Part shown: positions 1-56,148 of the stretch, in pieces | How positions within the stretch are numbered: position 1 is the first letter of the stretch | Layout of the letters: every line of letters starts with the position of its first letter | Virus record (IMG/VR): IMGVR_UViG_3300033142_000289 | Location: 1 to 56,148 of that record | Direction: 5' to 3' (one strand) | Length of the DNA stretch: 56,148 nt | DNA from: a virus | Taxonomy: Duplodnaviria; Caudoviricetes | Made by a program: the position numbers and the translations under genes | Notes under the pieces: model-generated | Seen by the model: only the letters and a program-made list of their open reading frames with translations | The model's database searches: none | What the model was told of the DNA's origin: nothing

Positions 1-108
1 AATTAGTTTTTCTTTTCCACCTTCACAGGCTTTAACCATTTTCTTTTTGCCCGGTCTTGTACTCGGTCTCACCGAGTTACACTTCATATTCTTTTTGCTT
101 ACCGCCAT
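1..108 (-). CDS. small basic phage protein (runs off left window edge), MAVSKKNMKCNSVRPSTRPGKKKMVKACEGGKEKLI...
   Basis: Not in the ORF track. ATG at 108 overlaps the TAA of the upstream gene (TAATG coupling); the frame is open to position 1 and K/R-rich like its neighbours. Confidence 0.7.
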   Translation of the reverse strand, partial: MAVSKKNMKCNSVRPSTRPGKKKMVKACEGGKEKLI

Positions 109-467
109 TATGATGTTGCTTTCTTATTAAAACGATTTTGCTGCTTATTAAACCTTTCAGTCATATTAGCTAATTTTTTTGCTGCTCGTTTTTTATTTCT
201 TATTTTCCTTGTTTTCCCTACAGGATTAGAAGAACTATTTGTTGCGATAACTAAACTACCATCATCTTGAAGAGTAGCAGATTTTCTTTTTACCTTCGCT
301 CCCTTTACTGTTTTTTTAGATATACGATTACTGCTTTCAATAGTAGAGTGGCTACTTCTTTTTAACTTTCCATTCTTTTCCCTCTTTACTGAAGCAGAAG
401 TTACTGTTGCTTTTTGTCTTGCCTTGCAATCCATCAAAGCACTTCCTGTTAATCCTTTACAACTCAT
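108..467 (-). CDS. Lys/Arg-rich small protein with N-terminal MSCxGLTGxxLxDCKA motif
   Basis: 119 aa ORF, stop/start-coupled on both sides; N-terminus paralogous to 964-1269. Confidence 0.75.
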   Translation of the reverse strand: MSCKGLTGSALMDCKARQKATVTSASVKREKNGKLKRSSHSTIESSNRISKKTVKGAKVKRKSATLQDDGSLVIATNSSSNPVGKTRKIRNKKRAAKKLANMTERFNKQQNRFNKKATS

Positions 468-826
468 TATTTCTTTTTTCTAACTGATTTAACTTTTCTT
501 CCACCTGCACCTTGCTTACCTATCCTTGCTTTTTCAGCTTGTTTCTTTTTCAAAGTACCTCTTGACATTTCCGATTTTGTTACCGGTGTTTTTGATGATA
601 CTCTTTTGGATGGTCTGCAGTATTCGCTTCTACCTCCCGTTCCACAAGGCTTACCTGTTCTAGTGTCTATCCACTTCTCGGCAGTCCATCTTTTTAGATT
701 AGACCCTGCTTTAGATTTATTTACCTTGCCCTTTTTCTTTCTGCACTTAGCAGTTGCTTGTGCAGCACGAGCCGACCACTTGCCGTAACTCTTCATTACC
801 TTTTTGTAACAAGCATCCTTTGGCAT
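467..826 (-). CDS. basic small protein of a family common in marine phages (WSARAAQ and YCRPSKRVS motifs)
   Basis: 119 aa ORF in a tightly packed operon; motif recognised by eye. Confidence 0.75.
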   Translation of the reverse strand: MPKDACYKKVMKSYGKWSARAAQATAKCRKKKGKVNKSKAGSNLKRWTAEKWIDTRTGKPCGTGGRSEYCRPSKRVSSKTPVTKSEMSRGTLKKKQAEKARIGKQGAGGRKVKSVRKKK

Positions 827-829
827 AAT

Positions 830-961
830 CTATTTCTTTTTACTTCCGCATTTTGCGTATACACTATTAGCTATCTGCTTATTAGAAGGTAGTCCGTACT
901 TTTCCGGTTTACCTTTCATTGACTTATTTGCTTGTGTGAAATATGGTTTTGCTTTACTCAT
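830..961 (-). CDS. 43-aa basic protein MSKAKPYFTQANKSMKGKPEKYGLPSNKQIANSVYAKCGSKKK
   Basis: Below the ORF-track cutoff; ATG 961 to TAG 830 fills the gap between neighbours. Confidence 0.65.
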   Translation of the reverse strand: MSKAKPYFTQANKSMKGKPEKYGLPSNKQIANSVYAKCGSKKK

Positions 962-963
962 AA

Positions 964-1269
964 CTATGCTCTATAACTTTTTCCGTTTTTCTTTCTTGCC
1001 ATACGAGTTCTTGACTTACCTAGACTTGTTCCCCCAAAAGCTAATTTACCTGCACCTGTAGTTCTTCGCTCTCCATTTGGTTTCTTTTCCCACTTAACTA
1101 CATCTTTATTTTTAAATGTACTTAAATCAGTAGTAGCCTTCTTTAGTTTCTCTGCTCTTGCTTTTGCTTTTTCTGCGTTGGTCTTTTTATCAGACTCAGC
1201 ATCTTTATCTATTTTTGCTTTAGCTTTGCAATCTTTTAGTTTCTGTCCGGTTAATCCTTCACAACTCAT
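964..1269 (-). CDS. Lys-rich small protein with N-terminal MSCxGLTGxxLxDCKA motif
   Basis: 101 aa ORF just downstream of a minus-strand TATCTTTG promoter element. Confidence 0.75.
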   Translation of the reverse strand: MSCEGLTGQKLKDCKAKAKIDKDAESDKKTNAEKAKARAEKLKKATTDLSTFKNKDVVKWEKKPNGERRTTGAGKLAFGGTSLGKSRTRMARKKNGKSYRA

Positions 1270-1286
1270 ATCGAAATATTTATTAT

Positions 1287-1305
1287 TATCTTTGCTACAA
1301 AGATA
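1287..1305. promoter_or_regulatory. palindromic pair of Bacteroidota -7 promoter elements (TATCTTTG-CTA-CAAAGATA)
   Basis: TAnnTTTG consensus on both strands between divergently transcribed genes. Confidence 0.7.
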
Positions 1306-1319
1306 TTAAATTTAATTGA

Positions 1320-1751
1320 ATGCCTGATTACTTGAAATATTGGAAGGTAGTCCGATATTATATTAAGTCTAAATACGACTTAACAACTGCTGATTTAGAT
1401 ATGCTTATGTTTCTCAGGTCTGAGAAATACTTTAGTAAAGATGACTTTGATGAGTTCAACGAATTACTAAGTTGGGATAAGAATAGATTCGAGAGTCTAA
1501 GGGAAAGAGGGTGGATAGAAGTTTTTAGAAAACGTAACGGTAAAAGAAAAGCTATATACCAATTATCTTACAAAGCAGTTAGAGTTATAACATCTATATA
1601 TAAAAAGTTAGAGGGAGAAGAGATTCCCGAATCGAAATCTAACAACCCCCTCTTTCTAAAAAACATAGGATATATGGATACTGTGTTTAGAAACTACATA
1701 AAGAAACTAAACAAAGCTATAAGACAACAACGACATCCCTCTCAGAAATAA
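1320..1751 (+). CDS. winged helix-turn-helix (MarR-like) DNA-binding protein
   Basis: Pattern DLTTADLDMLMFL...FESLRERGWIEVFRKR...IYQLSYKA resembles a MarR/wHTH helix plus wing. Confidence 0.6.
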   Translation: MPDYLKYWKVVRYYIKSKYDLTTADLDMLMFLRSEKYFSKDDFDEFNELLSWDKNRFESLRERGWIEVFRKRNGKRKAIYQLSYKAVRVITSIYKKLEGEEIPESKSNNPLFLKNIGYMDTVFRNYIKKLNKAIRQQRHPSQK

Positions 1752-1974
1752 CCGTATATGTCTCTTCTTTAATTATCATTGTATAACCCGCTCTTGAGTC
1801 ATAGTATATAACATCTTCTGAATCAATAACAACAACGTCAGTACCGGGTGCTATTACTTTTCCTTTCTTATATCTAATGTTGCTAGTATCTTCTGCGGAA
1901 AGTAATAGACCTGATTCAGTCTTAACCTCTTCTTTAATTTCTTTAATTAAAATATATTTACCTATTGGTTTCAT
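1717..1974 (-). CDS. groES: co-chaperonin GroES (Cpn10)
   Basis: MKPIGKYILIK, mobile loop KTESGLLL, GKVIAPG, ISERDVV; adjacent to groEL. Confidence 0.92.
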   Translation of the reverse strand: MKPIGKYILIKEIKEEVKTESGLLLSAEDTSNIRYKKGKVIAPGTDVVVIDSEDVIYYDSRAGYTMIIKEETYTVISERDVVVVL

Positions 1975-1990
1975 TGTATAAGGTTTTAAA

Positions 1991-3583
1991 TTAATCTTTA
2001 TCCTCGTAAGTTCTAGCCATAGTTATTATAGCGTTAGTAGATAATATAGTTACTGCAACAGATACTGCATTTTGTAATGCAGACTTAGTAACCTTTAATG
2101 GGTCAATCACACCCATCTTATACATATCTCCCCATTCACCCGTCTTAATATTCATACCTTCATTACCTTCATCAAATTGAATATGGTGCTCTTCGTCACC
2201 GGATAACTCTAAACCTGCATTGGAATAAATCTGTAACAAAGGAGCACGAAGTGCTCTCGCTAAAATTTTACCGGCAACTTTATTATTATCGTCTTCAATA
2301 TAAGTGGCTTCTTTATAAAGTGCTACTCCACCACCGGGTAGGATTCCCTCTTCTAGTGCTGAACGTACTGCACATACTGCATCATCAACTCTATCGTATA
2401 GTTCTTTTTGTTCTAAGTCTGTTTGACCTCCAACATAAATAACTCCTACACCACCTGTAAGTGTTGCAATCCTTGATAGTATAAACTCTGCGTTGTTTTT
2501 ATCTGACTCTCTTTTGTGTGCTTCTTTTAGTTCTTTTATTCTTTTATCTAATCCTTCTACTTCAACTTCATCTTTAATGATGACGGTTGAGTCACGACCA
2601 ACTATCACCTTAGCACAGTGACCCAAATCATCTAACGTCATCAAGCTTAAATCATCACCGGTCTTTTCACTATAGTAAGTAGCACCCACGCTTAATGCAA
2701 TGTCCTGCATAAGTTCGTGTTGCTTATAACCAAATGATGGTGGTCCAATAGTACAAAGCTTTAAACCATTCTTCATTACATTAGCCGCTAATGTATTTGT
2801 TACATTCGCTGAGGTTGGTGCAATAATTAAAAGTCTTTTGTTATCTTGTATAACAGGCTTCAATACATTTTCTATATGTAGTAAATTTTCAATTGGTGCA
2901 TCACTAACTAGAATATAGCAATCCTCTAGTACACACTCGTCTTTCTTCTGATTGTTTACAAACAATGGTGATTCATATCCACGTTCAATCTTTAATCCAT
3001 TTGTAGATTCATAATATGTCTCAGATGTTTGAGACCTATCAATAGTAACTAATCCGTTTATACCCACCTTCTTGTATACCTCTGATATAATAGTACCCAA
3101 GTCTTTGTCATTGTTTGCTGATATAGTAGCAACGTCCTTTAGTTTCTTTTGTGTAACTCTTGTCGATTTCTTTTTTAAGTTACTGCATATGGTTTCGGTT
3201 AATGAAACTAAATCTCTTAATACCGATGTTTTATTTTCAGTTATAAGTTCTGCACCTGCTTTGACTAAAGCTTCAGTGAGAACAATTGCAGTTGTAGTTC
3301 CGTCTCCTGCTGAGGTCGCAGTTCTTTCGGCTGCTTCTTTCATCATCTTTACCGCAAGGTGTTCAGTGGGGTCGATAAGTGCAACTGCTTTAGCAACTGT
3401 TACTCCATCTTTTGTTACTGTTATTCCGTGGGTGTGTTGTGGTGATTCAATCAATACTGTTTGACCGGCAGGTCCTAGTGTAGACTTTACTGCTGAGGAT
3501 AATGTTTCAATCCCTTTGTATAATTTTTTTCTCCCCTCCTCATCGAACAATAAGTTCTTGGGAGTATATCCTATGTTTGACAT
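1991..3583 (-). CDS. groEL: chaperonin GroEL (Cpn60)
   Basis: STLGPAG, VTKDGVTVAK, AGDGTTTA, TISANND, EEGILPGGGVAL, GVIDPLKV; no C-terminal GGM tail. Confidence 0.97.
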   Translation of the reverse strand: MSNIGYTPKNLLFDEEGRKKLYKGIETLSSAVKSTLGPAGQTVLIESPQHTHGITVTKDGVTVAKAVALIDPTEHLAVKMMKEAAERTATSAGDGTTTAIVLTEALVKAGAELITENKTSVLRDLVSLTETICSNLKKKSTRVTQKKLKDVATISANNDKDLGTIISEVYKKVGINGLVTIDRSQTSETYYESTNGLKIERGYESPLFVNNQKKDECVLEDCYILVSDAPIENLLHIENVLKPVIQDNKRLLIIAPTSANVTNTLAANVMKNGLKLCTIGPPSFGYKQHELMQDIALSVGATYYSEKTGDDLSLMTLDDLGHCAKVIVGRDSTVIIKDEVEVEGLDKRIKELKEAHKRESDKNNAEFILSRIATLTGGVGVIYVGGQTDLEQKELYDRVDDAVCAVRSALEEGILPGGGVALYKEATYIEDDNNKVAGKILARALRAPLLQIYSNAGLELSGDEEHHIQFDEGNEGMNIKTGEWGDMYKMGVIDPLKVTKSALQNAVSVAVTILSTNAIITMARTYEDKD

Positions 3584-3606
3584 ATTTAATTAAATTAAAG
3601 TTTGCT

Positions 3607-3614
3607 CAAAGATA
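3607..3614 (-). promoter_or_regulatory. Bacteroidota -7 element (TATCTTTG) for groEL-groES
   Basis: CAAAGATA on the + strand, about 24 nt before the groEL ATG. Confidence 0.65.
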
Positions 3615-3637
3615 CAAATTTATTTTATCTTAGCCTT

Positions 3638-3982
3638 ATGGAACATAACTCAGATTTTAAGTACGACCTTAAGCTTGGTAAAGTAAAAGAAGACGAACTA
3701 TACGATGCGTTCTCTTATAAAACAATTGAAGTAAAAACTGATTTCAAAACAAAGGAAACAGGGAATGTGTTTGTTGAATATGAAAGTAGAGGAAAGCCTA
3801 GTGGTATCTCTACAAGTTTAGCTGACTACTATTGTTTCGCTATTGAAGACTCATTTCATATTATAAAGCCTGAGGTATTAAAACAAAAATGCAGAAAATA
3901 TTTAGGTACTAAAAGAGATGTGGTTGGTGGAGACAGTGATACTTCTAAAGGAATATTACTTCCGGTAAATGAACTTGTATAA
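3638..3982 (+). CDS. PD-(D/E)xK nuclease-like protein
   Basis: IEVKTD...TGNVFVEYESRGKPSGI motif. ATG at 3638 preferred over the TTG at 3602. Confidence 0.55.
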   Translation: MEHNSDFKYDLKLGKVKEDELYDAFSYKTIEVKTDFKTKETGNVFVEYESRGKPSGISTSLADYYCFAIEDSFHIIKPEVLKQKCRKYLGTKRDVVGGDSDTSKGILLPVNELV

Positions 3983-4000
3983 CTCTCGTCTAAATTGTAT

Positions 4001-4184
4001 ATGTCGAATGTCGTAAATAATTTCTACTATAGTAGTAGTAGTAGTAGTAGTAGTAGTAAAATTTTAATAAGAGAATTTGACTTTAAAATCGACATTATCG
4101 ACATCCTATTGATTATCAATAAGTTAACTTCTAATAACCGACACAAAAACGACATAGTAATGTCGAAAATCTGACATAGTAATG
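4001..4184. repeat. origin-like iteron/IHF module, copy 1
   Basis: ATGTCGAATGTC (4001), (TAG)9, AAAATCGACATTATCGACAT (4085-4104), WATCAANNNNTTR match (4114-4126), CGACA at 4139 and 4150, GACATAGTAATG at 4151 and 4173. Homologous to 13222-13384. Confidence 0.7.
4030..4056 (+). repeat. (TAG)9 trinucleotide tandem repeat
   Basis: Directly visible in the sequence. Confidence 0.95.
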
Positions 4185-4257
4185 CACCTATAGTTCAGTT
4201 GGATAGAACAACTCACTTCTAATGAGTAGGTCCTAGGTTCGAGTCCTAGTAGGTGTA
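4184..4257 (+). tRNA. tRNA-Arg (anticodon UCU), CCA not encoded
   Basis: Acceptor GCACCTA/TAGGTGT, D arm GTTC/GAAC, anticodon stem ACTCA/TGAGT with loop CT-TCT-AA, T arm CTAGG-TTCGAGT-CCTAG. Confidence 0.95.
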
Positions 4258-4258
4258 C

Positions 4259-4291
4259 AAAAAAAAGAGACGGTAATCAGCCGTCTCTTTT
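4259..4291. terminator. bidirectional intrinsic terminator
   Basis: AAAAGAGACGG-TAATCAG-CCGTCTCTTTT between the convergent tRNA and the 4319-4513 gene. Confidence 0.8.
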
Positions 4292-4318
4292 ACTATCAAT
4301 CAATCAAATCAAAATCAA

Positions 4319-4513
4319 CTACAATCTGTAGAAGTTCTTTCTGCCTTCAGCAAGTTCAATACCGTCTGCCATCATATCAACCTTCTTGGCTCTTCTAAAT
4401 GACTTCCTTAATTGTGATGCTTGTGCAATACCTGTGATTCCATCAGGTCTATCGTTTATAAGTCTGCCGTCTTTGACACGCAGTCCTCCCATACTTTGAT
4501 ATCTCATTTTCAT
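4319..4513 (-). CDS. hypothetical protein (MKMRYQSMGGLRVKDGRLINDRP...)
   Basis: Start moved to ATG 4513 because a minus-strand TATATTTG element lies at 4530-4537. Confidence 0.65.
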   Translation of the reverse strand: MKMRYQSMGGLRVKDGRLINDRPDGITGIAQASQLRKSFRRAKKVDMMADGIELAEGRKNFYRL

Positions 4514-4687
4514 ATCTAATGCTTTTGTACAAATATACAAAAATATTTTATCAGTTATATGTAACCAACGGGTAATATATAATATACGCTGACCGGACCC
4601 CAAACCGAAACCGATTTTTTTTAGAAAAAGTGTTTTGCTTTTGTTTGACCCGCTCTGATTTTTTTAGCTTTTTGTTTTGACCTGTTG

Positions 4688-4790
4688 CCCTGTACCCGTC
4701 AACCCCTGTACCCCCGTCCCCCCGTCCCACGTTCCACGGATTTGTCACCCCTGTTGACCCCTTCCCCCGTACCCGTGTCCCCCTTCCCCC
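4688..4790 (-). other. G-tract cluster (12 runs of 3 or more G on the minus strand) with G-quadruplex potential, at the strand switch
   Basis: Plus-strand C runs start at 4688, 4695, 4703, 4711, 4718, 4726, 4748, 4758, 4764, 4772, 4779 and 4786. Confidence 0.7.
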
Positions 4791-4950
4791 GCTCAAACTT
4801 AAAGTATAGATACTTAAAGAGAGAGCGTTACCCCGTGCCGAAGTGAAATGTATATAAATATTTGTAGGTAATCAGACCCTGTGTAACTCTCTGAATATCA
4901 GGTAGTTTAAAAGAGAAATGAAAAAGAATTAGAAAATAATTTAAAAAATG

Positions 4951-4982
4951 CTTGTGAGTTAAATAGATTTAGACTAGATTTG
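4951..4982 (+). promoter_or_regulatory. early promoter (CTTG-20 nt-TAGATTTG)
   Basis: Close match to the Bacteroidota -33/-7 consensus, upstream of ardC. Confidence 0.7.
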
Positions 4983-5021
4983 TAAAATATTAATAATTTA
5001 AATAAACTAAAATTAAACATT

Positions 5022-5957
5022 ATGAGTAAGCAAAACGAAATTTTCGAAAGAGTAAATAAGCTAGTAATTGAAGGACTAGAAAAGGAAGGGATGAATTGGT
5101 TCAAGCCTTGGAAAGGTGGACAGGAAAACGCACCATTTAATCTAGCTACAAAACGCTATTACAACGGGTTCAATATCTTTATGTTAAACTGCGTTATGAG
5201 AGCCGAAGGTTATGAGTTCAACCAATGGTTAACTTTTAAACAAGTATCCGCAAAAGGTGGTAAGGTTGTTAAGGGTTCAAAATCTACTGAAGTTTACTTT
5301 TGGCAAATAGGATATTTTGATAATAAAACAGGGAAGTTTGTAAGTCCTAAGGAGGTTAAAAATATTAATCCAAATGAGAAATTAGCTGATGGGAAAGACA
5401 GGTACAGAAAGACTTTCTCAGTGAAATATTACAGAGTATTTAATATTGCTCAGTGCGAAGGAATTGAGCCAATGCAAACAGAGAAAGTTATTGAGGAGGT
5501 TCAAAACGAGCCTGTTGAGGTAGCTGAAACTTTAGTAAAAAACTACGTTGAAAATCAAAACGGTTTTGAGATTAAGCACGGTCAAAGTGGAGCGTATTAC
5601 TCACCATCAAGAGACTATGTAAATATGCCACACCTAGAGACGTTTGTTGACTCTGATAGCTATTACAAAGTTTTGTTTCACGAAATCGCTCACAGTACAG
5701 GTCACAAATCAAGACTTAACAGAAAGTCTTTAACTGAGGTAGCACATTGGGGTGACAATACTTACGCTAAGGAAGAGTTGGTTGCTGAGATTAGTGCAAT
5801 GTATTTAGTAGGGTTGCTAGGACTTAATCCAAAGAGCGATGACGAAAACTCTCAAGCCTACATAAAGGGTTGGTGTAAGCATCTTGCAGACAAGCCAAGC
5901 GAATGTGTCTACGCTATGCAACAGGCAACTAAGGTAGTAGAGTTTATACAGAAGTAA
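5022..5957 (+). CDS. ardC: ArdC-family antirestriction ssDNA-binding protein (DUF1738 domain plus zincin-like domain)
   Basis: WFKPW, YNGFNIFML, WLTFKQ...GGKVVKGSK, VFNIAQCEG, AYYSPSRDYVNMP, FHEIAHSTGH, YAKEELVAEI. Confidence 0.88.
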   Translation: MSKQNEIFERVNKLVIEGLEKEGMNWFKPWKGGQENAPFNLATKRYYNGFNIFMLNCVMRAEGYEFNQWLTFKQVSAKGGKVVKGSKSTEVYFWQIGYFDNKTGKFVSPKEVKNINPNEKLADGKDRYRKTFSVKYYRVFNIAQCEGIEPMQTEKVIEEVQNEPVEVAETLVKNYVENQNGFEIKHGQSGAYYSPSRDYVNMPHLETFVDSDSYYKVLFHEIAHSTGHKSRLNRKSLTEVAHWGDNTYAKEELVAEISAMYLVGLLGLNPKSDDENSQAYIKGWCKHLADKPSECVYAMQQATKVVEFIQK

Positions 5958-5967
5958 ACCAACCACC

Positions 5968-6012
5968 ACCGCCAACCGCCTCGCTATGAAAATAGCGGGG
6001 TTTTGGTGGTAG
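5968..6012 (+). ncRNA. conserved leader hairpin, copy 1
   Basis: ACCGCCAA..CCTCGCTAT-GAAA-ATAGCGGGG-TT-TTGGTGGTAG; intergenic. Confidence 0.6.
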
Positions 6013-6049
6013 AAACTATTAATTAATTTATAAATCAAAATCAAAAATT

Positions 6050-6250
6050 ATGAAATCAATTATCACAATTACAGGAAAAGTTTTAATGACTTTAGCAGTA
6101 TTATTTATTTATACCAATGTAGCTAGAATGGTGGTCGACATCGTTGCCAACAACGGTATTAAATCATTAGCCTTGACACCTGTATTTCTGTTCTTAGCGT
6201 TCTTAATGTATGTTAGTGGATACTTAGTATTCAAAGAGATTAAGAGCTAG
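6050..6250 (+). CDS. small two-TM membrane protein
   Basis: Two hydrophobic segments; A-rich leader. Confidence 0.75.
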   Translation: MKSIITITGKVLMTLAVLFIYTNVARMVVDIVANNGIKSLALTPVFLFLAFLMYVSGYLVFKEIKS

Positions 6251-6266
6251 TTAGAACTCACTAAAA

Positions 6267-6308
6267 CACCAACCTCGCACTGAAATAAATGCGGGGATTT
6301 GGTGGTAG
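6267..6308 (+). ncRNA. conserved leader hairpin, copy 2
   Basis: CACCAA-CCTCGCA-CTGAAATAAA-TGCGGGG-AT-TTGGTG-GTAG; intergenic. Confidence 0.6.
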
Positions 6309-6337
6309 TAATAATTAATAATTAAAATTAAATTAAA

Positions 6338-7462
6338 ATGCAAACAGTAAACAATTGGGATGACATCAAATTTGAAAAGCATCCCGCAACAGATGAAGGT
6401 GTAAGAGGCACCCTAAAAATTGCTCAGTATGAGTTGTCAATCGTAGGAGGTAAAAACTTTTACTCAACAGGCTTCGATGGTAAAATTAGTTCTTGGTTAA
6501 AGCCTGACCAAGATAGGTTCTATAGTAGCTTTGAGGTAGCAGTATTTGAAACCAATGAAGACGGTGACAAAGAATTTACTAGAAAGTTTTTTATTGGAGC
6601 CAATGACGATGTACTTGGTTGGCAAGGTAGAGAGGATATATTAGAGTTGATATCAAGAGTTGAAAAAAGTTTAGAGGTCAAGACATTAAACTATATGTCC
6701 TATACCGATAAGCCTGAAATCACAAAAGAGTTTTTAGAATCCATCAAAGATAAAAAGAACTTAGACCGTTGCGAAAATATTTATAACTCAAACAACGGGC
6801 AAGTGGAACACGATAAAACATTGTACAATCTTTTAATTGAAGGAGGCTTTGAATCTAAGGATATTAATTACATAGTTAGTTCTGAAACTGAAACATTTTA
6901 TATCATAGATGGCAATATAAAATATACCGTTTACATTAATGTGCCTTATAGTAAATTACAAATAAGATATAAGACATATGTATCAAATCGTTACAGTGAC
7001 GAAACACCTCATCTAAAAATAAAATTAGCAAATCCTAGATTAAAGGACCTGAATACAAGTTATTCAAGAGGACCTAGGTATGGTAACAAAATGGAATGTT
7101 GGAGTATCACAGATACAAGCCGAGGATATACTGCTAAAGGACTACTTAAGAAGATTAAGGAGTTGGCTGAGGAATCAGAAAACAATATGTTAATCTATAG
7201 CAAGAGGTTGTTGTGTTATAATAAATATACTTCACAATTAAAACAAAAGTATCCTAGTGCAATCATAGAAAACATAAGCAAGTACTACGATAATCTTGAT
7301 AAAATCAAGCTATCTTTTCCTTCAGGAAGTTATATGTATTTTAATATAAATGCTTGGAGAGAAGATGATACTCAATTTGAAATGCTATCATACAAAGATG
7401 CTAACGAGTTTAAGTTAGATACTTGGGAGGAGTGGGCAGATAGATTTAACAAGCAGAAATAA
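6338..7462 (+). CDS. hypothetical early protein
   Basis: 374 aa ORF with A-rich leader. Confidence 0.8.
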   Translation: MQTVNNWDDIKFEKHPATDEGVRGTLKIAQYELSIVGGKNFYSTGFDGKISSWLKPDQDRFYSSFEVAVFETNEDGDKEFTRKFFIGANDDVLGWQGREDILELISRVEKSLEVKTLNYMSYTDKPEITKEFLESIKDKKNLDRCENIYNSNNGQVEHDKTLYNLLIEGGFESKDINYIVSSETETFYIIDGNIKYTVYINVPYSKLQIRYKTYVSNRYSDETPHLKIKLANPRLKDLNTSYSRGPRYGNKMECWSITDTSRGYTAKGLLKKIKELAEESENNMLIYSKRLLCYNKYTSQLKQKYPSAIIENISKYYDNLDKIKLSFPSGSYMYFNINAWREDDTQFEMLSYKDANEFKLDTWEEWADRFNKQK

Positions 7463-7626
7463 TGGAAAGACAAAGCTATTATAATGTAAGATATGCGGGG
7501 AAACTAATACAGGTTATCCCCGCCCACACCAAGTGGGAAGCTATAGATAGAATCTACAATAAAAATATAGGAACCCATCCTTGGATTAAAAGAGAAAAAT
7601 TTACCGCAGTCAAATCTAAAAATTAA
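7462..7626 (+). CDS. 54-aa hypothetical protein MERQSYYNVRYAGKLIQVIPAHTKWEAIDRIYNK...
   Basis: TAATG coupling to the upstream gene; fills the gap; below the track cutoff. Confidence 0.65.
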   Translation: MERQSYYNVRYAGKLIQVIPAHTKWEAIDRIYNKNIGTHPWIKREKFTAVKSKN

Positions 7627-7631
7627 ACTAT

Positions 7632-7868
7632 ATGAATTACGATGATTGGAAATTACAGGCACCAGAATACAGTGAGTATGTAAGTACTTGTTGTGGTGCT
7701 GACTATGTTAACTCTATAGATTATGAGAATGACATAGAAACTGAAGAGCCTTACGTTTGTAATAGTTGTCAAGACTTTTGTGAAATAGAGGAAGATTGGG
7801 AATATGAAGAACGCAGAAGGGAATCCTACTTAGAGGATTTAGCTGACGAAAAAAGACAAGGACTATGA
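7632..7868 (+). CDS. acidic protein with possible Zn-ribbon (STCCGA...CNSCQDFC)
   Basis: Cys clusters; ATGA overlap with the next gene. Confidence 0.7.
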   Translation: MNYDDWKLQAPEYSEYVSTCCGADYVNSIDYENDIETEEPYVCNSCQDFCEIEEDWEYEERRRESYLEDLADEKRQGL

Positions 7869-8419
7869 AAGTTAAATTATTAAATATATTATTAGGTTCA
7901 AACTTAATCTTTGGATTGAGTTTAATCTTTGGATACCAAGACCATACACCTGTTCAAAAACAAAAAGAGATTATTCAAAATGTAATTGATAGCCTAGAAA
8001 CTATACCACCTCAACCTCAGTTCAGAGAGTTGAATTGGGATGATTTTATTGAGAGTATGATATGGGTTGAGAGCAGAGGTAATGACTCAATAATTGGAGA
8101 CAATGGAAAGGCAGTTGGTTGTCTTCAAATCCATCCAATTATGGTTAGAGAAGTTAATAGAGTTCTAAGAAAAAATAAAGCAAACAAAAAATACAAACTA
8201 CAAGATAGATATAGTAGAGAAAAATCTATTGAGATGTTTGAGATTATGGCAGAACAAACAGAGTGTTGTGATGACTTAAGTTTCTTTGAATTCTGTGAGG
8301 TAGTAGCAAGAAAATGGAACGGTGGGGGAAGAGGTCATAAAAAGAAATCAACCCTGAATTATTGGAAGAGAGTAGAAAATAAGTTGTGCAGTATAGATTT
8401 GGAATTGTCAAATATTTAG
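7865..8419 (+). CDS. lysozyme-fold / transglycosylase-like protein with N-terminal membrane anchor
   Basis: WVESRGN (candidate catalytic Glu), AVGCLQI, ARKWNGG; hydrophobic N-terminus. Confidence 0.7.
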   Translation: MKVKLLNILLGSNLIFGLSLIFGYQDHTPVQKQKEIIQNVIDSLETIPPQPQFRELNWDDFIESMIWVESRGNDSIIGDNGKAVGCLQIHPIMVREVNRVLRKNKANKKYKLQDRYSREKSIEMFEIMAEQTECCDDLSFFEFCEVVARKWNGGGRGHKKKSTLNYWKRVENKLCSIDLELSNI

Positions 8420-8429
8420 ACTATATTTG
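8398..8429 (+). promoter_or_regulatory. Bacteroidota promoter TTTG-20 nt-TATATTTG
   Basis: Exact -33/-7 consensus and spacing. Confidence 0.8.
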
Positions 8430-8490
8430 TACTGAACTTAGATGCTAGGATGTTTTAGTTTATATTATTAATAGGGTTGACCTAGCAACC

Positions 8491-8533
8491 CCACCAAGCT
8501 GACCTTGAAATAGTGGTCGGCTTTTGGTGGTAG
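8491..8533 (+). ncRNA. conserved leader hairpin, copy 3
   Basis: CCACCAA-GCTGACC-TTGAAATAGT-GGTCGGC-TT-TTGGTGG-TAG; the inner stem differs in sequence but pairing is kept. Confidence 0.6.
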
Positions 8534-8566
8534 AAGGCAATAGTGCCACAATCAAAATCAAATCAA

Positions 8567-8866
8567 ATGAGAAAAATATCTTATGACTCAGCACAAAAAT
8601 TTATGAATGCTGAACCGTTTAAAAGAGACAACACAGAAGTTGTTGTACTTCCAAATGTAACTGTATTAAAACTATTCGGTAACGAAATTGCATACAGATA
8701 CAATGACCCTGAAAGAACACTATCAATCACAAATTGCGGTTGGAAATCCAACACTACTAAAGATAGGCTGAATGCTATTGAAGGTGTTAGTATAAATCAA
8801 TCCAAAAAAGTTTGGTACCTAAACGGTGAAGCTTGGGATGGTAGCTTAATAGATATTAATAATTAA
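8567..8866 (+). CDS. hypothetical early protein
   Basis: ATG 8567 after an AATCAAAATCAAATCAA leader is preferred to GTG 8543. Confidence 0.75.
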   Translation: MRKISYDSAQKFMNAEPFKRDNTEVVVLPNVTVLKLFGNEIAYRYNDPERTLSITNCGWKSNTTKDRLNAIEGVSINQSKKVWYLNGEAWDGSLIDINN

Positions 8867-8878
8867 AATAAAATCAAA

Positions 8879-9184
8879 ATGAAAGTAAAAATTCAACAAA
8901 GAAGTGTGTACCACAAATTCGCAGAAGTAGAAATAGAGATAGACGATGATGCCTACGACCATTGGAAACTTGACAATGGAAAGTATGCATCTATTCAGGA
9001 TTTTCTAATAGAGAATGAAGACTTATATACAGATAAAATAGATGAGGAAATGAGTAAAGCATCTTATGAGTTTGGTTTTGGAACTGACTCTGATGCCAAC
9101 TCTCACTACAATTCCTGTATGAACGAACCTGAATCTGAGTCTGAATGGAGATACCAATTAAATGATGAGGGTGGACACTTATAA
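8879..9184 (+). CDS. acidic hypothetical protein
   Basis: 101 aa ORF, A-rich leader. Confidence 0.75.
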   Translation: MKVKIQQRSVYHKFAEVEIEIDDDAYDHWKLDNGKYASIQDFLIENEDLYTDKIDEEMSKASYEFGFGTDSDANSHYNSCMNEPESESEWRYQLNDEGGHL

Positions 9185-9208
9185 TATTAATTAAATAAAT
9201 AAAATAAA

Positions 9209-9514
9209 ATGATACACATAACAGATGACCATTTTGTTTGGCTAGATGTAACCGAACAAATGAAACACGGACACAAGAAGAGAGAAGAAGTATGGCTTAG
9301 TCACGAACTTTTTGCAGTACACGAAGATGAATCTGATAGTATGCTTGAGTCACACGATGAGATAGATGAAGCATTAAAGTTAGGGATGAGAGTATGTATT
9401 GAAGGTGGATACCTACCACTAAAATACCGTCCTAAAAAAACTTGGAAGGATACAGACAAACAACTTATCAATGGATATTGGTATGTAAAAATGTCTGACA
9501 TAAAAATAGGATAA
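9209..9514 (+). CDS. hypothetical protein
   Basis: 101 aa ORF, A-rich leader. Confidence 0.75.
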   Translation: MIHITDDHFVWLDVTEQMKHGHKKREEVWLSHELFAVHEDESDSMLESHDEIDEALKLGMRVCIEGGYLPLKYRPKKTWKDTDKQLINGYWYVKMSDIKIG

Positions 9515-9557
9515 GTCTAATAAAATTATTATTTTAGTACAATTAAATTTAAATCAA

Positions 9558-9800
9558 ATGGCAAGACTAATTAAATCAAGCGGGGAAATAATCCCTAATG
9601 TAGATGTTTCAAATCTAAAAAGTATGCAAGACCTAGTTCAGGGGTATGTAGAGTTTGTTTATATGAAAGGTGACAAACTCCTTATATGCAATGAAGAAGG
9701 ACTCATACATAAACTTCCCTTTAACCAACAAGCTAGTAAAATCTATGGACGTCCTTTAGTGGGAGACGTTATCGAGTGTGGATTAGCTGAAATGAAATAA
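9558..9800 (+). CDS. DUF3846-like protein
   Basis: MQDLVQGYVE...ICNEEGLIHKLPFNQQAS...LVGDVI pattern. Confidence 0.65.
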   Translation: MARLIKSSGEIIPNVDVSNLKSMQDLVQGYVEFVYMKGDKLLICNEEGLIHKLPFNQQASKIYGRPLVGDVIECGLAEMK

Positions 9801-9804
9801 CGTA

Positions 9805-10179
9805 ATGAAAAATATGAGACACCTGATGCGAGAGCATCTTCTATCGTTGAAACTTGAAGAAGGAGTAGACAACAAAAGTAAAATTCAAAAGGTTCAACAG
9901 GCTATGGAGTCTGATACATACGGAGCAAAGGAGTTTCGTATGATGAGAAATAAGATGAGTTCAAAAAATTTTTTAAGTATGTATGCAAACCCACCGCAAA
10001 TTGAAGGTGGTTGTAAGTTTGTATATGTTTATCTTGGCTTTAACTTTATCCAAGAAATTCATATAGGTGAAAGCAAAGAGTTTATCTATATAAATTTTGA
10101 TGGAGAAAAGAAGCTATATAAAAAACTATCTACTGCTGAAAATTATATGTGTAAAGAAATATTTAATCCTGAATTATGA
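9805..10179 (+). CDS. hypothetical protein
   Basis: 124 aa ORF in operon. Confidence 0.7.
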   Translation: MKNMRHLMREHLLSLKLEEGVDNKSKIQKVQQAMESDTYGAKEFRMMRNKMSSKNFLSMYANPPQIEGGCKFVYVYLGFNFIQEIHIGESKEFIYINFDGEKKLYKKLSTAENYMCKEIFNPEL

Positions 10180-10457
10180 ATACACAAGATTTAATAAAAG
10201 AAGTAGGTAGGGAAGTGGTGATGTTACTTCTAGAAAAGAACAAAGCTTACGGTGATACCGCAAACAAACCACCTAAGATATTTTCTAAACTCTCAGCCAA
10301 AGAAGGAATCTTAGCTAGGATAGATGATAAATTAAGTAGAATAAAAACGGTGGGGTTAAACGACAAAACAGAAGATACACTATTAGACCTCATCGGATAT
10401 TTAATTCTTTACCGTGTTCAGTGTAAAAAAGATGAACAAAATTTGGAAAAGAAATAA
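10176..10457 (+). CDS. DUF1599-like nucleotide-modification-associated all-alpha protein
   Basis: KNKAYGD...RIDDKLSRI...EDTLLDLIGYLIL. Confidence 0.7.
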   Translation: MNTQDLIKEVGREVVMLLLEKNKAYGDTANKPPKIFSKLSAKEGILARIDDKLSRIKTVGLNDKTEDTLLDLIGYLILYRVQCKKDEQNLEKK

Positions 10458-10473
10458 ACATTTAGTATCTTCG
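10442..10473 (+). promoter_or_regulatory. promoter TTTG-20 nt-TATCTTCG for the recombination/replication operon
   Basis: One mismatch to the Bacteroidota consensus, correct spacing. Confidence 0.6.
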
Positions 10474-10499
10474 CAGTCAATCAATTTAAATTAAATCAT

Positions 10500-10709
10500 A
10501 TGTCAAAAATGAAGCAAGTGTTCCAAGAGGAACGAGAAAAAGAATCTCAAAATTTTGGAGATTACTTAGATGATACTTACCAACAGGCACAGTATTCAAA
10601 CGAACAAACAAAGCAAGTGTTAAACGATATCTTTGAAGCTTGGGGAGAAATCTTCGGTGCTAAAGATGTCACTAAAATCAAATCAAATGATGAAGACGAA
10701 AATTTTTAA
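10500..10709 (+). CDS. hypothetical protein
   Basis: 69 aa ORF, A-rich leader. Confidence 0.7.
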   Translation: MSKMKQVFQEEREKESQNFGDYLDDTYQQAQYSNEQTKQVLNDIFEAWGEIFGAKDVTKIKSNDEDENF

Positions 10710-10986
10710 TCAGTATGTAGATAAAGTTTGTTACTTATTTAATATAGATAAGGAAACTTTATTTACTAAAACAAAACGTAGAGATGTGGTAGATGCTAGG
10801 CATTTACTTTATTACCTATGTTCTAAAAGACCAATGCGTTTAGTTTATATACAAGAGTATATGGCTGACGGTGGGTACGATATAAACCATAGTTCAATCC
10901 ATCACGGTATTGCTCAGGTTAAAACTAAGCTAGAAAATGATAAGGATTATATAGAAACTATTAATAGTGTATTGAATGAAGTATAG
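10687..10986 (+). CDS. stand-alone DnaA domain IV (Bac_DnaA_C)-like HTH protein 1
   Basis: LFTKTKRRDVVDARHLLYYLC...GYDINHSSIHHGIAQV parallels DnaA R...PRQIAMYL...RDHTTVLHA. Confidence 0.65.
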   Translation: MMKTKIFNQYVDKVCYLFNIDKETLFTKTKRRDVVDARHLLYYLCSKRPMRLVYIQEYMADGGYDINHSSIHHGIAQVKTKLENDKDYIETINSVLNEV

Positions 10987-11398
10987 CCTAGAAGATATTT
11001 GGGTTCAAGCACTAGAAGATACTTATGCTATTTCTTTAGATGGTAAAGGATATCAATCTAGAATGGTGTATGGATTAAAGATTGTGAAGGATGATGAAAC
11101 AAATCAAATTGAACTCATCAACGCAACAAGAGGAGGGGATTATTATCGTGAAATAAATGCTGAGGAACTTGAAGTTTTTCTAGAAAAAGGATGGAGATAT
11201 GGAGTTTATGTCTTATCTTTGTCTAACTATCGTTTAAAGCTTGATATAATAGAGCAGAAAATCCATAAGGAAATGAACTCTAGAAAGAGTAAGAAGCAGA
11301 TAGATATTTTAAAAGGTTCTCGCAAAAGAGTGATGAACAAATACAGTGAAATCAATTATAAATTAAATCAATTAAAATTATGGCAACTAAATCAGTAG
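10976..11398 (+). CDS. hypothetical protein
   Basis: 140 aa ORF overlapping its neighbours. Confidence 0.7.
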   Translation: MKYSLEDIWVQALEDTYAISLDGKGYQSRMVYGLKIVKDDETNQIELINATRGGDYYREINAEELEVFLEKGWRYGVYVLSLSNYRLKLDIIEQKIHKEMNSRKSKKQIDILKGSRKRVMNKYSEINYKLNQLKLWQLNQ

Positions 11399-12045
11399 CA
11401 AAAAACAAGTCGGTCTTCGAGAGATTATCCGCAATTAATGTTAACTCTAAAGTAGAAAAGAAAAACGGATTAACGTATCTGTCTTGGGCATATGCTTGGA
11501 GCGAAGTAAAGAAACAATGTCCTGATGCAACATACCTTATTGGTGAAACAGATTATGACGAAGCCTTAGGGTTTATGTGTCACACTGCGGTAACTATTGA
11601 AGGTGAAACATTAGAGATGTGGTTACCCGTTATGGACGGCAAGAACCAAGCAATGAAAAAGCAACCCTACTCCTACCAAACTAGATATGGAGAAAAGCAG
11701 GTTGCACAAGCAACAATGTTTGATATCAACAAAACTATTATGAGATGTTTGGTAAAGAACTTAGCTATGTTTGGGATGGGAATCTATATCTATAGTGGTG
11801 ATGATTTACCTGAAGCAGATGTAGAAGAGGTTGTAACTAAACCTAAAGCAACTGCAAAAAAACCCGCAACAAAAACAGTTAGTAAAGAAACACTAGATAC
11901 TGACTCACCAAGATGGCAAGGTCTTATGAAGTTTGCTCAAGAGAATAAGCAGATAGGTTATAAGAAGCTTGTAGATAAGTTAGAACTAGCGGGGAACTGT
12001 AAGCTTAGTGCTAAAGCTAAGAACGAAATAAAAAATCTAGTATAA
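11380..12045 (+). CDS. Sak-type ssDNA-annealing protein (DUF1071-like)
   Basis: KKNGLTYLSWAYAW, MWLPVMD, INKTIMRCLVKNLAMFGMGIYIYSGDDLP. Confidence 0.85.
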   Translation: MATKSVAKNKSVFERLSAINVNSKVEKKNGLTYLSWAYAWSEVKKQCPDATYLIGETDYDEALGFMCHTAVTIEGETLEMWLPVMDGKNQAMKKQPYSYQTRYGEKQVAQATMFDINKTIMRCLVKNLAMFGMGIYIYSGDDLPEADVEEVVTKPKATAKKPATKTVSKETLDTDSPRWQGLMKFAQENKQIGYKKLVDKLELAGNCKLSAKAKNEIKNLV

Positions 12046-12767
12046 TGAAAGACATACTAGAAAAATTAAAAGACGATGAACAATACTATGGTTCATTCGG
12101 TAAACAGTACCTATCTAATTCAGATATTGGTACCTTGTTAAGCAATCCAAAAGAATTCAGACAACCTCAAGATGATAATGTAAACTATCATAAAGGCAGA
12201 TACTTCCATCAACTTATTTTAGAGCCTGAGAAAGCGAAGGAAACAAAGTTTGTAGATGTCTCTTCAAGAAACACCAAAGCATATAAAGAAACCGCAACGA
12301 ATGGAATAATTATGCTTGAGAAAGAAGGAGAAGAGATTAGAAGTTGTGTCGATGCTATGATGCAAAACTATTCTTTCTTTGAAGGTATAAGGTCTGAAGG
12401 TGTACAATATGAAGTACCTGCGGTAAAAGAATTCTTTGGATTACAATGGAAGGGGAAGGCAGATATAGTTTGTACAGACAAGCTAATTGATTTAAAAACG
12501 AGTGGAAATATAAAGGACTTTAAGTGGTCGGCTCGTAAATATAATTATGACAGTCAATGCTTTATTTATCAAGAACTTTTTGGTAAGCCTCTAGAATTCT
12601 ATGTGGTTGACAAGGGAACTAAGATGCTAGGAATTTTTAAACCAACGGCAGAATTCGTTGAGAGAGGAAGAGATAAAGTTATAAAAGCCGTTGAGGTTTA
12701 TAATACATTTTTTTCTGACCAAGCGGAGCAAGACATTAATGAATATTTTATACAAGATGTTCTTTAA
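12045..12767 (+). CDS. RecE/ExoVIII-like PD-(D/E)xK exonuclease (DUF3799-like)
   Basis: LSNSDI, GRYFHQLILEP, WKGKADIV..LIDLKTS, YNYDSQCFIYQ; coupled to the annealase. Confidence 0.82.
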   Translation: MKDILEKLKDDEQYYGSFGKQYLSNSDIGTLLSNPKEFRQPQDDNVNYHKGRYFHQLILEPEKAKETKFVDVSSRNTKAYKETATNGIIMLEKEGEEIRSCVDAMMQNYSFFEGIRSEGVQYEVPAVKEFFGLQWKGKADIVCTDKLIDLKTSGNIKDFKWSARKYNYDSQCFIYQELFGKPLEFYVVDKGTKMLGIFKPTAEFVERGRDKVIKAVEVYNTFFSDQAEQDINEYFIQDVL

Positions 12768-12891
12768 TTTTATTAAAAATAAACGGGTTAAGTGGTTCAA
12801 AGTTCCAATGGACTGCAAGACTCGTGAGGAGAAAGACGAACTTATCCTCACTATAATTAATAATTTGGAACAAACAATTAAAATCAATTAA
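12757..12891 (+). CDS. small hypothetical protein
   Basis: ATG 12757; fills the gap before the SSB-like gene. Confidence 0.5.
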   Translation: MFFNFIKNKRVKWFKVPMDCKTREEKDELILTIINNLEQTIKIN

Positions 12892-12893
12892 CA

Positions 12894-13163
12894 ATGGAGC
12901 AAAACGAAAAAATCTTTGCACAAGGTTTCTCATTCAAGAGAAACGAAAACGCACCTGACTTTGTTGTCGGTAGACAATCAATCAAGGTGGATGAAGCTAT
13001 TGCATTTTTGAAAAGCAATGCTAAAAACGGTTGGGTCAACCTAGATATTAAACGAGCAAAGGGAGGTAACTTCTACTGTGAGTTGGATACTTGGGAAGCA
13101 AAACCAAAACAACAACCTGTAGCACAAGCAGATACTTCTAGTGGTGAAGACTTACCATTCTAA
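12894..13163 (+). CDS. putative single-stranded DNA-binding protein
   Basis: Acidic C-terminal tail EDLPF; position after the annealase and exonuclease. Confidence 0.6.
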   Translation: MEQNEKIFAQGFSFKRNENAPDFVVGRQSIKVDEAIAFLKSNAKNGWVNLDIKRAKGGNFYCELDTWEAKPKQQPVAQADTSSGEDLPF

Positions 13164-13187
13164 GTATACATTGTGTTGGAAAGTAAG

Positions 13188-13214
13188 AGGGAGACTTATG
13201 TCTCCCTTTCTTTT
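13188..13214 (+). terminator. intrinsic terminator
   Basis: AGGGAGAC-TTAT-GTCTCCCT-TTCTTTT. Confidence 0.8.
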
Positions 13215-13221
13215 CCCTTTA

Positions 13222-13384
13222 ATGTCGAATGTCAATAAAAATAAACTTTATTAACATTATATTATTTCATTTAATTTTCTTTTCTTTACATAACACGAGA
13301 AGAAAATCGACATTATCGACATAGTACTGATAATCAATCAATTACAAAATCAAAATCAACATTAAATCGACACAAAACCGACAC
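13222..13384. repeat. origin-like iteron/IHF module, copy 2
   Basis: ATGTCGAATGTC (13222), AT-rich spacer, AAAATCGACATTATCGACAT (13303-13322), IHF consensus (13332-13344), C(A/G)ACA at 13357, 13368 and 13379. Directly upstream of the primase. Confidence 0.72.
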
Positions 13385-13388
13385 AGGA

Positions 13389-15806
13389 ATGACACAAAGA
13401 GTTACAATCTTCAAAAATATAAAGGAAACAGAGACACCTTTTCATCGTGAGGTGGGGGAAATCCTAGAGAGAATAAAGAATGGTGCAACAAAGAACTTAG
13501 TTAAAGATATTCGTGGTGCCAAAGACAAAACAGAACGCAATGAACTAAAGAAAAGACTTCCCGCTATATGTTTTAGTGGTGTATTCGTAAAGCGTAATGA
13601 CAGTGCAATAACAGAACATAGTGGATATATCTGTTTGGATTTTGATGGGTATCCAAAAAGAAAAGAGATGTTGTCCGATAAAGAAAAGTTTAGTAAGGAC
13701 AACTATGTGTTTTCTGTTTTTGTTTCACCATCAGGAAATGGACTTAAGGTGCTAATTAAAATACCACCTATAGCAGACAATCATATTAAATACTTTAATT
13801 CATTAGAAAAATATTTTGATTCACAGTACTTTGATAAGACTTGTAAGAACTTATCAAGAGTATGTTATGAATCATATGACCCACTATTACATTTAAATAT
13901 AAACTCACAAGTGTGGGACACTATATCCGAGCCGGAATACAGAGAGGTTACTGCCAACATTGACCAACCAACAATACCTATTACAGACGAGAATAAGGTT
14001 GTAGATATTCTAGTAAAATGGTGGACAAAAAAATACCCAATGAGTGAAGGTCAAAGAAATCAAAACGCATTTGTTTTGGCTATGGCTTTTAATGATTACG
14101 GTATTAATAAAACACTAGCGGGTTATGTTTTAAATCAATACGAAACCAAAAGCTTTCCACTGTCAGAGATAAATAGAACAATTGATTCTGCTTATTCAAA
14201 TACAATGAATCACGGAACAAAGTACTATGAAGACAGTGAGAAGTTAGAAATAATAAAAGGTAAACTCAAAAAAGGAACACCAAAAAAAGAAGTCCGTTCT
14301 CAACTAATTGACTCAGGTGTTGAGAATGATGTAGCAGATTCTATTATTTCAAGAATAGAAAAAGATAATTCAAAGCAAACATTTTGGGAAAAGAACGATA
14401 AGGGTACCATAAAAATGGTACACTATAGTTTTAAAAAGTTCCTAGAAGATAATGGGTTTTATAAATTTAATCCTGAGGGTGGTCGCAACTATGTCTTTGT
14501 GAAAGTAACAAACAATTTAATTGACCATACTACTGAAAAAGAAATTAAAGATTTTGTATTAAAGTATCTGATTGAACTTGATGACTTATCTATTTACAAT
14601 TACTTTGCTGATAACGTAAGATTCTTTAGAGATGAATTCTTAACCCTGCTTAATACTATTGACGTATACTTTATTGAGGACAGTAAAGATGCCGCATACT
14701 TATACTATAAAAACTGTGCAGTAAAAATTACAAAGGATTTAATTGAACCTATAGATTATTTAGATTTAGGTGGGTATGTATGGAAGGACCATATCATTGA
14801 TAGGAAGTTTCAGATTTGTGATGACAACTCTTGTGACTACAAAACCTTTATAAAAAATATTTGTGGAGGTGATAAAGAGAGGGTAAAAACTATGGAGTCT
14901 ACCATTGGTTTTATGATGCACGGATATAAAAATTTAAGCTACTGTCCTGCAGTAATACTTAATGACGAAATTATATCTGACAATCCTGAAGGTGGAACAG
15001 GTAAAGGTTTGTTTATGAATGCACTATCTCAAATGAAAAAGCTAGTGGTTATTGATGGTAAAGCTTTTGCTTTTGAAAAATCTTTTCCTTATCAATTAGT
15101 TTCTGCTGACACACAACTACTTTGTTTTGATGATGTAAAAAAACATTTTGATTTTGAAAGACTATTCAGTGTTGTAACCGAAGGCTTGACACTAGAAAAG
15201 AAAAACAAAGATGCAATAAAGATACCATTCAGCAAGTCTCCTAAAATATCAATAACAACTAACTATGCAATCAAGGGAACGGGAAATTCTTTTGCTCGTA
15301 GAAAGTGGGAAATAGAATTGCATCAACATTATAATAAAAACTTTACACCACTTGATGAATTTGGTAAGCACTTCTTTGCAGATTGGTCAGAGGATGAATG
15401 GTGTGGGTTCGATAATTATATGACAACATCTTTACAAGACTACCTAACAACAGGTCTTGTAAAAAGTAAGTTTGTTAATCTTAAAATACGTCAGCTATCT
15501 GCGGAAACTTCACACGATTTTATTGAGTGGTGTGGGTTAGTAGAGGGTAACCAAAAGAATAACAGTCTTAGTGTTGGGGTAAAATTAATAAAGCAAGATT
15601 TATATTTTGAGTTTATAGGTGAGTATCCTGACTATGGACCTAAAGCAAAGATGACAATATCTAGAACTAGGTTTTATAAATGGTTAGTTTCTTATGCAAT
15701 TTACAGTACAGGGATTCAGCCTGAAGAAGGTAGAGACCCACAAGGAAGGTGGATAAGATTAAGAAGGAAACACGAACTAGAAGAACAATCAACATTAGAT
15801 ATATGA
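13389..15806 (+). CDS. primase-helicase (BT4734/VirE-N-like primase domain, PriCT-like domain, SF3-type P-loop helicase)
   Basis: LPAICFSG, HSGYICLDFD, FVSPSGNGLK, DKTCKNLSRVCYESYDP; EGQRNQNAF; GGTGKGL Walker A, CFDD, ITTNY. Confidence 0.88.
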   Translation: MTQRVTIFKNIKETETPFHREVGEILERIKNGATKNLVKDIRGAKDKTERNELKKRLPAICFSGVFVKRNDSAITEHSGYICLDFDGYPKRKEMLSDKEKFSKDNYVFSVFVSPSGNGLKVLIKIPPIADNHIKYFNSLEKYFDSQYFDKTCKNLSRVCYESYDPLLHLNINSQVWDTISEPEYREVTANIDQPTIPITDENKVVDILVKWWTKKYPMSEGQRNQNAFVLAMAFNDYGINKTLAGYVLNQYETKSFPLSEINRTIDSAYSNTMNHGTKYYEDSEKLEIIKGKLKKGTPKKEVRSQLIDSGVENDVADSIISRIEKDNSKQTFWEKNDKGTIKMVHYSFKKFLEDNGFYKFNPEGGRNYVFVKVTNNLIDHTTEKEIKDFVLKYLIELDDLSIYNYFADNVRFFRDEFLTLLNTIDVYFIEDSKDAAYLYYKNCAVKITKDLIEPIDYLDLGGYVWKDHIIDRKFQICDDNSCDYKTFIKNICGGDKERVKTMESTIGFMMHGYKNLSYCPAVILNDEIISDNPEGGTGKGLFMNALSQMKKLVVIDGKAFAFEKSFPYQLVSADTQLLCFDDVKKHFDFERLFSVVTEGLTLEKKNKDAIKIPFSKSPKISITTNYAIKGTGNSFARRKWEIELHQHYNKNFTPLDEFGKHFFADWSEDEWCGFDNYMTTSLQDYLTTGLVKSKFVNLKIRQLSAETSHDFIEWCGLVEGNQKNNSLSVGVKLIKQDLYFEFIGEYPDYGPKAKMTISRTRFYKWLVSYAIYSTGIQPEEGRDPQGRWIRLRRKHELEEQSTLDI

Positions 15807-16030
15807 TAACAGACGAAGACCTTTGGGAAGCTTATAACAATTCTTATAGAGTTATTATACTTGGGTATGATGTTGAAGATATTATGAAACAAAACATAAT
15901 GTTTGCTATAAACCCGATGAAGCAATTCCCAACCGAAAGAGAGGTGATAAAGATGTTAGAATATTTTAAAGAACAAGGAGAAACAAAAAAATGTATAGCC
16001 ATAAAAACATACCTAGACACCCATCAGTAA
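15803..16030 (+). CDS. hypothetical protein
   Basis: ATGA overlap with the primase stop; TAATG coupling downstream. Confidence 0.65.
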   Translation: MITDEDLWEAYNNSYRVIILGYDVEDIMKQNIMFAINPMKQFPTEREVIKMLEYFKEQGETKKCIAIKTYLDTHQ

Positions 16031-17469
16031 TGGATAGAGTTACGGGGTTCTCTGATGAGATGATGTATAATCAAGCTAAGTTATTACACGGTATCGTGTT
16101 TGCCACAAAGAAACAAAAGGTAGGTAGAGGTAAGAACGCAAAGTTCATAGAAGTAAGGAGGTACGAGGTTGACGAAGAGGTAGACAAGAGAGCAATACAT
16201 AGTTTAGAATACTATAAAAACAAAATGAAAGACCAAACCAAAATTAAATTCAGAGATTATCAAAATAAAATTATTGTAAAAGGTTCAGAGATTTTAATTG
16301 TGAAGGGTATGTTATACCTTACAATGGAAGTAAGAACAGGAAAGACACTAACAAGTTTAGGTATAGCTAGGTTAATGAATAAGTCTAGTGTATTATTTGT
16401 TACCAAGAAAAAAGCTATTGGCAGTATTGAAAAAGATTATCAAGCACTAAAGCCGGACTTTGATATTGTGGTTATAAACTATGAGTCATTGCATAAAGTA
16501 GAAGGAGAGTTTGATTTAATTATATTAGATGAAGCACACAGTATGGGTGCTTTCCCTAAGCCTAGTAGAAGAGCAAAGCAGGTAAAGGAATTGCTGATTA
16601 AAAACAATAACCCTAATGTTATTCTCTTATCAGGTACACCAACTCCTGAATCATATAGTCAAATGTATCATCAGGTTTATGGAGTAAAGGGAAATCCATT
16701 TAAAGACTATGTAAACTTTTATAAGTTTTCTAAACAGTATGTAAATGTTAAGCAAAGAAAAATCAATTCTCTTTACATAAACGATTATCACGATGGACTA
16801 AAAACTATTATTGATGAAATGAAACCATACACAATATCTTATTCTCAAAAAGAAGCAGGGTTCAAGGTCGATACTCGTGAGCATATTCTTGAAGTAGATG
16901 TTGAGCCAATTACAAAGAAGCTTACGGCTCAATTAAAAAAAGATAGAGTTGTACAAGGGAAGGAAGAGGTTATACTAGGAGACACACCCGTAAAGCTTAT
17001 GATGAAGCTTCATCAGTTGTATTCAGGAACTGTTAAGTTTGAGTCAGGTAACTCAACTATAATTGATTATTCAAAAGCACAGTTCATACACGACAACTTC
17101 GCAGATGTAAAGATTGGAATATTCTATAAGTTTAAAGAGGAGTTAAATGCATTAAAGAAAATTTATGGAGACCAACTATGTACAGAACTTGACGAGTTTG
17201 ATACCACAAGTAAGTCTATAGCCTTACAAATTGTATCGGGTCGTGAGGGTATATCCTTACGAAAAGCAGATGCACTTGTATATTATAATATAGATTTTTC
17301 TGCTACATCTTATTGGCAAAGTAGAGACAGGATGACCACAAAGGATAGACTTGAATCAGATGTTTATTGGATATTTGCTAAGGGTGGAATTGAAAAAGAT
17401 ATTTACAAAGCGGTATCTAAGAAGAAAGACTACACGGTCAGTCACTTTAAAAGAGATTTATTATCTTAG
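16030..17469 (+). CDS. superfamily 2 (SNF2-like) helicase
   Basis: FRDYQ, EVRTGKT, INYESL, ILDEAH, LSGTP, SGREGISL, YWQSRDR. Start is 16030 or possibly 16225. Confidence 0.88.
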   Translation: MDRVTGFSDEMMYNQAKLLHGIVFATKKQKVGRGKNAKFIEVRRYEVDEEVDKRAIHSLEYYKNKMKDQTKIKFRDYQNKIIVKGSEILIVKGMLYLTMEVRTGKTLTSLGIARLMNKSSVLFVTKKKAIGSIEKDYQALKPDFDIVVINYESLHKVEGEFDLIILDEAHSMGAFPKPSRRAKQVKELLIKNNNPNVILLSGTPTPESYSQMYHQVYGVKGNPFKDYVNFYKFSKQYVNVKQRKINSLYINDYHDGLKTIIDEMKPYTISYSQKEAGFKVDTREHILEVDVEPITKKLTAQLKKDRVVQGKEEVILGDTPVKLMMKLHQLYSGTVKFESGNSTIIDYSKAQFIHDNFADVKIGIFYKFKEELNALKKIYGDQLCTELDEFDTTSKSIALQIVSGREGISLRKADALVYYNIDFSATSYWQSRDRMTTKDRLESDVYWIFAKGGIEKDIYKAVSKKKDYTVSHFKRDLLS

Positions 17470-17473
17470 CGGT

Positions 17474-17662
17474 ATGAGGTTTTTAAGATTCTTATTGATA
17501 TGGATTAGTCAAAACCTTGCAATACCCTTTTGGGTTGTTGGTCACATTCACTTGTCGATTCACAACTTTCACGACACAGTTGAGGTCTTGTCATCACTGA
17601 GTATGAATCTAATAGTAGCGATGGGTTTTATGTTAGACTATGAAAAATCAAAGGATGACTGA
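17474..17662 (+). CDS. small membrane protein
   Basis: ATG 17474; two hydrophobic stretches. Confidence 0.6.
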   Translation: MRFLRFLLIWISQNLAIPFWVVGHIHLSIHNFHDTVEVLSSLSMNLIVAMGFMLDYEKSKDD

Positions 17663-17894
17663 ACAACAGATACAAACAAAAAGAATTAAACAACTAGAAG
17701 CAGAGGGTTATTATGTTTTAAAATTAATTAAGACAAACAAAAATGGTATACCGGATATCCTAGCAATACCACCTAACGCTAATGTTTTGTTTAGTGAAGT
17801 TAAGACACCTAAGGGTAAAGTTTCTAAGCTACAAGAATACAGATTAAAAGAATTAGATGAGTATGGTTTTAGCACTGAAGTATATAGAGGATAA
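17655..17894 (+). CDS. VRR-NUC family nuclease / Holliday junction resolvase-like
   Basis: EQQIQ, GIPDILA, FSEVKTPKGKVSKLQEYR. Confidence 0.85.
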   Translation: MTEQQIQTKRIKQLEAEGYYVLKLIKTNKNGIPDILAIPPNANVLFSEVKTPKGKVSKLQEYRLKELDEYGFSTEVYRG

Positions 17895-18285
17895 AATAGG
17901 TTATGAGATAGATGAATACTTCTACTCAAAACTATCTGAGTTTCCATTAGATGATGCAGGGATTATTATAGGTCAGTGTTTATCTGTAATTGAAAAACTT
18001 CCTGAACGTGGTGGATGGGGACAAGAAGTTGCCGGAGTTGTATTAAAAAGAAACCCTATATTTTTTATAGTAGAATACTTAAACCAACCAAACGAGATAC
18101 CTATTTTATTAGACCTTAATCAAACAGATATAGATACTTATTTAGATTTTATATCAAACAATCAAACAATCAAACAATTATATTATGATGGAACAAGAAA
18201 TGGAAATACTGATGAGGAAAGAACAGGAGATAAATTTTTTAAGAGAGATTATAAAAACAATTCTAGGAGTAGAAGTAAAAAATAA
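17857..18285 (+). CDS. hypothetical protein
   Basis: 142 aa ORF; start uncertain. Confidence 0.6.
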   Translation: MSMVLALKYIEDKIGYEIDEYFYSKLSEFPLDDAGIIIGQCLSVIEKLPERGGWGQEVAGVVLKRNPIFFIVEYLNQPNEIPILLDLNQTDIDTYLDFISNNQTIKQLYYDGTRNGNTDEERTGDKFFKRDYKNNSRSRSKK

Positions 18286-18742
18286 TAAGAGTAGATTACG
18301 TCACGTTGTTAATGCTAAAATGATTTATGCATACATACTACATAAACATTGTGGTATGGGATGTAGCATCATAGCTAGGTCAATGAATTGTAATCACGCA
18401 ACCATTCTACATTACTTTAAAACTATACCTTGGTATTTAAAAACAGACATTAGTCTTCACAGGTCTTACGAGAAAATAAAATCTGAATTTATAGAGGAAT
18501 ATAACCCTGTATATTATATGTCAGAAATTGAACTAAAAAAAGAACTTATTTCTTTGAGAATTGAAAATAAAGATTTATCTTCACGACTAAGTAAATTAAC
18601 CGCCAAGCTAGAATCACTAGAGCAAGAGTCTAATAAAATTACTAAGTTAGTTAAGATAGTAAAGGAAAGAACAAGACCGGGAACTGAAGAGATGATAGCA
18701 CATAGGATGAATCAATTTTACAATGGAGTATACGACAAGTGA
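18185..18742 (+). CDS. DnaA domain IV-like HTH protein 2 with C-terminal coiled coil
   Basis: KSRLRHVVNAKMIYAYIL...IARSMNCNHATILHY, followed by a heptad-rich tail. Confidence 0.6.
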   Translation: MMEQEMEILMRKEQEINFLREIIKTILGVEVKNNKSRLRHVVNAKMIYAYILHKHCGMGCSIIARSMNCNHATILHYFKTIPWYLKTDISLHRSYEKIKSEFIEEYNPVYYMSEIELKKELISLRIENKDLSSRLSKLTAKLESLEQESNKITKLVKIVKERTRPGTEEMIAHRMNQFYNGVYDK

Positions 18743-18974
18743 TATAGAAAAAGTTTTAGGATATAAAACTTGGTCTGATAAAAGAAAGCAAGACGAACTT
18801 TTAAAAATGGACTGCTCTCTATACTGTCATCTAGGAACAGACAGTACTAAGTCAGAGAGGTACGAAGTAAAAAAGATGTCAAGGAAAATATACTTAGCAA
18901 TTAAAACTATTAACCACTCTATGGGTGTATTGTTTTTATCGACAATGGACCAACGAGAAAAAGAACGACTATAG
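18723..18974 (+). CDS. hypothetical protein
   Basis: 83 aa ORF in operon. Confidence 0.7.
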   Translation: MEYTTSDIEKVLGYKTWSDKRKQDELLKMDCSLYCHLGTDSTKSERYEVKKMSRKIYLAIKTINHSMGVLFLSTMDQREKERL

Positions 18975-18977
18975 CAA

Positions 18978-19172
18978 ATGCAAGGAGAAAGGTCTGCATA
19001 CGATAAAGAACGTATTGCTCACATCAACTATCTGATGGACCAAATCAACGACTCCGCCACCGAGATATACGAATCATTAGTTGACAGGGAGTACACTGAA
19101 GTAAAGTCCCAAGTAAAAAACTTGATATCTATACTTAAAGATATCTCTACTTCAGTTGAGGATGACATATGA
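18978..19172 (+). CDS. hypothetical protein
   Basis: 64 aa ORF in operon. Confidence 0.65.
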   Translation: MQGERSAYDKERIAHINYLMDQINDSATEIYESLVDREYTEVKSQVKNLISILKDISTSVEDDI

Positions 19173-19599
19173 CTATTCTCAATTTGCTAATGAGCAGCAG
19201 CTATTTGATTTCATAAAAGATAATTTTATATCGGACCTCATCTCTTCTGACAATCCCACATCTAGATATGATTGTTACTCTGAGAAATTCAAATCACATA
19301 TTGAACTTAAGTGTAGGAGAAAACATTATGATGAACTCATAATTGAAAAAGGAAAATACGATGCTATTTTAAAAAGGTGTAATGATGAGGGAACAATACC
19401 TATCTACATTAACTCTACACCTAAAGGTGTGTGGGCATTTTACTTAATAGGAATAAAAATAAAGTGGGAACATAGAGACCTACCTAAGCAGACAGATTTT
19501 TCTAGACGTGAAACTGTATCTAAAGAAATAGGATACTTAAACATAAAGAAAGGAAAAGATTTACTTTCTCTTCTTAACAAGTCTTCTCCTAGCTTTTAA
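19162..19599 (+). CDS. PD-(D/E)xK nuclease-like protein
   Basis: SRYDCY...HIELKCR motif. Confidence 0.6.
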   Translation: MTYDYSQFANEQQLFDFIKDNFISDLISSDNPTSRYDCYSEKFKSHIELKCRRKHYDELIIEKGKYDAILKRCNDEGTIPIYINSTPKGVWAFYLIGIKIKWEHRDLPKQTDFSRRETVSKEIGYLNIKKGKDLLSLLNKSSPSF

Positions 19600-19713
19600 T
19601 GGTTTGGCTCTTTCAGGTAGATACTTACTACCGCCATACTCTTCCCATTCTTTAGCCATTTCAGGATTGTTTGCATACATCCATCTTCTTTGTGCTTTAC
19701 TTTTAAACGGCAT
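19561..19713 (-). CDS. 50-aa small phage protein MPFKSKAQRRWMYANNPEMAKEWEE...
   Basis: Not in the track; ATG 19713 to TAA 19561. The MPFKSxAQRRW N-terminus is familiar from other phages. Confidence 0.75.
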   Translation of the reverse strand: MPFKSKAQRRWMYANNPEMAKEWEEYGGSKYLPERAKPLKARRRLVKKRK

Positions 19714-19722
19714 ATCTTTTAT

Positions 19723-22700
19723 TTAGTTTCCAAATTTTTGACTACCAAAGGTATCTTTACCTTTCTTCTTTCTTTTCTTTTTACCAAAGCCATCACCACT
19801 TCCAAAGCTTCCTGAACCAAATGAAGAACCTGATGTGTAATTCATTTCTTTATCTTTCAGTAATCTTTTTAACTCAGCCTCTCTTCTTTTCTGTTCCTTT
19901 AATTGTTGTTCAGATTCATAATCAGGAGAGTTAGGACCAAAGGTATCATACCACAACCTATAGTTATATCTTTTCATTTCGCTTCTTGAACTATAGTTAC
20001 CAAGCTTTTCTTTTTCTATAGCCGCAGCTTTTCTTTCTTGTGCTTGTTTTTTATTCATCTCTCCATATAAACTTCTTAAGACTAAACGTCTTACGTCTTT
20101 ATACATAGGAATGAATCCTGAGTTACCTAGCAATTCAAGAGGTAGTCTATACATTAATTCATCTGCCTGTCTTTCTTGTGCTTCAACTGTTTTCTTTGGT
20201 GCAGATGTAGCTTTCTTAACAATAAAATCTGCAGTCTTAACCGCAGGTCCTAAAGATGCAGCCATATTAGTTAGTATATCTCCAAGAGAAGAGCCTCTTC
20301 CGTCTTTACTTTTTGGTACAACTTGATATGATAATCCGTCTTTATAAACATCATACTCACCATCCCTTAAAAAGTCTAAGAACTCTTTATTGAATTCTTC
20401 AATACCCATATTAAGTATTGCTTTAGTTGCATTACCAAAGTCTCTACCAACAATCAACCCTAACATTGATGAAGCCACTGCTTGACCAAGTTTCTTCTCG
20501 ATGTCTTTAGGTTCTTCTTCTTCACCTGCAATACTTGCTAGTGCCTCACCCAATACCTGTGCCATCATAGTGTACATAATCATACGAGTAGTTGAACCTG
20601 CAAGTAATGCTGCTCCTTTTCTCTTACTCAAGTGACCTCTTCCTATTGCATTAACAATACCTGTTCTTGCAGTTACATATTCGTATATTAAGAATGTGGT
20701 CATAAAAGAATTAAACGCATTAAAGGCAGTTTTAAATCCACTGTCTCCCGGCTTTCTTGTTCCTTTTAATATTCCTAGAAATGGATTAGCAGTTGAACCT
20801 GTCATAACAGAAGTTTCGTCAGCTATCTCTGTAGCCTTAGCTAAAGCTTCTGCGTTATCTGCCATATACTTAGAATCATTTGCTGCAATCTTATCCATAT
20901 CAGGTTCTATACCTGTTATCTTTTTAAACTCAGATGCGAAAGACCCAAACCACATTGGTCTCATTACAATCTTATCAGGGGTAGATATTAATCCGTCAGC
21001 TAAAGTTGCTACACCGCTCTGATATTTTTTCCCTGACCTATTCCAAATTTGTACAAGCTTATTCATATACTTGCCCTTCGCTCTTCCACCCTTGATACCC
21101 TCTGCTTCTTTCATTATGTTGGTATCAATCATTCTACCCGACATATCTTCATTGGGATAAATACGGTTAGTCTGTTTACTTTTTAGATTCTCCATTGCTT
21201 TTGGAGCGGCATCACTATTTAAAAACTTAACACCAAACTTAGAACCTGCTACAAATGCAACCGGATTAGTAATCAATGCAAATGCAGTATTCGAAGTGAG
21301 TTCAGCTACCCATCTAGAACTACTTGCAAGTATAGCACGGTATCCATTTTTCTTTAACCAATTCATTGCTTCTTCTGCAATGGTAGTTTGTTGATACGCA
21401 GTTGTCAAAAGATTTTCTACAACCTCTTCATATGCATCTCTAATAGCGTTGAATTTTTCTCTATCCTTAGAATCCATTCTTGCTTTATCACCTTTAAGTC
21501 TAGCCTCAGCTACATTTAAAGTTCTTCTTGCAGTTCTAATAGGTTCTGTCATATGAAAATCTAACAACACACCTTTGGCTCCTCTTGTTGCAGAAGCATA
21601 CACATCAAAGTTCAATGCCGAAACAACTCCCTCTCTTTTAATTAAAGACTTTGCTTTTGTTGAACCCTTCATACCATTCATATACTGTGTTATAAATGAT
21701 TCACTACTGTTAGGGTCAAGTCCTTTTTCATTAACTACATTTAAATGAACATAGTTATTTCTTGGTTTAATACCTGTACCACGAATAATAGATGCAGTCT
21801 GAACCGCCATTGGTCCTAGTTCAGAATTAACTTCCTGTATTGTTTTAATAGAATTTTTTTCTGCTTCATTAAAACTATTATAAAGTTTCTCTAAGTTGAT
21901 TTCACCTGTTTCTTTATCAGTAAACTTTTCTAAAATCTCTGCCAACATTTCAGAGTCTTGCTGACTGAAGGTTGTCTTGTCTGTGTCAATAGCTTCTATA
22001 GTCTTTTTAACATATGCAGCAGCTTGATGTCTTGTCTCAGGGTTACCCAAGTTGGAATCGTGTTCAAGTTGAATCATATAAACCATCTGCTTAAACTTAG
22101 ACATTAAAGTTTTATTTGGATTTTGTTTAAATGATTTAGCAACTGCCGCTTCTGCCGCATCTATCTTACCTCTTAGTCTTTTGAATTGAGATGTAAACAA
22201 CTCCTGTGCCTTTGCAGATTCATTAAATAAACTATTAAAAATAGGTTTGCTTTTAAAATTTCCAAATACTTGGTCAACATAAAACAGAGGATTTCTCCTA
22301 ATAGCTTCAGAGATAGCACCCTTTCTAGTTAGCATACTTTTAAACTTAGCATACATCTTAGTTATTGGAAGCATCTTAGAACCTGATATTCCCCCTGCAA
22401 GTTCCTTACCATTCAACTGTGCGTTCATTTTCTCGTTCATTACCTGAACAAGATGTGGTGTGTATCCGTTGTTTATATTATTGTATAGCTTATCAATTTG
22501 TTTTAAATCTTCAAGTGAAAGATTTTCTATAGCCTCGATATTGTTTATCAGGCTTTCAAACATACCCGCTACCTTTCTCTCAAACTTACTTGGTAATTCA
22601 GATATCTTTAAGGCAGGTAGTTTTTTAATGTTCTTTAAAACTTCTTGTCTTTCTGCTTCAATTTCTGCATCTGTTTTTTCTACCTTCTCTTTCTTAGGAA

Positions 22701-25700
22701 GTATTTCACTCTTATACTTTTGCATTACCTCTAAGTCTACCTCATCAATGATACCATCATTAAGCATAGCCTTAATTGTTTTAGCGTAATCAATCTTACC
22801 GTCCTTATCAACAACTTTATTTTCAAATGCAGAATATTTTTCCTGCAGTTCAGGAACTTTAGAGTACTCTACATCAACCGCTTCTAATATTCTTTCTGTA
22901 ATTTTTTCAACCTCAGCTACTGCAGATGGATTTAAAATTGCTTTCCTTGCTCCAAACTCTGCAACTAAATCTATGTACTCTTGGAATACTGATTCAGGAA
23001 TCAATGAAGCCTTCATTGAGAATATTCTATTCAATTGAGTATTGACCGCATCGGCAATACCTATCTTAGTTCTTACATTTTTAATAGCCTGTTTGCGTTG
23101 CTTGTTAGCAACTGCCACTTCCTCTGCATAGTTAGCGTTCTTAAATACTCTACGCATATATTCAGCGAAGCTATCAATAGATGCATCACTAAGCATATTA
23201 ACCTTTGTAAATCTTTTAATTATAGCTGAAGCTTGTTTAGGAGTTATCTTTCCTTTCTGAGCCATCTCTCCTATCTGTTCAGCCAACTGCTTACTTGCCT
23301 CGACAAATGCTTGTATTGCATTTTTTGCTCCACGGTTTAAAGCTTTAATCTGTTCAGCTAATGCTTGTTTTTCTGTAAGCGTAATTTTCTTAGGGTCTAC
23401 CTTACCAAATAATAATCTTTTAGCAGACGGAGCCTTCTTATCTTTTTGCCCAAACTTTTTTCTCAAATCACGAACCATCTTTTCTCTCTGAACGTCAGTT
23501 GAGTTTTTATAAAGCTTAGTTCCTTTTAAATATTCTAAAGCTGCATTAAATATTTTAGTTGGACTTGTGCTTTCTTTTGTATTTCTAGCTTTAATCTTTT
23601 CAACTATACCATCTATTTCACTCATCACTCTATCAAAGCCTTTTGCAAACTTCTCGCTGACTTTAGATTTTTGATTAGCTTTAGGTCCTGCTTTTTCAAA
23701 CGCTGCTTTTATGTCAGGCATTGAAACACCTCTTCTATTTAAAACAGTTTTAATAGCAACCTCTGAGATACCCTGTCCCCTTGCATCTTTTATAAACGCA
23801 GCAACATCATCTCCTAAGGAGAACCTTGGCATCATACCTTGTGATTCCTTGGCGGCATCAAACTTATTATCTTTTTTAGCCTTAGCATCTACAGGTTTAC
23901 CTGCAAATAAATCAGCAAGACCTACATTGATAAACTCATCTAAAGACATTGCTTCTATTTTCTTTTCGTCTACATCAGCAAGTGTTGTGAATTTTTCTTT
24001 TATGTATTTAAAAGTGGCATTCATCCACTCTTTAAATCTAGATTTCTTAGCTGCATTAATAATGGTTTCACCCTTTGTAGCCATCAACTCTACTAACGCT
24101 TCCTCTCTTGCTAACTTATTATCCCCATACTTTTCTATAGCTGCCTTTAATGCAGGAGTTCCTTCTACAAGTTTTAATCCTTTCTCTAAAAGCTTAGTTC
24201 CTTTTCTACCACTAGACTTAGACCTCAAGAAATCAATCCATATATGTCCAAACTCGTGAATAGGTGTACCTAATGAAGCTTGTTCAGGATTTAAAAATAC
24301 CTTACCTTCTTTGGTCATACCAAGAATGGTCTTACCTTTTGAAACCTTAGTTCTAACACCCGGTTCTTTTAACATAGCATCAAACTCCTGTTGTGTTGCC
24401 ACTACAGTTACACCCGGAAATGCAAATCTAAATTTGGCAGCTAACTGTTGCATATCAGTTATGCCATCAGCTTGAACTGATGCACCCTGAAATGCTTTAT
24501 CATTAGCTACAGTTCCCATAGTTTGAGATGAAACATTTTTATCTGAAGGTCTCTTTCCTGCCTTATCCTTTTTAAATACTCTATTTGATTTTGCTTTCCA
24601 TTCAGGGAATACTTCCATTCCGCTTGTTGGATTTTTAATAAGCTTAATCAATCTACCCTTTGGACCTGAACCATAGTTAGGGTGGTCTATATCTATAACA
24701 CCACCATTCAAAACATCTACACCTACAATTGAAACCACGTCTCCTTTGTTTGCCTTCATCATAGAAGGTTCACCTACTGCAGCATAAATATTATCTGAAG
24801 CAAAAACATTTGAGTTATCCGTTGTTCCTTTGTATAGTGCTTTTAAGAATGTCTTGTTTGGAGTTGAAACTCCTTCAGGTGAGGTTATGTTGTAGAATAA
24901 TTCTGCTCTTTCATCAAGAGTTAAAGTGTTATTTACATCTCCCTTTGCTCTAGCATTTGCATCAGAAACAACCGCATCCATTAAACCTCCTAAGGTCTTT
25001 ATGTTTTTATCTGCTATAAATTGAAGAAGTCTAGGGTTGTTTCCAAACTTTCCTTTCTTTCTTTTTAAGTCAGACACAAGTTCATTTAAAGCGGCAGTTT
25101 GGTTTTCTGTTGATTGTTCTTTAATCTCGGGTGCAAGATACCTGAATACAAGTTCGTTTGAATTGATAGCATCATTACCCATACGGATAATCGCCATTGG
25201 AATATGTCCCTTTGGTAGTCTTCCCTCGTCCCACAATCTGTCAAACAAGTCTTTATTTTTTTTGTATAGTTTAACTGCGTTATCATATTGACCTTGAGAT
25301 GTTTCTCTTTTTACTCCTGCCCAAGCCGCTTTAACTTTAGCAAGTGCATTAAACATTACACCACCTTTTGCATTCATATCGTTACCCTTGGAATCTTTTA
25401 TTGTTCCACCTGCAGCGATATCTGAAACACCGGTAATCATAGGTATTCCATTAAACTCTTCAATACCACCAACCATATCGTCTTGTGATTCAAAACCTAA
25501 GTCGGTAACCTCGTTTTCATTTAAATTTGTAGAAGAATTACTAGCCTCAAAAGGATTAACTTGAGATGTTGTTTGACCTTTAGGAGTTGTAAAGTTTACC
25601 TCAGCCTCATCCATTTGATTCATCTCTTCAGTAATAGCTTCTGAGTCTGCGGGGTCAGCAACGAATGCCGACTCACCTTCTTCGGCTATACTAAATCTAG

Positions 25701-27621
25701 TCTCACCCTCTAAATTTCCTTCTAGATTTTCTATATCTTGTTTTAATATTTGAGATGCTCTTTCATCAACCATCTCTGAAGTAAGTTCGTATTCTTTAAT
25801 ACCCTTCTCAGCCATCTCATTTTGCATTTGGTCGATGGCTCTATCTTGAAGTTCTAACTTATCTTCAGGAGATAAGGCATTATATTCTTCTATACTCTCC
25901 TTAACATTGTCAGCTACTTCTGATATTACTTGTTCTGTTTCTGCAGCAGCTTCATCAGCTAATTGATTTTCCTGAAGGTTTACTATTTGTGCTTTTAGGT
26001 CTGCAATTTTTTTCTTACCGGTTACTGTACCTAGTACTCGTCCTTCAAGTTCTTGTACCTGTCTCTCTAGGTCTACAATAGCATCAACAGTTGGTCCATT
26101 TAAATCAGGATTAGCAGCCATAACAGACTCCTTTGTTCTACCTGCTAAAATTTTATCTTGTAATTTTTGTGCTCTACCTTCAAAGTCATTGTCTATTTGT
26201 ATTTTAAAATTAGGAGCGGTTAATTGCTCATAAGTCATACCATCAATAACTTTATCTATTTCTTCTACAGTAGCTTTCTTTCCGTTAATTTTATATTTAG
26301 GATTTTGGTATCTAACTGAAATTAAATCCTTAACAGAACCCGGTGCTTCAGCAATACCTTCTAATAGTATTTCACCGGTATCAAATTCTTGTCCTTGTTC
26401 ACCGTATATATTAGTAGCTGCAATACCTGCAGTTTCACCAATAGAACCACCTACTGATTCAACTCCCATAGCACGACCAATTGCTTTTCTTTTTAACGCT
26501 CTTGATGCAGATTTACTTCCCGCAGACCCCGCCTTAGTAAGCAATGGTTTTGCTACCTTACCACCTAATCTACCTGTTAATGCATCTATAGTACCGATTG
26601 CTAAACCTCTTGCGATAGCATCAAATCTTAGTTCATCAACAACCTCTTCATTAGATAGTAATTCTTTTACGTTATCTGCAGTTAATTCTTTTCCTTGAAC
26701 TTCAAGTCTTTCTTTTAATAACTCTCCATAAGTTAAACCTGTTTCTAAAACTGTACTAGCTGCCGCAAAAGCATAAGGTAAACTAGCTGCGGCACCTGCA
26801 ACTGCACCCGGTGCTGCACCAACACCACCCGCTAACGCACCTGCACCTGCACCATAAGCAGTACCTGCTGCAATAACTGCACCTCCTGCTGCTGCTGAAT
26901 CTTCATTAGCCATAGCTGAAAAAGAACTAGCTAATACCTCAGGAATAACACTAGGGTTTAATATGAGTCCCTTTATTGTTCCCCATACACCCTTGCCTTC
27001 TTCTTCATAAATCCTTTGATAATCTTGCATTTCATCAGAAGGACCCAATTGAGTAGCCTTTTGACTTTTAGATATAAATTCCTGTATATCTTCATAGGTA
27101 GCAGAAGTACCACCCATAAGTAAATCGTTACCACTTTCTGCAATCTGACCATTTTGAAAACCGGCATCAATTGAACGTGCCATATCATCAATAAAGTCTC
27201 CTACACCTACAGGACTAATGGCATCTATACCTCTTAGTATATCACCAAATGTTCCTTGAAAGTAATCAACCTCCTCAGAAACGGGAGACGGTGAAGTTGT
27301 AGCACTTGATGTGCCATCCGAAAAACTTGAAACGAAATCCGGAGTATCTTTTTTTTTTAAGGAGCCTTGCTCAACATAAGATTTAAATTCCTCTACACCA
27401 TAGCGGTTTACCAAATCACCTTCAGAGTAAACTTTACCATTAGGTGTTTCATAAAAATGACCACCATCTTGAAAATTTAATTCAGGTGTTTCTTCTTCTA
27501 CAAATTCAGTTAACTGCCCTTCATTTACAAGTTGGTCAAACCCTTCATCACCATATCTTTCTAGTGCTTCTTGTTGACTAATCTTATAACCATTGGGTGT
27601 TACATAAAAAATTTCATCCAT
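19723..27621 (-). CDS. giant (2632 aa) internal virion / ejected protein with zincin-like metallopeptidase motif
   Basis: TPIHEFGHIW...EEALVE motif; Gly/Ala hydrophobic segment; last of three cargo-like genes after the tail genes. Confidence 0.75.
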   Translation of the reverse strand: MDEIFYVTPNGYKISQQEALERYGDEGFDQLVNEGQLTEFVEEETPELNFQDGGHFYETPNGKVYSEGDLVNRYGVEEFKSYVEQGSLKKKDTPDFVSSFSDGTSSATTSPSPVSEEVDYFQGTFGDILRGIDAISPVGVGDFIDDMARSIDAGFQNGQIAESGNDLLMGGTSATYEDIQEFISKSQKATQLGPSDEMQDYQRIYEEEGKGVWGTIKGLILNPSVIPEVLASSFSAMANEDSAAAGGAVIAAGTAYGAGAGALAGGVGAAPGAVAGAAASLPYAFAAASTVLETGLTYGELLKERLEVQGKELTADNVKELLSNEEVVDELRFDAIARGLAIGTIDALTGRLGGKVAKPLLTKAGSAGSKSASRALKRKAIGRAMGVESVGGSIGETAGIAATNIYGEQGQEFDTGEILLEGIAEAPGSVKDLISVRYQNPKYKINGKKATVEEIDKVIDGMTYEQLTAPNFKIQIDNDFEGRAQKLQDKILAGRTKESVMAANPDLNGPTVDAIVDLERQVQELEGRVLGTVTGKKKIADLKAQIVNLQENQLADEAAAETEQVISEVADNVKESIEEYNALSPEDKLELQDRAIDQMQNEMAEKGIKEYELTSEMVDERASQILKQDIENLEGNLEGETRFSIAEEGESAFVADPADSEAITEEMNQMDEAEVNFTTPKGQTTSQVNPFEASNSSTNLNENEVTDLGFESQDDMVGGIEEFNGIPMITGVSDIAAGGTIKDSKGNDMNAKGGVMFNALAKVKAAWAGVKRETSQGQYDNAVKLYKKNKDLFDRLWDEGRLPKGHIPMAIIRMGNDAINSNELVFRYLAPEIKEQSTENQTAALNELVSDLKRKKGKFGNNPRLLQFIADKNIKTLGGLMDAVVSDANARAKGDVNNTLTLDERAELFYNITSPEGVSTPNKTFLKALYKGTTDNSNVFASDNIYAAVGEPSMMKANKGDVVSIVGVDVLNGGVIDIDHPNYGSGPKGRLIKLIKNPTSGMEVFPEWKAKSNRVFKKDKAGKRPSDKNVSSQTMGTVANDKAFQGASVQADGITDMQQLAAKFRFAFPGVTVVATQQEFDAMLKEPGVRTKVSKGKTILGMTKEGKVFLNPEQASLGTPIHEFGHIWIDFLRSKSSGRKGTKLLEKGLKLVEGTPALKAAIEKYGDNKLAREEALVELMATKGETIINAAKKSRFKEWMNATFKYIKEKFTTLADVDEKKIEAMSLDEFINVGLADLFAGKPVDAKAKKDNKFDAAKESQGMMPRFSLGDDVAAFIKDARGQGISEVAIKTVLNRRGVSMPDIKAAFEKAGPKANQKSKVSEKFAKGFDRVMSEIDGIVEKIKARNTKESTSPTKIFNAALEYLKGTKLYKNSTDVQREKMVRDLRKKFGQKDKKAPSAKRLLFGKVDPKKITLTEKQALAEQIKALNRGAKNAIQAFVEASKQLAEQIGEMAQKGKITPKQASAIIKRFTKVNMLSDASIDSFAEYMRRVFKNANYAEEVAVANKQRKQAIKNVRTKIGIADAVNTQLNRIFSMKASLIPESVFQEYIDLVAEFGARKAILNPSAVAEVEKITERILEAVDVEYSKVPELQEKYSAFENKVVDKDGKIDYAKTIKAMLNDGIIDEVDLEVMQKYKSEILPKKEKVEKTDAEIEAERQEVLKNIKKLPALKISELPSKFERKVAGMFESLINNIEAIENLSLEDLKQIDKLYNNINNGYTPHLVQVMNEKMNAQLNGKELAGGISGSKMLPITKMYAKFKSMLTRKGAISEAIRRNPLFYVDQVFGNFKSKPIFNSLFNESAKAQELFTSQFKRLRGKIDAAEAAVAKSFKQNPNKTLMSKFKQMVYMIQLEHDSNLGNPETRHQAAAYVKKTIEAIDTDKTTFSQQDSEMLAEILEKFTDKETGEINLEKLYNSFNEAEKNSIKTIQEVNSELGPMAVQTASIIRGTGIKPRNNYVHLNVVNEKGLDPNSSESFITQYMNGMKGSTKAKSLIKREGVVSALNFDVYASATRGAKGVLLDFHMTEPIRTARRTLNVAEARLKGDKARMDSKDREKFNAIRDAYEEVVENLLTTAYQQTTIAEEAMNWLKKNGYRAILASSSRWVAELTSNTAFALITNPVAFVAGSKFGVKFLNSDAAPKAMENLKSKQTNRIYPNEDMSGRMIDTNIMKEAEGIKGGRAKGKYMNKLVQIWNRSGKKYQSGVATLADGLISTPDKIVMRPMWFGSFASEFKKITGIEPDMDKIAANDSKYMADNAEALAKATEIADETSVMTGSTANPFLGILKGTRKPGDSGFKTAFNAFNSFMTTFLIYEYVTARTGIVNAIGRGHLSKRKGAALLAGSTTRMIMYTMMAQVLGEALASIAGEEEEPKDIEKKLGQAVASSMLGLIVGRDFGNATKAILNMGIEEFNKEFLDFLRDGEYDVYKDGLSYQVVPKSKDGRGSSLGDILTNMAASLGPAVKTADFIVKKATSAPKKTVEAQERQADELMYRLPLELLGNSGFIPMYKDVRRLVLRSLYGEMNKKQAQERKAAAIEKEKLGNYSSRSEMKRYNYRLWYDTFGPNSPDYESEQQLKEQKRREAELKRLLKDKEMNYTSGSSFGSGSFGSGDGFGKKKRKKKGKDTFGSQKFGN

Positions 27622-27630
27622 AGTTCTTTT

Positions 27631-29622
27631 CTATTTGCAAGGGACCTGTAGTCCTGTTGAAAGTTCTTCTTTCTTACCATTAACACAAGGACCATACTTA
27701 CCTTGACCACCTGTAAACTTTTGGTCTTTCGCTAGGGTTCCTATTTGCTTAGTTTGCTTTAATACATAAGTCAACCACTTCTCAAATCTTTGTTCTTCTT
27801 CATATGCATTAGAATCTATATCAATATCTGAATCTAAATCAAATGTCGCAGGATATTCTGCATTACCTTTCCAACCATCTATAGTTACTTGGGTATTATC
27901 TCCACCTCCATAACCTGTTGCTTTAGCTACTAGACCATACTTAGAATATCTATCATTTAAAGCTTTTGCTACCGCATCTTGTTCTTGGTCTAAGAACGGC
28001 TCACCGTTTGAGGCTTTAGGGAATCCTGCTTTAATAAATGTACTCACCTCTGAGTCAAATCTTCCTTGGTTACCTTGTCTGTTTGCTCCTGAATCTCCGA
28101 AGTCTAAGTTAAGAGGCTTACTCTTACCCTTATCATCTTTAACAAATCCTCCTGCACTTAATGCTTTTTTAGGGTCATCAAGACCTGTAATCTCATTACC
28201 TAGTATTGCCCAATCTTCATCACTAATATCCTTAGTGAAATCAATTCTTCTATTTTTAACAGGGTCAGTATATACAAACTCTATAGACAATCCATCAGTT
28301 GATGGGTTAACACCAATCAATCCTGCCGCTTTACCTTCTTCGGTACCAATTAAAGATTCAAAAGAAGCAACTCTTTCTTTAGCCGTTTGACCTTTAATAG
28401 AGTTCCAAGTTCTTTGAATATTTTCTTTAGCTTCATCATCTCTCTTTTCTTTTCTAACATCTGCAGGTGCATATGTAGGAGCATTGTAATCCTTAGGTGC
28501 AGCTTTATATTCTTCTGTTTTATCTAATTGCATACGAAGCTGAATTTTCATTGCCTCTTCCGCTCTAGCCTGTTGCTCATCAGTAAGTTCTGCTTCAAGC
28601 TTACCGTTGTTGTTTTTCATCAATACTTTCTTAGGGTCTGCTGCTGCCTCTGTAGGGTCCATTGTTGGAGTATATCCATCACCTTGCAAGAAATCTACAA
28701 GCACTGATGCTGCAGAATTATCTCCAATACCTAATTGACTCTTAACAAAACTGTCCTCTGCTTTTTCATACATAGACATAACCTTTACATCTTCAGGTTT
28801 GATACCTGCTTCTTTGGCAATTTCTGCAATTTGTTTATCAGTTAGGTCTGCTAATGAACCAAAGCCTTTTCTCTTTGTAATATCTGTAACCTCGGTTACT
28901 AAACCATTGGCTCTATATCCACCCATTTTTCGTTGAACTTCTTTATCTACACCTAATGTTTTGGCATATTCATCAACTGTACCTATTACATCAAACTTGG
29001 TATAAGTTCCTTTAATTCTGTTCTCTAAGTTTTGAACAGTCATTAGGTTATTTTTGTCAGGTATTCTTGGACCATTTGGATTGTTAGGGTCAGGTATCAT
29101 TTTAGCCATAGACATAATCCCTGTATTAGGATTAATTATAAGTTTACTGTCTTCGAAATTTCCAAAGCCTTCAACTAATCCCATAGACCAATTCTGTATT
29201 TCTGAAGCTTGTTCTCCAACAGGAAGTTGGGAGTTATTCATAGCCATTTTTCTTTTGTACTCAGCATTATAATTTTCAAACAAACTAAAAGCTTGGTCAG
29301 TTCCGTCAACTAGGTTTTGTCTAGTAATAGTATATTGTCTTGGGTCTAATTGTCCTGACTTTAAAAGGGTCTCGTTCATAAGCATAACCTCTTGTAAATC
29401 AGCACCGGCATTTAAAGCAAATTCATTTAATAGAGTATTTTCTCCAAGAGGTATATTATTTAATACCTTTTGCATTTCACGAGTAGCTGCATCAATCGCA
29501 CCTTTTTTCTCCTCACGAATTCTATTTTCTTCTTTAAGAGTATTAGTTAAATTGGAGCCTACCTCTGCCCAATTTATATTGTCCTCTGCTTTTCTTTCAA
29601 CGTATTTATATGCTGTTGCCAT
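27631..29622 (-). CDS. putative internal virion (ejection) protein
   Basis: 663 aa; assigned by position. Confidence 0.6.
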   Translation of the reverse strand: MATAYKYVERKAEDNINWAEVGSNLTNTLKEENRIREEKKGAIDAATREMQKVLNNIPLGENTLLNEFALNAGADLQEVMLMNETLLKSGQLDPRQYTITRQNLVDGTDQAFSLFENYNAEYKRKMAMNNSQLPVGEQASEIQNWSMGLVEGFGNFEDSKLIINPNTGIMSMAKMIPDPNNPNGPRIPDKNNLMTVQNLENRIKGTYTKFDVIGTVDEYAKTLGVDKEVQRKMGGYRANGLVTEVTDITKRKGFGSLADLTDKQIAEIAKEAGIKPEDVKVMSMYEKAEDSFVKSQLGIGDNSAASVLVDFLQGDGYTPTMDPTEAAADPKKVLMKNNNGKLEAELTDEQQARAEEAMKIQLRMQLDKTEEYKAAPKDYNAPTYAPADVRKEKRDDEAKENIQRTWNSIKGQTAKERVASFESLIGTEEGKAAGLIGVNPSTDGLSIEFVYTDPVKNRRIDFTKDISDEDWAILGNEITGLDDPKKALSAGGFVKDDKGKSKPLNLDFGDSGANRQGNQGRFDSEVSTFIKAGFPKASNGEPFLDQEQDAVAKALNDRYSKYGLVAKATGYGGGDNTQVTIDGWKGNAEYPATFDLDSDIDIDSNAYEEEQRFEKWLTYVLKQTKQIGTLAKDQKFTGGQGKYGPCVNGKKEELSTGLQVPCK

Positions 29623-29630
29623 ATTGTTTT

Positions 29631-30473
29631 TTAATTATTTTGAGGAAGGTAATTAAAGAAATCTAAAGAACTTTGTCCTGTCATATATTCATTATACGCA
29701 CCTGTGTAGGCTTTATTGCCAAATAAACTACCATCATTTCCAACCGCTCTTTTGAACTGTCTTAAATCTCTATTGCTCATAGCGTTGAAATCAATCTTAC
29801 CTATATCTTGACCTGTGTACTTTTGTTGTCCCTTGTTAAAAAAAGTATTTTTGTCAGGACCCTTTACAGTCTGACCGTCAAATTGTCCTGCTGCTTGAGC
29901 ACCCGCAAGTCCTGATTTTTGTGCAGCCAAATTCTGCTTGTATAAAGGAACCATAGATACTGCTTGACCTACGGTAGAAATTGCACCCTGTATCCCTTGA
30001 TTTGTTGCAGCTTGAGCCGCTCTTTGAGCATCTGCTGCTTTTTGTTGGTTACCCGCAACTTCTTCTAAATCTAAAGCCACATCTAAATCTCTAAGTCTTG
30101 AATCTTCTTCTACAATGGCGGCTTCAATATTAGTTAGTTCATCTCCCATTGCTGCACGAGTTTGTGCTTGACCTTGTTGTTGAGCGGCTAGAACTCTTCC
30201 TGCGGTAGCAGCACCACCTCTATCGCTTTCTACTCCCGCTTCTAAAGCTTGAGCACCTGCTGATAAATTAGCTTCCCTTTCTAGTTCGTAAGCTTCTTTT
30301 TTAATAGACATTTGTTCTGCGAAGTTAACCTCTAGTTTTCCTCTTGCTGCTTCCATTGCTGCATCAGCTTCTGCTTCCGCTCTTGCTTGAAGCTTTTTCT
30401 GTTGCCCTGCTTGAGCAAACGACAAACCTGTTGAAACGGCTCCTATCGCTAATCCTGCTATTGCTGCTGACAT
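29631..30473 (-). CDS. putative internal virion / pilot protein
   Basis: Hydrophobic Ala/Gly N-terminus and Ala/Gln-rich helical body. Confidence 0.6.
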   Translation of the reverse strand: MSAAIAGLAIGAVSTGLSFAQAGQQKKLQARAEAEADAAMEAARGKLEVNFAEQMSIKKEAYELEREANLSAGAQALEAGVESDRGGAATAGRVLAAQQQGQAQTRAAMGDELTNIEAAIVEEDSRLRDLDVALDLEEVAGNQQKAADAQRAAQAATNQGIQGAISTVGQAVSMVPLYKQNLAAQKSGLAGAQAAGQFDGQTVKGPDKNTFFNKGQQKYTGQDIGKIDFNAMSNRDLRQFKRAVGNDGSLFGNKAYTGAYNEYMTGQSSLDFFNYLPQNN

Positions 30474-30976
30474 AATTTCTTTTTTTGTTTTATTACATAT
30501 TCAGGCAACTCGTTAAAGTCTTCGGTAAATAATTCTTTTTCAGCTTCCTCTACCGTCTTGGCATCTGTTCTATATGTACAGACCCATACGCAATCTTCGT
30601 GCATATATGCGACTCTCTGTGTGCCTATTTCTGTTTGCACCACCATAGGTGCTTTAATTCTTTTTACTTCTGCCTTGTCTGTTAGTATTGACATCTCACC
30701 ACTTAAAAAAAATGATGGATGATTCACCTTATGTATAAAGCTTAAAACCAACATCCCCTTTGGCATAAATATTTCTCTAGTATAAATACCATCTTTTATA
30801 TGGTGTTTTAGTGGCATAGCCTCTTGCATCTCAGGAGTATGATGCTTTACGGTTTCTTCAATCGAAAGCAATTGTCCCTTAAATTCATTTATCTTTTCCC
30901 ATAATACACCTCTGTTTTGACTTATAGTTTCCAAAACAGATTCAGGATTAGACTGTACTATTTGAACTTCATCCAT
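30458..30976 (-). CDS. cupin-like protein
   Basis: GIYTREIFMPKG...IHKVNH..FLSGEM; has its own -7 element at 30984-30991. Confidence 0.55.
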   Translation of the reverse strand: MDEVQIVQSNPESVLETISQNRGVLWEKINEFKGQLLSIEETVKHHTPEMQEAMPLKHHIKDGIYTREIFMPKGMLVLSFIHKVNHPSFFLSGEMSILTDKAEVKRIKAPMVVQTEIGTQRVAYMHEDCVWVCTYRTDAKTVEEAEKELFTEDFNELPEYVIKQKKKLCQQQ

Positions 30977-30997
30977 ATTGTAGCAAAGATACTAATT

Positions 30998-31807
30998 TTA
31001 AGGGAATGATTTCATTACTTCAGACTCAACTGAAAATAACTCTATTTTACTTGTATTATTATTTGTTAATGTAAATACACCATAATGTCCTAAAATACCG
31101 TGAGATTCTGCAACAGAGTTTTTAATATATAATATATACTCAGTTGTTGATGGTGCGGGTTGTGCTCCACCTACAGTATTATCTATTACAATATTGTTTA
31201 TTCCTGCAGGAAGGTTAACATCTATAGAGATAACGCTACCTAATAATTGTGGATTTGGAGCACCAAAGTAAACCATATCTCCTACAGAAATAATGTTTCC
31301 TAAATAAACTCCTGTAGTAAAAGAAACAGTAGTCTCGGTACCCGCTACAGTTATGTCTTGAGAAGAACCAATTCCATTTAATGAGCGTAAAGCATATTGA
31401 TTAATATTAGCAGGTGAGTTGGATGACTGTCCTGAGTTTCTAACAAATGCATAATATGCTCCCTCCTTTAACTCAAACCAATCAGCATCAATAAACCCTG
31501 TATCTTGTTGGTCACTTGTTAGAACTGCTGACCAACTATCATCTCCCTCTAAATTTAAGGTTTTAAATAATTTATTTTCTAAAGGCTGCTGATTAAATAC
31601 AGATTGTAATTTACTAGGGTAGTTTACTCCATAGTATTGATTCCTTGTTTCATTGGTGTTATGACGATAAAGATTTCCATTTTTAAACGTATAGAAATAA
31701 CTATTCATCCCCATCATATAATCAGGTTGGTATGAATAAAACGATGGGAATCCCTGAACTCCCGGGTCGTATGATATAGTATAAGTACAATTATTTTGTA
31801 AAGCCAT
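30998..31807 (-). CDS. tail protein resembling the C-terminal part of crAss-like nozzle/stabilization proteins
   Basis: TISY...FPSFYSYQPD...FYTFKNGNLYRHN...KLFKTLNLEG. Confidence 0.55.
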   Translation of the reverse strand: MALQNNCTYTISYDPGVQGFPSFYSYQPDYMMGMNSYFYTFKNGNLYRHNTNETRNQYYGVNYPSKLQSVFNQQPLENKLFKTLNLEGDDSWSAVLTSDQQDTGFIDADWFELKEGAYYAFVRNSGQSSNSPANINQYALRSLNGIGSSQDITVAGTETTVSFTTGVYLGNIISVGDMVYFGAPNPQLLGSVISIDVNLPAGINNIVIDNTVGGAQPAPSTTEYILYIKNSVAESHGILGHYGVFTLTNNNTSKIELFSVESEVMKSFP

Positions 31808-31818
31808 ATTTTATTTTT

Positions 31819-32994
31819 TTAAGGACAAACCGGACAGTGAACAGTGTCATCACAAGCGTAAGCAACACCGGATTGAATTACTGAATCAAAGGTAGCACTA
31901 TTTATTAAAGCCACTACTGTCGCACATTTCTCTGCTCCTGTACCTTGAGCACCTTCTTTAAACTGAACTACATCACCTAAACCAAATCCTCCGTAAGTAG
32001 AATTTGATGCCATATATAAATCTCCGTCACAACATTCTTGTAGTCTATATCCATTAGGAACACAAGTTCCTGTGTTTATTACAACACCATCTTGAATTTG
32101 AATCCAAGGATGTGGTTCGCCAACTAAATTTATAAACCCATCTGAAGCAGGTGTAACACCATCAATATCAATAAATATCATATCGTACAATGCGGGGTTT
32201 GCTGCAGTTCCGTTTACCGGAACGTGGTAATAAGTTTGGGAAGGATTTATATTACATTGTACATCACCAAGTGTTACGCTTCCCTGAAAAGAATCTAGCT
32301 TAGTTGGACAATCAACAGACAACGACCAAGCAGTTGAGCCACAAGGACCATATACTTGTATTTGCATAATACTTGGGGATGCTTGTGGTTTTGGTATAAC
32401 CATCTTACAGTTACCGGGAGAATTACCTGTTAGTTGTGCACCTGTAGGAGTAATAGTAATTGTTTGTGTATTTCCTGTAGGAGTAAATTGACCATTTAGA
32501 TATTCTGATTCATTTAAAGAGTAAGTACCCAATATACTACCCGGACTACCTCCATTACAGTTACCTTGATTACCTGTATTTCCAATAAATGTTGGAACAG
32601 TTACATCAGGAACCCCCGCATTATTTGCTTGTAAAACACCTTCGGTAGGTGAAACCAATTTATTGTAGCTTGAACTATCATAAGTTACTATAATACCATC
32701 AGGTATACTAGCAGGATTAAATGTAATTATTGCCGCTCCTGTATCAGTACTTGTTCCTCCTAGGTCGATATCTAAAATAAAGGCACCCTGATTCTGATTT
32801 GCAGATATAGTACCATCACAAGGTTGAGCACAAGTACCACAAGTTTGACCGGGTAGTAAAACACACCCTGACAATTCTCTACTAATAACACCATCTGAAT
32901 AAAAACCATCTGCTGCACAAATAGTCAAACCCGCATCCTGAAATATAGATGTTGAATTTGTTAGTGTTGTTCCGTCTAAATAGTATGTAGCCAT
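31819..32994 (-). CDS. Cys-rich virion appendage / structural protein
   Basis: 391 aa, many Cys; shares a domain with the C-terminus of 33011-37849. Confidence 0.6.
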   Translation of the reverse strand: MATYYLDGTTLTNSTSIFQDAGLTICAADGFYSDGVISRELSGCVLLPGQTCGTCAQPCDGTISANQNQGAFILDIDLGGTSTDTGAAIITFNPASIPDGIIVTYDSSSYNKLVSPTEGVLQANNAGVPDVTVPTFIGNTGNQGNCNGGSPGSILGTYSLNESEYLNGQFTPTGNTQTITITPTGAQLTGNSPGNCKMVIPKPQASPSIMQIQVYGPCGSTAWSLSVDCPTKLDSFQGSVTLGDVQCNINPSQTYYHVPVNGTAANPALYDMIFIDIDGVTPASDGFINLVGEPHPWIQIQDGVVINTGTCVPNGYRLQECCDGDLYMASNSTYGGFGLGDVVQFKEGAQGTGAEKCATVVALINSATFDSVIQSGVAYACDDTVHCPVCP

Positions 32995-33010
32995 AATTTA
33001 ATTTTATATT

Positions 33011-36000
33011 TTAACAAGACCCATTAGTTCCTATTGAATTTAATCCCGGGTCTACGGTGCCTGTTTGAGCACATATTGTTTCTTGGTCATATCCACCTAC
33101 ACCTCCTATTGCTCCACCTGCTGCAGTTCCATCACACGCAGTGTATGAAAAACTTTGTGCTTGGGGTGAAGAGGTTGATAATGTATAAGATGTACAACCC
33201 GCACCACTTGGGTCAGGTATATTACAATGTAATGTGTCACCACAAACATAAGATACACCTGTACCATATAAAGTTCCGGTAGGGGTTAATACTGAAGGTG
33301 CTAATATTTCACCACACTTAATTGTTCCACCCGTAGTAGTTTGGTATTGAACCACATCATTTACACTATAAAGATTGTTAGGGTCTTCTATAATTACAAG
33401 GTCACCTGTGACACAATCTGATAATCCCCAAACTGTAGACCCCGGTCCTGAACCCTCACAACTACAACAAGCTTCTGTTGGACTTGTACCATAACACAAG
33501 TCTAATGCGGTGCTTGTTCTGAAGTCCCAAATTAAGTATAAATATTGTCCCGTATTAGGCATTGTAAAGTCTGCATAATATGCAGTATTACCGTTAGCCG
33601 GTGGGTTTATTGGTGTAGCTTGACTTGAAGCGGATAACAAAGCAATTATATCTGCTGAATTATTATTATACACAGTGTCAGTTCTTAGGTATTTAAAATC
33701 ATCCTGATTAGGATTAAACACATAATCATCTGAGCCAATACTATTAGAAAACATAGAAACAATAGAACCATCTGTTGGTATAACACCACCGCCTTGAGGA
33801 CCTGTTATATCTTGAAATAAAGATACAATTGGATATGTACCGTTTACCATTGTAACCTCTTCAGATTGAAGCGGAGAAATAAATACACCATCAACCCAAC
33901 GATATTCATCGTGAATACTTAAACCTGTGTCTGCTGAACTATTTAAATGTACTAATCTAATTGTAATTATATCTGCTTGAGGACACTTTACCGTCAATGT
34001 AATAATAGCGTAGCCTGTTGTCTGTAGTGTTATATTCGCCTCTTGATTTAATATTAAATTCTTATTAAAACTTAAGGTGCCACCTGTAGTTACATTTCCT
34101 GTAGTTACATTCTGTAGACCGTACTCAGCATCTATTTTAAAAGTGCCGGTTAAATTGTTTACACTGTAATCAATATCTACTTGCCCTATGGTTTCACCAA
34201 CATCAACACAATACTCAAAGACCTCTTTTTGATTTTGTAGAATAATCTGTTGTGTAATACCACACTCAGTACACTCAATCTCCTGAGGAATAGGTGTGCA
34301 GTTTGCAGCTAATACATACTCATTCATATAAGTATCATAGCCACCAAGCTTTTGGGTAAACAAACTATCATTAAACAAATCTCTAAACCAAGGTCTCATA
34401 CCATCTGCTGATATAACTTTTAACCTTTCGTTTTGTGCAGAAGAACCTGTGAGTTGTATAACCACCCCACGCTTTCCGTCAGTAAAATATTTATCAGGTC
34501 CCCAAATAGCAAAGCTTTCAGGGTTATGACTTATACCAAAATCTTCTATTCTAGCTATCTGAGTTCCCAATACTTCAGGTACAGATGTCAGTGCATTACC
34601 TCCACCTGCATCAGATAGTAAATTTTTACCTGACAACACATAAGAAATTTTATCCTCCTGTAATGTAAGTATGTCTGTTTCTCTTGCAAATAATTTTTGA
34701 ACAGGTCCAAACGATTGCTCTAAAGCTTTAAAGTTTAAAAGACCTGCATTAAATTCGTTAAGCTTATTTATGTTTGATTCAGCATTATAGACACCACTAT
34801 ATGTAATGTCTGCGAACCTGTGTTCTTCTTTATAATCTTGAGCCGTTGTTGTAAATGCTCTGTTGCCTAAGACTAATTCTTTACCAATAATTGAGTCTTG
34901 AATTTTCCAACTTTCCACTCCATTACCAAAAGAATAACAATTAAAAAATGCAGTTTTAATTAAGGCAGGTGTATTGGTTGCAATATCTTGGTCCTGCACA
35001 TTACCTAAGTGTTCTCCTGTTGAGGTATTAATAGGGTAAGATTTTGAAGACTCATACCATAAATCCGGTGATGCATCTTGGGGTAGTGTTTCAAAAACAG
35101 TTAATCCACTTGCACGAATAACTTCAATATCAACTCTTGCTCTAGAATTTTTGTTGCTTCCACCATACCCTTTCATTGCTTTAAAAACAAAATATGTTCT
35201 TCCTCCGGATTGATAAAAGTTAGTGTAAACATTACCAACACTACAAGGTCTATTACTTGCAGATTGATAGTTGTTACTATAATTAGGTCCATCGACACCC
35301 GTCCCCTCATCGGTTGCAAGTCCACTTAATGCACCGGCAATATTGTCTCCTTCAAACCAAGATTTAAAGTTACTATACTCCTGAGAAGCAGTAAAGATGG
35401 TGTCTACTTGCCATATTTTTTTAGGGACATTCCCAAATAACTTATCTTCATTACCCCTTCTATATCCTCTCAGCTTCATACTAACTTTAGTACCTGCCGG
35501 TAAACTATAGTCTATATATTGACCGGGGTTACTTGGGTCCTCTGTGTCTACAGGGTAGTTAACAGACCTACAACCACTTCCGTTATTATTTTTTTCACCA
35601 TAAGCAACAACCGGCAAGTCCCCTACTTCGGTAGAAAAGTTGTTTGCTCTTAATTTCATATATGTCCCTGCCGGAACAGGAATATCCTCACCATTTATAT
35701 CAACGGGTTTAGGGTCCAAAAAGTCTTTTGTTTTAGCATCTTTTTCAAGAACCGTTGTATATGTACAATTATCTCTTGGACCTTGTGTATCTTTCTTTAC
35801 AATTAACTCATCGCCAAGTTCTATTTTTTGTGAGTTCTGACCTTCTAATAAAAAGTAATCCGCTCCACTAGCAGGGTCTCTAAAAAAGAATTGTGAATAT
35901 ATTGTATTATAAATTTCCTTATCAGGTTTTATTACAAACTTATACCTAGTTGCCCAAGATGGTGCTAGTTGTGATGTTGGTATATTTACATTAATTGTAT

Positions 36001-37849
36001 TTTTAAATTCAGATGCAGAACAGGGAACGTGCACGTTGTTATTTAAACTAACTTGTGCAGATGTCGCTCTATTGAACTCATCCATATAAACTATACCAAT
36101 CTCATACCCTCTATTACTATGTAAACTTGATGGGTCTCCTAACTCTTGATAGACTGCATCTACTAAGTTTATTTTATAGTATTCCCATACAGTTTGTGTA
36201 ATTGCTGCTCCTGTAGGGTCATCCACAAAAGACATAGCTAACAACTGTAATTTTATGCTAGTTGACCCCGGAGTTGTAATAATTTCTATAGGTTGACCTG
36301 TGGTACTTATTCCACTTTCATATTTAAATAATCCTGACAACTCATTTGAAATTGTACAATTAAATAAATCTGTTAATGTTAATCCACTACAAGCATTATC
36401 TACTGTTTGTATATTAGTTATAACACCTACCTTTTCTGCAAAGTCTACAGAACTAGCTAAGTCATAAACTGAAGAAAAATTTTGAGGTAATATATAAGTA
36501 AACTCTATACTTTGTTCTTGAGTTTCATCAGCAGGGAATGGTGCTTGTCCTGTCCAACTACTGTGTTCAAACCTTATTAATATATTTAATGTAGCACCTT
36601 GTATTAAGTCTAATCCATCTAAATCTACTTCAACAACACTATTCTGTATTGCTTGAGCACCATTAACACTATAGTTTCCTTGAACGGTTAAACCTTCTAA
36701 GTCAGTTCTACCTATTGATTCCTGAGATGTACTTACAGTATATTCAAACTTAGTTGGTACAGAATCTCTTTGTAAATCATATTGCTCATAATAATTCCCA
36801 TACATTAGCCTGTTACCCATCATTGTTTGAGCCTGTGCTAAATGCGGTACGTTATCATATAACCTTAAAATTTCTGAAGTAGGCAGAATTGTAAATATTT
36901 TACTGTTATTAAAATTAAAGTTGTATTCCGTATCATCTGCTAACCCTACCTGTTCTTTGTTTAGTGATTCAATAACTTTAATTACAGAACTATTCATATC
37001 CTTAAAAAGAATATCAACTTCTTTTACTAACGGACCACCTGAATTATATCTTATAGTAGCAGCGTTAGTGGTATTTAACATACCCGAATTTAATGCAGTA
37101 CTAATATCGTATCTAAATGCATTAGGTAAAAAACTTGGCTCTGAAAATTGTGACGTAGCGGAATACTCTCCGTCAGCATACTTATATCTATATGCAAAGC
37201 TTATAAACCTATCTTCCAAAAAATTATCTTGGCTTGACGTAGCAACAGGTGTAACTAATGGAGATGTAACAGGTGGTTTTTTAATAACCAACAATTCTTC
37301 TGCACTAAACCCATCAATTTGCCCAACAGGATTAGCATAGTTTTTATTTACATTTATCTGTCTTGGTGCGTTATAATTATCGGTCCAATACAATAAGTTC
37401 TCAATCTTATTTACTCCTGTGATTAAGTAATCTGAGTTAAAGTTTAATGTGGTTTTAGTCTGTGTGACATCTAGTGGGTCACCAATACTAATAACGTGAT
37501 ATCTTAAGAGTTGTGTTTCTGTATTAAAGGAAACAATTAAATCAACTATACTTGTTAATGTTCCCGGTCCTTCAAAGTTGGGGTCGTGAACAAACCAATA
37601 CATTGTTTCAAATGCACCATCTTCAAATGCACCTATACATTTAGCTGCACCGCTTAAATTAGCGTTTAAATATCTTAAGCTAGTTAGTTGGTTATTACCC
37701 TTGGAATTTTCTATAACACCTATCTCAGAGCCTTCAGTAGAACCCATACGAATGTTTAGTGCATCAACGTACTGCCCGTCAGGGACAAGACGTTCATCCA
37801 CCATCTTATTCATTTTTCCTTGAGTAAAATTTCTTGTCGTATTCGCCAT
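33011..37849 (-). CDS. tail nozzle / stabilization protein (P22 gp10- or crAss muzzle-like) with Cys-rich C-terminal extension
   Basis: GKMNKMVDERLVPDGQYVDALNIR, LLYWTDNYNAPRQIN, FAYRYKYADGEYS, GNRLMYGNY, FGISHNPESFA. Confidence 0.75.
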   Translation of the reverse strand: MANTTRNFTQGKMNKMVDERLVPDGQYVDALNIRMGSTEGSEIGVIENSKGNNQLTSLRYLNANLSGAAKCIGAFEDGAFETMYWFVHDPNFEGPGTLTSIVDLIVSFNTETQLLRYHVISIGDPLDVTQTKTTLNFNSDYLITGVNKIENLLYWTDNYNAPRQINVNKNYANPVGQIDGFSAEELLVIKKPPVTSPLVTPVATSSQDNFLEDRFISFAYRYKYADGEYSATSQFSEPSFLPNAFRYDISTALNSGMLNTTNAATIRYNSGGPLVKEVDILFKDMNSSVIKVIESLNKEQVGLADDTEYNFNFNNSKIFTILPTSEILRLYDNVPHLAQAQTMMGNRLMYGNYYEQYDLQRDSVPTKFEYTVSTSQESIGRTDLEGLTVQGNYSVNGAQAIQNSVVEVDLDGLDLIQGATLNILIRFEHSSWTGQAPFPADETQEQSIEFTYILPQNFSSVYDLASSVDFAEKVGVITNIQTVDNACSGLTLTDLFNCTISNELSGLFKYESGISTTGQPIEIITTPGSTSIKLQLLAMSFVDDPTGAAITQTVWEYYKINLVDAVYQELGDPSSLHSNRGYEIGIVYMDEFNRATSAQVSLNNNVHVPCSASEFKNTINVNIPTSQLAPSWATRYKFVIKPDKEIYNTIYSQFFFRDPASGADYFLLEGQNSQKIELGDELIVKKDTQGPRDNCTYTTVLEKDAKTKDFLDPKPVDINGEDIPVPAGTYMKLRANNFSTEVGDLPVVAYGEKNNNGSGCRSVNYPVDTEDPSNPGQYIDYSLPAGTKVSMKLRGYRRGNEDKLFGNVPKKIWQVDTIFTASQEYSNFKSWFEGDNIAGALSGLATDEGTGVDGPNYSNNYQSASNRPCSVGNVYTNFYQSGGRTYFVFKAMKGYGGSNKNSRARVDIEVIRASGLTVFETLPQDASPDLWYESSKSYPINTSTGEHLGNVQDQDIATNTPALIKTAFFNCYSFGNGVESWKIQDSIIGKELVLGNRAFTTTAQDYKEEHRFADITYSGVYNAESNINKLNEFNAGLLNFKALEQSFGPVQKLFARETDILTLQEDKISYVLSGKNLLSDAGGGNALTSVPEVLGTQIARIEDFGISHNPESFAIWGPDKYFTDGKRGVVIQLTGSSAQNERLKVISADGMRPWFRDLFNDSLFTQKLGGYDTYMNEYVLAANCTPIPQEIECTECGITQQIILQNQKEVFEYCVDVGETIGQVDIDYSVNNLTGTFKIDAEYGLQNVTTGNVTTGGTLSFNKNLILNQEANITLQTTGYAIITLTVKCPQADIITIRLVHLNSSADTGLSIHDEYRWVDGVFISPLQSEEVTMVNGTYPIVSLFQDITGPQGGGVIPTDGSIVSMFSNSIGSDDYVFNPNQDDFKYLRTDTVYNNNSADIIALLSASSQATPINPPANGNTAYYADFTMPNTGQYLYLIWDFRTSTALDLCYGTSPTEACCSCEGSGPGSTVWGLSDCVTGDLVIIEDPNNLYSVNDVVQYQTTTGGTIKCGEILAPSVLTPTGTLYGTGVSYVCGDTLHCNIPDPSGAGCTSYTLSTSSPQAQSFSYTACDGTAAGGAIGGVGGYDQETICAQTGTVDPGLNSIGTNGSC

Positions 37850-37850
37850 A

Positions 37851-38774
37851 TTACTTTATCCACTTATCTCTACCCCTTAGATTTTGCAATAGTCTTCCGG
37901 GATGTATATTACTTATTCTGATTTTTGCGTTTCTAAGCAATGCTGATTTACGCTTTCTCAGTCTAGCTACAATGTATTCTTGTACCCCCACCTTGGAGCC
38001 TAGTATTGCAAATTCAATTGCTGCATAGATGAAATCTTCAAACAGTTTGTTTACAGTAACTAAACTATCATTACCGTTTTCCATACCGTCTGACACATAC
38101 TCTAAAACACAAAGTTCATTTGCCATACCTGAACTAAAATTAATAACACCACCTTTAGGATTAATCTTAAAAGTAGGATTAGCGTTGGCAGTCTCTGTAT
38201 TTAACCCGTAGTGAGCACCAATACCATATTCAAAAAACCATTGCCCGTCACAACAATAACCTTCCTTTCCATTATATGGAGAGTTTTGATTTAAATAGAT
38301 AGACCTTTTACCACCTTTTATTCTCTGATAATCTATAGTAGAGTCTTGAGGACTTAGTGCGTTACCGTCTATGTCAAATAGTATACGGCAATCACTATCT
38401 TGTAAGTATGCGTTTGCCCAATTAGTTTGAATGTTTTCACTTAATGGATAAAGTATACCATCTTTATACATAGATATTCTAACCCAATTTACATAGTCAG
38501 ATGGTAACACATATCTCAATGTGTCACAAACACTAAGTTCTAGTATTTTAATTTCTTTAAAGGCATCGTAGTTTAATTCTTGTATTGCTCTCTTTGCGTG
38601 AAATAATACCTTATATCTTTCTTCGTTATTTACAAGGCTATGATTCCCTGTATACATTAACATAAAATTATTAACTATATCTTCTAAAGAAACATATTGA
38701 TATGAACCCCAATTAGAGTCTTCAGGAGAAATCCCTCCGTTTTCGTAGTACTGATATTGTGATATATATGCCAT
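37851..38774 (-). CDS. tail ring / tubular protein
   Basis: LPSDYVNWVRIS, LEYVSDG; position before the nozzle gene. Confidence 0.65.
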   Translation of the reverse strand: MAYISQYQYYENGGISPEDSNWGSYQYVSLEDIVNNFMLMYTGNHSLVNNEERYKVLFHAKRAIQELNYDAFKEIKILELSVCDTLRYVLPSDYVNWVRISMYKDGILYPLSENIQTNWANAYLQDSDCRILFDIDGNALSPQDSTIDYQRIKGGKRSIYLNQNSPYNGKEGYCCDGQWFFEYGIGAHYGLNTETANANPTFKINPKGGVINFSSGMANELCVLEYVSDGMENGNDSLVTVNKLFEDFIYAAIEFAILGSKVGVQEYIVARLRKRKSALLRNAKIRISNIHPGRLLQNLRGRDKWIK

Positions 38775-38776
38775 AA

Positions 38777-39745
38777 TTATTTTTCTTGTTGTTCACTTTG
38801 TGCTTCTTCGCTTCCCGCAAACTGTACGGCTGCTATCTCTCTAATACTCATTCCTGCATATTGAAGTATTTTCATAACTAAGTTTACTTCATCATCATTC
38901 GGTAGTTCAAAGTCTTGATAATCAACTGCAGTTTCATCAAACGCAGGTTCTCCATTAGTTAAACTAACGTATGTCCAATTTGGTGGATACGGAAATCTAA
39001 TATATTGAGAAACCAACTGTCCCACACCGTCAACAGTGTTTGGGTGTATTTGTACCGTCAAACCGTTTTGTATGTACACAGGGTATGTAAGGTTAGGTCT
39101 AGTTAGCAAAGAGTTATTAAGCATTGTTATTTTACTATGCGTAACTTTCTCTGCCTCCTTAACATCGTTAACAGAATATATGTTATATGTTTTTCCTATT
39201 GCATTCCAAACAATTGCGTTAGGTGTAGTTGATACAATTAAATCTGTAGAACTAACTACATTAACTATTGTGGTATTATATGTAATACCGTTTGTTACGG
39301 TAGAAACTATATCTCCAACTTGAACCCCTGCAGAAATAAAATCAGCAGTTGTGTCTTGAACCAACACACCACCACCGTTTGTAGCGGTTGTTGTTCCTTC
39401 AGCTAACTCATTATTGTATACAAGATTTTTATTTATTAAATAATAATCATTACTTGTAGTAATTAATGAGGGTAAAAAATAGTTATTACCACCTGAATTT
39501 AATAATGGAAGTGTAACAGAAAAAGTATCAATAACTTCTTCTAAACCTTTTGTAATATCCGCATATCCCGTTCCCGACTGTCTTGCATTTTCTTTTTGCA
39601 ATTGGTAGTTGTATGAATAAAAATATGTTTCAAATATATCTAACTGTGCCTGTCTAGCATATAAGTTAAAATCTGACGGAGATATGTATCCGTAATTATT
39701 TTTATTCAGGATGGACATTACTGTTTGCCTTACTGAATTTATCAT
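38777..39745 (-). CDS. head-tail connector / ring protein
   Basis: Start at ATG 39745 (MINSVRQTV..LNKNNYGYISPSDFN) after the -7 element at 39762-39769; YIRFP.PPNW.Y. Confidence 0.65.
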   Translation of the reverse strand: MINSVRQTVMSILNKNNYGYISPSDFNLYARQAQLDIFETYFYSYNYQLQKENARQSGTGYADITKGLEEVIDTFSVTLPLLNSGGNNYFLPSLITTSNDYYLINKNLVYNNELAEGTTTATNGGGVLVQDTTADFISAGVQVGDIVSTVTNGITYNTTIVNVVSSTDLIVSTTPNAIVWNAIGKTYNIYSVNDVKEAEKVTHSKITMLNNSLLTRPNLTYPVYIQNGLTVQIHPNTVDGVGQLVSQYIRFPYPPNWTYVSLTNGEPAFDETAVDYQDFELPNDDEVNLVMKILQYAGMSIREIAAVQFAGSEEAQSEQQEK

Positions 39746-39772
39746 CTCTAATTCTTTTGTACAAAGATAACT

Positions 39773-39806
39773 AAAAAAAAAAGACCCCTTCAAAAATGAA
39801 GAGGTC
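39773..39806 (-). terminator. intrinsic terminator
   Basis: Minus strand GACCTCTTCA-TTTT-TGAAGGGGTC followed by T10. Confidence 0.8.
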
Positions 39807-39841
39807 CCTAAGTTAATCCCGTGGGTTAGTTTAAATTAAGC

Positions 39842-40156
39842 TTAAACCTGAACTTCTTTGCACGGTACGCATTCTAGTTTAATAGTTTCAACTCCAATAC
39901 CTAAGTAAGGTCCATCAAAAACTACCTCAGCAATTGGTTTCATCCAATTAGTAGTAGCAGCTATAAAGAGAGCGTCTTGAACTACTTTAAGAAAACCGTC
40001 TTCTAGGTTTTCACCCTTTACTACTAAGTAACTATTGTTAGCATTCTTTAAGTAAATGTGAGCAACCTCCGCACTGAGTACTTCAATAAAAAGGACACTG
40101 TCAGCAGCTACCTGTTGTTTACCTTGCTTGGTTTCGAATTCTAAATACTTTAACAT
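39842..40156 (-). CDS. hypothetical protein with its own promoter
   Basis: 104 aa; minus-strand TATATTTG at 40216-40223. Confidence 0.7.
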   Translation of the reverse strand: MLKYLEFETKQGKQQVAADSVLFIEVLSAEVAHIYLKNANNSYLVVKGENLEDGFLKVVQDALFIAATTNWMKPIAEVVFDGPYLGIGVETIKLECVPCKEVQV

Positions 40157-40233
40157 AATATATTATTTAAGATTAGTAAAAAAACCTACACCTACTTGGT
40201 GTAAGCACTATCCTGCAAATATACAACATTTAT

Positions 40234-40986
40234 TTATAGAGATTCTAAGTGCTTTAAAACATCAATGCCTTCGTCAGATTGAAGGTATGATACAACTAAA
40301 TCCAATCCATCAGCACCAAATGGTACGTTTAGCATTTTGGTTTTGTTTGTAGGTGTATTAAACCACACTTCCTTTTTGCTTTTTCTATAAGCCAAATGTC
40401 CTTTATCAAAGAACGATTGTACTGTACCCATTATTTTTAATTCAGGGTCACTACAAATATCTAAAAAGTCTTGAGGATTGTTTTTAGCAAAAACCAAAAC
40501 ATCTCTTTTCATTTCAGAAGAAGTTAGTTTATCTACATTAGTATTAAATAAAACCCTACACACATTCTCTAGTTGTTCAAGAGATAATTTTTTTGCTTCT
40601 GTTAAAGCATCAGCCTCAACCATAAGTTGGTCTACAATATCTGCTGCATCTTTAGCTTTGTCAACCTCAACAAACTTTGTTCCGTTTAATGGGTGATAAT
40701 GTAAAAATTGTTGGAGTACTTGGTTTTCTTTTTTAACAAACAAAAATCCATCTTCAAATATTACAGGCTCTAATATTGCATTACCATCTTGCTCATCTAC
40801 AAATGGTGATTTTTGATTTCTTGCGTAACGAAGTTCTCTGTTAATTCCTTCGTTCTCATCAAAATGTAATAGTGGGAATCTTCTTGAATGTCTTGTTGGT
40901 AGCATAAAAGAAAGAGGTGCTACATCTCTTGTAAGTTTATATTGCTTATCTGCAAATACAACTTTTGTTGTTGTCTTTTTTTTCAT
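40234..40986 (-). CDS. conserved protein downstream of the major capsid gene (crAss-like synteny)
   Basis: 250 aa; assigned by position. Confidence 0.65.
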   Translation of the reverse strand: MKKKTTTKVVFADKQYKLTRDVAPLSFMLPTRHSRRFPLLHFDENEGINRELRYARNQKSPFVDEQDGNAILEPVIFEDGFLFVKKENQVLQQFLHYHPLNGTKFVEVDKAKDAADIVDQLMVEADALTEAKKLSLEQLENVCRVLFNTNVDKLTSSEMKRDVLVFAKNNPQDFLDICSDPELKIMGTVQSFFDKGHLAYRKSKKEVWFNTPTNKTKMLNVPFGADGLDLVVSYLQSDEGIDVLKHLESL

Positions 40987-41023
40987 TATAGTAAAATTAA
41001 ATTAAAGTTTATAAAAGTAATAA

Positions 41024-41050
41024 TTACCCCCGTCACAACAACGGGGGTAA
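41024..41050 (-). terminator. stem-loop terminator after the major capsid gene
   Basis: TTACCCCCGT-N7-ACGGGGGTAA, then a T-rich tract on the minus strand. Confidence 0.7.
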
Positions 41051-41069
41051 AAATTACATATTTTCATTC

Positions 41070-42509
41070 TTACTCTTGGAATAAGAAGAAGTTGTTTGCA
41101 CCTAAAGTACATACTGCTCTTTCAGATAAGAAGTGAACCTCCATAGCATCTAGGCTAGAAGTTTCTGCTCCACCTGCAGAACCTGTAATCCAAGTCTTGT
41201 AACGTCTGTCTTCAGTTTCAGAAGCTCTATATCTAACGTGCAAGAATGGTCTCTTAGCGTTCTTACCAAGAATTTGGTCATATACTGAAGTAGAACCTGC
41301 AGGAACTAAAAGTCCATTAACTCTACCTGACCCTGCACCTGTAGGTAATCCACCTCTCATTGTTGGGTCATTCAAATATTTCCAATCAGACTTATAGAAG
41401 TCATAACCTCTTCTAAATCCTGTGAATCCTAGGTTAAGTGCCATTTCTTTCTCATTGTCAAAAAGACCATAAGATACACCACCTGCTGCATTAGAAGACT
41501 GCTGAGAAAGCATATCGTCAATGTCGAAAGAGAAATCTCTATCTACAAATACAACATTTTCCTCAATAGCACCTTGCTTGTCAAGTCTAGAAATGATGTT
41601 ATCCCAATCAGCTAAAAGTGCCGGGTTTCCACCACCCCAAATGTTTCCTCTATTTTCTACTGCATAGAAGATACCATCTGAACCTTTGTTACCTACCATC
41701 TCAGCACCTGCTACTGCTTGAGTAGCTGCACCTGAAGTTGCACCCGCAGGTACTGCTTCAATCATTGCAGTCTCAAGATAATCGTCAAAACGTAATCTTG
41801 TTTCGTGCTCAGACTTCATATACCATAGGTATCCATTTGCTCCATTTTCTGTAGTTACTTCAACCCATCCAATTTGAGCCATATCAGAACCTGATACTGC
41901 ATATTTGTCTTTGATGATAATTGGAGAGTTCTCGAAGATGAAGTCATCAGCTTCTAAAGAATCTTCCATTCCAACTGTTCCTTTTTTGAATTCAGAACCA
42001 TAGATAAAGATTGTGAACTCTTTACCGGCTCCTGCTACAGGAATACCATTGTTGTCATAAAATGCAACGCTTACTGTTTTAGTAGCGTAGTCAACTTTAG
42101 TTACTACCGCTTTAGCTGAACCACCACCTGCATTATCAGAGATATATACAGTCTGTCCTTTTCTAATTGCGATACTATTACTTGCACCAAAAGCAGGGTT
42201 ACCTGCATCACCGATAACGAAGTCAGCTTCGTCTGCGTTGATTAATGCAGCAGTTGTACACTTTACATATTTAGTATGCAATCTACCTTGTTCTGCCCAT
42301 TTGATAAGGTCAGAGTTAGATGGCATTTCTGCACCTACCATTCTTAGGAAAGATGCGATTGTTCTATTACCATATCTTTCGAATTCTTTCTCATATGTAT
42401 CAGGAAGATACTGATTCAAGAAATCAAAATTAGTAATGTAGTTTGACTTTAAAGGCACTCTTTGTGCACTTGGTTGTAAGTCAAAACCGGGTACGTTTAA
42501 TACACTCAT
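41070..42509 (-). CDS. major capsid protein
   Basis: 479 aa after portal and scaffold, followed by a terminator; KWAEQGRLH, GSEFKKG, HFLSERAVC patterns. Confidence 0.8.
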   Translation of the reverse strand: MSVLNVPGFDLQPSAQRVPLKSNYITNFDFLNQYLPDTYEKEFERYGNRTIASFLRMVGAEMPSNSDLIKWAEQGRLHTKYVKCTTAALINADEADFVIGDAGNPAFGASNSIAIRKGQTVYISDNAGGGSAKAVVTKVDYATKTVSVAFYDNNGIPVAGAGKEFTIFIYGSEFKKGTVGMEDSLEADDFIFENSPIIIKDKYAVSGSDMAQIGWVEVTTENGANGYLWYMKSEHETRLRFDDYLETAMIEAVPAGATSGAATQAVAGAEMVGNKGSDGIFYAVENRGNIWGGGNPALLADWDNIISRLDKQGAIEENVVFVDRDFSFDIDDMLSQQSSNAAGGVSYGLFDNEKEMALNLGFTGFRRGYDFYKSDWKYLNDPTMRGGLPTGAGSGRVNGLLVPAGSTSVYDQILGKNAKRPFLHVRYRASETEDRRYKTWITGSAGGAETSSLDAMEVHFLSERAVCTLGANNFFLFQE

Positions 42510-42533
42510 TTTTTAATTTTTTAGTTTAACAAT

Positions 42534-43664
42534 TTACTTTTTTTTACTTCTAATCTTTAAACCCCTACCGTGGTCGGTGCTTACAGATTTAATTTGCATA
42601 CCTGATTTAGTGCTTCCTACTTCCGGAGCAGAACGAGTAGTCATATTTATATTTTTTAACTTCTTCATTTGCTCATCTGCTGCTGCAGACTTGCCTTGCT
42701 CATAAAAGAATTTAGCAAACTTTTCAGGATGCATTGCCATTGCTAGTGACCTATGGTAACCTTCAGCGTTTTTAAGAGAACCATCTTCTTCCTGATACTG
42801 TTGAATAAACGTACTAGGATTAGAATGAACTTTTAATAACTCATCTGAATCACCGGGTGAAAAGTAAACTTTGTTATCGTCTAACGTAAACTCAAAACCT
42901 TTGAACTCACTGAATACATTGTTTGTTTTTTCTAGATAAACTTCCCTCGCTCTTGAGTTCCGTTCCTCTACTGTCTTCGCTTCAGCTATATATTGTTTAT
43001 ATGCCTTGTATTCTTCTGTTTCAACTTCAGGACTTGAATCCCTTCTCGACTCGAGAGGAACTTTATATAACTCCTGTTGTTTTGCAAAATAATCTTTGGC
43101 TTTCGCAATAGTCTTTTTCTTTGCTAATTTTATTTTTCTAATTTGCTTTTCATCATCAATGTCTTCATCGTATTGATAATCTTCCATAAGGTCCGTAATG
43201 TCTTCAGCATCTAGACCTTTTTCAGTTGCACTTAGATATTCTCTTAGCAATCTATCAGGTTCCATTTCATCATAATTCTTTTGCATTTTAGCAAAGTCAT
43301 CGAATCCACGACCTGTTTCTTTTTTATACTTAAGATACTTAGCCACATCTTCAGGTAGAGGTTCTTCCTCCCTCTGTTGATTTAACTCGTCAAGAGATTT
43401 AATCTCTTTACCGTATCTGTTCCCAATAAATTTAAGAACTTCTTCCTCGTTTAACTCTGAGGATTGAGGTTTAATTTCTTCTTGTTGAACTTGTTTCTCT
43501 TCAGATACAGGTTCCGGTTTGGTTTCAGTTGTTGCTTCAACTTTAGTTTCTTCAGGAGTAACACCCGAATCTAAACTTTCTTGATGTTTCTCTAACAATT
43601 CCTGCTCAACTTGTTGAACAGACTTCTCTTCAGCCGCTCCAACTTCTTTTACTTTTATTTCCAT
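42534..43664 (-). CDS. putative capsid scaffolding protein
   Basis: Very acidic and helical; lies between portal and MCP; -7 element at 43688-43695. Confidence 0.7.
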   Translation of the reverse strand: MEIKVKEVGAAEEKSVQQVEQELLEKHQESLDSGVTPEETKVEATTETKPEPVSEEKQVQQEEIKPQSSELNEEEVLKFIGNRYGKEIKSLDELNQQREEEPLPEDVAKYLKYKKETGRGFDDFAKMQKNYDEMEPDRLLREYLSATEKGLDAEDITDLMEDYQYDEDIDDEKQIRKIKLAKKKTIAKAKDYFAKQQELYKVPLESRRDSSPEVETEEYKAYKQYIAEAKTVEERNSRAREVYLEKTNNVFSEFKGFEFTLDDNKVYFSPGDSDELLKVHSNPSTFIQQYQEEDGSLKNAEGYHRSLAMAMHPEKFAKFFYEQGKSAAADEQMKKLKNINMTTRSAPEVGSTKSGMQIKSVSTDHGRGLKIRSKKK

Positions 43665-43723
43665 ATTTAATTACATTTAATTTTATACAAAGTTACACAA
43701 AAAATAATACAGTTTTAGACGAT

Positions 43724-46159
43724 TTATCTAGGGTTAAATTCTGCTAAATCAAAACCATCTAAACTATCCTCGTTTGATTCGAAGTTCATTGGAGGTAAAT
43801 TATTTTTTCTTTGGTTAATAAGCTTAGACTGTTCCGAGTTTGCTTGAGATATACGTTCAGACTTTGCTTTTTCTCTTTGCTCTTCTCTTCCTTGTAAAGA
43901 TTGAGCATCCACCATTCTTAACTGCATATTTAATTGAAACTCTTCTTGCATTAACTGTGATTTCAACATAGCCTCTTGCTTCATTTTTTCTATTTCAAAA
44001 GCAATATCACCCTGTCTAAACTGAAGTTTAGCTTGAGTTTCCATTTGTAGTTTCTGCTGATTAGCCTGTACAGTCATTTCCTGTTGCTTAATCATTTGTT
44101 GAGATTTCATAGCCTGTTGTTGCATAGCCATTTTTTCCTCTCTCTCTTGCTTAGATATTCGCTTCATTTTTAAAAGCTGATTAGCAAGTTTCATATTTTT
44201 TATCTCACGAATATCAATTGCATCCTCAAGGTTAATATCACCTTTTGATAAAGCCATTTGAATATTCTGTTCTAATTGTGCCTTTTGTTCTTCATCAGGA
44301 GATAACTCTATAAATATTCCAAAGTCATAAATATATAAATCAGATATATCTCCAAGTATAGAAACATTGTATTTACCTATTTGATTTATAAACTCCTCTT
44401 TAAAGTCAGCGTATTCCAAAATATCAGCAACTCTATATGTAATAGCTTCAGCTAAACTTTTGTAGATATATAGACTTCCTTGTAGTATATGTCTAGTTGC
44501 TACATTAGAATTTAATGCTGCCATTTTCTGTAATCCTACTAAAGAGTTTGAATCAGGCATACTAGCATCTCTCGCCTCATTAAGACCTGTAACAGTTCTA
44601 ATTTGGTTTAAGTAATGATTATAATTAGTTATAAGCATTTGAGTTTTAGAAGCACCTGAACTAGATTGTAATTCTTTAATAGGTACTTTTGCTTGGTTGT
44701 AATCACCATCTTGAGTATAACTTCTACCGATAACACTACCTGTTTGAAAGTATAATCTTAAAGCATCCTCGGGATTATAGGCATTACCTGTTCCTAAGTC
44801 TACCTCACCTAATCCATCAGCATCAATAAACACACCATCAGGCACAACTCTAGATATTACTTGTTGTAATTTTAAATGAGTTACTTGAATTAAATCTGCA
44901 AAAGGAATCATTCTTCTAACTAAAGATTCAATATTTCCTTTATACATTCTTGGTGCGTTAGCTACATAATTTGGGATAGCGTGTTGGGTAGCAGACTGTG
45001 GTCTAACCATATTCTCCATCATTCTCCATTGTAAAAGAATGTTCGTACCCATAACCATTACTCCTTCATACCATACATCAATAGTCTTTGACTCTTTTGT
45101 GAAGTTACCTTCATCCATCATTTCAGAAGGAGGATTAAAATTATCATCCTTCTCTATCATACTTACATTACCATTGTCTTTTACTTTTCTTTTATAAACA
45201 ACTTTCTTAGTTGTCTTATAATTAAAGTACATAACTGTGGCAGTGTCTTTATAGAATATATCGTTTTGGTAAGCTTGAGCGTTGTTATAGTAGTCATACC
45301 AACTTTGTGAGTACTGAGATATTTCATCTAAGTCTTCGTTTGTTAAAGTTGGGTCAATCTTTTTAAGTTCTATAATTGGAAGAGTTTTAATCTCACCCCA
45401 ATAAAAACAATCTTTAAAATATGGGTCTTCTGTATAACTATAAACAATATTGGCAGGGTCTACATAGCTTAACTTTACACCTGCTCCGGGTAGGAACTCG
45501 TGCTTTGCTACTGCTAGTCCTAGAACTGTCATATCATAGTCTAACCTTTTTCTAATATCATCATACTTATTAGCCTCAAACAAAGTACTAATAGCTTCTT
45601 CTTCAGCTATTTCAATTGCAGGTTTGTAGTTTAACTGCATATATAGCTTTAATTCTTCATCAGAATTTGGTAGTTCTTCAGGCTCTACAGTGAAAGGGTT
45701 TACACCTGTTTTCTTTTGTATAGTTTCAAGCATAGGTTTAGCGACCATTTGTCCCTCAACCATTTGTTGGTACTTGCTTCTTTTAGATTGTGATAATGCA
45801 TCTTGAGCAAAAGCTTTAGGTACAAATTCTCTGCCCTGCATTCCATTCACAACGATATCTACAAACTTAGGCAATACCGGCACAGGTGTCCAATCTAAAT
45901 TTAGATAAGACAAATCACCATCTATTGCTAATTCGTTTTTGTATTTAGCTACTGACTGTTCTCCTCTTGCGTATAATCTTAGTCTATGGAAGTCTCTCCA
46001 TTGATTATAATATCTACAACTATTTCCGTCTCTTTTAAACCATTCATACTGAATAGCTTGTCCTATTTGTAATCCGAATTCATCAGTAGCTTTTTCTGAA
46101 TCTGAAACAAATTGACTAGGAAATCCTGTAGATGATATGTTAATGTCTACTTTCTTCAT
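43724..46159 (-). CDS. portal protein
   Basis: 811 aa after TerL; NLDWTPVPVLPKFVDIVVNG, VTGLNEARD; long Q/M-rich C-terminal coiled-coil barrel. Confidence 0.85.
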   Translation of the reverse strand: MKKVDINISSTGFPSQFVSDSEKATDEFGLQIGQAIQYEWFKRDGNSCRYYNQWRDFHRLRLYARGEQSVAKYKNELAIDGDLSYLNLDWTPVPVLPKFVDIVVNGMQGREFVPKAFAQDALSQSKRSKYQQMVEGQMVAKPMLETIQKKTGVNPFTVEPEELPNSDEELKLYMQLNYKPAIEIAEEEAISTLFEANKYDDIRKRLDYDMTVLGLAVAKHEFLPGAGVKLSYVDPANIVYSYTEDPYFKDCFYWGEIKTLPIIELKKIDPTLTNEDLDEISQYSQSWYDYYNNAQAYQNDIFYKDTATVMYFNYKTTKKVVYKRKVKDNGNVSMIEKDDNFNPPSEMMDEGNFTKESKTIDVWYEGVMVMGTNILLQWRMMENMVRPQSATQHAIPNYVANAPRMYKGNIESLVRRMIPFADLIQVTHLKLQQVISRVVPDGVFIDADGLGEVDLGTGNAYNPEDALRLYFQTGSVIGRSYTQDGDYNQAKVPIKELQSSSGASKTQMLITNYNHYLNQIRTVTGLNEARDASMPDSNSLVGLQKMAALNSNVATRHILQGSLYIYKSLAEAITYRVADILEYADFKEEFINQIGKYNVSILGDISDLYIYDFGIFIELSPDEEQKAQLEQNIQMALSKGDINLEDAIDIREIKNMKLANQLLKMKRISKQEREEKMAMQQQAMKSQQMIKQQEMTVQANQQKLQMETQAKLQFRQGDIAFEIEKMKQEAMLKSQLMQEEFQLNMQLRMVDAQSLQGREEQREKAKSERISQANSEQSKLINQRKNNLPPMNFESNEDSLDGFDLAEFNPR

Positions 46160-48384
46160 CTAATAATTTCACTTATTGTACCTTTATTACTATACCTTGC
46201 AAAGTTAATCTTTATTTTTGAAACTTTTTGCTGCGGTATATATAGGTGTTTCTGACAAGCCATTATCGCCAAACCCGAAGATATACTAGCATCAAACTTA
46301 GTTCTATTGCTAATATCAAATTTTGCCCAATCTTCTAAAGTTCTTGTAAAAACGCAGTCACCCATTTCGTTATTTTCTTTCATTCCTATGTTTGCATCTA
46401 TATAGGATTCTATAGCAGAAGCGTGTGCTTGTTTCACTGCTTCACTTGAGTTAGGAATTCCACCTAATTCTTTTTCTGTTTTTGATAATTTATTGTAATG
46501 TTTATCAGGTCTATTCATACAGTAACTTCTATACCCTCTGTTTTTAAAATGATATAATAATCTTGGTTTATTATTTTCAATTAAAATAGGCATTCCATAA
46601 AACACACAAGCCTTTAAAACATCTTCAAAAAATATCTCAGCAGTTTGTGGTCTAGCAATATATTCTAAGAAAAATTCATTACTAGGTGCATCGTCCATAT
46701 TAAACATAGTTAATCCGTGAAGTGCTCCATTGGAACCACCGCCGCCAACAGTACCTGATATGTCATAACTATCACAACCAAATGCACCTATGTGTTTATT
46801 TCCCGGAGTTTTTTTACCATTAACTATTTCTATTCTATTTTGTAATTGTTTAGATGGGGTCCAAGAAACATAAAACCTTCCTCTTTGATTTGGTGTGAAT
46901 TCAACTTTAGAATCTTTTATTCCATTCTTCCAAACTAAATCACCTCTAGTCAAGTGATGGTCTATTATTAAAGAATCATTATAATCTATCTGCTGATATA
47001 TTTTAGTAAGATTAAATATTGATTGTTTACTTTCATCTCTAAATGCGTGTGATTCACTTCTAGGAAATTGTCTGTAAAATTCATTTAATGCATCAGGGTC
47101 TTTCTTTAAAGACTCAACTTCATTCTCCCAATAATCTATCGCACCTTGATATATTGCTTCACCATCTATTCCTTCGACCCCTTGTTCAGGATTTCTAAAA
47201 ACAGGCATTCCATATCTATCAATAAACCCTTCCATATTCCATTCCATAGGGATGAAAAGTGAATACATTCCGCTTTTAGTTTGACCATTTGCGTTTCGTA
47301 ATAATACATTTGAATTTGTATATAGGTTTTTAAAGTTGTCTCCCCCTTTATCTAAAGCATTAGATGTTGAACCCATCATACACTTACCTATAACTTTACT
47401 ACCTAATCTTAAACAAGTTTTAGTTACCCTCCAATTGTTTAGAATGTTATTTGGTTTTATCCATTTACCACTTTCATCGTGAACTAATAACAAAAGCTTT
47501 TCACCATCATAACTATTGTCATCAGTATTTTTCCAATCTATAGTGGTATCTAATCCATACAACTCATCATCGGTTGTATCAAACATATTTTTTTTTGTAA
47601 TCTTAGATGCGGGAATCCTAAACGCTAATTCTGTTTTAGGTTTATCCATACCATCCATAATAGGTTTAAAGAAGAAGGGTAATCTACTATTAATAGGAAC
47701 CACTTTATCTGTAAACATTTTTTTAGCATCGGAACCTGTCTTAGATAAAATACCTACCCTTGAATCTTTAGCAAGTGTACCTGTATTAACACATTCAGAT
47801 GATGACATAAAAGAAAAACCTGAACGTCTTATCTTTAGGTAAATCATTCCAAAACTTCTTTTGTCCGCTTTACAGGCTTCCCAAAAAATATAAAGTAATC
47901 TATTTGCTTCTCTAAAATCAGGATAACCTACATCAATGCTAGTCCACTGAAGATACATATAGTGAGCACCTGTTATATATGTAGGAATTCCATTTGACAT
48001 AAACCAAAAGCCTTCCTCTCTTTTTTCAAACTCCTGTTCTATATAATCAACCCACCGGTCTTTAAACTCTGATGCCATTTCATTCCATTGAAATATAGAA
48101 TTTATTTTATTTAAAGCGTTGGGGATAATATTTCTTTCCCAATATTGTTCTGATTTTTTCTTACTTCTTTGATATACAGTTTTGGGTGTTTTTGGAAGTG
48201 CAATTCTTAATCCTTGTATTGTAATTATATCACCTATTTGACCGGTCTTAGATATAACAATAAAATCATACTTTTGATTATACCCGTATTCCCACGTTTT
48301 AGCCTTGTTCTTAGACGTTAAAACATTTTTAGGTACAATACCATCAAGTACATTAAATAGTTTATTTAGACCTTCTTTCTGCAA
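46156..48384 (-). CDS. terL: terminase large subunit
   Basis: Walker A-like KIRRSGFS, Walker B LLVHDESGK, MGSTSN, nuclease FGCDSYD, LIENN, KFDASISSG. Confidence 0.9.
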   Translation of the reverse strand: MQKEGLNKLFNVLDGIVPKNVLTSKNKAKTWEYGYNQKYDFIVISKTGQIGDIITIQGLRIALPKTPKTVYQRSKKKSEQYWERNIIPNALNKINSIFQWNEMASEFKDRWVDYIEQEFEKREEGFWFMSNGIPTYITGAHYMYLQWTSIDVGYPDFREANRLLYIFWEACKADKRSFGMIYLKIRRSGFSFMSSSECVNTGTLAKDSRVGILSKTGSDAKKMFTDKVVPINSRLPFFFKPIMDGMDKPKTELAFRIPASKITKKNMFDTTDDELYGLDTTIDWKNTDDNSYDGEKLLLLVHDESGKWIKPNNILNNWRVTKTCLRLGSKVIGKCMMGSTSNALDKGGDNFKNLYTNSNVLLRNANGQTKSGMYSLFIPMEWNMEGFIDRYGMPVFRNPEQGVEGIDGEAIYQGAIDYWENEVESLKKDPDALNEFYRQFPRSESHAFRDESKQSIFNLTKIYQQIDYNDSLIIDHHLTRGDLVWKNGIKDSKVEFTPNQRGRFYVSWTPSKQLQNRIEIVNGKKTPGNKHIGAFGCDSYDISGTVGGGGSNGALHGLTMFNMDDAPSNEFFLEYIARPQTAEIFFEDVLKACVFYGMPILIENNKPRLLYHFKNRGYRSYCMNRPDKHYNKLSKTEKELGGIPNSSEAVKQAHASAIESYIDANIGMKENNEMGDCVFTRTLEDWAKFDISNRTKFDASISSGLAIMACQKHLYIPQQKVSKIKINFARYSNKGTISEIIR

Positions 48385-48643
48385 ATCCTTGTTTTGTATC
48401 AGTTTTATTAACTCCTCTCTCTAATGATTCAATAGCTTCTTTTTCAGATTCAATTCTATTTAGAATTTCAAACGCATCAAATATGGCTAACTTCTTTGTA
48501 GCTGCTGCATTCTTTAATCTGTCAGCAGATAAATCATCTTCGGGGTCGTGTTTAATAATCGCTTCCTTCGCTACTTTTATCAGTTGTTCTACCGCTCTGT
48601 GACCTGCTTCTATTATTTTTAATTTTATTTCTTTTGATTTCAT
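48362..48643 (-). CDS. helical protein upstream of TerL (terminase small subunit candidate)
   Basis: ATG 48643; overlaps the terL start. Confidence 0.5.
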   Translation of the reverse strand: MKSKEIKLKIIEAGHRAVEQLIKVAKEAIIKHDPEDDLSADRLKNAAATKKLAIFDAFEILNRIESEKEAIESLERGVNKTDTKQGFAERRSK

Positions 48644-48721
48644 TTTTAATTCTTTTAGACTTTCTAATAGGTATTGGAGAACCATCGTGTTCGTTCCATT
48701 CATCTTCCCAATAAATATAAC

Positions 48722-49285
48722 TCATAACATCATTGTTATTTGATGGTCAAACATTCTATAAAGCTTTTCCCCATCAATTTGAAACTCATATTCGCTTTCA
48801 GGTTTAAATGTAACTTTACAACCCTCGTTAACTCCTTGTTGTATTAAGTACTTATTAGGGTACTTAATCATACCTATCAAAGGTTCCTCGCTTAATGGTT
48901 TATATATGTAGCTATCCTCAACAGGAATAGGTTTTACAAAACAATATCTGTTTACTGAATTCCACTTCTTACCATTATGATAAGCAAAATATTGTTCTTC
49001 GTCTATAAAGAATAAGTCATCTTTAAAATAACTTCTCCCACTTTGAATTTTCCCTTGCATATCATTATAATATTTAAAAACATTATGATGCACAAGAAGG
49101 ATGTCTCCTGCTTTTATAGGTCCATTATAATTTATCGGTAGTTCTACAACTTCCGCTTTACGATTTGAAAATCTTGAATCCTCTTGAGATGTGCTAATTA
49201 TAAAATCAATATCTCCGTAGGTTTTAGTGTTATCGTATCTCTTCCCTTTTACAGGTCTTACAATAAAAGATGTTGGTGATTTCAT
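48722..49285 (-). CDS. tandem GroES-like (double Cpn10-fold) protein
   Basis: Two units: FIVRP...AEVV..P...IKAGDILLV and CFVKP...GMIKYP...GVNEGCKVTF...EFQIDGEKLYRMFDHQI. Confidence 0.55.
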   Translation of the reverse strand: MKSPTSFIVRPVKGKRYDNTKTYGDIDFIISTSQEDSRFSNRKAEVVELPINYNGPIKAGDILLVHHNVFKYYNDMQGKIQSGRSYFKDDLFFIDEEQYFAYHNGKKWNSVNRYCFVKPIPVEDSYIYKPLSEEPLIGMIKYPNKYLIQQGVNEGCKVTFKPESEYEFQIDGEKLYRMFDHQITMML

Positions 49286-49293
49286 AATTTAAT

Positions 49294-49476
49294 TTATGAG
49301 CCACAACCAATACAATCTATATGTGAATCAGTTGGCTTGACTCCATTTAATTTCATTTCAATGTTGTGAATGTCATCAGCAATAGACATTTGCTCCATCC
49401 AATCTGATGTTGCTTCTTTCTGTTTTTTAAGAACCGACACTTTACTTTCAAGTTCTTTTCTTTCCTGCTCTGACAT
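49294..49476 (-). CDS. small protein with C-terminal CIGC
   Basis: 60 aa ORF in operon. Confidence 0.65.
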   Translation of the reverse strand: MSEQERKELESKVSVLKKQKEATSDWMEQMSIADDIHNIEMKLNGVKPTDSHIDCIGCGS

Positions 49477-49480
49477 TTTA

Positions 49481-49705
49481 TTAAAAGTTTATATTATACT
49501 CAACTGATATTGGCATAGTAGAAGTAAACTCTTTCCAAAGTAAAACTTCATCATCGTTTTGTATGTATATCAAGATAGAGTCTCTATCAATATCATACTT
49601 AATTAAATGTATAACATAGCTTCCATTTAAAATAACTTGACCTACTAAGTAGTGCATTGCACCTGACTTATAATCAGGTCCTACTGAAATTTTTCTAATA
49701 TCCAT
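49481..49705 (-). CDS. hypothetical protein
   Basis: 74 aa; TAATG coupling. Confidence 0.7.
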   Translation of the reverse strand: MDIRKISVGPDYKSGAMHYLVGQVILNGSYVIHLIKYDIDRDSILIYIQNDDEVLLWKEFTSTMPISVEYNINF

Positions 49706-51480
49706 TAATATACTCTAATTTCAATGTTACCTTGTGTAATGTCTAAGTTTTGATTTACAAAGTCTTGGTCCATTATATCAATAGTAATCTCTGCTTGAGC
49801 ACCACCATACCCATTTAACAACACTAGCACGTCTACCTCTTTCTGAAGTCCACCCATCTTTACTATTAATTGTCCTTGAGTATTATCAATCCAACCAAAA
49901 GATAAACCTGTTGTATTGCTTAATACTTTTTCCAATACAGTGTTAGCGGTTACTGAAAAGTTAGCTTCATAACTTGTATAAGGTAGCGATGTACCTCCTC
50001 CTGCATTTACCCATTCAGTTCTTATGTCTGTTCCACTAATTGCTTTAAGACCTAAGACTTGAGTTGTTGCAGTAGGTAAAGTTTCAGGTAATGAAATTAC
50101 TTGTTCAACCCCTGCATCCGGTGCTTTAACAGTAACTGTTTGAACGGTTGCGGATTTACTTGAGCCTGTTCTAAATTCAACTCTACCACCTTCACTATTA
50201 CTGTTTCCATCAAGTCTTAATACCCCATATGTTTCAGATGGACTTGTTTCATTACCTATTTTAACCGTAGCAATTTTGTTAACTGAATCTAAGTTGTAAG
50301 TGAATTGACTATCACCATCCAATAATCCGTTTGCATTATGGAATTGAATATTAGATACTGCACCACCCGGTGTTGCAGTAGCAGTAATAGCTAAATTTCC
50401 ACCACCAAGAAGACTATTTCCATTAACTGTTTTAATGTTTGTCCCACTAACTAAAATATCTTGATAATCAAAGTCAACAATTTGTTGTGGTTCGTTTGGA
50501 CCACCTGTTCTCATTGTTACCCCACTTCCTTCAAATCCAAAAGTTCCCGAAGCTGAAGAACTGCCAACTTTAATACTATTTACTGTACTAACTGATTGAG
50601 CACTTATGGTTAATGTTTTAACTCCTTGTGCATCAGTATTGACTGAACCTGATAAACCTGAACCTATTGAAACTTTGTCACTAAAAAATCCTGCTTGAGT
50701 ATCTGCTGAATCATATTTAAACTTATCATTACTCCCACCACTAACTGTGGTCCATAAGGATGTATAAGGAGATGATGAGGTTGCAGCTTTATCAATAACT
50801 AATACTTGACCGGTTGCAGGTTCGTTTTCCGGTAATGCAACTGCATAGCTTTGTTTTGAAATTTGACCCGGTGTTGCCCAAGCAGCAAATTGACCCGAGC
50901 CAATTGCATCATAATATCTTGTCTCTCCATAGAAAGCACCTTCACCGGCTCCTGCAAATATATTTAACTGACCTTTAACTTCTTGTCCTTTACCAATATT
51001 GACTGCAGGATTTCCATATCCTTTTAAATCTACTGTAAAAAATTCACCTGCACCAAAGCTACCGCCATCGTTAAATTGAACTCCATTAACAGGTGCTCCG
51101 GGATTACCACCTGAAATACCTGAACCATCTATATTAATTAAGTTCCCTACTGCAGTTATTGTAATACCTCCCTTACCTGCTAAATCAATATCAGGTCCGG
51201 TTGCTCCATCAATAGTTTGGATACCTCCACCGCTACTACTGCCTGTAATAGTAATGTCGGTTCCGGAAGCACTAATACTAATGCCTCCGGCTCCTATTAA
51301 GTTTAAGTCACCCGTAAGGGTATTTAATGACTGAACGGAGGCAGAGCCTCCCGGTACTAATGCTAGAATATCTCCAATCCTATAATTTTTTGTAATCAAC
51401 TCATTATCGACATCAGTACCTATTACCTTGTCGTTAATAGTAGGTATTGCATCTACAGGATATGTTGCTATTCTTGCCAT
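49705..51480 (-). CDS. tail fibre / spike-like protein
   Basis: Gly/Thr-rich; VQSLNTLTGD, VQFNDGGSF, SGTNIKTVNGNSLLGGGNL fibre repeats. Confidence 0.7.
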   Translation of the reverse strand: MARIATYPVDAIPTINDKVIGTDVDNELITKNYRIGDILALVPGGSASVQSLNTLTGDLNLIGAGGISISASGTDITITGSSSGGGIQTIDGATGPDIDLAGKGGITITAVGNLINIDGSGISGGNPGAPVNGVQFNDGGSFGAGEFFTVDLKGYGNPAVNIGKGQEVKGQLNIFAGAGEGAFYGETRYYDAIGSGQFAAWATPGQISKQSYAVALPENEPATGQVLVIDKAATSSSPYTSLWTTVSGGSNDKFKYDSADTQAGFFSDKVSIGSGLSGSVNTDAQGVKTLTISAQSVSTVNSIKVGSSSASGTFGFEGSGVTMRTGGPNEPQQIVDFDYQDILVSGTNIKTVNGNSLLGGGNLAITATATPGGAVSNIQFHNANGLLDGDSQFTYNLDSVNKIATVKIGNETSPSETYGVLRLDGNSNSEGGRVEFRTGSSKSATVQTVTVKAPDAGVEQVISLPETLPTATTQVLGLKAISGTDIRTEWVNAGGGTSLPYTSYEANFSVTANTVLEKVLSNTTGLSFGWIDNTQGQLIVKMGGLQKEVDVLVLLNGYGGAQAEITIDIMDQDFVNQNLDITQGNIEIRVY

Positions 51481-51483
51481 TTT

Positions 51484-51744
51484 TTATTTTTCTTTTTCTA
51501 AAGCTTCTTGTTCCTTTGTGGTAACCTCTCCTGTTTGGGGATTGATTACCGCATCATCACCGTACTTTTCGGTTAGTTCTTTTTCGACTACTGAGTAGTC
51601 TGCTTTGACTTTGTCGATATTATCAACAATCTGTCTCTGTTGCAAAACAACATCACCAAGTTGCATTTTCAATTGGTTGAATGCGTTAAGCATTGATTGA
51701 ACTTGTGTAAGTTCTTGTTCTGTTAATTTTTTACTTTTTGCCAT
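51484..51744 (-). CDS. small coiled-coil protein (possible fibre chaperone)
   Basis: Heptad pattern; KYG...INPQTGE; -7 element at 51774-51781. Confidence 0.65.
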   Translation of the reverse strand: MAKSKKLTEQELTQVQSMLNAFNQLKMQLGDVVLQQRQIVDNIDKVKADYSVVEKELTEKYGDDAVINPQTGEVTTKEQEALEKEK

Positions 51745-51770
51745 TTGATTTATATTAAATTAATTATTAG

Positions 51771-54273
51771 TTACAAAGATATAAAATTTTCATCGAAAGT
51801 TATCTTTAAATAAGGACTTTTGGCATCGGTAACAAACTCTTGGCTTTTAATACCCACTGCTTTGCCGTTAAAGAAAATATCACCACCACCATCTGCTCCT
51901 GCCGGACCTTGAGGACCCTGTGGACCTTGAGGACCTGTGCTTCCCGTTGCTCCTTTCGAACCGGTTGCACCCTGAGGTCCTTGAGGACCTGTGCTTCCCG
52001 TTGCTCCTTTAGCACCTGCCGGTCCCTGTGGACCCGTAGCACCTGTGCCTCCTGTATTTCCTTTAGGACCTTGAGGTCCCTCAGGTCCCTGTGGACCCGT
52101 TGACCCTGTATTTCCTTTAGCACCTGCCGGACCTTGTGGACCTACACTTCCTGTATTTCCTTTAGCACCTGCAGGTCCTTGTGGACCTGTTAATCCAATA
52201 GGTCCTTGTGGTCCTGTTCCTCCATCTTTTCCTGCAGGACCTTCCGGACCTTCCGGTCCTGTTGCTCCATCTTTTCCTGCCGGACCTGACGGTCCAACTG
52301 CTCCGGTACTACCTTTTGGTCCTGTCGGTCCAACTGCTCCGGTATCACCCTTAGCACCTGTATCACCCTTAGCACCTGTACCACCCGTGTCTCCTTTAGG
52401 ACCTTGCGGTCCAACTGCTCCGGTACTACCCTTAGCACCTGCAGGTCCTTGCGGTCCTGCCGGTCCTTCCGGTCCTATTCCACCATTTTTACCATCTGCT
52501 CCCGCAGGTCCTTGTGGACCTACTGCACCTGTTTGCTCCTGCAGGTCCCTGTGGACCTGTTAAACCTGTACTTCCTTTAGGACCTGTTGGTCCTTCGTCT
52601 CCTTGGTCACCCTTAGGTCCTTGAGGACCTGTTAAGCCTGTGCTTCCTTTAGGACCTGTTGGTCCTTCATCTCCTTGGTCTCCTTTAGGACCTTGTGGAC
52701 CTGTTGGTCCCGTTAATCCAATTGGTCCTTGAGGACCTGTTGCACCGGTATCGCCTTTTGCTCCTGCTGCTCCTGTAGCACCCTTAGGACCTTCCGGACC
52801 TTCGGGACCTTGAGCACCATTCTTTCCGTCTGCTCCTGCCGGACCTGTACTTCCTTTAGGACCCTGAGAACCTGTATCCCCTTTGGGACCTTCGTCACCC
52901 GTGTCACCCTTTGGTCCTTGCGGTCCTTCCGGACCTGTTAACCCAATTGGACCCTGTGCACCGGTATCGCCTTTTGCACCCTGAGGACCGGTTTTACCAA
53001 TATCCCCTTGCGGTCCTTCCGGACCTGCAGGACCTGTTAAACCGATAGGACCTTGAGCACCGGTATTTCCTTTAGGACCTTGAGCACCCGTATCTCCTTT
53101 TGCTCCGGTGTCACCCTGTGGTCCCTTAGGACCTTCCGGACCCTCCGGTCCTGTCAAGCCTATTGGTCCTTGAGCACCGGTATTTCCTTTAGGACCGGCT
53201 GCTCCCGTGTCTCCTTTAGGACCTTGCGGTCCTGTATTAGTAGGAAGTGTTACCGTGTTTCCATCGCTTATAGTAAGTTCTTCATTTACTACAGACAAAG
53301 TTTGTCTATCAACACAAAACTGAACTTCTTTTTTTTCTTCGTCAATAGTTACATTTGTCCCTTTACAACCAACAAAAGTTAAGGTGTCGTTATTTGATGC
53401 TGCTTTAATAATAGCTTTACCATCAGTTACATTTTTAAATATTGCCTGAGAAGAACCTTTGTCGTTGTTTGTAAGCGTAATTGTTTCGTCTGTGGTTTGG
53501 TTTAGCGTAAAGTCTCCTCCACCACTCATACCTGAACCTGCAGATAATGTAATTTTTTTATTGCTTACAGAAGCTGAGTTGTCTGTCCAAGATGCAGTTA
53601 ATGTACCACCATCTTGTTGAGTAGCAGTTAAAGTCTTAGTTGTGTTACCGGTTACGGCAAGTTTTGTAATCTGATTGTTGTAAGCGTTATCCCAATTGGT
53701 GTTGGTTACGTTTGAAAGAACACCTGTATTAGAAAGTCTTAAAGAGCCATTTGAATATAAAGCCGAATCCACTAAATCAACAATAGTACCACCTCTTAAT
53801 TCAAGTGGAGTTCTATTGAATGATGCACCCCTGTAGTCTTTAACGTAAAATATAAATTTATCGTTTACAGTTGTATTATCTCTTAACTCAAAAACAAAAT
53901 TAATTGAATCAGAAGATGGTTGTTGAGCGTAGATTCTTGCACCATCATTATTTAAAGTCCAATCAAAACCTTTACCCGATGTTGGGAAAGTTCCTCCTAA
54001 GTCTTTAAATATTAAGTCAGCATTACTACCTAAGGTTACATTACCGTTTAAAGTAAGAGCACTGTTTGTTGTTGCTCCCCTTGAAGTAACTGTAGCCAAG
54101 GTATCAGATTCTCCCGGAACTTCAGCAAGAGTAATATACTTTGCTCCGTTAGTTAGCTGATTATTATTAGTTGGAATTGTCGTGCTCGTAAAAGCATTGG
54201 ACCCCAATGACGTACCATTAACCTTAAGGTCATCAGTAACATCAATGGGTTCCTTAAACTTTATATATGCCAT
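51771..54273 (-). CDS. collagen-like (Gly-X-Y) tail fibre, interrupted by a 1-nt frameshift at about 52532-52534
   Basis: The track ORF (52489-54273) leaves Gly-X-Y at GPAGA|NRCS. Removing one base restores GAT-GAV-GPQ..., which continues to TAA at 51771 (about 833 aa). Confidence 0.8.
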
Positions 54274-54279
54274 TTAGAT

Positions 54280-56148
54280 TTAACTTCCTATTTTCTGAAC
54301 CATTACCACAAGTGCTGCTGCCGCTTGTGCTTTTGCCGTTCTTACTGTTACATTATTTTTATCAGTTCTCTCTACCGTAACGTGAACGGTATCGAATGGA
54401 CTTACATTTGAATATACCTGAACCATTACATTCTGTGAGTTAAGATTGTGATTAACAGTGAACGTATCACTACCACCAACCGTCTCGACATATTCTCTTT
54501 TAGTTTGACAAGCCTCAACTTCTGCACAGAAGTTTTTAACTTGACTTGCTCCGATAGCAATATCTGCATCTGATAAAGAAGTTACTCTACCTTTAGCATC
54601 AACTGTTATTGCAACAGACTTAGAAGCCGTACCTGCACTACCTGCAGTTACTTTATTTGGTAAACTTACCGCTCCTGCACTAACACTTAGTCCACCTGCA
54701 GTTGGGAAGTTAGCAATACCTTGAACTGTTGCAGTTGCAACATCAATGTTCTTGTTAATCTCTGTCCAATCTGCTGCACTTGTAGGATTGTCTATATTAG
54801 CAATAATTAAATCACCAATTTCTAAAGCAGGACTCCAAAAGTTTGCAGGTACACCTGTACCACCTTTGGTTACTGCATAAGTAAATCCTTTCTTAACTGA
54901 AGTACCTGTTGGTGCTGCAGTTGATGCATCATATCCACCTTGGTAAACCAATGCACCTGAACCTGCGAATGTAGTGTCTACATAGTTTTTGGTTGCTGCA
55001 TCCTGAACCCCTGTTGGGTCAGCCATATCAACAATCCTCTTACCATTCATATCAAGGTTACCTGTAGGTTTAGCAAACACAGTAATTGGAAGTTTACCAA
55101 TTACAACACCTGCGTTATTTCCGGCAATACAACCTGCAAGTGTATCTGTATCAGGTTTTATATCGTCTTTTGGCTCTGTAAGTTCACAAAGATTAAGACC
55201 TATAGTTACTGTATCAGTAGCACTTACTACTGTATCAATGCCTACACTTCCTGCAATAGTTACTGTGTTACCATCTACAACTGATTCTGCAGTACCTGAA
55301 TCGGCACTAAGTTTGAAAGAAGACATTGTTCCCGGAGCACTACCTGCAGTAATAGAGGTAATGTGACCGGTTGCGTTTGTTACTACTTGAGAAGGATATG
55401 CATATGTTCCTGCAGTTCCAAAGGTATCGTGATTAATGGTTACCTTATCCGTAGCACCAACCACACCTGACAGTGCAGTACCACCACTAATAATAAGTTT
55501 CTCTCCGTCAGTTATTGTTTGGTCTGTACCACTATCTGATGATACCGTAAACGAACTCATTGTTCCTGCACCACCATCACTAACTTTAGTTATTCTACCT
55601 TGGTCATCTACCGTAATATCTGCTGAGGTATAAGCACCTGCAGTAATTCCTGTAGCAGGTAACTCAATGGAAACTTGTAATGCAGTTGAAGTATCAATAG
55701 ATAAAGTCTTAGAACCAAATGAAACCGTATTACCTGATGCAACACTAAATGGATTAGCACCATCAGTAATATCAAATCCTGCAAAACCTGAAGGGATAGT
55801 TGCCCAAGTTCCATCTCCTTTTAAATACTTAACATTGTCTGTTGCAGCCGGTGCAGGTACTGCACCTTTAGTTCCTGCAGTTGTTCCGTTTGCACCTGTA
55901 AAGTCATTAATACTAATAGCCGGTGAATTACCTCCACTTGAAACTATTGGAGCAGTTCCTGTTACTCCTGTTACTGTACCCGTGTTAGCAGTAAAAGGTA
56001 AGTCTTTTACTTGTGCATAATTTACAATACCCTTAGCATCAGAATAAATAACGTGAGCCTCAAGAGGAACAACAGTTCCTGTTAAGTTTGTTGCAGAAAG
56101 AATAATGTTTTTTGCAGTTGAATAATCAGGACCAATAGTAACTGCTCC
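54280..56148 (-). CDS. tail fibre protein (start lies beyond the window)
   Basis: The frame stays open upstream of M55560 as far as read (VPAPAATDNVKYLKGDGTW, ITVDDQGRIT). Also QDAATKNYVD and a C-terminal VNHNLNSQNVMVQVY. Confidence 0.8.
   Translation of the reverse strand, partial: GAVTIGPDYSTAKNIILSATNLTGTVVPLEAHVIYSDAKGIVNYAQVKDLPFTANTGTVTGVTGTAPIVSSGGNSPAISINDFTGANGTTAGTKGAVPAPAATDNVKYLKGDGTWATIPSGFAGFDITDGANPFSVASGNTVSFGSKTLSIDTSTALQVSIELPATGITAGAYTSADITVDDQGRITKVSDGGAGTMSSFTVSSDSGTDQTITDGEKLIISGGTALSGVVGATDKVTINHDTFGTAGTYAYPSQVVTNATGHITSITAGSAPGTMSSFKLSADSGTAESVVDGNTVTIAGSVGIDTVVSATDTVTIGLNLCELTEPKDDIKPDTDTLAGCIAGNNAGVVIGKLPITVFAKPTGNLDMNGKRIVDMADPTGVQDAATKNYVDTTFAGSGALVYQGGYDASTAAPTGTSVKKGFTYAVTKGGTGVPANFWSPALEIGDLIIANIDNPTSAADWTEINKNIDVATATVQGIANFPTAGGLSVSAGAVSLPNKVTAGSAGTASKSVAITVDAKGRVTSLSDADIAIGASQVKNFCAEVEACQTKREYVETVGGSDTFTVNHNLNSQNVMVQVYSNVSPFDTVHVTVERTDKNNVTVRTAKAQAAAALVVMVQKIGS

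Follow-up and report, generated by a model that had tools for sequence, protein, structure and literature searches.

What kind of signal is a hairpin that recurs three times between the genes of one phage genome, each time on the same strand? The question is raised by the stretch of DNA analysed here (the window), the 56,148 nucleotides of the Caudoviricetes record IMGVR_UViG_3300033142_000289, a marine phage of Flavobacteriia type, for which a first-pass annotation had claimed three + strand copies of a structured element. The copies are present at 5968-6012, 6267-6308 and 8491-8533, with the anatomy ascribed to them: an outer helix C(A/G)CCAA/UUGGUG, a 2-nt bulge on the 3′ side, a UGAAA-containing loop and a GUAG tail. 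The copies and the features around them are as follows.

4975-4982, + strand: -7-like box TAGATTTG, 40 nt before the ardC-like gene, without a full -33 match
5022-5957, + strand: ArdC-like anti-restriction gene (phrog_7245, E 2e-70), upstream of copy 1
5968-6012, + strand: copy 1 (fold -27.9 kcal/mol, z -5.2; covariance model 61.9 bits)
5968-5975 with 6003-6010, + strand: outer helix of copy 1, with one G.U
5978-5987 with 5992-6001, + strand: inner helix of copy 1, closing a GAAA loop at 5988-5991
GUAG with its last base at 6012, + strand: tail of copy 1
6050-6250, + strand: ORF66, a small gene between copies 1 and 2, without a family match
6267-6308, + strand: copy 2 (fold z -3.3; covariance model 67.7 bits)
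6267-6272 with 6299-6304, + strand: outer helix of copy 2; inner helix 6273-6279 with 6290-6296
6297-6298, + strand: bulge of copy 2, with GUAG at 6305-6308
6338-7462, + strand: ORF374, downstream of copy 2
8398-8429, + strand: candidate host-type promoter from a pattern scan (TTTG, 20 nt, TATATTTG)
8475-8490, + strand: small hairpin GGUUG...CAACC from the fold, directly 5′ of copy 3 and within a conserved block
8491-8533, + strand: copy 3 (fold z -3.6; covariance model 61.5 bits)
8491-8496 with 8525-8530, + strand: outer helix of copy 3; inner helix 8497-8504 with 8515-8522, tail end at 8533
8536-8547, + strand: second small hairpin GGCA-AUAG-UGCC, read from the sequence, directly 3′ of the copy 3 tail
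8567-8866, + strand: ORF99 (Kyano_Gp96 / phrog_554 family), downstream of copy 3

The 11-mer TTTGGTGGTAG has exactly three exact matches in the window and in the whole 56-kb record, all on the + strand, against about 0.03 expected by chance in 2 x 56 kb (our own calculation), and the reversed 11-mer, serving as control, has none in either. With filters off, a covariance model returned these three copies as its total for the window (61-68 bits), and the next + strand match scored 9.9 bits. A Chi-like or otherwise dispersed motif was rejected, as the 11-mer with up to two mismatches gave 25 matches versus 17.4 expected. Folded as + strand RNA, none of the three copies was equalled by any of 200 shuffles, and the - strand folded more poorly than the + strand for copies 1 and 3. 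The inner helix is GC-rich, 7-10 bp long and built at its base mostly of C-G pairs, with a U.G at the third position in all three copies; total helix length is 13-18 bp, interrupted by the conserved 2-nt bulge.

The element is a two-tier hairpin with covariation. In an alignment of 18 rows, 92.7% of 425 cells were paired, whereas shuffles reached 77.3% and sliding the partners gave no more than 54%; double changes occurred in 12 of 15 pairs, and none of 500 shuffles reached any of the five measures. The inner helix covaries at 9 of 9 pairs and the outer helix shows double changes in 3 of 6. G.U cells numbered 34 and A.C cells 14, and this excess, together with the covariation, bears out the earlier assignment of the structure to + strand RNA. 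Sequence is conserved in the 3′ strand and tail (UUUGGUGGUAG-AAAC), the tail having the form N-UUU-GGUGGUAG, in which a U run of 3-4 nt is followed by GGUGG. Conservation is higher in this tail than in the strand it pairs with: tail and 3′ strand are kept where the 5′ strand turns to G.U partners (copies L359a and L447), and their sequence persists in copy L449 without a partner in register. Loops vary from 4 to 10 nt, from GAAA to unrelated 10-nt sequences, with a UGAAA-type loop common to several copies; it is the helix base and the tail that are conserved instead.

The covariance model identified about 32 further copies in 21 other viral records. Three candidates were dropped as non-members, one made up of a tRNA 3′ end and a canonical terminator (L181) and two that were 32-nt partial matches (L455, L452), while a doubtful one inside a same-strand ORF was kept (L004, in record G013). 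Some bearers are unrelated phages with no shared protein; by blastp, the window gave no protein match to the complete record G009 and three marginal ones (E 0.003-0.01) to the complete record G010. Among close relatives, 8 of 50 had a match (6 of the 23 near-complete ones), a count that is separate from 30 primase relatives and roughly 120 others; with this patchy distribution the element is accessory, and its function, whatever it is, dispensable. The Rfam check proposed by the first-pass annotation was run and returned no family for the element: in Rfam 15 at the gathering threshold, the single match in the whole window was a tRNA at 4184-4257, and at E<=5 there were no matches in positions 5900-8620. 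Blastn against GenBank phages gave no match for 4 kb and only noise (E>=0.6) for one element copy, the covariance model matched none of five Flavobacteriia phage records, among them MW202828.1, the closest, and the exact pattern matched twice in 185,579 species genomes, both times in GC-rich sequence without a hairpin. In the literature, motif strings matched primers only, and a search by topic gave no paper on this element. The three-copy + strand hairpin thus has no counterpart among the catalogued RNA families, and its role is one that we infer.

All 35 tabulated copies are co-oriented with their flanking genes. A same-strand ORF stops 1-43 nt before the element start in 30 of 35 copies, and the element ends 14-39 nt before a same-strand ATG ORF in 28 of 35. 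The element sits just past the reach of a ribosome terminating at the stop codon. In the window, copy 1 begins 12 nt past the stop codon of the ardC-like gene and precedes ATG 6050 by 37 nt, copy 2 begins 16 nt past the stop codon of ORF66 and precedes ATG 6338 by 29 nt, and copy 3 precedes ATG 8567 by 33 nt. The link to early genes, also claimed earlier, is not general, as the element occupies the terminase-portal junction in one phage group, and the genes that follow the different copies show no relationship among themselves. The TAGATTTG box likely marks the start of the transcript that bears copies 1 and 2. The pattern used in the promoter scan rests on the -33/-7 consensus; the candidate at 8398-8429 is the sole full match in the + strand block at 4.9-13.2 kb and one of four in the window, and its motif is conserved in record G003. 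Transcription from this candidate would put copy 3 within a 5′ leader, some 55-95 nt past the start site. The sequence of the small hairpin 3′ of copy 3 is also found 3′ of the copy in record G001, and analogous small hairpins follow the copies in records G008 and G009 and copy L357.

The element is located at mosaic junctions between phage genomes. In the stretches of G003 and G004 that were fetched, ORF66 is missing from the corresponding position and there is a single element, on the ardC side, with the ORF374 homologue coming straight after it. Around copy 3, about 60 nt are shared almost unchanged with G003 and G004, with diverging flanks and different downstream genes, and contigs of DNA run X9 leave for other sequence at 5977, 6292 and 6326. 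The element is also interchangeable with other hairpins: at the post-ardC site of seven relatives, four have a different stable hairpin, two have variant copies and one has the canonical element.

A comparable system is that of the PeSL cassettes of T4-type phages, described as composite promoter/stem-loop units that lie beside orphan genes and mediate shuffling (Arbiol et al. 2010, PMC2839356; Comeau et al. 2014, PMC4122927). Like these cassettes, the element is a conserved intergenic stem-loop with G-T pairs between stop and start codons, is present in several copies per genome and flanks small orphan genes of early regions at insertion/deletion junctions. Orphan genes at such junctions were found here as well (ORF66; the copy 3 block). 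A PeSL always includes a sigma-70 promoter and its stem-loop is a proven terminator (PMC2839356, PMC4122927), whereas here a candidate promoter is found near copy 3 only, about 60 nt ahead of it, and neither copy 1 nor copy 2 has a full -33/-7 match; what is conserved is the G/U-rich tail, not promoter boxes. The element also differs in having Bacteroidota hosts and in occurring in unrelated phages.

The element is not a canonical terminator and probably not a strong one. It shares with intrinsic terminators a GC-rich stem with G-C base pairs at its foot, immediate U residues and a position after a stop codon; however, the roughly 7-nt U-tract expected right after the stem is absent from all three copies, 3-4 U being followed by GGUGG. 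In agreement with the earlier remark that no long U tract follows, no copy has five or more T in the next eight bases, and a terminator scan flagged none of the three. The window does have canonical U-tract terminators away from the copies (4263-4291 and 13186-13209). Further differences are the sequence conservation of both flanks and the position of one copy behind a candidate promoter. Contigs of two RNA-labelled runs continue through copy 3 (8331-8590 and 8365-8714), these contigs being shallow, possibly DNA and blind to RNA ends; RNA runs X18 to X20 cover small parts of the region only, so that missing cover over copies 1 and 2 is uninformative.

In our best reading, with a probability of roughly 40%, the element is a cis-acting cassette: a "punctuation" hairpin between the cistrons of + strand polycistronic mRNAs in phages with Flavobacteriia-type hosts. 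RNA polymerase would pause or partly terminate at the GC-rich inner hairpin, the UUU and the G/U tail; alternatively, the finished transcript would be cut at the helix base. The tail could then refold onto CCACCAA and, because it folds back in this way, the 3′ end of the upstream mRNA would be a fully paired hairpin resistant to 3′-exonucleases. A stable, self-contained hairpin may also keep the start region of the following gene, which is A-rich and lacks a Shine-Dalgarno sequence, from pairing with upstream sequence, and the conserved 45-60 nt may offer homology for gene-cassette exchange, as in the T4 PeSL cassettes. An element shared without a shared protein points to a host machine (RNA polymerase, a NusG/NusA factor or a nuclease) as its reader, and a NusG NGN domain was found in none of the 22 element-bearing records. 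Three features sit less easily with a punctuation role: a plain stabiliser or insulator needs no sequence conservation in its 3′ strand and tail, no more than 3-4 U stand before GGUGG begins, and most close relatives do without the element.

Cutting by a host endoribonuclease that is specific for double strands or for sequence (RNase III type, as in T7), at the bulge or helix base to separate the cistrons, is a rather unlikely explanation of the whole element. An interrupted helix of 13-18 bp with a conserved 2-nt 3′ bulge would suit it, as would a helix base and tail conserved as if for a sequence-reading nuclease, and the position between cistrons of an early operon headed by an anti-restriction gene is in keeping with T7, whose early region likewise starts with such a gene. 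The early sites of T7 are interrupted intercistronic hairpins too, and in both cases cleavage would give the upstream mRNA a hairpin at its 3′ end. RNase III, however, requires about two turns of helix (about 20 bp of interrupted helix at T7-type sites), and the helix here is shorter; its sequence is conserved across unrelated phages, a further difference from T7, and the conserved UUU that comes after the GC-rich stem is more suggestive of a signal read during transcription.

In another explanation, which we consider unlikely, the nascent hairpin would pause RNA polymerase as at an ops or opsX site, and the non-template GGTGGTAG... tail would recruit a host NusG-family factor, giving processive or translation-coupled transcription just ahead of the start codon, with the outer helix as an "escape duplex". 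The element would then be an ops-like cassette, portable among unrelated Bacteroidota phages, that hijacks this factor or polymerase pausing, at equally low odds. The tail GGTGGTAG agrees with the E. coli ops core at 7 of 8 positions, the tail and ops having GG-GGTAG in common (Saba et al. 2024, PMC11685472), yet the resemblance was spotted after the fact, and both closing bases of the ops DNA hairpin are altered (C to T; C to A). The hairpin-forming part of ops is given there as GCGGTAGC (PMC11685472), and comparison by eye with the tail GTGGTAGA reveals no GCG...AGC non-template hairpin; the pyrimidine-G step of the ops pause site is also absent from the tail, and the Bacteroides consensus YGCGNAGCR reported in that paper (PMC11685472) does not fit. 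The opsX elements of Bacteroides are 5′-leader elements of about 40 bp in which a nascent RNA pause hairpin is followed by an adjoining 12-nt conserved sequence; in some of them escape is driven by hairpin extensions, and in some the start codon lies 9-25 nt downstream (PMC11685472). The present element is likewise a hairpin with about 12 nt of conserved sequence near a start codon of a Bacteroidota transcript, and for copy 3, behind its conserved candidate promoter, probably in a leader; the conserved sequence here nevertheless shares bases with the 3′ arm of the hairpin and does not come after it, and copies 1 and 2, two of the three, lie within an operon rather than in a leader. That the tail is conserved beyond its pairing partner speaks for this explanation, and a host factor fits because the unrelated phages share no protein; against it, a phage NusG paralogue was seen in none of the 22 records.

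The element might instead act as DNA, as a single-stranded hairpin promoter, a priming or recombination site, or be a selfish repeat without phage function, which we regard as decidedly unlikely. Single-stranded DNA also forms G.T pairs, and both the position at mosaic junctions and the patchy distribution speak for it, but the copies are always co-oriented with the flanking genes at tight spacing to stop and start codons, and compensatory change keeps the helix over wide divergence. Neither a virion RNA polymerase nor any other phage RNA polymerase is recognisable: there was no polymerase match in PDB or Pfam, and no DxDxD in the 2632-aa and 1612-aa proteins. N4-type hairpin promoters have a 5-7 bp stem and a 3-nt loop and are used by a virion RNA polymerase; with loops of 4-10 nt and no polymerase in the giant proteins, the single-stranded hairpin promoter suggested earlier finds no support.

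It is very unlikely that the element is an operator for an RNA-binding protein, be it one that represses translation of the following gene or an antiterminator of the lambda N/boxB type. The spacing of 14-39 nt to the start codon in 28 of 35 copies and the UGAAA-type loop of several copies would agree with it; against it, the loops differ widely in sequence and range from 4 to 10 nt in length, a phage protein common to the bearers was not found and the downstream genes are mutually unrelated. The conserved GNRA-like loop of lambda nut/boxB was not found among the copies, and the boxB-like option raised by the first-pass annotation loses ground because the loops are free to vary while the helix base and tail are conserved.

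The remaining candidates, which concern the tail, were rejected: a leader peptide ending in UGG-UGG-UAG (variants UGA, UAA) has no consistent in-frame start codon, 8 of 28 copies having no ATG, GTG or TTG and the others no conserved start position; a CRISPR-repeat mimic is suggested by the likeness of GUAGAAAC to repeat 3′ handles, yet a metagenome scan found no arrays, all 13 stretches with two tail copies 58-88 nt apart being coding or satellite repeats; and the tail as a promoter, with TTTG as its -33 box, is followed by no consistent -7 box, as judged by eye.

To our knowledge, the gene-expression signals of Bacteroidota phages are poorly known; their hosts initiate translation without a leading Shine-Dalgarno sequence and have a promoter type of their own. 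The element provides a compact handle on the host machine that would read it, and it flags the places at which these phages swap gene cassettes. If it is merely a stabiliser or attenuator hairpin, it would be a useful landmark for annotation and a candidate Rfam family, and no surprise. If the unlikely ops-like cassette is true, phage transcripts would escape termination and couple to translation at starts that have no Shine-Dalgarno sequence.

The element, a two-tier hairpin with a G/U-rich tail, is a genuine phage RNA structure that shows covariation and is not catalogued. The pattern TTTGGTGGTAG occurs exactly three times in the window, on the + strand and at the places proposed by the first-pass annotation, and has no match in the reversed control. 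The copies and their neighbours are as follows.

~4.9-13.2 kb, +, gene block that encodes an ArdC-like anti-restriction protein, a Sak annealing protein, a PDDEXK nuclease and many small proteins without known function
5022-5957, +, ardC (the ArdC-like gene)
5968-6012, +, copy 1
6050-6250, ORF66
6267-6308, +, copy 2
6338-7462, ORF374
8491-8533, +, copy 3

Each copy folds as drawn in that annotation: a 2-nt bulge on the 3′ side separates the outer helix from a GC-rich inner helix, and the loop is A-rich; a U.G pair occupies the same inner-helix position in all three, and the fold z-scores were -5.2, -3.3 and -3.6 for copies 1, 2 and 3, respectively. R1, the covariance model built here, was run with filters off and matched only these copies in the window (61-68 bits; next + strand match, 9.9 bits). 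Rfam gave the element no match at gathering scores or at E ≤ 5.

Copies beyond the window were collected by three pattern scans of viral contigs, the third of them listed in full, and matches were filtered by fold energy, which separated true hairpin copies from many chance matches among those listed. When only the 5′ half was specified and the last six tail bases were left free, the hairpin-forming matches among the 67 distinct matches listed ended in TGGTAG nine times and in TGGTAT once; this recurrence indicates that the tail is conserved beyond the search design. R1 found further copies, unselected by pattern, in records of relatives and distant phages, and tails of such copies end in UAG, UGA, UAA, UAU or UAC. 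The family comprises at least 35 copies in at least 22 viral records, window included, a copy count that takes in the doubtful locus L004 and leaves out L181, which was rejected as the end of a tRNA together with an ordinary terminator. Other viral contigs (L232-L236, L241, L243, L254, L260, L266, L284, L300 and L304, among the matches listed) carry another conserved hairpin family. It has the start CACCAACC and the stem end GGGGGCUUUGG in common with the element but a U-rich tail (UCUUGU or UUUUGU), and looks like an ordinary terminator related to the element.

The compensatory changes first noticed between the window copies recur across the family, as two-sided changes were found at 9/9 inner-helix pairs in a hand-structured alignment of 18 rows. 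A model-fitted alignment (38 rows, 29 distinct, two of them reverse-strand matches), which leans towards the model's structure, had 92.7% paired cells versus 77.3% in shuffles and at most 54% with slid partners. It contained double changes in 12 of 15 pairs, including three of six outer-helix pairs, for example C-G to G-C in two copies from viral record G001 and C-G to U-A in record G008. G.U cells outnumbered A.C cells (34 versus 14), favouring the + strand reading as proposed. The inner-helix base is conserved, with CC(U/C)C facing GGGG in most cases, and N-UUU is conserved directly after these residues. The 3′ strand and the tail, GGUGGUA(G), are the most conserved part, followed by AAAC in about half of the copies. 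The 5′ strand is freer, with G.U partners opposite an unchanged 3′ strand in L359a and L447; L449 forms an alternative outer helix that leaves the tail unpaired, and loops vary freely.

All 35 tabulated copies are oriented as their flanking genes. A same-strand ORF ends 1-43 nt 5′ of the helix in 30 of the 35, true stop codons lying at least ~8-12 nt away in hand-checked cases, and a same-strand ATG ORF starts 14-39 nt 3′ of the tail in 28. Another small hairpin, succeeded by an A-rich run, comes next after several of the copies. The supposed tie to early genes fell away, because in one group of records (G006, G007, G014 and G015) the element separates the terminase gene from the portal gene. 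A full TTTG-N20-TATATTTG match, conserved in record G003, precedes copy 3 and would thus place it in a 5′ leader; no promoter match of this kind precedes copy 1 or copy 2, which are internal to a transcript whose start presumably lies 5′ of ardC. A gene-start motif, ATATTAATAATTAAAATAAAAT, recurs right 5′ of start codons whether or not the hairpin is present (4983-5019, 8849-8885, 9180-9216 and 6314-6343), and probably marks where translation starts in this phage, without a Shine-Dalgarno sequence.

Distribution of the element is patchy. Of 80 fetched relatives, 50 with a 70-79% identical primase were searched and eight had a match at E ≤ 0.001, one of them a 32-nt partial match that looks spurious; six of the 23 that were at least 90% complete had a match. 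The post-ardC site of seven relatives held the canonical element once, a variant twice and, in four cases, a different stable hairpin lacking a U run; two of these four resemble a tRNA T-arm where no tRNA gene was called. In element-less relatives, T-arm-like hairpins of the GGGGTTCGATTCCCC type flank ardC (L358, 2443-2480 and 3473-3510; L361/L362, ~3380-3420), with a small GACAAT-ATTGTC hairpin after each of them, and ARAGORN called no tRNA genes at these sites. One exact-pattern scan of prokaryote genomes returned no real copy. ORF66 is bracketed by copies 1 and 2, and the fetched stretches of records G003 and G004 carry a single element followed directly by an ORF374 homologue. The copy 3 block (~60 nt) is near-identical in both records, with a downstream gene unlike that of the window. 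Contigs of X9, a DNA sequencing run, depart from the window at 5977, 6292 and 6326 and continue as G004-like sequence.

The window spans an entire IMG/VR virus record (56,148 bases) and is estimated to be 93% complete. Relatives retrieved for its primase/helicase-like protein came only from phages of Flavobacterium, Nonlabens, Polaribacter, Cellulophaga, Maribacter and Bacteroides (72% identity to the nearest, an uncultured record), gene starts have A/T-rich leaders without Shine-Dalgarno sequences, and several intergenic boxes of the Bacteroidota -7 motif, TAnnTTTG, lie 5′ of genes. These features point to a Bacteroidota host, probably of the Flavobacteriia. Near-same DNA (73-98% of sampled words) for window positions 5000-9000 was present in 17 of 20 holder runs (16 studies, mostly marine sediment and vent metagenomes); thus, the phage or close kin is widespread. 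Other features observed in the window were:

1991-3583, -, GroEL-like chaperonin, phage-encoded (phrog_5725, E 1e-136), kept in three relatives at 62-73% identity
4085-4170 and 13303-13398, two 70-95 nt blocks of (A)TCGACA repeat units, 74-79% alike, one adjoining a tRNA-Arg gene and the other directly 5′ of the primase/helicase gene (possible iterons or operator sites)
19723-27621, -, 2632-aa protein without PDB or Pfam assignment, of which the C-terminal third alone matches an unnamed PHROG

The window has no meaningful protein in common with G009 or G010, two complete records that carry the element, and conservation of the tail across phages without a common protein suggests that a host factor may read it. 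That the tail acts like an ops/opsX site, where transcription pauses and a NusG paralogue is recruited, is unlikely: it equals the ops core at 7/8 positions, and PMC11685472 describes Bacteroides opsX sites as combining a pause hairpin in the nascent RNA with 12 conserved nt, escape-driving hairpin extensions and nearby start codons, a partly similar architecture, but neither the closing bases of the ops DNA hairpin nor the pause step is kept, and the 22 element-bearing records encode no NusG paralogue.

According to a 2026 preprint, strong terminators need a 7-U tract and specific bubble-edge bases; by this rule the element, in which 3-4 U run into GGUGG, would be a weak terminator at most. 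Because the U run is short, canonical terminators with long U runs are present elsewhere in the window, and contigs of two RNA-labelled runs cross copy 3 (weak evidence, since an assembled contig reveals no RNA ends and might derive from DNA), the element is tentatively interpreted as an intercistronic punctuation hairpin, at a probability of roughly 0.4 and with all functional steps inferred. Its closest likeness is to known intercistronic stem-loop cassettes, from which the unusual conserved G/U tail sets it apart. Such a hairpin would pause or partly terminate transcription, or mark a cut; the tail would fold back to leave the upstream mRNA end fully paired, and the start region of the next gene would be kept unstructured. 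The conserved sequence may also promote cassette exchange, as shown for the promoter/stem-loop cassettes (PeSLs) of T4 (PMC2839356 and PMC4122927).
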